From Raillietiella orientalis (lineage: Eukaryota): a stretch of DNA of 35,410 nt. The notes below the pieces were generated by a model. It made no database searches. It saw only the letters and a program-made list of their open reading frames with translations, and was not told where the DNA came from. The position numbers and the translations under genes are program-made. The DNA lies in assembly GCA_036172245.1 (NCBI GenBank), contig JAYWIR010000189.1, positions 1 to 35,410 on the forward strand. Reading direction: 5' to 3'. Position 1 is the stretch's first letter. Each line of letters opens with the position of its first letter. Shown here piece after piece: positions 1-35,410 of the stretch.

Positions 1-149
1 AACAGATTAAGTTGTCGAGCGCACAATACTTTGAGCCGCGAAGCAAGTTTACCGACTCGGCAGGAAGGAGCAATCTCCCGTAACAACGCGCCCGGCGTGG
101 CAACAGCGGCACCATCTTACGCCCGGCTACGCAGCGGCGGGCAAAATTA

Positions 150-550
150 GGCAGTGCAACCGGTGCGATCCTTTATGCAGTGCCCGCACCCGGCCGCACT
201 CCAGACATTTCGCTCCGAGGCAAGCGCTGCTCCCCAGTGCCCAAACTCGCAGCCCCGCGCAGAAGGCGGGCTGCGGAGCGACGTGAAACACCACTGTACA
301 TCCTGGGAATATTCGTCCATCCTGACGATGCCGGGATCACACATCCACGGAGAGCTTGATCTTCACCATGACCTCTCGCGAGAACAGTTCGTCCACGTAG
401 TTGCCGAAGGGACACCTCCTTCACCTCCTCCGAACCGGCAGAAGTGGTCCCACACGTCTTCCTGCGCGGTGTTGCAGTGTACACCGCGGAGCACACGACG
501 TTCCTAGGAGGTGGAGGAAGATCACCGTTCTTGAACAACGTTGGGCGATT
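150..550 (-). pseudogene. Unit C: degenerate ORF1 (RRM-like + CCHC knuckle) fragment of a B-related LINE
   Basis: Frameshifted peptide PGIVRMDEYSQDV, followed by EFGH and GHCIKD, aligns with B ORF1 PGIVRIDEDSQEV, KLFGH and KQGH. It is the reverse complement of 34860-35260. Confidence 0.8.
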
Positions 551-568
551 TTCTTTGGAGTGGTTTTG

Positions 569-710
569 CAGGAGTCTGCGCGAACGCAGCCTCCCAACCT
601 AAAAATTATGCTTCCGAGTAACCCGCATTTGGGGTTATCGCGGAGGTCAGCCCCGCCGGCGTGCAATTGCCAGGCCTCGCTCCGGAGGAATTGCCGTCGT
701 GAACACAATT
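569..710 (-). pseudogene. U1: 5'-truncated U1 snRNA (nt 25-166)
   Basis: 142 nt matching the intact U1 from AATTGTGTTCACG to GACTCCTG. Lacks ATACTTACCTG and abuts the LINE B' 3' end. Confidence 0.95.
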
Positions 711-3700
711 TTCTCCAGGTCCCACAAGGGGTGGGGTGAATTTTTTTTTCAAATTTTTCTTAAACATTCATACTACAATTTCATTCACACAATATATTAT
801 CACTTTCACTTCACTTGAAGGTCCGTTGGGACACTCAAAGTTCTGCATTCAGGGTGGGTTTCCAGATGTTTGGTCCCGTGCGTCGTCCTCAATCCTCTTC
901 AGGATAAATCGGTACGTCCAGGCTTGGAGTCGTCCACAGTTCCTGATACCAATCTCCCTGCGGATGAGTCCTTGTAGGATCTCCATGGGGGTTCTGGTTC
1001 TCCTGGCATTTCTCATATTCCACCACCGCAAAAGTATGGCGGTGATGAAGAGGGCAATGGTCATCCTCACCATGGCATTGTAACAGGGAACCTTACCATC
1101 TCCCTGAAACATCCCGGAGAGGATTTCCATCACGGACTTGTTTTGTCCTATGATCCCTTTCAGGATCAGCCAGTCGCGTAGCAAAGTGGGACACGTCAAG
1201 ATGTGTAGTCTCGTATCGATGTCTCCACATGCCGTGCAGTCTTCATCTTCCCGTCTTCCTGTGAAGCGCTTGAACCTGGACCCGGTCTGGATTCCTCCAT
1301 GATAGAACATCAGGAGGTCGCCCAGAGTGTCCGGCGGAAGGTCACTCCTCCAGAGTGTCGTGCCAATCGCCAACAGGTTAAAACGGTTACTCCCGTAGCG
1401 ATCAGCGGCTTCTTGGAGGGCACTGGTGTCTTGGTCCTCATCCTTAATCATTCTTCGGAGGTTCACCTTGGTTACCCTGGACCACGCGAGGTCATTGTGG
1501 TTGATCCACACTTCGCAGGTCATATGGGTGAACCTACCCACCATCATCTCTATATACCGAAGTATACGAGTGTGATGTGGGTGTACTCCTCTTCTGAACT
1601 CCTGGATGCGTTGTAGGGTAACTCTGGGCCGCTGGTAGATCCAGCTTCTCGTGTCCGCAGGGACCGGAAGCATCCACGGGATCACCAGGATGGATTCCTC
1701 TTGCCAGAGTTCCGTGCTTCTCGGCACAATCTTGATCTTGTGCTTGCTCACCAGCCGTGCTTTCTCCTCCAGGTTGGGTCGATGTTGATCCATTCCCCTG
1801 CTCGGCCTAGCAGCGCAGTCATCAGACCTTTCGAGTTGTTCAACAACAACGCGTAGGCCCTGTGCGCCGCATACGGCCAGTCATCCCAGTGAGTAGCGAT
1901 ATCCAGGATGTGTCGCGTATCCATGATTTCCATGGAATGTGCAAGCGACTTCATCCCTGAGCCGCCTTCTTCCCTGGGACGACACAGTTGTTTCAGCCTG
2001 ACTCTTGGGCGATAGTGTCCCCACAATGTCTTTCTCTGCAGCTTTTCCACTTCTCTGGTGTTTTCTTTGTTCAACTTGGCGAAGGCCGTTCCGAAGAGTA
2101 CCTTTGGAAGGAGTACTCCATTCCATAGGTTGGCCTTTCGCTTCATGTCAAAACCCAGGTGGGTGTATTTCGCTGCTTCCTCTGCCGTTTTCCCCAGGAT
2201 TTCCTTCCACAGTAGCTTCGACGCAGAGTCGTCGCCAATGTAGACTCCCAGGTACTTGGCCGTGTCCACCGTTCGGAATCCTATCCCCGTGAGGGCGGAG
2301 AGGTCCAGGATTCCTACGGGCAAAAGCTGGCTCTTCTGGGCGTTGATCTTCAGGCCCAGTCCCTCTTTCATGAGCATCACCACATCCAAAAACGCTTGCT
2401 GATCCCTCTTTCCCCTGATGAAGAAGACAAGATCATCCGCGTAGGCGAGATGGGTGAGCTTCTGATTGTCAATTTTCATCCCTTGTAATCTCCCACTGTT
2501 TTCAATGAATGAAGAGAGCGCCTCCATATAGATAACAAACAGCATCGGACTTAATGAGTCGCCTTGCCGGACTCCTCGCTCCATCCGAATAGCTGCTGTT
2601 TCTAAACCGTTGATCTTTAGCCGGAAACGTTGATTCCGGAGGATCATTTCCACAAAGGTGCTGAAGTATTTGGGAAGTCCCAGCTTTTCCAGAATCTTCA
2701 GCAGCATCCCATGGTCGACGGTGTCGAAGGCTTTCTCCATGTCGGTGAACGCCAGCACCAGGTTCTCGCCGACGTATCGGCTAAGTCCCACGGTGGCCTG
2801 CGCGCACTTAACATTGTCCGACATGTGGCGTGCGGGTACTGCACATGTCTGGACGGGAGAAATCAGCCTCGACATAACTTTGCTTAAGCGGTTGGCCCAG
2901 ATCTTTGCCAACCACTTGGCATCCGAGTTGAGAACTGAGATTGGCCTCCATTGGGTGATCTGCATGAGATCACCTCCTTTCGGCAACAATCTCGTCCTAC
3001 TCTCGTAGAAGGACTCCGGCAATCGTCTTTCTTGGCGGATGCAGAGGGTCCACTGGTGGAATAACCGCAAGTAGGCGTGCAGGTACCGTTGATAGTGACT
3101 GATGGGAACACTGTCAGGTCCTGCCGCCACATCCTTGCGTAAGTCCTTGAACGCAGTCTTCACCTCTTCCTCGGAAAAATCCTCCTCCAGACTCTTACGC
3201 TGGAGCTCGCCAATCTTCCTTTTCAGATGGCTCAGGAAGGTATTCTGTATCGCCTGACACAGATGATCGCGCCGAAGAAAGTGTTTCGTGTAATGCCTTT
3301 CGAGCATCGATAATCCTCCGACGTGTGTCGACTATAGTCGAAGAGATATCTGCAATGACGTTCTTCTTCTCCAGTACACGCCGACTTCCTTTTATGCTAT
3401 GGAAGACGTACCGACTCTCTCTCGTACTGATCAAAGTGCTTTGAGAGGGAGGCGATCTTGGATGTTCAGCTTTCCGAGTGCCGCCTCCTGCCTCCATCTC
3501 CTTCTATCTCCGAATTGCATATTTGCAAAGAGATGGAGAATGGATTCCACCTTTTCCGCCCTCTCGCTTTCTTCCGCTACTTCCATATTTTCGCCTTCCA
3601 CTGCCAATACTTCCTGGGTTAGAGGAGTTTCCTGATCCTTGATGAGCATCTTCCTCTTCCCCTTCTTACCAGCCTCCACAAAGCCGTCCGCCGAAACCGG

Positions 3701-5073
3701 AGCGGTCTCCCTCGCCTCCCTCTGCTTCAACTGTTTTTGCGGTTTCATAACCTCCGCCAAGACCTCCCTTACGGGAGACTGGCCACGCATCGTCCGGTAG
3801 TTTGCGAACTCCGGGCAGCTCCACCTCGCGTGCCCTGGCTGCTTGCAAAACGAGCAGACCTCGGGCATATCGCAACTGCGTACCAGGTGCCCTGCTTCCC
3901 ACAGCGGAAGCAGCGAGACCTGGGGCAGGCACCCTGACGATGGCCGAAATGTTTGCAACCTGTGCGGAACACAGGTTGCTGCCTATGAAAGATAGAGACC
4001 TCCTGGGAGTCTCCATCAATATGCACAATCCCAGGGTTCTGTGCCTCCTCCTGCAGCTTCACCTTGGCGATCACCTCGCCAGAGAAGATTTTTCCTGAGA
4101 AGAAGTTCTGGAACTCTACCTCCAGAATCTCCCCAAACTTGGACAAGAATTCCCAAACGGCATCCTGCTCGGTAGTGACGCCAACACCTCTCAGGAAGAC
4201 GGTCATGTACGGCATTTCGCCGATCCCACAGACCATCCGCCCCTGGATGTTGATGCCCTTCTCGATCAGGGCCTCCCTCAGTGGTTCACTATCTGTATAG
4301 ATAGTGAACCCCGATGTACTCGGAATGATCGCCTCCAGACGATCAAGTCCACATTGGTCTTATATAAGGCCATAAGGCCTTACATTATTGAAGCGGATCA
4401 GTCCGGTCTTAAACGTTATCGGTTTGGATTCCGGACTAAGCCGCACAATCGGCTCCTTGACCCGGGTGATCTTTACCCTCTCGGCTCTGCAAAATTTTCT
4501 CTGCGGCTGGGCACTTGCCTGGCCCGCCGCCACCGCTGCAAAAGGAAAAGGCTGCACCGCCGCAGCCGAGCAAGATGGCGTCGCGATGTTCGCCATGTGG
4601 ACGCCCGCGGGTCCCGCCTGGGACGCCGCCTCGGGCGTGACCTTATCCGCCGCCGCGAGCGCGACCCTTGGCATCGCCGCCGCCGGCGCGACCGTTGCGG
4701 CCGCGGGCGCGATCCTCGGCGTCGCCGCCGCGGGCACGACTTCCACTGTCGCCGCCGCGGGAGCGATCCTCTGCCTCGTCGCCGCCTCGCCACTGCCGTA
4801 CTGTACCTCCATTTCTTCTATGGGGGACGTCGGCCTCCTCGCTCCTCCTACTGTTGCCTGCATCCTGGCGGCTGGTACTGCCGCTGAGGAAGTTTGCAGG
4901 TTTTCCGCCGTGGTCTCCTCGGCGCTTCTGCTGCAGTTGTAAGAGATGATCCTCGGCAGCACTGTCTTTTCCACACTCACTTTCTTATTGACACTTGTCC
5001 TCTCAGGGCACACACGATCACAAATAACCACAATTAATTAACCGTCGTGAGCCGTGTTGATCACAATTGACAC
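711..5073 (-). mobile_element. LINE B' (L1/Tx1-like), diverged copy with internal deletion of the ORF1 C-terminus and the whole APE domain
   Basis: ORF1 pieces at 3550-4860 (CCHC knuckles), RT ORF 1748-3307 (WRPIS, DMEKAFD, GVRQGDSLSP, YADD) and C-terminal ORF 849-1793 (CTACGDIDTRLHILTC). Deletion junction near 3532-3546. Confidence 0.93.
1748..3307 (-). pseudogene. Reverse transcriptase segment of B' ORF2, frameshifted from its C-terminal part (849-1793)
   Basis: Non-LTR RT motifs KAFD, QGDSLSP, LAYADD and KYLGV. Confidence 0.9.
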
Positions 5074-6478
5074 TTTCCCCTAGTCCCACAAGGGGTGGGG
5101 TGAATTTATTTATCTTTTTCGCTACAATGGCTCGTACATTTATAAAATAAAGTCCAGGAAGGGCTCAGAGTCCGTTCCTCTCACGCTTGGGGGAGGGATC
5201 CCCCCCGGACGGGAGGGGGGGGACCGCAATTCCACGCTAGTTGTCCTCGAAGGAAAATCTCCTCCTTCATCCTCTCCGGAGGGACGTCCCCCTTACGGGG
5301 GGTGGGGGTGGTCCTCTCTCCATTTCAACTTCTCTGAATGGAACCCGGAGAGGTTCCACTTCTCTGGAGGGTGTCCGCAAGGGAACCACTTCTGTTTACT
5401 ACTTTGAAGAGAACCTCGAACGGACACTTCCGAAACTTGAAAGGAGCGCTGCAGCTTTCCGCAGGGGATCGCTTTTGCTTGCTTCCTTGCGTGCACACTC
5501 TGTAGGGCGGCGACGACTCGGAGGGACCCCTCACAAGGGGGCGTTCACTCCTTTAGAAAATCCTCCTGTTTTTCCTAGGGAACATTGGTTGACTTCGTTG
5601 CCTGGGCGTCGTCTTCAATCCTCTTGAGGATATCGCCTTCTGTGCCTCTGAGGTCGGTGGTTTCTGTGCCCTGTTCCGGCTTTTCATTGGCACTGTCCGG
5701 AAGTTTCTCACTTTCGCGCAGTATTCTGCTTTTACTTTGAGAAGCTTGTTTTCCGGCTTCTCACGGTGGGTTGTCTCTACCGTTCTGTTGATGTCGTCTT
5801 GCAGTTCGCAAAATCGTCGCAGTAACCGTTCCTGCTCTTTCTTTTCTTCAATATTTCCTTGTTGAACCTCTTCCGCTAATTTTCCCAGATCTTCGGTAAC
5901 CTGTAGGGTTTCCTCTGTTATCGTGACACTTTCTATTTCTATGCTCTTCTTTGTCCACCATCTTGCCTTCTTCTACTACTTCCTTTACTTCCTCCTTCTC
6001 TTCAGGAACTTCCTGTTCCCTCGGGAGTATTCTCCTTCTCCCTTTCCTTATTACTTCTATAAAACGTTCGTGCAGTCGGGGGCCACTTTGCCCGCTGCCA
6101 CGGCCGGCTGGGGCGTTCCAGCAAGATGGCGTCGCGTCCCTCTTAGCTGGCGATGTCGCTTGTCGTGGCGACGCCGCCGCGACGCTTGCGCGCGCCAGGC
6201 CGCTTGAACGGTGGTGCCACCGGCCGCCGGCCATCGGAGACGCGGGCCTCGGCAACGTTCACGAGGGGGACTTCCCCATCCTTGAGGTGGAGCGGATTCC
6301 GAGTCCTCCACCCAGGGGTGGTGTCCTTGCTGGGTCGCACCGGCCGGGGCGCGCGTCAGCTGTCCGAAGAGAGAGCGCTGTGTTCTCCTCCAGAGTTCAC
6401 GGCGGAAAGCACAGCCGAAAGCTTCGCTCCGCACGCGATCGGCAGCAACCGCTTCTCCTGTCTTTGCATTGGCTTTTG
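5074..6478 (-). mobile_element. Unit A: 1405-bp non-autonomous, internally deleted LINE derivative
   Basis: Near-identical reverse complement of 27774-29178. Carries ORF1 C-terminal homology, the last ORF2 codons and the terminal hairpin motif at 5083-5104. Confidence 0.85.
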
Positions 6479-6620
6479 CAGGAGTCTGCGCGAACGCAGC
6501 CTCCCAACCTAAAAATTATGCTTCCGAGTAACCCGCATTTGGGGTTATCGCGGAGGTCAGCCCCGCCGGCGTGCAATTGCCAGGCCTCGCTCCGGAGGAA
6601 TTGCCGTCGTGAACACAATT
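6479..6620 (-). pseudogene. U1: 5'-truncated U1 snRNA (nt 25-166)
   Basis: Same 142 nt as 569-710 and the same junction to the LINE 3' end (GGGACCTGGAGAA|AATTGTG). Confidence 0.95.
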
Positions 6621-6758
6621 TTCTCCAGGTCCCACAAGGGGTGGGGTGAATTTTTTTTTCAAATTTTTCTTAAACATTCATACTACAATTTCATTCACAC
6701 AATATATTATCACTTTCACTTCACTTGAAGGTCCGTTGGGACACTCAAAGTTCTGCAT

Positions 6759-9700
6759 TCAGGGTGGGTTTCCAGATGTTTGGTCCCGTGCGTCGTCCTC
6801 AATCCTCTTCAGGATAAATCGGTACGTCCAGGCTTGGAGTCGTCCACAGTTCCTGATACCAATCTCCCTGCGGATGAGTCCTTGTAGGATCTCCATGGGG
6901 GTTCTGGTTCTCCTGGCATTTCTCATATTCCACCACCGCAAAAGTATGGCGGTGATGAAGAGGGCAATGGTCATCCTCACCATGGCATTGTAACAGGGAA
7001 CCTTACCATCTCCCTGAAACATCCCGGAGAGGATTTCCATCACGGACTTGTTTTGTCCTATGATCCCTTTCAGGATCAGCCAGTCGCGTAGCAAAGTGGG
7101 ACACGTCAAGATGTGTAGTCTCGTATCGATGTCTCCACATGCCCTGCAGTCTTCATCTTCCCGTCTTCCTGTGAAATGCTTGAGCCTGGACCCAGTCTGG
7201 ATTCCTCCATGATAGAACATCAGGAGTTCGTCCACAGTGTCCGGCGGAAGGTCATCCCTCCAGAGTGTCGTGCCAAACGCCAACAGGTCAAAACGGTTAC
7301 TCCCGTAGCGATCGGCAGCTTCTTGGAGGACGCTGGTGTCTTGGTTCTCATCCTTAATCATTCTTCGGAGGTTCATCTTGGTTACCCTGGACCACGCGAG
7401 GTCATCGTGGTTGATCCACACTTCGCGGGTCATATGGGTGAACCTTCCCACCATCATCTCTACATACCGAAGTATACGAGTGTGATGTGGGTGTACTCCT
7501 CTTCTAAACTCCTGGATGCGTTGTAGGGTAACTCTGGATCGCTGGCAGATCCAGCTTCTCGTGTCTTGGGGGACCGGAAGCATCCATGGGATCACCAGGA
7601 TGGATTCCTCCTGCCAGAGTTCCCTACTTTTAGGCACGATTTTTTTTATCTCGTGCTTTCGCACTAGCCTTTGTTTTCTTATCCAGGTGGGGTCGATGGT
7701 TCTCCATTCTCCTGTTCGGCCTAGCAGCGCAGTCATCATGCCTTTCGAGTTGTTCAACAACAACGCGTAGGCTCTGTGGGCCGCGTACGGCCGGTCATCC
7801 CAGTGAGTAGCGATGTCCAGGATGTGTTGCATATCCATGATTTCCATGAAATGTGCGAGCGACTTCATCCCTGAACCGCCTTCTTCCCTGGGACGACACA
7901 GTTGTTTCAGTCGGACTCTTGGGCGATAGTGTCCCCACAATGTTTTCCTCTGCAGCTTTTCCACTTCTCTGGTGTTTTCTTTGTTCAACTTGGCGAAGGC
8001 CGTTCCCAAGAGTACCTTTGGAAGGAGTACTCCATTCCATAGGTTGGCCTTTCGCTTCATGTCAAAACCCAGTTGGGTGTATTTCGCTGCTTCCTCTGCC
8101 GTTTTCCCCAGGATTTCCTTCCACAGTAGCTTCGACGCAGCGTCGTCGCCAATGTACACTCCCAGGTACTTGGCCGTGTCCACCGTTCGGAATCCTCTCC
8201 CCGTGAGAGCGGAGATTTCCAGGATACCGACGGGCAAAAGCTGGCTCTTCTGGGCGTTGATCTTCAGGCCCAGTCCCTCTTTCATGAGCATCACCACATC
8301 CAATAACGCTTGTTGATTCCTCTTTCCCCTGATGAAGAAGAGAAGATCATCCGCGTAGGCGAGATGGGTGAGCTTTTGGTTGTCAATTTTTATTCCTTGT
8401 AATCTCCCACTGTTCTCAATAAATGAAGAGAGCGCCTCCATATAGATAACAAACAGCATCGGACTTAGCGAGTCTCCTTGCCGGACTCCTCGTTCCCTCC
8501 GAATAGCTGCTGTTTCCAAACCGTTGATCTTCATCCGGAAACGTTGATTCCGGAGGATCATTTCCACAAAGGTGCTGAAGTATTCGGGAAGTCCCAGTTT
8601 TTCCAGAATCTTCAGCAGCATCCCGTGGTCGATGGTGTCGAAGGCTTTCTCCATGTCGGTGAACGCGAGCACCAGGTTCTCGCCGACGTATCGGCCAAGT
8701 CCCACGGTGGCCTGCGCGCACTTAACATTGTCCGACATGTGGCGTCCCGGTACCGCACATCTCTGGACGGGAGAAATCAGCCTCGACATAACCTTGCCTA
8801 AGCGGTTGGCCCAGATCTTTGCCAACCACTTGGCATCCGAGTTGAGCACTGAGATTGGCCTCCATTGGGTGACCTGCGTTATTAGATCACCTCCTTTCGG
8901 CAACAATCTCGTCCTACTCTCGTAGAAGGACTCCGGCAATCGTCCTTCTTGGCGGATGCAGAGGGTCAACTGGTGGAATAACCGCAAGTAGGCGTGCAGG
9001 TACCGTTGATAGTGACTGATGGGAACACTGTCAGGTCCTGCCGCCACATCCTTGCGTAATTCCTTGAACGCAGTCTTCACCTCTTCCTCGGAAAAATCCT
9101 CCTCCAGACTCTTACGCTGGAGCTCGCCAATCTTCCTTTTCAGATGGCTCAGGAAGGTATTCTGTATCGCCTGACACAGATGATCGCGCCGAAAGTGTTT
9201 CGTGTAATGCCTTTCGAAGGCATCCACGATGTCCTCCGACGTGTGTCGGCTATGAATCCGAAAGATATCTGTGGCCAGATTCTTCTTCTCCAGTACGCCG
9301 ACTTCCCCTTTTATGCTATGGAAGACGTACCGACTCTCGTACTGATCAAAGTACTTTGAGAGGGAGCGATCTTGGATGTTCAGCTTCCGGTACGCCTCCT
9401 GCCTCCATCTCCTTCTATCTCCGAATTGCATATTTGCAAAGAGATGGATCCTGTGCTTCAGGCTGTCCCAGTCGGCGACTCTTCGGATCGTGGTGGTCTT
9501 CAGAATCGTCTCCAGAACTTCCTGATGACAGGGATGGTTCTCGAACCAGGTGGGCATGCTGATGAGCGCCGCCCTGGTGCCTTGCCTTCGCCGAGGATTT
9601 TCCGTCCTTAGGGAAAATCGCACCAACGGGTGATCGGACAACGCGTTGGGGATGTCACGAAAACCTTGAATGCGGTTCCCTAATTCAGTACTGTGAAGGA

Positions 9701-10298
9701 CGTGGTCTATCGGTCTGTGGCTTGCCGTTCGCCACAGCAATCCGAACTCGTCGGAAAGCCGCCGATACGCCTTCCTTCCTCCGGCGTCCTGGGATCTTGT
9801 GGGTTCATCCAGGATATTGAGATCGCCAGCAACGATCACGACGTCCTTAGGCGCGACCTTTTCCCGGAGTGTCGCATGCAGCACCTCCGCACATCGATGT
9901 TTGTATCTATGTGGCCCGTACACGTTTACCAAGAAAAGGTGAACGTTAGCGGACCAGGCCAGTCGTACGCCGATGATACGTCCCGGCAAGGGACAGAAGA
10001 CTTCCAGAATGGTAGGGGCCAGTTGGTTCTTGACCAAGACCACCACACCTTCCGTGTTCCGCTGTCCTTCGCTGACGAACATCTGCCCATCGAAGCGTCG
10101 TTCCATTTGCTGGATGATCTGGAGACCTAACGTGTGGGTCTCCTGCAGGCACACGATGTCTTGTTGTGCGATGATCCGCACAATCCTTCTTCTTTTAACC
10201 TGGTTGATCAGACCATTTACATTCCAGGAGGCGATGTTAATCCTCCTGGCGGTCGATAGGGTTGAGGCCATAAAAGGGGAAGGCCTACCTCTTGGCAT
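6759..10298 (-). CDS. LINE ORF2 polyprotein, 1179 aa: APE endonuclease + reverse transcriptase + C-terminal zinc finger
   Basis: APE motifs SWNVNGL, CLQET, NVYGP, AGDLN, IDHV, SDH. RT motifs WRPIS, KAFD, GVRQGDSLSP, YADD, YLG. Zinc finger CRACGDIDTRLHILTC. Frame is uninterrupted. Confidence 0.95.
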   Translation of the reverse strand: MPRGRPSPFMASTLSTARRINIASWNVNGLINQVKRRRIVRIIAQQDIVCLQETHTLGLQIIQQMERRFDGQMFVSEGQRNTEGVVVLVKNQLAPTILEVFCPLPGRIIGVRLAWSANVHLFLVNVYGPHRYKHRCAEVLHATLREKVAPKDVVIVAGDLNILDEPTRSQDAGGRKAYRRLSDEFGLLWRTASHRPIDHVLHSTELGNRIQGFRDIPNALSDHPLVRFSLRTENPRRRQGTRAALISMPTWFENHPCHQEVLETILKTTTIRRVADWDSLKHRIHLFANMQFGDRRRWRQEAYRKLNIQDRSLSKYFDQYESRYVFHSIKGEVGVLEKKNLATDIFRIHSRHTSEDIVDAFERHYTKHFRRDHLCQAIQNTFLSHLKRKIGELQRKSLEEDFSEEEVKTAFKELRKDVAAGPDSVPISHYQRYLHAYLRLFHQLTLCIRQEGRLPESFYESRTRLLPKGGDLITQVTQWRPISVLNSDAKWLAKIWANRLGKVMSRLISPVQRCAVPGRHMSDNVKCAQATVGLGRYVGENLVLAFTDMEKAFDTIDHGMLLKILEKLGLPEYFSTFVEMILRNQRFRMKINGLETAAIRRERGVRQGDSLSPMLFVIYMEALSSFIENSGRLQGIKIDNQKLTHLAYADDLLFFIRGKRNQQALLDVVMLMKEGLGLKINAQKSQLLPVGILEISALTGRGFRTVDTAKYLGVYIGDDAASKLLWKEILGKTAEEAAKYTQLGFDMKRKANLWNGVLLPKVLLGTAFAKLNKENTREVEKLQRKTLWGHYRPRVRLKQLCRPREEGGSGMKSLAHFMEIMDMQHILDIATHWDDRPYAAHRAYALLLNNSKGMMTALLGRTGEWRTIDPTWIRKQRLVRKHEIKKIVPKSRELWQEESILVIPWMLPVPQDTRSWICQRSRVTLQRIQEFRRGVHPHHTRILRYVEMMVGRFTHMTREVWINHDDLAWSRVTKMNLRRMIKDENQDTSVLQEAADRYGSNRFDLLAFGTTLWRDDLPPDTVDELLMFYHGGIQTGSRLKHFTGRREDEDCRACGDIDTRLHILTCPTLLRDWLILKGIIGQNKSVMEILSGMFQGDGKVPCYNAMVRMTIALFITAILLRWWNMRNARRTRTPMEILQGLIRREIGIRNCGRLQAWTYRFILKRIEDDARDQTSGNPP

Positions 10299-11873
10299 TC
10301 CTGTGTTTCTTCTATCTGGGAGAGCGTGGTGCTCTTCCAGACGAAGAAGCGGGAGCGGGTTTCTCGCTGCCAGCGTCGCTCTCCGTCCCGGTGAGATCGG
10401 TGATGTCGGTCTCCTCGGTGGAGTGCTCGGCTCGTGCGACGATCTTGCGTGGGAGGGCTTCCAACGCCACCTTGGCGCGCAGAAGTTTGCCTTTACGTCG
10501 AGAAGTTTGTCTTCCAGTTTTACTCATCAAGCATTATCCACCACTGGTTAGAAACTGTTGTGGCATTCCTGAATATTTCTGGGGGTTTGTTCTCACTGAT
10601 TCCTCTGCACTTCCATGGCTCTCCTCATAATTTTTGACCTCTTCAGTGACCACAGGAGGCCTCCGCAGCCCTGGAATGGATCCACCTTTCCCCAGCCTCA
10701 TAAACTTTCTTCCTTCTGCTGCTGTTTCCTTCTATCATTAGCTTCCTGGGTTAGAGGAGTTTCCTGCTCCTTGACGAGCATCTTCCTCTTCCCCTTCTTC
10801 CCAACTTCAACAAAGCCGTCCGCCGAAACCGGAGAGGCCTCCCTCGCCTTCCTCTGCTTTAATTGTTTTTGCGGTTTCATAACCTCCGCCAAGACCTCCC
10901 TTACGGGAGACTGGCCACGCATCGTCCGGTAGTTTGCGAACTCCGGGCAGCTCCACCTCGCGTGCCCTGGCTGCTTGCAAAACGAGCAGACCTCGGGCAT
11001 ATCGCAACTGCGTACCAGGTGCCCTGCTTCCCACAGCGGAAGCAGCGAGACCTGGGGCAGGCACCCTGACGATGGCCGAAATGTTTGTTCATGCCAGGGA
11101 ACTGGGTTGCTGTCCTCAGGGGCTCAGGAACCTCCTGGGAACCATATCAATGCGCATCTATACTAAGGCTGTCTCCTCTTGCAGCTTCACCTTGGTGATC
11201 ACCTCGCCAGAGAAGATTTTTCCGGAGATGTTCTGGAACTCTACGTCCAGAACCTCCCCATACTTGGACAAGAAGTCCCAAACAGCGTCCTGCTCAGTAT
11301 TAGCGTTTACGCCTTTCAGGAAGACGGTCGTGTACGGCATTTCGCCGATCCCACAAACCATCCGCCCTTGGATGTTTGTGCCCTCCTCGATTAGGGCCTC
11401 CCTCAGTGGTTCACTATCTGTGTAGATAGTGAACCCCGTCGTACTAGGAATGATCGCCTGGAGGTAATCAAAGTCCACATAGGTCTTATAAAGTGCTAAA
11501 TAGACCTCCTTGACGTTGTTAAATCGGATCAGTCCGGTCTTAAACATTATCGGTTTGGATGCTGGACTGAGCCGCTCAATCGGCTCCTTGACCCGGGTGA
11601 TCTTTCCCCTCTCGGGTCTGTCAAATTTTCTCAGCGGCTGGGCACTTGCCTGGCCCGCCGCCACCGCCGCATACGAAAAAGGCCGCAGCACCGCAGCCGA
11701 GCAAGATGGCATCGCGATGTTCGCCACGTGGACGCCCGCGGGTCCCGCCTGGGACACCGCCTCGGGCGCGACCTTAACCGCCGCCGCCGGCACGACCGTT
11801 GCCGCCGCGCGCGCGATCCTCGGCCTCGCCGCCGCCTCACCACTGCCGTAGTGTACCAGGCCAACTAGGCCAC

Positions 11874-11875
<2 letters not shown>

Positions 11876-11923
<48 letters not shown>

Positions 11924-11980
11924 GGTCTTCCTTTTGCATACACACACACACACGCGCGCGCGCGCGCGCGCGCGCGCGCA
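11876..11980. repeat. Compound microsatellite: (AC)22, spacer, (CA)6(CG)13
   Basis: Read directly: AC run 11876-11919, CA 11941-11952, CG 11953-11978. Absent from the other two B copies. Confidence 0.95.
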
Positions 11981-12212
11981 TATCCTCCTCCTGTGCCTGC
12001 ATCCTGGCGGCTGGTACTGCCGCTGAGGAAGTTTGCAGGTCTTCCGCCGTGGTCTCCTCGGCGCTGCTGCTGCAGTTGTAAGGGATGATCCTCGGCAGCA
12101 CTCTCTCTTCCACACTTACTGTCTTTTTGGCACTTGCCCTCTCAGGGCACACACGATCACAAATAATCACAATTAATTAACCGTCGTGAGCCGTGTTGAT
12201 CACAATTGACAC

Positions 12213-13620
12213 TTTCCCCTAGTCCCACAAGGGGTGGGGTGAATTTATTTATCTTTTTCGCTACAATGGCTCGTACATTTATAAAATAAAGTCCAGGAAG
12301 GGCTCAGAGTCCGTTCCTCTCACGCTTGGGGGAGGGATCCCCCCCGGACGGGAGGGGGGGGACCGCAATTCCACGCTAGTTGTCCTCGAAGGAAAATCTC
12401 CTCCTTCATCCTCTCCGGAGGGACGTCCCCCTTACGGGGGGTGGGGGTGGTCCTCTCTCCATTTCAACTTCTCTGAATGGAACCCGGAGAGGTTCCACTT
12501 CTCTGGAGGGTGTCCGCAAGGGAACCACTTCTGTTTACTACTTTGAAGAGAACCTCGAACGGACACTTCCGAAACTTGAAAGGAGCGCTGCAGCTTTCCG
12601 CAGGGGATCGCTTTTGCTTGCTTCCTTGCGTGCACACTCTGTAGGGCGGCGACGACTCGGAGGGACCCCTCACAAGGGGGCGTTCACTCCTTTAGAAAAT
12701 CCTCCTGTTTTTCCTAGGGAACATTGGTTGACTTCGTTGCCTGGGCGTCGTCTTCAATCCTCTTGAGGATATCGCCTTCTGTGCCTCTGAGGTCGGTGGT
12801 TTCTGTGCCCTGTTCCGGCTTTTCATTGGCACTGTCCGGAAGTTTCTCACTTTCGCGCAGTATTCTGCTTTTACTTTGAGAAGCTTGTTTTCCGGCTTCT
12901 CACGGTGGGTTGTCTCTACCGTTCTGTTGATGTCGTCTTGCAGTTCGCAAAATCGTCGCAGTAACCGTTCCTGCTCTTTCTTTTCTTCAATATTTCCTTG
13001 TTGAACCTCTTCCGCTAATTTTCCCAGATCTTCGGTAACCTGTAGGGTTTCCTCTGTTATCGTGACACTTTCTATTTCTATGCTCTTCTTTGTCCACCAT
13101 CTTGCCTTCTTCTACTACTTCCTTTACTTCCTCCTTCTCTTCAGGAACTTCCTGTTCCTCAGGGTAATACTCTTCTCCCTTTCCTTATTACTTCTATAAA
13201 ACGTTCGTGCAGTCGGGGGCCGCGCGCTGCCGGCCGCTTCAAGCGTTCCAGCAGATGGCGTCGCGTCCCTCTTGGCTGGCGATGTCACTGTCGTGGCGAC
13301 GCCGCCGCGACGTTGGCGCGCGCCAGGCCGCTTGAACGGTGGTGCCACCGGCCGCCGCCGTTACCCCCATCGGTGACGCGGGCCTCGGCACCGTTCACGA
13401 GGGGTACCTCCCCATCCTTCAGGTGGGACGGATTCCGGGCCCTCTCCACCCGGGGGTGGTGTCCTTGCTGGGTCGCACCGGCAGGCGCGGGCGTCAGCTG
13501 TCCGAAGAGAGAGAGCGCTGCGTTCTCCTCCAGATTTCACCGCGGAGAGCACAGCCGAACGCTTCGCTCCGCACGCGACCCCCACCAACCGCACTTCTCC
13601 TGTCTTTGCAGTCGCTTTCG
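12213..13620 (-). mobile_element. Unit A copy directly downstream of intact U1
   Basis: 12213-13150 matches the other A copies almost exactly; 13160-13620 is visibly diverged. Hairpin motif at 12222-12243. Confidence 0.85.
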
Positions 13621-13786
13621 AAGGAGGCTGCGCGAACGCAGCCTCCCAACCTAAAAATTATGCTTCCGAGTAACCCGCATTTGGGGTTATCGCGGAGGTC
13701 AGCCCCGCCGCCGTGCAATGGCAAGGCCTCGCTCCGGAGGAATTGCCATCGTGAACACAATTAAGACCTCGAAGCCAGGTAAGTAT
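13621..13786 (-). ncRNA. U1: U1 spliceosomal snRNA, full length (166 nt)
   Basis: 5' ATACTTACCTGG; helix H GAGGTC/GACCTC; SL1 loop GTTCACGATG; SL2 loop CATTGCAC; Sm site AATTTTTAG; perfect SL4 GGAGGCTGCG-TTCG-CGCAGCCTCC. Confidence 0.97.
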
Positions 13787-14311
13787 GAAACTTAACTTGC
13801 ACCCATTTCCCCTCCCCTTACCCCATATCCACCTGCCCCGTATTGCCCCTTTACACGTCTTTCGCTTCCCTTGCTCTTGACCTTCTCCTTGCTTTGCCTC
13901 AGTCTCCTACGCCTCCCCATTCCCTTCCCCCTTTGCAGTATCTGCTCTTCCCCTTTTCCTCCAGGATTTCATCTTTTCTTTTCGTTTTCCCTTCTGCTTC
14001 GCACTTTGCCTCGCCACCCCTCGCTCTCCCTCTGTCCTTCCGTCTGCGCACTACTCGTCGCTGCATCCAGCGCCCCAGCCTCTTGCCCACCGATGGGGCA
14101 GATGTCGCAACGAACGGTGCGCGCGCACGCGCACACAGTGCGCCTGTCTGCGCCGCTCGCGCGACCCAGTCGTCGCACGCAGACGTCGCACGTCGCCTGC
14201 GACGGCCGTGGGCAGTGCGCCGTGGCTCACCCCACTTGAATCCTATGGCCTTTGACTCTTTGTGCTGCTTCGCAAGCCCGTTTGCTTTACGTGAATGCTG
14301 TGGGCGTGTTC
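13787..14311 (-). promoter_or_regulatory. U1 upstream flank (expected PSE-containing promoter), duplicated at 27090-27607
   Basis: Homologous upstream of both intact U1 genes. The block GGCAATACGGGGCAGGTGGATATG near -61 to -38 is unchanged between the two copies. PSE identity is inferred from position only. Confidence 0.5.
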
Positions 14312-14368
14312 CACGAAGGAAGATTCCTTTCAAAGTTTCCTAACAACGCTCCAGCATTCCGTCCTCAC

Positions 14369-15990
14369 CATTCCACGCGGATGCAGCTGTTCAGCATGGT
14401 GAGATCTGCAAAACCCGTTGTCAGAATCCCCTTGATATTTTTCAACGTATTCGTCATTGCTGTAAAGTGTGCTGCTGCTGGGTAGTCAACCTGTCAAGCG
14501 AAGCCACTTTAGTGCGAGTGAGCTGTGCAGACAGTCCAAAATGTCCAAAGTCTTCAAACGTGGAAACAAAGAATTCTTGCATTTTGTCAAATGCACCCAA
14601 ATTATTGCGTCTTTCACGTTTTGGAAGCACACGTCTCACGTGATGGGTCGATCCAATCGTGCAATGTGACCTTACCGTAAGATCTGTTGATCCGCGTGGG
14701 CTTTCCGCAAGAAAACTACGGGAAGCCACGCATTTCTCCGTGTTTCCACTTTGGCCACCTCAGGGATGCACGTTTCCAGGCAAGTGAGCGGCCCTTATGG
14801 AGAACAAACGGTTCGACCGCTTCCTCTTCTTGTTGCACAAAATGTGTAGGAAAACGTGCAACTTGGAACCATTTGCATTCATTTTGGACCCATGTCATGA
14901 CTGGTACCGTATCCTTTCTCAACTGCAACGAAACCTTCCTGTGCTTTAGGGAACCGGGAAGTAGGAAGAAGTCACCTGAATCCAACAACTCGAATCGAGA
15001 AAATGGCAACGGAATATAATTTTTGTTTTTGGGGGTTTTTTTTTTGGAGGAGGGCAGGGGAATCCGGACGTTTCGGTGGAGGATTCGTCATGTACCATGC
15101 ACTCATTATTGAATGCGGAATGGTTCATCATCAAAGAAAGTGCTGCTGCTATTGTTCATCCAATGTCGAACGACACGAACGCAGCATCTGCTGAATCGTT
15201 TGGGTGCAGTTCCTGTGTTGGTGCACTTGCAAGCTGTGCACAGAACATTCTTGCTGCTTTCTGGATGGCACAGTGGACTGCAATGCACCAATGCTTAACA
15301 CCTCTTTATGTATGGTGCTATTCAGTTCCTTCTGTTGCCGTGAAGTGAGGAGCTGAATTTGCAGACCAGTTGGCTGAATTTCGAAGATGTTCCTTTCAAC
15401 ATTGAATTGAGAATGAAGTCGCTGTGGCAGTGGATTCCTGAGGAACATACTTGCATAATGCATCTCGCATGAAAAAAAACAATCCCATCTTTGTCCCTGT
15501 GTTTCTCTGGTTGCACCTGCTGCACATCCGATGCGAATGGGCGTGGGATTCATTGGGGATATGTGCATTTCTCTCAGATGTAGGCAAATGACAGGAGATG
15601 TGGGGAATCTGCTGTGGGGCAAGTGGTAGGAGGTGGATGCACTGGCAAATTTTGTAAACCTCACAGGCTCCTGACACCTGTTTCGTGGACCTTCAGCAGT
15701 AGAGAAATTGCAAACTCGATTGCTTGAGCATCCCGCTTGTCCAGAAAGTGTTTCAATACTGATGCTGGCACTTCCATCTGCGGTGAAAGAAATTCGATGC
15801 CATGTTGACCAGTTAGGTTGAGCAAAGCTGGCTGCTCAGTGAAAGGGGAATGAGGTTTGTGTTCATTGGAAACGAAAGTACCTAGCATGGGACTTGGCTT
15901 GTGTAAAGTATTAAAAAAAAAAAGAAAAACAGCTGCACAGGTTCGTTCTGTGCGTTGATGTCTATTTCTATTTATATGTATTATCAGCAC
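14369..15990 (-). other. Possible exons or remnants of an unidentified spliced host gene
   Basis: CAG|...|GTGAG-bounded open segment 14369-14490 (VDYPAAAHFTAMTNTLKNIKGILTTGFADLTMLNSCIRVE), a GTAAG donor at 14675 and protein-like stretches in 14716-15009 and 15661-15850. No family recognised. Confidence 0.25.
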
Positions 15991-17177
15991 GTTTTAAAGG
16001 AATAGAGGAATACCAAAGTTGGGTATGATGAATAGTATTCGATAAACACCCGGCTGCGCATGCATTGATCTCGTGAACGGACCGCAGGCAACTGTGCTGA
16101 AGACTTCTTGTCGGCCGTCCGTGACTCCACTGGTGGACTACGCATCGGGATATTGTATCCAACATATTGAATCTGTCCAGCATCCATTGGACCGGACCAA
16201 GGGGAGGACGCGCGCATTGCGTGTTTTGGAAGGCCCCTCCCTCCCTCTTCAGCGATGCACATGCGGCTCCCCTGATGGATGAGAGGGGACTGACCGCCGC
16301 AAAGCCTTCGCTTGCTTCGGATGCATATTCCGCGGTTCTCTGCATGTCGATTGACACCGGCGGGGAACGCATGCACGGCCGAATGCTTTTGATCTTGTGA
16401 TTTGCCTTTCCGCAAATTCAGCGGTCCTCCCAAAAAAGGTTCCCACCGCCCCCTGCTGCTGCAATGCCTGCTCGGCCTCGGAAGAGGGCAGTTCGGCATC
16501 TGCAGCGTGGTCCGACAGAGGTTCGAGACAAGGGACGGAGGGTGGCAGAGTCCTCCCGAACTTCGGGTGCGTGGTCAGCCAGCCGGAAGAAGGTCTCCGG
16601 GAGTAAGGAGAAAACGTCAGCTTCGCGTGCTGGTGGCGCAGCCGTGTCTCTCCCCCCTCCACCCCGTCCCTCGCGACATTGCATGCCGGTCCAAGAGCAC
16701 GTGGAACACGCCGTTGCGTACGTGCGTTCCCGCGGCAAGTGCATTGCTGGCACGCCCAGAGGCACGCTGTCGTGTTCCACGCGAGCCACGTCGGCGCTCC
16801 CGGTGTCGCGGCTGCTAGAGGAGACGCCCAAAGGGTCTCCGCCTCCCGGCCCAAGGGGCAACGCCCCAAAGGCTCTCCACCGTGTCGGTCGCGTCCAATC
16901 CATGTCGCTGCCCTCTGCGTGGCACCGTGGCCTAAAAGAGTCACGTGGGCTCCTTGTGCCCATCTTCCTACTCCACCGACTGGTGGAGTAAGAATGGCGC
17001 TTCTTGGGCCTCACTTGCGCCGCGGCGCAGCCCGGCAAGCAGGCAGCCGCAAACGAAGAAAACCTGAAAGACGGCGGCCGATGAGGGAGATGCGAGCGAA
17101 TCGAAAACGTGCGCCCTGCCCTTACCTGTAGATCGAGAGCGTGGGGATAACCACGCAGCCGTGCACGTCCAAGAGGC

Positions 17178-20100
17178 GTGGGCTCTTGGACTGGGCTCGC
17201 CTGTCGCCGAAGGATCCGCGTGGCCTGTTGGAATGTCAACGGGCTGCGCGACGACGGCAACAGGCGAGATACATCCTGCGAGAATTCGACCTGGCGCTTC
17301 TGCAGGAGATCCACGTGATCACTGCAAGAGACGTCGAGGAGATCGAGAGGATCGCAGGGGGTCGGTTGTTTATCATCCGGGTGCGCCGGGGCGTTTATTA
17401 TAAACTATCCGGGAACAGAGTTCCTGGACAAAGGGGAAAACAAGATACGAAGGGGGTGGGATCCCCGAGACGCAGGTCGGTATGGCGAAAGTCCGGAACG
17501 GGAGGGAGGGGACCACAAATAGACTACCATAAAAAATAAAAATAAAAATATGGAGGGCAGGGGACAGGGGTCTTTGGTGAGTCCGTCCCTTTCTTGGGGT
17601 CGGTTGTATTGGCGATGCGGCAAGCGCAACACCTGCGGTGTCGCGTTCCTCCTGAAGCCAGCCGTCCACGCTTCCGTGAGGAACGTACGCTTCGATGACA
17701 ACGGTCGTGTTGGACAGATGATTCTATGCTGGTCTGACACGATCGATCTCATCGTTACCAACGTGTATGCTCCGAGCGGCAGCAAAGGGTACGCAGAAAG
17801 AACTCAGTTCTTCCAGTACCTGAAGCGCGACTGGCTGACGGATGCAGGAGTGCGCAAGGCCCACCTTTTTGCTTGCAGCACGCACCTGATAGCCGGGGAC
17901 TTTAACCTCCGCCTGCTCTCAGGTGCGTGCTGCACGCAAAAGAACGTGCCGATCGAGTTGTGCTCCGCCATGCGCGCGCGCAACTTGATGGAGGGACACC
18001 CGGAAATGGAGAACAGCATCGACCACGTCTTCCTCGACCACGACATGTGTACTCGAGTCGGTATACGAGGAAGGCTCCTGTCGACGCTGTCCGACCATTT
18101 CCGTCTGATGTTCGATGTCTGGCCACGCAATAAAGGACCCCTATCCAGGGCGTGGCGTCTACCGGGGGATTGGACGAGGCTCCCAGGTACGGCGGATCAT
18201 CTCCGCCAATTCCTGAGAGGCGTCACCCTCCGGAATCTCGAGGATTGGGACGTTTTCAAGCGTTCGGTCCGCGAGTTCTGTGAGGAGTTTCCCCTGGGCG
18301 CCTACCCTCCGGGCTTTTGGAAGGAACCGCAACGAAAGGGCGTATCTATACGCCCGTCGTTACGCGAGAACCCCCAACGTCCGTCGCCTGGCCGACTACC
18401 GAGCCGGGGCTGAGCGTCAAGCTTGGCAGTCCGGGCCGCACACCCGGGACGACCAGGACCGCGAACACTCGGCCCCGTCAGCGATTCGACACATGCTGAG
18501 AAAATTTTATTCCTCCTTGTATGCCAGGGGGCCTCCCGAGCAGGACGCCTCGCGACTGTTGCTCCCGGAAGGAGCCAAGGTCATAGGGGAGGAAGAGAAA
18601 GAAAGCCTCGACGAGCCTTTTACAACCGGTGAAATCGTCACCGCGATGAAAGGGCTCAAGAGGAGGAAGGCACCAGGGGAAGACGGCCTGCCCGCGGAGT
18701 TTTTTCAAGGCTTCACGGCAGAGTTAACCCCTTTGGTGCACAGATTGACACAGCTGATCCGGGAAGAAGGCGATGTTCCCGCCTCGTTCCGGTCAGCTAG
18801 GATGAGGTTCCTTCCTAAGGGAGGAGACCTCCGTAAGCTAACCAACTGGCGTCCGATCACTGTCGTGAATACGGACGTCAAGTTGGTCGCGAAACTGTGG
18901 GCTGCGCGGCTCGGACAGGTAGCCGAATCCGTAATTAGCCCGGAGCAGACATACGCTGTTCCCGGGCGAAGTATGGAGGCTAACCTGTTCTTCGCCAGCA
19001 CATGGTTCCATGCGCAACAAGAAAATAAAGAACGCAAGGGATCTCTCGGCTACCCCAATTTAAGGGTGACCGCTGGTCAGGGTGGGGACAGCCGGGCGGG
19101 TAAGGGTGCCCTAGAGATCGCAGTTGATCTTCATAAAGCGTTCGACTGCGTGGACCAGGAGCTCTTCCTGGAGCTTCTGCATCGCATGGGCTTCCCTCCT
19201 ACATTAACGGCGTACCTGCGCTCCTGCTGGCGAGCCGCGTTAACAAACATCTGTTTCAGAGGGCAGAACGTGTATGGCGTGCCGGTGCGCCGCGGGATTC
19301 GGCAGGGCGATAGCCCCAGTCCCCTGCTCTTTAGCACCTATTTCTAACTGGTGCTGAGAGCATACAGGATGACTTTGGCTGCCTTGCCAAGCTCGTGCCC
19401 CAGCACGCCTGCCGTGTCCGCATATGCCGACGATCTCCTGCTACTGCTCCCAATGTCCGCCCCGGCAACGGCAGTCGAATATTTCTTCAATCTGCTAAGC
19501 CGTGGGACAGGGCTACGGGTCAACAGGGCAAAATCGTCGATGGTGACAGTTGGAGCGACGTGGGTAGGACGGCCTGACTGGATCCGCCTGGGGATCCCGA
19601 CTGGCACACATCTGAAGTACCTTGGCGTTCCGCTGGGGGACTTCTGCCCGTCAGAGGCATGGTCAGGCCGTCTTCAGAAAGTGGATTTGGCGATCCGCCC
19701 GTTCCTGGACGGCAAGTTCCACTTGCCGGAACGGGCCGCAGTATGGAACGCTTTTGCGGCTCCCATCCTTCGCCCCCTACTTTTTGTTTGCCCGTCCCCA
19801 AAGAAATAAAAAAGAGGACCAAGGACCTCCTCCGCATCGCCCTTTGGGGCAAGGGGAGGCCCCGAGTCCCTTTGAAGGACCTTTGCGCTCCTCGTCGGGA
19901 CGGCGGACTTAGCCTCCTGACGCTGGAGCGCGTGGAGAAACAGCTGCGATGGCGTACCCTCGCCATCGCAGCGAAGATGTGGAGCACCCCGTGGTGCATT
20001 CCGGCTCGACTCCTCGCCAGTCGTGTGTCCTGGTGCGAGGGACTTGCGTCTTTTCTTCTGTGCCCCGGCCGGAAGATCAGAAGATGTGGCCTACAGCTCG

Positions 20101-21238
20101 GGCGCATGGCATCGTTGGCCATGGAGAACAGCTGGATGGTTTGCTGCCCCGCCAACTCCTCCGCCTGGCTGGAGGAGAACATCGGAACGTGGGCTGTGGT
20201 GAACCAGAGAAGCCACGTAACGTGGAATCGTCTCCGATGCGGCCCCTACGCCCGCTGCACTCTGAGGAATCTCCTGGAGAATCCAGCTAGAAGCACGTGG
20301 GTAGAGACAACCTGCCTGGCTACGGCGCTGCCCTTCCTGAGGAGGGAGCTTCACAGCAGCCGGACGCCAAGGTGGCAAGTCTCCTGCTGCATCGAGGGAC
20401 GGGAGAAAAGAATGAGCGGCTGGACCATGGGTCAACTGGCGGACGCCACGACCCCGAGCGTCCAGCCGCGAGGACTAAGAAGATGGGGCGAGCTGCTGGC
20501 CATCCCTATGGATGTGCTGAAGTGGCCCCCGCTTCTTCAGGAATCCAGGATTCTTCCCCTTAAGTGGAAAGAGTCGGCGTTGCTGTTGTTGCATTGGGGT
20601 TTACCCTGCAACGCACGCCGCTCCCACTGGACAAGAGGAGTTGTGGATCCTGCGTGTGTCAGGTGCGGAGAGCGGGAATCGCTCTCCCACCTTATTGTGG
20701 ACTGTGCTGCCCTTCGTCCCCTTTGGGAACGGTTTGGGACGACCCTCGGTCTCCCTACGGGCAGTTCCCCTAGAGACGTTCTTCGGCCCCTCTTCGTGAA
20801 GGACGCCCTGCAGCCAGCCGCAGCCATCGCAGCCTTGTGCTGCGTCCGAGGCATCGTGGCGGCATGGAGCGACACCAACAAGGAAGGAGTGGGTGAACAC
20901 GCGAGGGATGTCATCCCATATGCCCAACGCTTCTTGCGGAGAGCTGCTGGATGGCCCCAACTGGGGAACATACGGATGGACCTCGAGGGCTTCCTTCAAC
21001 GGATGGGCCCTCCTCTCAGCGAACAGTGATCCCTTCCCTGCCCTCCAACCTCTTTTGTTTGTTTGCGTTTTTATTTTTACTTTTGTTTTTTCCCCATCCC
21101 CTTTCGCTGCCGGGGAGTGCCACGCCGGGCTGCGTCCCGGCGTCCCGGTAGGTCCCGTGCATAAGGCCGTGAGCGGGGCCTGGTACCGCAATTGTAGAGT
21201 TTTTTATCAATAAACGCCCCGGGCGTACCCGGGTGGCA
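17178..21238 (+). mobile_element. LINE D1 (second L1/Tx1-like family): 5'-truncated, ORF2 pseudogene plus 3' UTR
   Basis: ACWNVNGL, LLQEIH, NVYAP, AGDFN, IDHV, SDH; WRPIT, DLHKAFD, GIRQGDSPSP, AYADD, KYLGV; CVRCGERESLSHLIVDC. Contains frameshifts and a stop at 19345-19347. Ends in AATAAA plus hairpin at 21209-21235. Confidence 0.93.
17370..17595 (-). mobile_element. 226-bp antisense nested insertion (3' tail of a D-like element) with 12-bp TSD
   Basis: GGGGTCGGTTGT at 17358-17369 and 17596-17607. Removing the insert restores IAGGRLYWRCG (D2 has IAGGRLFWQCG). Minus strand ends AATAAACGCCCCGGCGCACCCGGATGATAA. Confidence 0.92.
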
Positions 21239-23935
21239 ACTCCAAATCCCCGGGGCAGGCGGTGCAAAGGGAAATCCTCGCAGAACTCGCGGACCGAGAC
21301 CTTCATGCGGTCCCAATCTTCGAGGTTGTGGAGGATGACGTCTCTCAGGAACTGACGGAGATGTTCCGCCGCACCGGAGATGCGCGTCCAGTCCCCTGGC
21401 ATACGCCACGCCCTGGATGGTGGTCCTTTGTCGCGTGGCATAATTTCGATTATCAACCGGAAGTGGTCCGATAGCGTCGATGGAAGTTTCCCTCGTCTGC
21501 CGACCCGTGGGCACAGGTCGGCGTCAAGGAAGACGTGGTCTACGCTTTGGGCCATTTCCGGTAGGTCCCCCAGCAAGCTGCGCGTACGCATAGCGGCGCA
21601 CAACTCGTTGGTTGCGTCTTTTTGCCTGCAAGGCACACCTGAGAGCAGGCGGATGTTGAAATCCCCACCGATCAGATGTGCCTTGCGTACGTTTGTATCC
21701 GCCAGCCAGTCGCGCTTCAGGGTTTCGAGGAACCGGGAACGTTCCCCGTACCCGCGTCCTCCGCTCGGAGCGTACACATTAGTCACGACAAGGTCGATCG
21801 AGTCGGACCACCTAAGGATAAGCTGGCCAACCCGACTGTCCTTGTCGAATCGTACGTCCTTCACGAAGGAAGCGACTGCTGGCTTCATAAAAAACGCGAC
21901 GTCACAGGTGTTGCGAGCGCCGCATTGCCAAAATAGACGACCCCCTGCGATCCTTTCGATCTCCTGGGCGTTCTCCGCGGTGATCACGTGGATCTCCTGC
22001 AGGAGTGCCAGGTCGGAGTCACGCAGGGTGTCGGCCGTGTCCCGCCTGTTGCCGTCATCGCGCAGCCCGTTGACGTTCCAGCAGGCTACGCGTATCCTAC
22101 GGCGACAGGCGAGTCCAGGTGTTAATCCTGGGAAATTGGCAATGGGGCTCCCGCCACCTTGTCGGGCGGGACGCTAGGAGGAGGGGGTGCGTCGCGCACC
22201 GCTTCTCCCTCCTCCATGGAGGACGATTCGTCGTCGGGGCCTTGCAGAGGAAGTAGGGGTTCACCCACCTGCACATCCTCCTCCATGGGGGTCGCTAGCT
22301 GCACGGTGTCGGGGAATGAGATATTCCCACCCTCGCCTCCCACGCTGCCGGCTTCCCCCTCGGGGGCCGATTCATCCGCCTCCTTATTGATCCGGATGCG
22401 CCTCCTGGGATTCTGAGACTTCCGTCCCGTCTTCTTTGGTGGCGCCTCCGCTGAAGAGGACGCACTTTCGACGTCCGGATCGGCCTCACCTGCCTCCGGA
22501 GCCTTCCTCGCGGCCGTCCTTCGCAAGGCTTTTCGCGAGTTCTTTTCACGGCCTTGCAGTTCAGCCGCGAGTTCTTCCACCGCCTGCTGGAAGGCGGCCT
22601 CCTCGATCGCGTCGAGCGCGGCGCGCGGTTCCCCCTCTGTTTCGCCAGAGGGTTCACCATCGACCGTCGCGGCTTCGGCGGACGCGAGGGGGGGGATTGC
22701 TCCCCCGGCGGCGGCATCGGGTGCCTCCACACGTTCTAATTTTACCGAACACGCGCGGAGCTTTTCGCGGCACGGTTTTTCGCGCTGCGTTTTTGTTTTC
22801 ACCGCGTTTCGTTCGGGACTCCCGGGTTTTCTTCGTGGCTGTACCGTCTGCCAGCCTTCGCCGTCACCAGCGTCGTCGGGAGTGTTCTCAACCGACGTTT
22901 GCTGTGAGGGCTTAGGGACTGGCATCTGGGTGTTTACAGCCTGTTTCTGTGTATGCGTCTCTCTCGTGCGTTTCCCCTTTGCCTTTTTGGCAGCGGATGA
23001 GGACGGGATTTCTCTTCTTGGGCACACCTTACGGATGTGGCCCTTATTTCCACATAAGTGGCATTGGATGTTAGGGCACCGCTTTTTTAGATGCCCTGTA
23101 GCATCGCAATGGCCACAATACTTGGGCTTACCCACGTACCAAACATCGACTTTTTCTTCGCCGATATTCAGTTTGTGGGGAAGCCCACCATTCTCTGGTA
23201 GGGTGACGCGGGCTGCGGCCATCCCACTGAATAGCCTTCCGTACGTTCGAAAGACATTGGGTTTGGCCCAATACGCGTGCACACTACTATGCTTCGACAA
23301 CTCCTCATGGACGCTGGTTTTGTCCATTCGGAGTGATACACCTGTGAGGTGGACCACGACGGAGCGGTCCTCCGTCACAGGGAAGATCCTGCGGCCGTCC
23401 ACCGTAATAGGGGTGTTCAGCAGTCGCTGCGCCAGACTTGCCTCTTTGCATGTCAGCTCAACTCGCTGGCCCCCACTAAGGACGGATAGGCCTAAAAGGT
23501 CTTCCTCCCTCACGTTCAACCTTTGCAGCTCCATTTCGAAGGAGCGTGCAATTTTTTCATCAAACACACTGCCTACCCTATAGATCAGAGACGGCTTGTA
23601 GCCGCTGTCCTTGTAGGCAGTCTGCTCCGCTACTGCATCCGGGGATGGTGCAGCAACGACGTCACTCCAACTCCTCGCCAATGGCGAAGAGGGTCGCGAA
23701 GGGGCGGTTGCCCCCGATTCCGATGGGGCAAGTGCCCCGGATTCCGTGGGGGCGGATGCCCCCACTTTGATTGGTGGAGGAGAGCGTGTCGTTTCTCCTT
23801 CTCCAACTTCCATCGCAGTGTCCTCAGGCATTTCTGCCATGGGACACCGGTGCTCCCACACACCAGACAACCAACGAAAAGCTTCCCACTAACCAGTCCG
23901 TGGAGCGATGCCAAACCACGTCCGCTCCCTAGAAC
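21239..23935 (-). mobile_element. LINE D2: 5' half of a D-family element (5' UTR, ORF1, APE domain), cut off before the RT
   Basis: ORF1 22122-23870 followed by the APE frame RIRVACWNVNGL...LLQEIH...NVYAP...GGDFN...SDH, homologous to D1 and ending near 21240. Confidence 0.9.
22122..23870 (-). CDS. LINE ORF1 (gag-like nucleic-acid-binding protein); likely ATG start at 23840
   Basis: Open 582-codon frame with SWSDVV N-terminal motif, an RRM-like region, two CCHC knuckles (CGHCDATGHLKKRC, CHLCGNKGHIRKVC) and a low-complexity acidic tail. Confidence 0.9.
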   Translation of the reverse strand: MSGVWEHRCPMAEMPEDTAMEVGEGETTRSPPPIKVGASAPTESGALAPSESGATAPSRPSSPLARSWSDVVAAPSPDAVAEQTAYKDSGYKPSLIYRVGSVFDEKIARSFEMELQRLNVREEDLLGLSVLSGGQRVELTCKEASLAQRLLNTPITVDGRRIFPVTEDRSVVVHLTGVSLRMDKTSVHEELSKHSSVHAYWAKPNVFRTYGRLFSGMAAARVTLPENGGLPHKLNIGEEKVDVWYVGKPKYCGHCDATGHLKKRCPNIQCHLCGNKGHIRKVCPRREIPSSSAAKKAKGKRTRETHTQKQAVNTQMPVPKPSQQTSVENTPDDAGDGEGWQTVQPRRKPGSPERNAVKTKTQREKPCREKLRACSVKLERVEAPDAAAGGAIPPLASAEAATVDGEPSGETEGEPRAALDAIEEAAFQQAVEELAAELQGREKNSRKALRRTAARKAPEAGEADPDVESASSSAEAPPKKTGRKSQNPRRRIRINKEADESAPEGEAGSVGGEGGNISFPDTVQLATPMEEDVQVGEPLLPLQGPDDESSSMEEGEAVRDAPPPPSVPPDKVAGAPLPISQD

Positions 23936-24540
23936 GACCCGGGGAAGTGTGAACGCAAACTGTGCCCGGTGCGGGGAGCGGGAAATCCTCCCGCACCTTT
24001 TAGTTGAGTGTGCTGCCCTCCGGCCCCTGTGGGAACGTTTCGGTTCCACCTTAGGGATCCTGGAAGGTAGTCTTCCCAGAGACGTATTTCGGCTCCTCTT
24101 CGTGCGGGACGCCCTGCAGCCAGCCGCTGTTATAGCAGCTCTCTGCTGCGTACGCGGTATTGTGGCAGCTTGGAGTGGATCCGACGAAGCAGAGGATGTT
24201 AACAGAAGGAATGCCATAGAGTATGCAGCTCGCTTTCTGCGAATAGCATCCCGATGGCCCCACCTGGGAAATCTGCAGAAGGACCTCGTCGGCATCCTGC
24301 AAAGGATGGAAGCTCCACAAAACGGACAGTGATCCCTTCCCGGCCCTCCCAATGACCAGTGTTTCTACTTTTTATTTTTTTATTTTTGTTTTTTCCCTAA
24401 CCCCATCCGTTGACGTGGAGTGTTATGTCGGTCTGTGCACTGACCACCAGACAGCTCCATAGAACTATTGGCCGCAGCGGGACCTTGTACCGCAAATACT
24501 GTTAGTTTTTAAATAAACGCCCCGGCTTGACCGGGTGAAA
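23936..24540 (+). mobile_element. LINE D3: 3'-terminal fragment (zinc finger, ORF2 stop at 24332, 3' UTR)
   Basis: TRGSVNANCARCGEREILPHLLVECAALRPLWERFG aligns with D1. Ends AATAAACGCCCCGGCTTGACCGGGTGAAA. Confidence 0.9.
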
Positions 24541-27089
24541 ACGTCCAAGAGGCCGCAAAGAATGCAAGCGCTTCCGGTAAAAGTGCAATCTCCGGTTGTG
24601 CTCTTATCCGACGCGCGACAGAGCGGCAGCTGACAGGCGAGGATCTCTGACCTGCTGAAAGCGACTTCCCAACGAAATCCGCGCGGACGAGTGCGCAGCG
24701 CTCGTGATTGGCTGCCGTTTCAGAAGGGTCGCCGAGCGACGAAGCAGCAGCAGCGTTCCCACCCCTCAGCATCTCTCTTTCGGGAGGAGGAGGTTCGATG
24801 CGGCAGGCGCGTGTCGGCACCGTCTTGAGCCAACGCCGCTCGCCAAGACAACATTTCCTTCGGCAGAGCGGGCGCGGAGGCCGCCGGTTTCTCCGAGACC
24901 GCCGCCCGTGCGCATCAGTCGTTTCCCGAGATGGGAAACAGGAAGCTGTTGCACCGCGGGACAAGTGACCACGTGTTTCACCAGGTGGCGCTATCCGCAT
25001 TCGTGCTAGCAAGTCCACACTTCGGGTCACGAGCAGGAGGAAACCCGAAGAGCTGGTACGAACGACGCACCTCCATCGATGCGAACGAGCGCTGCAAGAT
25101 CGCGGTTGATGGCCGTCTTCCAACTTCCGCATCCCCAAGGCATCTCCATCGACCATCCGATTTGATGAACTCGAGCGCTCGGGCGTGTGCGCAATTCCGT
25201 ATATGAGAAAAGGAGGATGGCGTGTTGCTATGGTTCCAGGAAAGCAACCTGTCTCCTCGTGTACGGCAAACACGCCGAAGACATTTCGCCGTTTCCGCCT
25301 TTTTCCGTTCGGAGCCTTTCCGATGGCCCGCCAGGTTTTGCGCGGCGACGGGTGAAAGAAGAAACGAAACAGCGCTTCCCGTGTTGCACGCGGAGATGAC
25401 CATCTTGCAGCGGGGGGGGGGGGATGGCCGAAGCATTCCGATCCGCACGAAAGTGACAAGTTGGACGGATTGCAGGCGGTACAAGACCGAGGATCGAAGG
25501 TGCAGCGGTTCGTCGGACGGTGCGCGGAGAGAACTTGGTCCGTCGCGAACCTTGGTCTTGGTTCGCTGATGGCAGCAGGGGAAAAAGCTTTCCTGCGCCA
25601 TGGCGAGACGGCTTCGAAACCCATCTTTCACGTCGAGTGCCTCGTTCAAGGTTCTCCAGAAAACTTTGCACCGTTCGAGTGCAAACCCCGGAAGGTGAGC
25701 ACCCCACGAGCGAGTTGACTGCTCTTCGGCCAACACACTTGGTTGACGACGTGTCGCTGCTTTTCAGCAACTCGTAAGCGTTTCCATGCAAATCTCGCAA
25801 TCTGGGACGCTTAGTGGACTCGCTCGGGCAACCGCTTTGAGGCCACTTTGAAAGAAGATGGGTGGACACTCCAGCTTACGATGCCATGTTTGATTGATTC
25901 ATTTCACATTCATGAAACATGCGTTACTATCGCTATTTTCGGGTATACATGTTGAGATGAGATGAGAAAAAACAAGGAAACGGGAATACGTGGATGCGTT
26001 CCTGCACGAAAGAACGAGCTGTGCTCCAAACGAGTGTGGAAATAGCCGCAGGCCGAACACGTGGCTGTTCATGCGCGACCAATGAAAGTCCCGACAACGG
26101 GTGTCGTCACTTCCCGAGGAACTTCCGCTCACCGCGTGTCGCAAACGATGGCAACGCACGCTTCCCGCCTCTTTTCTCGTGGTCGTTTGTTCGCTTTTCC
26201 ATTTCAACGTCTCCCACGCTGTTTGGTGGTCACCATTTTTCGGAATCCCACAGTATGAATCCCCGTGCACGTTTACGCACGTTGCAAGCACAGCAAGCGT
26301 GCACGCTTCCCTTTTCGGCTAATCTTCGCCGTGTCTATCAATGCAAACTAATCATTATGTAATCGTGTGTTCATTCCTAAATGAATGTGCACATTAGCTT
26401 TTTTGATAGCCGCGTGTGTCAATTTTTTTAGCATCTTGGCGATGTGTAGCTTTTACCCGTACCTTTAATCTTTCACAATGCATATGAATGTACGTAATAG
26501 GCATGTGTATTTACAGTTCATCGTAATTGATGTGCTTCGATCCGTTGATTTCTTTATGAACTCGTGCATTCATGTTGGTAATGAGCCTGTGTATTTCTTT
26601 TGGAGAACCTTCGGGATTTTCAGGCACACCGGATCCCGAGTGCGAAGAACACGCCGAAGGGCGCAAACCAGGAAGGAGGCGGATTTTCGAGAGGCTGGTG
26701 GTTCGTGTTCGATTTTTTGTCCGTTGGGTCTTGCAGAGGAGGGCGGTCCTTTCCGCCTAGGAGGATTGAGCGGATTAGACGTAGAGTGAGAATCCCTTCT
26801 CCACAAGAAAATGGAGGCCTCTCGAATGCCTGGAAAGAGACATCTCTTTCCGATTTGTCATACGACTGCCGCGTGAAAGTCGTCGGTGTCGGCCAGTTTA
26901 AGGGGAACTGTTCTGAGAACTCACGGTTTAACCTCCGGCACCATGGTGAGGATGGGTTCGTCTTCGTCGTCTAAAACGTACACCGACGGTTTGACTAGGT
27001 TTCAAACAATACAATAGCTGAATTCACAATCTCGTGATAAAAATGGCAAACATAATTGAGAATGATCTTCCAGTATGCGATCATGTAAT

Positions 27090-27607
27090 GAACACGCACA
27101 CAGCATTCACGTAAAGCAAACGGGCTTGCGAAACAGCACAAAGAGTCAAAGGCCATAGCATTCAAGTGGGGTGAGCCGCCGGAATGCATACGGCCGTCTC
27201 GGGAGACGCGCAACGTCTGCCTGCGACGACTGGGTCGCGCGTGCGGCGCAGACAGGCGCACTCTCTGCGCGTGCGCGCGCACCGTTCGTTGCGACATGTG
27301 CCCCATCGCAAGAGGCTGGGGCGCTGGATGCAGCGACGAGTAGTGCGCAGATGGAAAAACAGAGGGAGAGAGAGGGGTGACGAGGCAAAGTGCTAAGCAA
27401 AAGGGAAAACGAAAACGGAAGATGAAATCCTGGAGGAAAAGCGGAAAAGCAGATACTGCAAAGGAGGAAGGGAATTAGGAAGCGTAGGAGACTGAGGCAA
27501 AGCAAGGAGAAGGTCAAGAGCAAGGGAAGCGAAAGTCTTGTAAAGAGGCAATACGGGGCAGGTGGATATGCGGAACGGGGAGGGGAAATGGGTGCAATAG
27601 AAGTTTC
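27090..27607 (+). promoter_or_regulatory. U1 upstream flank (expected promoter)
   Basis: Diverged duplicate of 13787-14311; conserved block at 27547-27570. Confidence 0.5.
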
Positions 27608-27773
27608 ATACTTACCTGGCTTCGAGGTCTTAATTGTGTTCACGATGGCAATTCCTCCGGAGCGAGGCCTGGCCATTGCACGCCGGCGGGGCTGACCTCC
27701 GCGATAACTCCAAATGCGGGTTACTCGGAAGCATAATTTTTAGGTTGGGAGGCTGCGTTCGCGCAGACTCCTG
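27608..27773 (+). ncRNA. U1: U1 spliceosomal snRNA, full length (166 nt)
   Basis: ATACTTACCTGG at 27608, CATTGCAC loop, Sm site AATTTTTAG at 27735-27743, SL4 with TTCG loop and one stem mismatch (AGACTCC). Confidence 0.97.
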
Positions 27774-29178
27774 CAAAAGCCAATGCAAAGACAGGAGAAG
27801 CGGTTGCTGCCGATCGCGTGCGGAGCGAAGCTTTCGGCTGTGCTTTCCGCCGTGAACTCTGGAGGAGAACACAGCGCTCTCTCTTCGGACAGCTGACGCG
27901 CGCCCCGGCCGGTGCGACCCAGCAAGGACACCACCCCTGGGTGGAGGACTCGGAATCCGCTCCACCTCAAGGATGGGGAAGTCCCCCTCGTGAACGTTGC
28001 CGAGGCCCGCGTCTCCGATGGCCGGCGGCCGGTGGCACCACCGTTCAAGCGGCCTGGCGCGCGCAAGCGTCGCGGCGGCGTCGCCACGACAAGCGACATC
28101 GCCAGCTAAGAGGGACGCGACGCCATCTTGCTGGAACGCCCCAGCCGGCCGTGGCAGCGGGCAAAGTGGCCCCCGACTGCACGAACGTTTTATAGAAGTA
28201 ATAAGGAAAGGGAGAAGGAGAATACTCCCGAGGGAACAGGAAGTTCCTGAAGAGAAGGAGGAAGTAAAGGAAGTAGTAGAAGAAGGCAAGATGGTGGACA
28301 AAGAAGAGCATAGAAATAGAAAGTGTCACGATAACAGAGGAAACCCTACAGGTTACCGAAGATCTGGGAAAATTAGCGGAAGAGGTTCAACAAGGAAATA
28401 TTGAAGAAAAGAAAGAGCAGGAACGGTTACTGCGACGATTTTGCGAACTGCAAGACGACATCAACAGAACGGTAGAGACAACCCACCGTGAGAAGCCGGA
28501 AAACAAGCTTCTCAAAGTAAAAGCAGAATACTGCGCGAAAGTGAGAAACTTCCGGACAGTGCCAATGAAAAGCCGGAACAGGGCACAGAAACCACCGACC
28601 TCAGAGGCACAGAAGGCGATATCCTCAAGAGGATTGAAGACGACGCCCAGGCAACGAAGTCAACCAATGTTCCCTAGGAAAAACAGGAGGATTTTCTAAA
28701 GGAGTGAACGCCCCCTTGTGAGGGGTCCCTCCGAGTCGTCGCCGCCCTACAGAGTGTGCACGCAAGGAAGCAAGCAAAAGCGATCCCCTGCGGAAAGCTG
28801 CAGCGCTCCTTTCAAGTTTCGGAAGTGTCCGTTCGAGGTTCTCTTCAAAGTAGTAAACAGAAGTGGTTCCCTTGCGGACACCCTCCAGAGAAGTGGAACC
28901 TCTCCGGGTTCCATTCAGAGAAGTTGAAATGGAGAGAGGACCACCCCCACCCCCCGTAAGGGGGACGTCCCGCCGGAGAGGATGAAGGAGGAGATTTTCC
29001 TTCGAGGACAACTAGCGTGGAATTGCGGTCCCCCCCCGCCCGTCCGGGGGGGATCCCTCCCCCAAGCGTGAGAGGAACGGACTCTGAGCCCTTCCTGGAC
29101 TTTATTTTATAAATGTACGAGCCATTGTAGCGAAAAAGATAAATAAATTCACCCCACCCCTTGTGGGACTAGGGGAAA
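27774..29178 (+). mobile_element. Unit A: 1405-bp non-autonomous LINE derivative; the first tens of bp may be native U1 3' flank
   Basis: Encodes ITEETLQVTEDLGKLAEEV...ENKLLKVKAEYCA (B ORF1: VSQEALQTTEEVKKLAEEV...EDKLLDVKANFCA) and ILKRIEDDAQ (B ORF2 end: ILKRIEDDAR). Hairpin motif at 29148-29169. Confidence 0.85.
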
Positions 29179-29220
29179 GTGTCAATTGTGATCAACACGG
29201 CTCACGACGGTTAATTAATT

Positions 29221-32200
29221 GTGATTATTTGTGATCGTGTGTGCCCTGAGAGGGCAAGTGCCAAAAAGACAGTAAGTGTGGAAGAGAGAGTGCTGCCGAG
29301 GATCATCCCTTACAACTGCAGCAGCAGCGCCGAGGAGACCACGGCGGAAGACCTGCAAACTTCCTCAGCGGCAGTACCAGCCGCCAGGATGCAGGCAACA
29401 GGAGGAGGAGCGAGGAGGCCGACGTCCCCCATAGAAGTAATCGAGGTACACTACGGCAGTGGTGAGGCGGCGGCGAGGCCGAGGATCGCGCGCGCGGCGG
29501 CAACGGTCGTGCCGGCGGCGGCGGTTAAGGTCGCGCCCGAGGCGGTGTCCCAGGCGGGACCCGCGGGCGTCCACGTGGCGAACATCGCGATGCCATCTTG
29601 CTCGGCTGCGGTGCTGCGGCCTTTTTCGTATGCGGCGGTGGCGGCGGGCCAGGCAAGTGCCCAGCCGCTGAGAAAATTTGACAGACCCGAGAGGGGAAAG
29701 ATCACCCGGGTCAAGGAGCCGATTGAGCGGCTCAGTCCAGCATCCAAACCGATAATGTTTAAGACCGGACTGATCCGATTTAACAACGTCAAGGAGGTCT
29801 ATTTAGCACTTTATAAGACCTATGTGGACTTTGATTACCTCCAGGCGATCATTCCTAGTACGACGGGGTTCACTATCTACACAGATAGTGAACCACTGAG
29901 GGAGGCCCTAATCGAGGAGGGCACAAACATCCAAGGGCGGATGGTTTGTGGGATCGGCGAAATGCCGTACACGACCGTCTTCCTGAAAGGCGTAAACGCT
30001 AATACTGAGCAGGACGCTGTTTGGGACTTCTTGTCCAAGTATGGGGAGGTTCTGGACGTAGAGTTCCAGAACATCTCCGGAAAAATCTTCTCTGGCGAGG
30101 TGATCACCAAGGTGAAGCTGCAAGAGGAGACACAGATCCCTGGGATTGTGCGTATTGATGAAGACTCCCAGGAGGTCTCTGTCTCTTATAGACAGCAACC
30201 TGTGTTCTGCACAGGTTGCAAACTTTTTGGCCATCGTCGGGGTGCCTGCCCCAGGGTTCGCTGCTTCCGCTGTGGGAAGCAGGGGCACCTGGTAAGCAGT
30301 TGCGACATGCCCGAGGTCTGCTCGTTTTGCAAGCAGCCAGGGCATGCGAGCTGGAGCTGCCCGGAGTTCGCAAACTACCGGACGATGCGTGGCCAGTCCC
30401 CCGTAAGGGAGAAGGTCTTGGCGGAGGTTGTGAAACCTCAAAAACAGTTGAAGCAGAGGGAGGCGAGGGAGACCGCTCCGGTTTCGGCGGACGGCTTTGT
30501 GGAGGCTGGTAAGAAGGGGAAGAGGAAGATGCTCATCAAGGATCAGGAAACTCCTCTAACCCAGGAAGTATTGGCAGTGGAAGGCGAAAATATGGAAGTA
30601 GCGGAAGAAAGCGAGAGGGCGGAAAAGGTGGAATCCATTCCGGTGTCGCAGGAGGCCCTGCAGACTACCGAAGAGGTCAAAAAATTGGCGGAGGAGGTTA
30701 TGGAAGTGCAGAGCGAACCTCAGCAGGAGCAACTCCTGCAGAAGATCTGCAATGCGCAACAAACAGTCAACCAGGTGGTGGAGGTTGCCGAGCGCGAGAA
30801 ACTGGAAGACAAACTTCTCGACGTAAAGGCAAACTTCTGCGCGCCAAGGTGGCGTTGGAAGCCCTCCCACGCAAGATCGTCGCACGAGCCGAGCACTCCA
30901 CCGAGGAGACCGACATCACCGATCTCACCGGGACGGAGAGCGACGCTGGCAGCGAGAAACCCGCTCCCGCTTCTTCGTCTGGAAGAGCACCACGCTCTCC
31001 CAGATAGAAGAAACACAGGAATGCCAAGAGGTAGGCCTTCCCCTTTTATGGCCTCAACCCTATCGACCGCCAGGAGGATTAACATCGCCTCCTGGAATGT
31101 AAATGGTCTGATCAACCAGGTTAAAAGAAGAAGGATTGTGCGGATCATCGCACAACAAGACATCGTGTGCCTGCAGGAGACCCACACGTTAGGTCTCCAG
31201 ATCATCCAGCAAATGGAACGACGCTTCGATGGGCAGATGTTCGTCAGCGAAGGACAGCGGAACACGGAAGGTGTGGTGGTCTTGGTCAAGAACCAACTGG
31301 CCCCTACCATTCTGGAAGTCTTCTGTCCCTTGCCGGGACGTATCATTGGCGTACGACTGGCCTGGTCCGCTAACGTTCACCTTTTCTTGGTAAACGTGTA
31401 CGGGCCACACAGGTACAAACATCGATTTGCGGAGGCGCTGCATGCGGCACTGCGGGAAAAGGTGGCGCCCAAGGACGTCGTGATCGTTGCTGGCGATCTC
31501 AACATCCGGGACGAAATAATATATTCCCAGGACGCCAGAGGAAGGACGGCGTATCGGCGGCTTTCCGGCGAGTTCGGATTGCTGTGGCGAACGGCAAGCC
31601 ACAGGCCAATAGACCACGTCCTTCACAGTACTGAATCAGGGAACCGCATTGAAGGTTTTCGTGACATCCCCAACGCGTTGTCCGATCACTCGTTGGTGCG
31701 ATTTTCCTTAAGGACGGAAAATCCTCGGCGAAGGCAAGGCACCAGGGCGGCGCTCATCAGCATGCCCACCTGGTTCGAGAATCCTCCCTGTCATCAGGAA
31801 GTTCTGGAGACGATTCTGAAGACCACCACGATCCGAAGAGTCGCCGACTGGGACAGCCTGAAGCACAGGATCCATCTCTTTGCAAATATGCAATTCGGAG
31901 ATAGAAGGAGATGGAGGCAGGAGGCGTACCGGAAGCTGAACATCCAAGATCGCTCCCTCTCAAAGTACTTTGATCAGTACGAGAGTCGGTACGTCTTCCA
32001 TAGCATAAAAGGGGAAGTCGGCGTACTGGAGAAGAAGAATCTGGCCACAGATATCTTTCGGATTCATAGCCGACACACGTCGGAGGACATCGTGGATGCC
32101 TTCGAAAGGCATTACACGAAACACTTTCGGCGCGATCATCTGTGTCAGGCGATACAGAATACCTTCCTGAGCCATCTGAAAAGGAAGATTGGCGAGCTCC

Positions 32201-33675
32201 AGCGTAAGAGTCTGGAGGAGGATTTTTCCGAGGAAGAGGTGAAGACTGCGTTCAAGGAATTACGCAAGGATGTGGCGGCAGGACCTGACAGTGTTCCCAT
32301 CAGTCACTATCAACGGTACCTGCACGCCTACTTGCGGTTATTCCACCAGTTGACCCTCTGCATCCGCCAAGAAGGACGATTGCCGGAGTCCTTCTACGAG
32401 AGTAGGACGAGATTGTTGCCGAAAGGAGGTGATCTAATAACGCAGGTCACCCAATGGAGGCCAATCTCAGTGCTCAACTCGGATGCCAAGTGGTTGGCAA
32501 AGATCTGGGCCAACCGCTTAGGCAAGGTTATGTCGAGGCTGATTTCTCCCGTCCAGAGATGTGCGGTACCGGGACGCCACATGTCGGACAATGTTAAGTG
32601 CGCGCAGGCCACCGTGGGACTTGGCCGATACGTCGGCGAGAACCTGGTGCTCGCGTTCACCGACATGGAGAAAGCCTTCGACACCATCGACCACGGGATG
32701 CTGCTGAAGATTCTGGAAAAACTGGGACTTCCCGAATACTTCAGCACCTTTGTGGAAATGATCCTCCGGAATCAACGTTTCCGGATGAAGATCAACGGTT
32801 TGGAAACAGCAGCTATTCGGAGGGAACGAGGAGTCCGGCAAGGAGACTCGCTAAGTCCGATGCTGTTTGTTATCTATATGGAGGCGCTCTCTTCATTTAT
32901 TGAGAACAGTGGGAGATTACAAGGAATAAAAATTGACAACCAAAAGCTCACCCATCTCGCCTACGCGGATGATCTTCTCTTCTTCATCAGGGGAAAGAGG
33001 AATCAACAAGCGTTATTGGATGTGGTGATGCTCATGAAAGAGGGACTGGGCCTGAAGATCAACGCCCAGAAGAGCCAGCTTTTGCCCGTCGGTATCCTGG
33101 AAATCTCCGCTCTCACGGGGAGAGGATTCCGAACGGTGGACACGGCCAAGTACCTGGGAGTGTACATTGGCGACGACGCTGCGTCGAAGCTACTGTGGAA
33201 GGAAATCCTGGGGAAAACGGCAGAGGAAGCAGCGAAATACACCCAACTGGGTTTTGACATGAAGCGAAAGGCCAACCTATGGAATGGAGTACTCCTTCCA
33301 AAGGTACTCTTGGGAACGGCCTTCGCCAAGTTGAACAAAGAAAACACCAGAGAAGTGGAAAAGCTGCAGAGGAAAACATTGTGGGGACACTATCGCCCAA
33401 GAGTCCGACTGAAACAACTGTGTCGTCCCAGGGAAGAAGGCGGTTCAGGGATGAAGTCGCTCGCACATTTCATGGAAATCATGGATATGCAACACATCCT
33501 GGACATCGCTACTCACTGGGATGACCGGCCGTACGCGGCCCACAGAGCCTACGCGTTGTTGTTGAACAACTCGAAAGGCATGATGACTGGTGCTGGAAGA
33601 ACAGAACAGGAGAAGTGGAACACCATCGACCTCACCTGGATACGAAAACAATTAGTGTGCGAAAGCACGAGATAA
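29221..33675 (+). CDS. Fused ORF1-ORF2 frame (first ATG 29389; ORF2 ATG 31021): 3 CCHC knuckles, APE, RT
   Basis: CTGCKLFGHRRGAC, CFRCGKQGHLVSSC and CSFCKQPGHASWSC, followed in frame by APE and RT motifs. Breaks in the noisy patch 33590-33700. Confidence 0.9.
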   Translation: MIICDRVCPERASAKKTVSVEERVLPRIIPYNCSSSAEETTAEDLQTSSAAVPAARMQATGGGARRPTSPIEVIEVHYGSGEAAARPRIARAAATVVPAAAVKVAPEAVSQAGPAGVHVANIAMPSCSAAVLRPFSYAAVAAGQASAQPLRKFDRPERGKITRVKEPIERLSPASKPIMFKTGLIRFNNVKEVYLALYKTYVDFDYLQAIIPSTTGFTIYTDSEPLREALIEEGTNIQGRMVCGIGEMPYTTVFLKGVNANTEQDAVWDFLSKYGEVLDVEFQNISGKIFSGEVITKVKLQEETQIPGIVRIDEDSQEVSVSYRQQPVFCTGCKLFGHRRGACPRVRCFRCGKQGHLVSSCDMPEVCSFCKQPGHASWSCPEFANYRTMRGQSPVREKVLAEVVKPQKQLKQREARETAPVSADGFVEAGKKGKRKMLIKDQETPLTQEVLAVEGENMEVAEESERAEKVESIPVSQEALQTTEEVKKLAEEVMEVQSEPQQEQLLQKICNAQQTVNQVVEVAEREKLEDKLLDVKANFCAPRWRWKPSHARSSHEPSTPPRRPTSPISPGRRATLAARNPLPLLRLEEHHALPDRRNTGMPRGRPSPFMASTLSTARRINIASWNVNGLINQVKRRRIVRIIAQQDIVCLQETHTLGLQIIQQMERRFDGQMFVSEGQRNTEGVVVLVKNQLAPTILEVFCPLPGRIIGVRLAWSANVHLFLVNVYGPHRYKHRFAEALHAALREKVAPKDVVIVAGDLNIRDEIIYSQDARGRTAYRRLSGEFGLLWRTASHRPIDHVLHSTESGNRIEGFRDIPNALSDHSLVRFSLRTENPRRRQGTRAALISMPTWFENPPCHQEVLETILKTTTIRRVADWDSLKHRIHLFANMQFGDRRRWRQEAYRKLNIQDRSLSKYFDQYESRYVFHSIKGEVGVLEKKNLATDIFRIHSRHTSEDIVDAFERHYTKHFRRDHLCQAIQNTFLSHLKRKIGELQRKSLEEDFSEEEVKTAFKELRKDVAAGPDSVPISHYQRYLHAYLRLFHQLTLCIRQEGRLPESFYESRTRLLPKGGDLITQVTQWRPISVLNSDAKWLAKIWANRLGKVMSRLISPVQRCAVPGRHMSDNVKCAQATVGLGRYVGENLVLAFTDMEKAFDTIDHGMLLKILEKLGLPEYFSTFVEMILRNQRFRMKINGLETAAIRRERGVRQGDSLSPMLFVIYMEALSSFIENSGRLQGIKIDNQKLTHLAYADDLLFFIRGKRNQQALLDVVMLMKEGLGLKINAQKSQLLPVGILEISALTGRGFRTVDTAKYLGVYIGDDAASKLLWKEILGKTAEEAAKYTQLGFDMKRKANLWNGVLLPKVLLGTAFAKLNKENTREVEKLQRKTLWGHYRPRVRLKQLCRPREEGGSGMKSLAHFMEIMDMQHILDIATHWDDRPYAAHRAYALLLNNSKGMMTGAGRTEQEKWNTIDLTWIRKQLVCESTR

Positions 33676-33724
33676 AAAGGTCCAGTCAGAAAGTAGGGAA
33701 CTCTGGCAGGAGGAATCCATCCTG

Positions 33725-34561
33725 GTGATCCCATGGATGCTTCCGGTCCCCCAAGACACGAGAAGCTGGATCTGCCAGCGATCCAGAGTTACCCTACAAC
33801 GCATCCAGGAGTTCAGAAGAGGAGTACACCCACATCACACTCGTATACTTCGGTATGTAGAGATGATGGTGGGAAGGTTCACCCATATGACCCGCGAAGT
33901 GTGGATCAACCACGATGACCTCGCGTGGTCCAGGGTAACCAAGATGAACCTCCGAAGAATGATTAAGGATGAGAACCAAGACACCAGCGTCCTCCAAGAA
34001 GCTGCCGATCGCTACGGGAGTAACCGTTTTGACCTGTTGGCGTTTGGCACGACACTCTGGAGGGATGACCTTCCGCCGGACACTGTGGACGAACTCCTGA
34101 TGTTCTATCATGGAGGAATCCAGACTGGGTCCAGGCTCAAGCATTTCACAGGAAGACGGGAAGATGAAGACTGCAGGGCATGTGGAGACATCGATACGAG
34201 ACTACACATCTTGACGTGTCCCACTTTGCTACGCGACTGGCTGATCCTGAAAGGGATCATAGGACAAAACAAGTCCGTGATGGAAATCCTCTCCGGGATG
34301 TTTCAGGGAGATGGTAAGGTTCCCTGTTACAATGCCATGGTGAGGATGACCATTGCCCTCTTCATCACCGCCATACTTTTGCGGTGGTGGAATATGAGAA
34401 ATGCCAGGAGAACCAGAACCCCCATGGAGATCCTACAAGGACTCATCCGCAGGGAGATTGGTATCAGGAACTGTGGACGACTCCAAGCCTGGACGTACCG
34501 ATTTATCCTGAAGAGGATTGAGGACGACGCACGGGACCAAACATCTGGAAACCCACCCTGA
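33725..34561 (+). CDS. C-terminal part of B ORF2 (zinc finger), separated by a frameshift that may be a consensus error
   Basis: Matches the last 277 aa of ORF 6759-10298. Confidence 0.85.
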   Translation: MIPWMLPVPQDTRSWICQRSRVTLQRIQEFRRGVHPHHTRILRYVEMMVGRFTHMTREVWINHDDLAWSRVTKMNLRRMIKDENQDTSVLQEAADRYGSNRFDLLAFGTTLWRDDLPPDTVDELLMFYHGGIQTGSRLKHFTGRREDEDCRACGDIDTRLHILTCPTLLRDWLILKGIIGQNKSVMEILSGMFQGDGKVPCYNAMVRMTIALFITAILLRWWNMRNARRTRTPMEILQGLIRREIGIRNCGRLQAWTYRFILKRIEDDARDQTSGNPP

Positions 34562-34699
34562 ATGCAGAACTTTGAGTGTCCCAACGGACCTTCAAGTGAA
34601 GTGAAAGTGATAATATATTGTGTGAATGAAATTGTAGTATGAATGTTTAAGAAAAATTTGAAAAAAAAATTCACCCCACCCCTTGTGGGACCTGGAGAA

Positions 34700-34841
34700 A
34701 ATTGTGTTCACGACGGCAATTCCTCCGGAGCGAGGCCTGGCAATTGCACGCCGGCGGGGCTGACCTCCGCGATAACCCCAAATGCGGGTTACTCGGAAGC
34801 ATAATTTTTAGGTTGGGAGGCTGCGTTCGCGCAGACTCCTG
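34700..34841 (+). pseudogene. U1: 5'-truncated U1 snRNA (nt 25-166)
   Basis: 142 nt with the same variants as 569-710 and 6479-6620 (GACGG in SL1, GGCAATTGCAC in SL2). Confidence 0.95.
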
Positions 34842-34859
34842 CAAAACCAACTCCAAAGA

Positions 34860-35260
34860 AAATCGCCCAACGTTGTTCAAGAACGGTGATCTCCCCTCCA
34901 CCCTCCGAACGCCGTGTACCTGCGTGGCGTACACTGCAACACCGCGCAGGAAGACGTGTGGGACCACTTCTGCCGGTTCGGAGGAGGTGAAGGAGGTGTC
35001 CTTCGGCAACTACGTGGACGAACTGTTCTCGCGAGAGGTCATGGTGAAGATCAAGCTCTCCGTGGATGTGCGGATCCCGGGCATCGTCAGGATGGACGAA
35101 TATTCCCAGGATGTACAGTGCGCTATCGCCTGCAGCCCGTCTTCTGCGCGGGCTGCAAGGAGTTTGGGCACCGCATAGGCGCTTGCCCGGAAGCGAAATG
35201 CTCCGAGTGCGGTCAAGTCGGGCACTGCATAAAGGATCGCACCGGTTGCACTGCCTAATT
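34860..35260 (+). pseudogene. Unit C: degenerate ORF1 RRM-like + knuckle fragment of a B-related LINE
   Basis: VYLRGVHCNTAQEDVWDHFCRFG, FSREVMVKIKL and YRLQPVFCAGCKEFGHRIGACPEAKCSECGQVGH align with B VFLKGVNANTEQDAVWDFLSKYG, FSGEVITKVKL and YRQQPVFCTGCKLFGHRRGACPRVRCFRCGKQGH. Confidence 0.85.
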
Positions 35261-35410
35261 TTGCCGCCGCTGCGTAGTTGGGCGTAAGATGGTGCCGCCG
35301 CTGCCACGCCGGGCGCGTTGCTACGGGAGATTGCTCCTCTCCTGCCGAGTCGGTAAACTTGCTTCGCGGCTCAAAGTATTGTGCGCTCGACAACTTAATC
35401 TGTTAATTGT

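Follow-up and report, generated by a model that had tools for sequence, protein, structure and literature searches.

L1-like retrotransposons stacked behind a complete U1 snRNA gene in Raillietiella orientalis: a possible U1-targeting lineage

Site-specific LINEs are under development for gene insertion. LINEs specific for rDNA, telomeres, 5S, U2 and U5 genes, or microsatellites have been described (PMC4494074, PMC4640811), and the same two papers regard snRNA genes as an unfavourable niche on account of their low number. Keno, a member of the Tx1 clade specific to the U2 snRNA gene, is an APE-type non-LTR element that is associated with one fixed nucleotide of a spliceosomal snRNA gene (PMC4494074, PMC4640811), a description that also fits the element presented here; according to the available text of the second paper, Keno was not found outside animals (PMC4640811). 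Utopia-1_NVit is described as occurring occasionally in tandem in U2 genes (PMC4640811), and Mutsu as leaving a 5S remnant directly downstream of the element (PMC5340908). No U1-targeting retrotransposon was found in the literature searched.

Self-blastn of the window (the whole stretch of DNA analysed, 35,410 nt from Raillietiella orientalis) revealed a single locus shown three times, by way of an old inverted duplication and a tandem copy. The arms of the inverted repeat extend to both window edges (1 against 35404) and enclose a unique central part of 12.8 kb. In the right arm, a complete U1 gene is followed by a leader, element A, element B, U1 nt 25-166, a second leader and element C:

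27090 to 27607, + strand: U1 upstream flank, putative promoter region in which no promoter element was recognised (self-blastn, 11983-14311 against 29409-27090)
27608 to 27773, + strand: complete U1 snRNA gene (Rfam RF00003, 118.8 bits, model positions 1-166)
27774 to 27815, + strand: post-U1 leader, the first 18 nt of which are matched at 14/18 positions by those following the downstream U1 copy
27774 to 29183, + strand: element A, non-autonomous, related to B but internally deleted and with broken reading frames (tblastx against B)
29184 to 29299, + strand: decayed U1 body and leader-like stretch, between the A tail and the B 5' UTR (motifs, collinear alignment)
29300 to 34699, + strand: element B, a full-length L1-like LINE (Pfam Exo_endo_phos (APE) and RVT_1; zf-CCHC below cut-off)
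34700 to 34841, + strand: U1 nt 25-166, without nt 1-24 (Rfam hit 34679-34841, 89.2 bits)
34842 to 35410, + strand: 18-nt leader, then element C, running off the window (tblastx, translation)

The left arm repeats this order with one additional unit of A+B and U1 nt 25-166, and the two A+B copies are called M2 and M1 below:

13787 to 14311, - strand: counterpart of the U1 upstream flank (pairwise alignment, 95% mean column identity)
13621 to 13786, - strand: complete U1 gene (Rfam RF00003, 127.2 bits)
6621 to 13620, - strand: M2, the A+B copy adjoining the complete U1, with an intact ORF2 (6759-10298)
6479 to 6620, - strand: U1 nt 25-166 between the tandem A+B copies (Rfam hit 6479-6641, 89.2 bits)
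711 to 6478, - strand: M1, an A+B copy from which 1.2 kb, the equivalent of 30641-31870, are deleted internally
569 to 710, - strand: U1 nt 25-166, distal copy (Rfam hit 569-731, 89.2 bits)
1 to 568, - strand: leader and element C (1-3537 against 35404-31871)

A first-pass annotation of this DNA had described a LINE block lying between a complete U1 and a U1 without exactly nt 1-24, and both Rfam and blastn confirmed this architecture. The complete U1 at 27608 has the 5' splice-site-binding end, the loop II AUUGCAC motif and the Sm site, and folds canonically in the Rfam alignment, in agreement with the earlier view that the host U1 is left intact upstream. Its match to the three lower-scoring copies is limited to U1 nt 25-166 (142/142 aligned, 97.9%, blastn), and the U1 nt 25-46 pattern occurs five times in the window against 0 expected. 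The copy at 34700-34841 differs from the complete copy at 27608 at three positions (nt 39, 67 and 102); the three 5'-cut copies are identical among themselves and match nothing else exactly. U1 nt 25-166 had also been described as a direct repeat of 142 bp, and a direct repeat is indeed present, with a length of 160 nt (27632-27791 against 34700-34859, 96%, repeat family D10), made up of U1 nt 25-166 and 18 nt past the U1 3' end. The nt 24/25 site, placed by the annotation at the foot of stem-loop I, is not strictly there: in the Rfam alignment it comes after a bulge of 3 nt that separates the lower part of this stem-loop from the upper. In the Rfam scan, no ribozyme or any family besides U1 reached threshold, mir-3149 and RsmV being weak matches far under it.

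The coding capacity of element B is distributed over two reading frames in the right arm:

29389 to 33675, + strand: 1428-aa ORF, with an ORF1-like part fused in frame to APE and RT (ORF list, Pfam, translation)
33656 to 34561, + strand: ORF2 C-terminal part with a Cys/His motif, in a separate frame here and continuous in the left-arm copy
34667 to 34691, + strand: 25-nt tail motif, 8 nt ahead of the junction with U1 nt 25

Within the long ORF, CCHC knuckles are found near 30259-30306, the APE domain at about 31087-31690 and the RT domain at about 32422-33165 (Pfam, Exo_endo_phos E 5.5e-21 and RVT_1 E 1.1e-32 for 29389-33675), and the intact 1179-aa ORF2 at 6759-10298 on the - strand carries the same APE and RT domains. 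The zf-CCHC match scored 20.3 bits against a cut-off of 20.8; three CxxC...H...C motifs are present in the translated ORF1-like part and one more in the C-terminal ORF, a piece for which Pfam gave no match. The best solved-structure match for B is human LINE-1 ORF2p (E 4e-54), with R2 proteins at E 6e-25 or worse and the L1 endonuclease at E 3e-07; TRAS1 or R1 endonuclease is absent among the 15 structure matches listed. On these domain and structure matches, B can be classified as an APE- and RT-bearing non-LTR retrotransposon of L1-like type, and the APE-type assignment made in the first-pass annotation holds. The database proteins closest to its RT are only 28-33% identical, the nearest relative being from the green (streptophyte) alga Closterium (30% identity). 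In a quick tree of 31 RT rows without a labelled Tx1 reference, B is on a long branch with one unnamed protein as its sole partner (SH-aLRT 93), separate from the fish, plant, tunicate and Closterium groups.

Over their last 100 nt the three B copies are identical (34600-34699, 6621-6720 and 711-810, blastn), and each of these tails abuts U1 nt 25 in the alignment. The earlier statement that the three 3' ends of B join U1 at the same base therefore stands, while the sequence given for the joint, TCTT|AATTGTG, is that of the intact gene, the B|U1 junction itself reading GGAGAA|AATTGTG. The region from 34200 to 34846 shows 0 differences in all three pairwise comparisons of B copies, so that the junctions are mutual copies and amount to one observation instead of three. 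Folding of the tails gave small hairpins no better than those of shuffled sequences (z -0.27 to 0.40).

A second junction is provided by element A. A and B had been treated as one block, and tblastx separates them into two elements. A consists of a leader and 5' UTR, an ORF1-C-terminal-like stretch (28150-28600), the final 19 ORF2 codons (28621-28677), a 3' UTR and a tail; its similarity to B is at the protein level only (25-68%, tblastx), with one exception:

29145 to 29169, + strand: 25-nt tail motif of A (blastn-short, 25/25 identical to B 34667-34691)

Around this motif the A and B 3' UTRs do not align by self-blastn. The A tails meet U1 sequence starting at nt 25 in three of three copies, which are again copies of one another. 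Taken together, the A and B tails appear to represent two junctions from two diverged family members at one locus.

U1-derived sequence was also found ahead of the elements. The first 42 nt or so after the complete U1 (27774-27815) resemble the start of the B leader. In the decayed body at 29184-29299, U1 nt 25-46 are recognisable, with a small internal duplication, and the motifs AATTGTGNTCA and TCACGAYGG are confined to the U1 copies and this decayed body, with 8 matches each for expectations of 0.03 and 0.47. The B leader is collinear with U1 from nt 25 to +42 with a score of 52.25, a value reached by none of 300 shuffles (23.5 +/- 4.6) and by none of 300 window controls (maximum 45.35). 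A local alignment of the B leader with the post-U1 leader alone gave 23-25, for shuffles at 17-19 +/- 2.5-2.7 and maxima of 29-33, and did not reach significance, leaving the collinear alignment as the one that exceeds its controls. Element C, which starts 18 nt after the U1 body, is a diverged, frameshifted relative of the B ORF1 with CCHC knuckles (34984-35231 against B 30046-30294, 40-61% amino-acid identity, tblastx). A, B and C are thus each preceded by a U1 body and a similar short leader. The leader before A is identical in M1 and the right arm, as are the two A sequences. Before C, 4 of 18 leader positions are different, compared with 3 of 142 positions in the adjoining U1 bodies (Fisher p 0.003), and a leader variant that apparently moves with its element argues against plain duplication of the target flank.

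From the upstream flank through U1 to ~500 nt into A, the two arms are about 8% apart. Comparison of the copies revealed blocks with 0 differences next to blocks that are 17-27% different, a mosaic due to gene conversion later than the old duplication. The uniform divergence of ~8% from the flank through U1 and into the A of M2 suggests that M2 is the old unit and the distal M1 a newcomer. The RT of M1 is 4-5% away from those of the other two copies, and the differences in this region (36 synonymous and 37 non-synonymous, dN/dS 0.28, binomial p 4.6e-7) have been shaped by purifying selection and point to copies stemming from active lineages rather than dead duplicates.

Sequencing run X1 (6% of words) yielded 189 contigs matching the block at 80% likeness, of which 3 were at least 99% identical, 15 between 95 and 99%, 45 between 90 and 95% and 126 below 90%. 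Of 30 bins of 27774-35300, 27 are covered by these contigs, mostly at less than 90% likeness, which reflects many diverged copies elsewhere; cover is zero on 27774-28024 and from 34802 onward, and the loose ends and pieces listed gave no information on the tail/U1 junction. In one contig of the same run, position 34562 is joined to 29137, so that a B-like 3' UTR carries a tail of the A type.

Our tentative proposal, to which we give somewhat less than an even chance, is that an L1-like LINE lineage integrates specifically at U1 snRNA genes, stacking in head-to-tail order behind a single intact U1. Each repeat would comprise U1 nt 25-166, a short leader, an element and a tail with the conserved 25-nt motif, and the series of A, B and C would have U1 nt 1-24 and the U1 flank as its upstream cap. 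The endonuclease would nick the antisense strand of the U1 gene between nt 24 and 25, and the freed 3' end would prime reverse transcription at the element tail. With the U1 body on both sides of the insert, a complete U1 would be kept or rebuilt upstream and a 5'-cut U1 pushed downstream; the complete upstream U1, presumably active, would then serve again as target. The U1 body may have been duplicated by one of three routes: (a) a read-through RNA from the U1 promoter would act as template, its U1 head annealing to the upstream target; (b) second-strand cleavage would take place at the U1 3' end, 142 bp downstream, and leave a long target-site duplication; or (c) the reverse transcriptase would jump to a U1 precursor as template. 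The final structure left by the read-through route would equally result from two cuts staggered by 142 bp, from such a template switch, or from a cut in the U1 3' flank with nt 25-166 as the 3' end of the element. In the case of R2, upstream target sequence on the co-transcript has been proposed to base-pair with the target and so to prime second-strand synthesis (PMC3774820).

U1 targeting had been put forward in the first-pass annotation, and the tie to U1 is now stronger than it was then, with A and B both ending at nt 25 and all three elements preceded by a U1 body and leader; it is based on one locus. Identity to the complete gene is 98% in the downstream U1 body, while the A and B 3' UTRs fail to align, as expected if the body derives from the target. 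Several observations nevertheless speak against the proposal. The nt 25 junction common to A and B could have been inherited from a common ancestor and not made twice. An old M2 and a newcomer M1, as suggested above, are the reverse of simple serial insertion at nt 24/25, and C looks 5'-truncated yet follows U1 and 18 nt, which would need an internal deletion. The linkage of variants fits integration in the U1 3' flank slightly better, gene conversion being also able to explain it. Decay has gone much further in the U1 body before B than in that before C, and A+B would for this reason have moved or been copied as a composite. On balance, a cut at nt 24/25 is mildly favoured over integration behind the U1 3' end. 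A fuller version of the proposal, which we regard as doubtful, is that of a LINE lineage living on U1 genes and leaving them functional: RNA reading through from the external U1 promoter would carry U1 at both ends, which would guide and complete homology-based integration at a further U1 gene, and each full-length insertion would return a working U1, a promoter for the new copy and a fresh target, giving a self-renewing refuge that expands into head-to-tail arrays.

The serious alternative, in our estimate somewhat unlikely, likewise assumes a U1-homing lineage and reads the unit the other way round. The element would comprise leader, body, tail and U1 nt 25-166 as an inherited 3' end, and would integrate after the U1 3' end at CTG|CAAAAG, by L1-type priming at the A-rich flank behind U1 or behind the U1 remnant of an earlier unit; the U1 gene would never be cut, U1-type 3' processing would set the RNA 3' end, and nt 25 would be a frozen accident of the founder insertion. 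Such a unit agrees with the extent of the perfect-identity block, which in each of the three copies extends from 34200 across the tail and the entire U1 remnant and stops within 6 nt of the U1 3' end, even where both copies precede the same old, ~8%-diverged C; a sharp edge at this point could, on the other hand, also be produced by homology-limited gene conversion with M2, after which a different leader follows, as partner. A substitution at nt 67, a highly conserved C before AUUGCAC, is common to the three U1 remnants and absent from both complete genes. The U1 body ahead of A differs between M1 and the right arm at 3 of 78 positions and the next 1159 positions at none (p 2.4e-4), so that this body does not appear to be co-inherited with A in M1. 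Units able to land behind any U1 3' end would allow M2 to be the right-arm orthologue and M1 the newcomer, a 5'-truncated-looking C directly after U1 +18 would be natural, and an A-run opens the flank after the U1 end as it does in the flank of the F element, whose tail is unrelated. A U1 remnant inherited through the A/B split should, however, have diverged like the 3' UTRs, and it has kept 98% identity to the complete U1. LINE 3' recognition signals usually lie near the element 3' end, whereas the sole conserved 3' UTR motif, located 8-14 nt from the tail|nt 25 junction, would then lie ~150 nt inside the RNA. The sequence also reveals no mechanism by which U1 3' flanks would be located.

That the locus reflects no U1 specificity is, we think, quite improbable. 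An L1-type element that happened once to enter a U1 copy at a generic TT|AA, with segmental duplication (tandem and inverted) and gene conversion afterwards, would suit a window that holds one duplicated locus with identical junction regions in three B copies, as well as a complete U1 in which TTAA is read once, at nt 23-26. A second locus was not retrieved by exact-pattern scans of three contig collections, the 22-nt tail motif and the 29-nt U1 stretch each having 0 matches in metagenome_contigs, genome_contigs and viral_contigs. Left unexplained, however, are the ending of a different family member, A, at the same U1 nt 25, the U1 body and leader before each of A, B and C, and the purifying selection among copies (dN/dS 0.28, p 4.6e-7). 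Moreover, the related D and F elements in the window, which have another tail, are without U1 association, their 3' flanks being non-U1 in 2/2 cases.

An equally slim chance is given to the U1 pieces being passengers, acquired by a non-specific LINE through transduction or template switching, with the array then built by DNA recombination with the real U1 gene. Recombination and conversion are abundant at the locus, and LINE template switching onto snRNAs has been proposed for the U1/U2 heads of SINEU, which Tx1-type LINEs mobilise (PMC4494074). After such a switch the snRNA part would end at the mature 3' end, but the post-U1 flanks are alike for 18 nt further, which a mature U1 RNA template would not yield; three units in the same register capped by a complete U1 and its flank would in addition need several independent recombination events. 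An assembly artefact, in which mis-joined or cross-polished repeat copies gave rise to the block mosaic and palindromic layout, is very improbable indeed: the inverted repeat touches both window ends and 0-difference blocks alternate with blocks 8-27% different, but the arms are unlike in structure (the extra tandem unit) and ~8% apart in unique flank, the central 12.8 kb are unique, and the U1/element junctions fall within long, consistent blocks.

Two further models were rejected. A spacer-deletion model would have priming at nt 24/25 of one tandem U1 and joining to the 3' flank of the gene before it; A and B, which are both complete at their 5' ends and start in the same register, contradict this. 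An old tandem array diverging in situ is at odds with a distal U1 remnant 98% identical to the gene beside A, B and C that are alignable only as protein, and with the dN/dS value too.

If the proposed integration at U1 genes is correct, a U1-tied retrotransposon lineage would represent a new LINE target, and an insertion product with a complete upstream gene would spare the host a cost. Insertion that keeps the gene would explain both the persistence of the family on a low-copy target and the transcription of a promoter-less LINE. A system that restores its target gene and site would also be of interest for gene insertion; the claim rests on one locus, and its present value is that of a testable lead.

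In comparison with known systems, the locus resembles 28S rDNA-specific R2 by analogy, in that under read-through from the U1 promoter the element would depend on the promoter of its target gene. With its restriction-like endonuclease and ribozyme, R2 interrupts the 28S gene and takes along no more than 36 nt of upstream target, whereas the whole U1 (or 142 nt) would be carried here and the gene restored, and no ribozyme was found in the Rfam scan. The rDNA-specific R9 of bdelloid rotifers reportedly produces a target-site duplication of exceptional length, 126 bp, and is likewise a site-specific LINE duplicating more than 100 bases of its target gene; R9 belongs to the R2-like group and is found in 28S rDNA, while the duplicated stretch here would reach the exact end of the RNA-coding region, with the whole gene kept. 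Utopia (U2, restriction-like endonuclease) and Mutsu (5S, Tx1 clade) share with the present elements the apparent specificity of LINEs for small multicopy RNA genes; both disrupt the targeted copy, and no regenerated gene is described in the available text of their source papers.

The U6/L1 chimeras and SINEU, with its U1/U2-derived heads, also present an snRNA joined to the 5' end of LINE-mobilised units, for which template switching has been proposed (PMC4494074); they are dispersed, not gene-targeted, and derived from mature snRNA, in contrast to the present units, which lie at a U1 gene and in which the similarity goes on for 18 nt past the U1 3' end. Targeting of the U1 snRNA gene is a property of Dada-U1, the only such transposons reported in the available text of PMC4640811, which are cut-and-paste DNA transposons with 6-7-bp target duplications and no reverse transcriptase. 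Compared with Keno, the probable target here is U1 and not U2, and the gene is unsplit, with a complete copy remaining upstream of the stacked elements.

In the window, 1-14311 and 27090-35404 form the two arms of a large inverted repeat, the left one with an extra tandem unit, and Rfam gives five matches to U1 snRNA. Three of these are cut copies, made up of U1 nt 25-166 without nt 1-24:

27608-27773 (+), complete U1 gene (Rfam, all 166 model positions aligned)
13621-13786 (-), complete U1 gene (Rfam, all 166 model positions aligned)
ends at 34841 (+), 6479 (-) and 569 (-), cut U1 copies, nt 25-166 only (Rfam and blastn)

Both complete genes have the canonical stems, the AUUGCAC loop and the Sm site in the Rfam alignment. 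The complete U1 at 27608 is separated from the cut U1 at 34700 by a block of 6.9 kb, and Rfam and blastn bear out the first-pass annotation, which had placed it between a whole U1 and one lacking nt 1-24. The direct repeat described there is present on both sides, but it measures 160 nt (U1 nt 25-166 plus 18 nt) rather than 142 bp. At 34699, 6621 and 711 the block ends in the same 100 nt, and the next base is U1 nt 25 each time, as had been noted; the element side of this junction reads GGAGAA, not TCTT, and the Rfam alignment puts the site where the lower part of stem-loop I gives way to the upper, not strictly at the foot.

The block codes for an apurinic-type endonuclease (APE), a reverse transcriptase (RT) and CCHC knuckles, and human LINE-1 ORF2p is the best solved-structure relative of its protein; judged by these predicted domains and this relative, the element is L1-like. 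In the right-arm copy (29389-33675, +), an ORF1-like part, APE and RT form a single frame of 1428 aa, which is interrupted ahead of the C-terminal domain. In the left-arm copy proximal to the complete U1 (6759-10298, -), ORF2 is whole (1179 aa) and starts just upstream of APE. None of the copies in the window has every part intact. The proximal left copy also carries a perfect 26-nt palindrome (11953-11979) in a stretch gapped relative to the right arm, with a sub-threshold match to a miRNA family (30.9 bits against a cut-off of 100).

The block consists of two elements, a short one (A) followed by a full-length LINE (B, 29300-34699, +), and a third relative (C) stands downstream:

27774-29183 (+), element A: ORF1-like stretch, end of ORF2, 3' UTR and a 25-nt motif
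after the cut U1 (34700) and 18 nt (+), element C: frameshifted ORF1 homologue, 40-61% identical to that of B

Part of A (28150-28600) resembles the C-terminal part of B ORF1 (30457-30944) at 25-39% amino-acid identity, and is directly followed by the last 19 codons of ORF2, 68% identical to B. The 25-nt motif after the 3' UTR of A is identical to that in the tail of B; otherwise A and B show no alignment at the DNA level. A is thus non-autonomous, with an internal deletion, and belongs to a diverged subfamily. Fourteen nucleotides past its motif, U1 resumes from nt 25 onward, with a small internal duplication. Within the window, the U1 words AATTGTGNTCA and TCACGAYGG are confined to the five U1 copies and the three A/B boundaries, with 8 matches apiece where 0.03 and 0.47 would be expected, and 29184-29300 aligns collinearly with U1 nt 25 to +42, with a score reached by 0/300 shuffles and 0/300 control segments; the part of this boundary corresponding to the leader (the short CAAAAGCC-type stretch directly 3' of U1 copies) gave no significant local alignment when aligned alone. 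The 18 nt after the cut U1 at 34700 match the first 18 nt of A at 14 positions. The order of the locus is thus flank, U1 1-166, leader, A, tail, decayed U1 from nt 25, leader-like stretch, B, tail, U1 25-166, leader and C, which by sequence comparison places three diverged relatives in one and the same register. Decay has gone much further in the U1 body before B than in that before C, so A and B must have been propagated as a composite.

In a three-way alignment, the arms diverge by about 8% from the upstream flank through the complete U1 and ~500 nt into the block, and the A+B copies form a strong mosaic, in which long stretches with 0 differences stand beside blocks 17-27% different. The right arm shares an identical 5' part of A with the distal left copy, and is identical to the proximal left copy over most of B. 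None of the three pairwise comparisons shows a difference from 34200 to a point 6 nt past the U1 3' end; the B/U1 junctions were therefore copied or homogenised, and the three count as one data point. Such a mosaic suggests that gene conversion recurred or that templates were recombinant, the donors lying outside the window. Moreover, 36 synonymous and 37 non-synonymous changes separate the RT region of the distal left copy from the other two (dN/dS 0.28, binomial p 4.6e-7), and other diverged blocks give dN/dS of 0.40-0.58. The A+B copies thus do not look like simple dead duplicates; this signature of selection implies that the diverged sequence evolved in active elements and arrived by insertion or conversion from other copies. 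Further copies are present outside the window: 189 contigs of one sequencing run aligned to the block, 126 of them less than 90% alike. The window begins and ends inside C copies, and the inverted repeat extends to both ends (1 and 35404-35410); if the window is the whole contig, the assembly probably broke within this repeat.

Further diverged L1-like LINEs occupy the unique middle of the window (16455-24535) and serve as a control:

about 17196-21227 (+), element D: L1-like LINE, APE/RT at about 17196-20717, tail end near 21227
about 23888-21240 (-), element E: L1-like LINE, ORF1 with CCHC at 22122-23888, APE at 21016-22173, truncated by the 3' end of D
about 23496-24535 (+), element F: 3' fragment of an L1-like LINE

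D and F have a common tail, with a GC palindrome after AATAAA, that differs from the A/B tail, and their 3' flanks are non-U1 in both cases and mutually unrelated.

The arrangement of A, B and C makes it probable that their lineage integrates specifically at U1 genes. A complete U1 is always in front of the product, and four routes yield this identical static structure. A nick at nt 24/25 could be followed by reverse transcription of an RNA beginning at the U1 promoter, the U1 head of the cDNA annealing to the upstream half of the target; the same nick, with the second strand cut where U1 ends, would give a 142-bp target duplication; the template might be switched onto a U1 precursor; or the element might possess U1 25-166 as its own 3' end and integrate in the A-rich flank that directly follows a U1 3' end.

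We tentatively favour a cut at nt 24/25, at somewhat less than even chances, over integration at the 3' flank, which we regard as a somewhat less likely alternative. For the latter speak the identity of the three cut U1 copies, including a common change at the conserved loop-closing C, and the linkage of the cut U1 to the 3' UTR of B in a block ending at the U1 3' end. Additionally, the U1 body before the distal left A was not co-inherited with that A (3/78 versus 0/1159; p 2.4e-4), the uniform 8% divergence from the flank into the proximal A suggests that the proximal unit is the old one, and C is apparently 5'-truncated yet follows U1 +18. However, homology-limited gene conversion, evidently frequent at this locus, can produce every one of these patterns, and the cut at nt 24/25 is for this reason kept slightly ahead. 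In its favour, the sole conserved 3' motif lies 8-14 nt from the junction of tail and nt 25, and the downstream U1 body still matches the gene at 98%, even though the 3' UTRs of A and B have diverged past alignment. The leader is far more diverged than the adjoining U1 body (4/18 versus 3/142; p 0.003) and its variant moves with the element, not with the locus, which speaks against a duplicated stretch reaching into the flank. The complete read-through model of the first-pass annotation, with its template RNA from the U1 promoter, appears improbable as a whole. A chance insertion followed by duplication does not account for the register repeated across diverged members or for the selection signature.

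Between the arms, the complete U1 copies show 5/166 differences against 41/518 in the flank (p 0.03), which weakly supports constraint on them. The variant positions in U1 are nt 39, 67 and 102. Nt 39 is T in both complete copies (27646 and 13748), whereas the remnant after A and all three cut copies have C, within a CpG; the T looks like CpG decay, which raises the question of whether the complete copies are fully constrained.

In protein searches the nearest proteins are 28-33% identical, and in a quick 31-row tree without labelled Tx1 references the RT shares a long branch with one unnamed protein only. The top relative of ORF2 (30% identity) comes from the alga Closterium, several strains of which carry the very large LINE family to which it belongs; this is at most a hint of a non-animal host. 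Searches of the full-text literature found no U1-targeting retrotransposon, though an unpublished entry in Repbase or Dfam may exist. Rotifer R9 elements reportedly generate an exceptionally long target duplication, as the route with a second-strand cut would here. In PMC4640811, targeting of snRNA genes is reported only for Keno and Utopia (U2), Dada-U1 (U1) and Dada-U6 (U6), and a figure legend of PMC4494074 lists U5 and 5S as further Tx1 targets. R2, for which PMC3774820 postulates that upstream target sequence kept on the transcript anneals to the target, is a precedent for the annealing of a U1-headed cDNA. The arrangement is real and unusual; on the evidence of this one locus, the most likely reading is an element of a familiar kind, the site-specific APE-type LINE, with U1 as a new target and a product that leaves the target gene intact.

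Follow-up and report, generated by a model that had tools for sequence, protein, structure and literature searches.

A putative SIDE-like LINE relic and a candidate target-specific LINE at nucleotide 24/25 of a U1 snRNA gene cluster in Raillietiella orientalis

The SIDEs of R2 and R1 in Drosophila, in the sections of Eickbush and Eickbush (2012, PMC3414825) cited here, are non-autonomous elements with an internal deletion which keep both ends and use the 28S target site of their parent. They are present in multiple copies, and their 5' junctions vary as is typical of reverse transcription. Large upstream deletions have been reported for R2, and in Drosophila ambigua R2 carries a 5' extension of snU12, apparently propagated, for which the reverse transcriptase jumped to the mature snRNA (PMC3414825). 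A second group of non-autonomous elements, SINEU of crocodilians, is mobilised by Tx1-Mar and is short, dispersed, abundant and poly(A)-tailed, with U1- or U2-derived heads that were added repeatedly (Kojima 2015, PMC4494074, in the part cited). Keno and other Tx1-clade LINEs (targets U2, U5, 5S, microsatellites, transposons) combine an ORF2 with AP endonuclease and reverse transcriptase with a CCHC ORF1; they insert precisely into multicopy small RNA genes and have no poly(A) tail (PMC4494074). Utopia, a LINE with a restriction-like endonuclease, targets U2 nt 38/39 in Phytophthora, where intact U2 genes lie upstream and U2 from nt 39 downstream; the excerpted source explains this by deletion, recombination or conversion, and several families occur per array (Kojima and Jurka 2015, PMC4640811).

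We analysed a stretch of 35,410 nt from Raillietiella orientalis (contig JAYWIR010000189.1, positions 1 to 35,410), in the following called the window. By an Rfam search (RF00003) of the window five U1 copies were detected, and their exact starts were set by blastn and alignment. Two copies are complete, and three begin at U1 nt 25, score 89.2 bits each and directly adjoin the 3' end of LINE B (Table 1). The U1 3' flank kept in all five copies exists in two kinds which differ at 4 of the 18 positions, and the intact-type and truncated-type U1 parts differ at two diagnostic positions. At exactly +18 the A-type and the D-type flanks part (5/5 copies), and beyond this point no homology between them was detected (score 24 versus 23.0 ± 3.5 for shuffles). 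Neither an intact U1 with native flank nor a B headed by U1 nt 1-24 was found within the window.

Table 1. Coordinates of the features in the window
Feature	Position	Strand	Basis
U1 upstream (promoter-side) flank, right arm, common to left arm (14311-13787)	27090-27607	+	arm homology
Complete U1 snRNA gene, right arm	27608-27773	+	Rfam RF00003, 118.8 bits, model positions 1-166
18-nt U1 3' flank, kept in all five U1 copies, ending CAAAGA	27774-27791	+	five post-U1 flanks compared, junction strings
Unit A, right copy (1392 nt)	27792-29183	+	junction strings, tblastx
A 5' part, probably 5' UTR and ORF1 N-terminal remnant of parent LINE	27792-28149	+	17/17-nt match with N-terminal part of B ORF1
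A, frame-shifted homology to C-terminal part of ORF1	28150-28620	+	tblastx versus B, three-frame translation
A, last 19 ORF2 codons and stop	28621-28677	+	68.4% aa identity to B ORF2 end
A 3' UTR, 506 nt, ending in 25-nt motif common to B; AATAAA at 29142-29147	28678-29183	+	
Right copy of LINE B; three CCHC knuckles in ORF1, endonuclease and RT in ORF2, frame broken near 33660	29184-34699	+	translations
B leader of U1 nt 23-41-like pieces (AATTGTG..., TCACGACGG, TTAATTGTG)	29184-29250	+	
U1 nt 25-166, 3' target half behind right B	34700-34841	+	blastn, alignment
D, third-LINE ORF1 fragment (knuckle region) behind terminal U1, in both arms	34984-35234	+	tblastx versus B
Left arm copy 1: complete U1 (13786-13621), 18-nt flank, A (13602-12208)	12208-13786	-	
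Complete U1 snRNA gene, left arm copy 1	13621-13786	-	Rfam RF00003, 127.2 bits
Left copy 1 of LINE B; open ORF2 of 1254 codons; (GC)n(GT)n inserted near 5' end	6621-12207	-	
Left arm copy 2: U1 nt 25-166 (6620-6479), 18-nt flank, A (6460-5069)	5069-6620	-	
U1 nt 25-166, head of left arm copy 2	6620-6479	-	blastn, alignment
LINE B, left copy 2; 1.2-kb internal deletion, broken frames	711-5068	-	
U1 nt 25-166 following B left copy 2	569-710	-	blastn, alignment

B is the predicted autonomous element of the locus. Its ORF2 has Pfam matches to RVT_1 (1.2e-32) and Exo_endo_phos (5.9e-21), that is, to a reverse transcriptase and an AP-type endonuclease. In the ORF1 translation three CX2CX4HX4C motifs are present, and Pfam zf-CCHC scores 20.4 bits at a cut-off of 20.8. 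For an RRM in ORF1 no Pfam match was obtained, and a single-sequence AlphaFold model was uninformative (pLDDT 31.5). A search of the protein database with ORF2 yielded 156 matches, the best at 31% identity and none from Raillietiella orientalis; some of these relatives carry zf-RVT (PF13966). All three B copies end at U1 nt 25 with an identical junction. In the B leader 8 of 62 6-mers are present in U1, all at nt 23-33, a count that 43 of 2000 shuffles reached.

A preliminary description of this DNA had stated that unit A follows U1 immediately. All three copies do lie behind a U1 3' end, but the 18 conserved flank bases (27774-27791) intervene, and A starts at 27792. The 3' end, previously placed at 29178, is situated at 29183. 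There AATTGTG follows, corresponding to U1 nt 25-31; 14 of 17 bases match U1 nt 25-41, and then B begins. The 5' and 3' junctions are the same in all three copies, with the U1 3' end plus 18 nt upstream. A ends directly at U1 nt 25 without an A-run, and its target site is the site of B's 3' junction in U1 (3/3 A and 3/3 B copies abut nt 25). The A and B copies at this position would represent at most two independent events.

The internal structure of A had largely been described correctly. A keeps homology to the C-terminal part of B ORF1 (tblastx: 24.6% over 57 aa, 39.0% over 41 aa and 36.4% over 66 aa), and at about 28620 the ORF1 tail gives way to the final 19 codons of ORF2 with their stop (68.4%; summed E 1.6e-25); the peptides quoted for this jump are present. 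By tblastx nothing in A corresponds to the B stretch that contains the three CX2CX4HX4C motifs, and A's own 3' UTR, given as about 500 bp, comprises 506 nt. As judged from these scores the A-B homologies are far above chance level. At the DNA level the homologous pieces are 75-78% identical, and A is related to B but has diverged from it; it is no deletion derivative of B itself. With the other LINE family in the window centre A has no meaningful homology.

A had also been regarded as a doubly deleted LINE. It has the features of an internally deleted derivative of a B-related lineage with B's 3' motif and the same U1 site, whereas the second deletion, of the knuckle region, is only plausible. 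It is plausible because a 17/17-nt match between the 5' part of A and the N-terminal part of B ORF1 (E 6e-4), with the motif ATPSC/AMPSC, is in frame with the C-terminal homology of A. Over the first 360 nt of A as a whole the likeness to the 5' end of B is unconvincing (score 47 versus 32.8 ± 5.0 for shuffles, maximum 49).

The last 50 nt of A are 84% like those of B, and a 25-nt run, AATTCACCCCACCCCTTGTGGGAC, is identical in both. The common terminal hairpin reported previously is a stem of 3-4 bp, and the predicted fold of the shared tail does not surpass that of shuffled sequences (z -0.37 and 0.04). Since the 25-nt motif is 100% conserved despite a distance of about 22-25% between A and B elsewhere, the A lineage used the same or a similar reverse transcriptase until its insertion. 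The tails differ (A …GGGGAAAGTGTC versus B …CCTGGAGAA), and AATTGTG follows A as well. Different tails at the same AATTGTG junction suggest that A and B were two separate events at one site.

Three-frame translation revealed stops and frame shifts throughout all frames of A. A has a single ORF of 128 codons, in which the left-1 copy carries 6 indels. Because of the broken frames, the indels in this ORF and a DNA identity of only 75-78% to the B pieces, A is best regarded as a relic, namely a non-coding, internally deleted derivative of a LINE lineage related to B. The proposed function of A as a helper is unlikely because its frames are broken and not conserved between the copies.

The U1 genes, A and B are arranged in two inverted arms, of which the left one is longer by one whole unit. 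Each array can be written as U1(1-24) + n x [U1(25-166)+18 nt+A+B] + U1(25-166) with n=1 and 2. The homology between the arms has a sharp inner end at 27090/14311. An upstream U1 with about 520 nt of shared flank is present in two of the three A copies, the 18-nt 3' flank in all three. Between right and left-1 the promoter flank is about 91% identical, as is the downstream flank containing D between right and left (481 matches, 46 mismatches, 24 gaps); the A 5' part is about 92% identical between right and left-1 (527 matches, 48 mismatches, 25 gap columns), i.e. about 8% diverged. This equal divergence indicates that A was copied together with its locus. The three A copies should not be counted as three independent observations. 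D itself resembles B in tblastx (61.5% over 39 aa, 40.3% over 62 aa), and a likeness of its last 40 nt to the B leader is unsupported (gapped, score 25).

Tracts without any mismatch, each at least 300 nt long, alternate with patches of up to 27% mismatch. Right and left-2 are identical at 27710-28971, left-1 and left-2 at 28233-29223, and right and left-1 at 31785-33588; such long tracts of 100% identity point to gene conversion. Left copy 2 of A is identical to the right-arm A but differs by 8% from its tandem neighbour in the 5' part. The distal left unit carries a deletion and is 4-5% diverged, and the promoter-nearest left unit has the open ORF2. In the U1 head of left copy 2 truncated-type bases at nt 39 and 67 are followed by the intact-type flank, suggesting a recombinant that arose by exchange within U1. 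The end of the right = left-2 tract 40 nt past A was considered as a sign of a separate A insertion; this was rejected, as with about 8 free ends per 7-kb unit such a position has a chance of about 1 in 10.

These observations give no support to the earlier proposal that U1 and A form a separate mobile unit with a U1 head. All three copies have the same junctions, two are located in inverted arms together with shared flank and D, and the third has the recombinant U1 head. One insertion copied by duplication would fit the window better than a mobile U1+A unit. The head is not of the SINEU type, since it includes gene flank past the mature U1 end and U1 is described as having no internal promoter (PMC4494074, part cited).

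Beyond the window, metagenome contigs gave no match to a 22-nt motif of the shared tail and none to a 29-nt U1 pattern. Among proteins of similar length no candidate was obtained for the 61-aa peptide that spans the deletion junction of A; for A's ORF1-like frame of 139 aa there were 12, none at E ≤ 0.01. One sequencing run, which may stem from another strain or species, contains 0.11 of the sampled window words. At 85% likeness 133 of its contigs were placed (4 at ≥99%, 14 at 95-99%, 46 at 90-95% and 69 below 90%). Many of them cover B ORF2, the 3' part of A is thinly covered, bin 27888-28131 is uncovered and one contig skips 28673-29138. From this nothing follows for the copy number of A, because contig depth does not equal copy number and the run may come from another strain or species.

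Compared with the described systems, A resembles SIDEs in its internal LINE deletion with retained ends (the 5' homology being weak overall) and in sharing the target site of its partner. Like these it would rely on cotranscription with the target gene and on the reverse transcriptase of the partner. In contrast to SIDEs, its three copies have identical junctions and belong to one duplicated locus, the target is U1, and a 5' ribozyme was not found in the border search. With SINEU A shares the position of U1 at the 5' side of a LINE-dependent sequence and a Tx1-like target-specific partner. It is, however, no short snRNA-headed unit: A is 1.39 kb long, lacks a poly(A) tail, has a whole U1 gene with promoter flank plus 18 nt as 'head' and was seen in one locus only. 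B may belong to the Tx1 clade, which it resembles in its domains (AP endonuclease, reverse transcriptase, CCHC ORF1), precise insertion into a multicopy small RNA gene and missing poly(A) tail; its database relatives are at most 31% identical. As in the Utopia arrays, an snRNA-specific LINE is followed by the 3' part of the snRNA and preceded by an intact snRNA gene where a 5' fragment would be expected, several families share an array, and recombination or conversion is suspected; the AP-type endonuclease of B and its site at U1 nt 24/25 distinguish it from Utopia. The fusion of an snRNA to the 5' end of a site-specific LINE in Drosophila ambigua resembles U1+A, but in U1+A the snRNA portion extends past the mature end by 18 nt of gene flank, which argues for a genomic or read-through origin.

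Taking the locus as a whole, we lean towards the view that A is a SIDE-like relic amplified at the DNA level, within a U1 cluster colonised by LINEs specific for nt 24/25. LINEs would have colonised the U1 snRNA gene cluster by entering between U1 nt 24 and 25. In the A lineage, a second one related to B, internal deletion would have removed the greater part of ORF1 and almost the whole of ORF2 while both ends were kept. A may have entered a U1 copy at nt 24/25 first and B the same site later, directly behind A, so that a piece resembling U1 25-41 came to separate the two. Multiplication at the DNA level could then have acted on the block [U1 nt 25-166 + 18 nt flank + A + B], through an inverted segmental duplication that included the flanks, a tandem duplication caused by exchange between homologous U1 stretches and repeated gene conversion keeping long tracts identical. 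As left-2 A is identical to the right-arm A, at least one long inter-arm conversion would have to be added. The intact U1 before A would most simply be a neighbouring U1 gene, the first 24 nt of the target and the spacer having been lost at or after integration, as has been suggested for Utopia in the U2 arrays of Phytophthora. The anatomy, the insertion site, the decay of A and its duplication together with the flanks are seen directly in the sequence; the order of the insertions, the deletion joining U1 to A and the loss of A's own mobility are what we infer.

It speaks against a history purely at the DNA level that many steps are required. The 25-nt 3' motif that A shares with B at 100% stands against it as well. 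Likewise, two different LINE remnants start shortly after a U1 3' end, the distance being +18 for A and about 75-140 nt for D. If U1 were carried along by the mechanism of insertion, both positions would be accounted for without separate deletions.

One such mechanism, and the form in which the earlier proposal could work, would be a unit moving as RNA: U1, flank and A (or U1, A and B) would be read through from the U1 promoter and reverse-transcribed by the B enzyme at the nt 24/25 nick, the 5' end being joined via U1 homology. In front of every new insert an intact U1 under its promoter would be restored, with U1 25-166 left behind the insert, and the array formula given above agrees with this exactly for n=1 and 2. 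The open ORF2 (1254 codons) in the promoter-nearest left unit and the deletion in the distal one would follow from the entry of new units into the restored U1; the copy-2 unit, however, has no U1 promoter ahead. Its chimeric U1 head would also fit homology-guided 5' joining, but D and the promoter flank are common to both arms and have diverged as much as the A 5' part, and the right = left-2 tract passes the A end by 40 nt with 0 mismatches where about 3 are expected. The U1 nt 23-41-like pieces in the B leader are a possible trace of cotranscription and A retains the terminal motif of B, yet no ribozyme or processing signal was found at the U1/A and A/B borders, where a search for RNA families gave nothing at E ≤ 5 beyond U1 and three sub-threshold matches at chance level. 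Precedents are the snU12 carried 5' by R2 (PMC3414825) and the integration aided by target cotranscription (PMC4494074), as far as the cited parts describe them. We regard movement as RNA as possible, if on the doubtful side. That the LINEs here are U1 read-through travellers which carry U1 nt 25-166 and the 3' flank at their 5' end and secure their own transcription by 'self-healing' insertion, with A as a non-autonomous rider, we consider unlikely.

That the A-type and D-type flanks part precisely at +18 in each of the five copies could also reflect a long target-site duplication, with one nick in the bottom strand at U1 nt 24/25 and one in the top strand 18 nt downstream of the U1 3' end. 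A duplication of 160 nt (U1 25-166 + 18) would place a whole U1 upstream and produce the structure U1(1-24)+[25-166+18]+insert+[25-166+18]; variable top-strand sites with duplications of 0 or 20 bp are described for Utopia (PMC4640811, part cited). The two copies of the 18 nt differ, however, at 4/18 positions and the U1 parts at two diagnostic ones, B's own junction suggests that only about 17 nt were duplicated, and A+B would have to count as a single insert, whereas A possesses its own complete 3' end. Such a duplication seems very unlikely. Collapsed or mis-polished repeats could in turn have created the copies and the 100% identical tracts, making copy number and mosaic unreliable: blocks with 0 mismatches switch abruptly with blocks of 17-27% mismatch, and both window ends stop at most 6 nt from the same repeat position. 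A fold-back or collapse would not yield the private indels, the microsatellite, the 1.2-kb deletion and unique flanks diverged by 8-9%, nor one arm longer than the other by a whole unit; an artefact of assembly is hardly to be believed.

Target-specific LINEs serve as models of selfish DNA in essential multicopy genes and of site-directed insertion tools. In the literature searched no U1-specific LINE was found; the targets named in the cited part for Tx1 are U2, U5, 5S, repeats and transposons (PMC4494074), and for U1 only Dada DNA transposons are named. Few SIDE-type elements lie outside rDNA, and an internally deleted companion at this U1 site would be one of them. Should the U1 part indeed be carried and restore the gene, a retrotransposon would thereby spare its target in a new way, and the same logic might also account for the intact U2 genes ahead of Utopia in Phytophthora. 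If U1 is not carried, the locus would still illustrate clearly how elements in an snRNA gene cluster decay, nest and evolve in concert.

In the window, a stretch of eukaryotic DNA, five matches to U1 snRNA lie above the gathering score (Rfam). Two are complete genes (nt 1–166) with a common upstream flank of about 520 nt; the remaining three score 89.2 bits each, and their U1 portion begins at nt 25 according to alignment and blastn with U1. The 3' end of LINE B, an autonomous element, directly precedes each of these three truncated copies. Self-comparison of the window together with the junction strings, read in element direction, gave the map in the table, which can be written as U1(1–24) + n × [U1(25–166) + 18 nt + A + B] + U1(25–166), A being a LINE-derived unit behind U1. 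In the right arm n is 1, and in the inverted left arm it is 2 (units left-1 and left-2). The 12.8 kb between the arms carry copies of another LINE family, which has an ORF1 with CCHC knuckles, an endonuclease and a reverse transcriptase and occurs in both orientations; no homology of this family to A was found, and the tail motif shared by A and B is absent from it.

Features of the U1 locus, with positions in the window
Feature	Position	Strand	Basis or remark
Complete U1	27608-27773	+	Rfam, 118.8 bits
Complete U1	13621-13786	-	Rfam, 127.2 bits
Truncated U1(25-166)	34700-34841	+	alignment, blastn
Truncated U1(25-166)	6620-6479	-	alignment, blastn
Truncated U1(25-166)	710-569	-	alignment, blastn
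Right arm, upstream flank	27090-27607	+	
Right arm, A	27792-29183	+	18-nt flank between U1 and A
Right arm, B	29184-34699	+	followed by U1(25-166), flank, D
Left-1, A	13602-12208	-	preceded by upstream flank, U1 13786-13621, flank
Left-1, B	12207-6621	-	followed by U1(25-166) 6620-6479, flank
Left-2, A	6460-5069	-	
Left-2, B	5068-711	-	followed by U1(25-166) 710-569, flank with D
Other LINE family between the arms	17523-21029	+	
Other LINE family between the arms	21016-23888	-	
Other LINE family between the arms	23496-24332	+	

Both complete U1 genes carry T39 and C67 (27646 and 27674 in the right arm), and all three truncated copies C39 and A67. We take nt 67 to be the base closing the AUUGCAC loop of stem–loop II; on this view C67 would be the functional base of the complete genes, and A67 a damaging change in the truncated copies.

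The preliminary description had regarded A as a remnant of a LINE that follows U1 immediately, retains the C-terminal part of ORF1 and jumps from there to the end of ORF2. U1 does precede A, but 18 bases of U1 3' flank, kept in all five U1 copies up to CAAAGA, lie in between. The ORF1 homology was borne out by colinear tblastx matches to B (24.6% over 57 aa, 39.0% over 41 aa and 36.4% over 66 aa), as was the jump, the last 19 codons and the stop of ORF2 matching at 68.4% (summed E 1.6e-25); the peptides originally quoted were found in both A and B. At the nucleotide level (blastn) the ORF1 pieces are 75–78% identical, the ORF2 end 92.6% over 27 nt and the last 50 nt 84%. The end of A had been placed at 29178 and was moved to 29183. 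A and B indeed have a common end, the 25-nt string AATTCACCCCACCCCTTGTGGGAC being present at the end of each A and each B copy (three of either kind) and nowhere else in the window, but the hairpin proposed for it has a tiny stem and an energy no better than that of shuffled sequences. A is non-coding: stop codons occur in every frame, two frame shifts are needed across the ORF1-like part, and in the left-1 copy six indels fall within the sole sizeable ORF, which starts at 28021 and has 128 codons. No protein relatives of its frames were found among proteins of similar length with peptides of 61 and 139 aa. An AATAAA lies at 29142–29147, 36 nt upstream of the 3' end of A; the corresponding position of B lacks this signal. 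The 3' UTR of A also contains three 24-nt modules, 67–71% alike (28709–28732, 28947–28970 and 29037–29060), with a C-run, a short loop, a G-run and a TCCCTCC-like stretch; the modules are weakly similar to the terminal motif and may be reiterated binding sites.

A as a deleted copy of B was ruled out. The homologous parts differ by about a quarter, so A stems from a LINE lineage related to B. Its first 360 nt, whose origin is less certain, align with the 5' end of B with a score of 47, a weak signal against 32.8 ± 5.0 (maximum 49) for shuffles. A 17/17-nt match (E 6e-4) connects the 5' part of A with the ORF1 N-terminal region of left-2 B, in frame with the C-terminal homology (ATPSC versus AMPSC); the double deletion of a parent LINE suggested earlier is therefore plausible, and the parent's 5' end was probably kept.

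ORF1 of B contains three CX2CX4HX4C knuckles; an RRM was not found by Pfam, a single-sequence model reaching a pLDDT of only 31.5. In ORF2, Pfam recognises an AP-type endonuclease at 5.9e-21 along with a reverse transcriptase at 1.2e-32, and the closest relatives of B among 5.8 billion proteins are at most 31% identical. Directly after A stands AATTGTG, which equals U1 nt 25–31 (14/17 matches to nt 25–41), followed by TCACGACGG (nt 33–41) and TTAATTGTG (nt 23–31). In this 67-nt leader of B, 8 of 62 6-mers are present in U1, all within nt 23–33, a count reached by 43 of 2000 shuffles. A string loosely like the leader, TTAATCTGTTAATTGT, is found at the window ends (1–20 and 35390–35410). The two ends break off at most 6 nt from the same point, base 1 pairing with base 35404, and further B copies may start where the record breaks on both sides.

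ORF2 of left-1 B is open over 1254 codons, and the 5' region of this copy contains a (GC)n(GT)n microsatellite (about 11857–11983, minus strand) that the other two lack. Left-2 B has a 1.2-kb internal deletion at 3537/3538 (minus strand; 30640–31871 of the right copy), is 4–5% diverged and has broken frames. D, a decayed ORF1 fragment of a third LINE covering the knuckle region (34984–35234, mirror copy within 1–551 on the minus strand), is 61.5% identical to B over 39 aa and 40.3% over 62 aa. It begins within about 75–140 nt of the terminal U1(25–166), on its 3' side, in both arms, so that here, too, a U1 3' end is followed by LINE-derived DNA.

The surroundings of the three A copies in the window mostly speak against their having moved independently. 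The inverted arms have unique DNA in common on both outer sides: the upstream flanks are about 91% identical, with homology starting sharply at 27090/14311, and so are the downstream flanks with D (481 matches, 46 mismatches, 24 gap columns). The 5' part of A in right and left-1 (527 matches, 48 mismatches, 25 gaps) has diverged as much as these flanks, so A was present before the arms were duplicated. The U1 head of left-2 is a chimera in which truncated-type bases at nt 39 and 67 are followed by an intact-type 3' flank, as expected from an exchange within U1 homology. Right and left-2 are identical over 27710–28971 (0 mismatches), left-1 and left-2 over 28233–29223, and right and left-1 over 31785–33588 and in five more tracts of at least 300 nt; in between lie patches of up to 27% mismatch (54 of 200 columns). 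This mosaic shows repeated gene conversion with donors outside the window, and identity between copies thus says little about recent insertion. In one patch (30131–30799 in right-arm coordinates, 17–27% mismatch) left-1 B is the outlier against the other two copies, so the donor must have been a much more diverged relative of B outside the window. The end of the right/left-2 tract 40 nt past the 3' end of A was considered as a signal and is not significant, about eight free tract ends occurring per 7-kb unit. One sequencing run contained 11% of the window words, in contigs mostly less than 95% alike; no match to the 22-nt shared tail motif or the 29-nt U1 pattern was found in metagenome contigs.

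After a canonical insertion, U1 nt 1–24 would be expected before the element; instead, whole U1 and 18 nt of flank stand in front of A. The Utopia element in U2 arrays of Phytophthora is similarly followed by U2 from nt 39 and preceded by intact U2 genes rather than nt 1–38, for which its authors considered deletion at integration or recombination/conversion (PMC4640811); large upstream deletions are also attributed to R2 (PMC3414825). For the intact U1 before A this Utopia-like reading is the most economical, and we consider the DNA-level history as a whole somewhat better than an even bet. The same structure would result if transcription from the U1 promoter had read through and the transcript, carrying U1, had been joined through U1 homology, which we regard as rather unlikely, or from a 160-nt target-site duplication with a top-strand nick at +18, which seems very improbable. 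A template jump to mature snU12 is described for R2 (PMC3414825); a corresponding jump to mature U1 snRNA is spoken against here by the U1 part, which extends past the mature 3' end.

A lacks two defining features of a SINEU-type SINE: it differs from such SINEs in size and poly(A), and its head is not demonstrably within the retroposed unit. In build A equals SIDE, the internally deleted non-autonomous form of R2/R1 (PMC3414825), and it may work like SIDE. B would work like snRNA-targeting LINEs of the Tx1 clade such as Keno. In the sources consulted, U1 is named as a target for Dada DNA transposons but for no LINE; full-text searches found no U1-specific LINE in a collection that lacks most subscription journals and Repbase Reports, and one may be published. 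A has its own complete 3' end, with last bases unlike those of B, and like B it adjoins U1 nt 25. One position in U1 would therefore have received two separate insertions at this locus, which is the evidence for site specificity.
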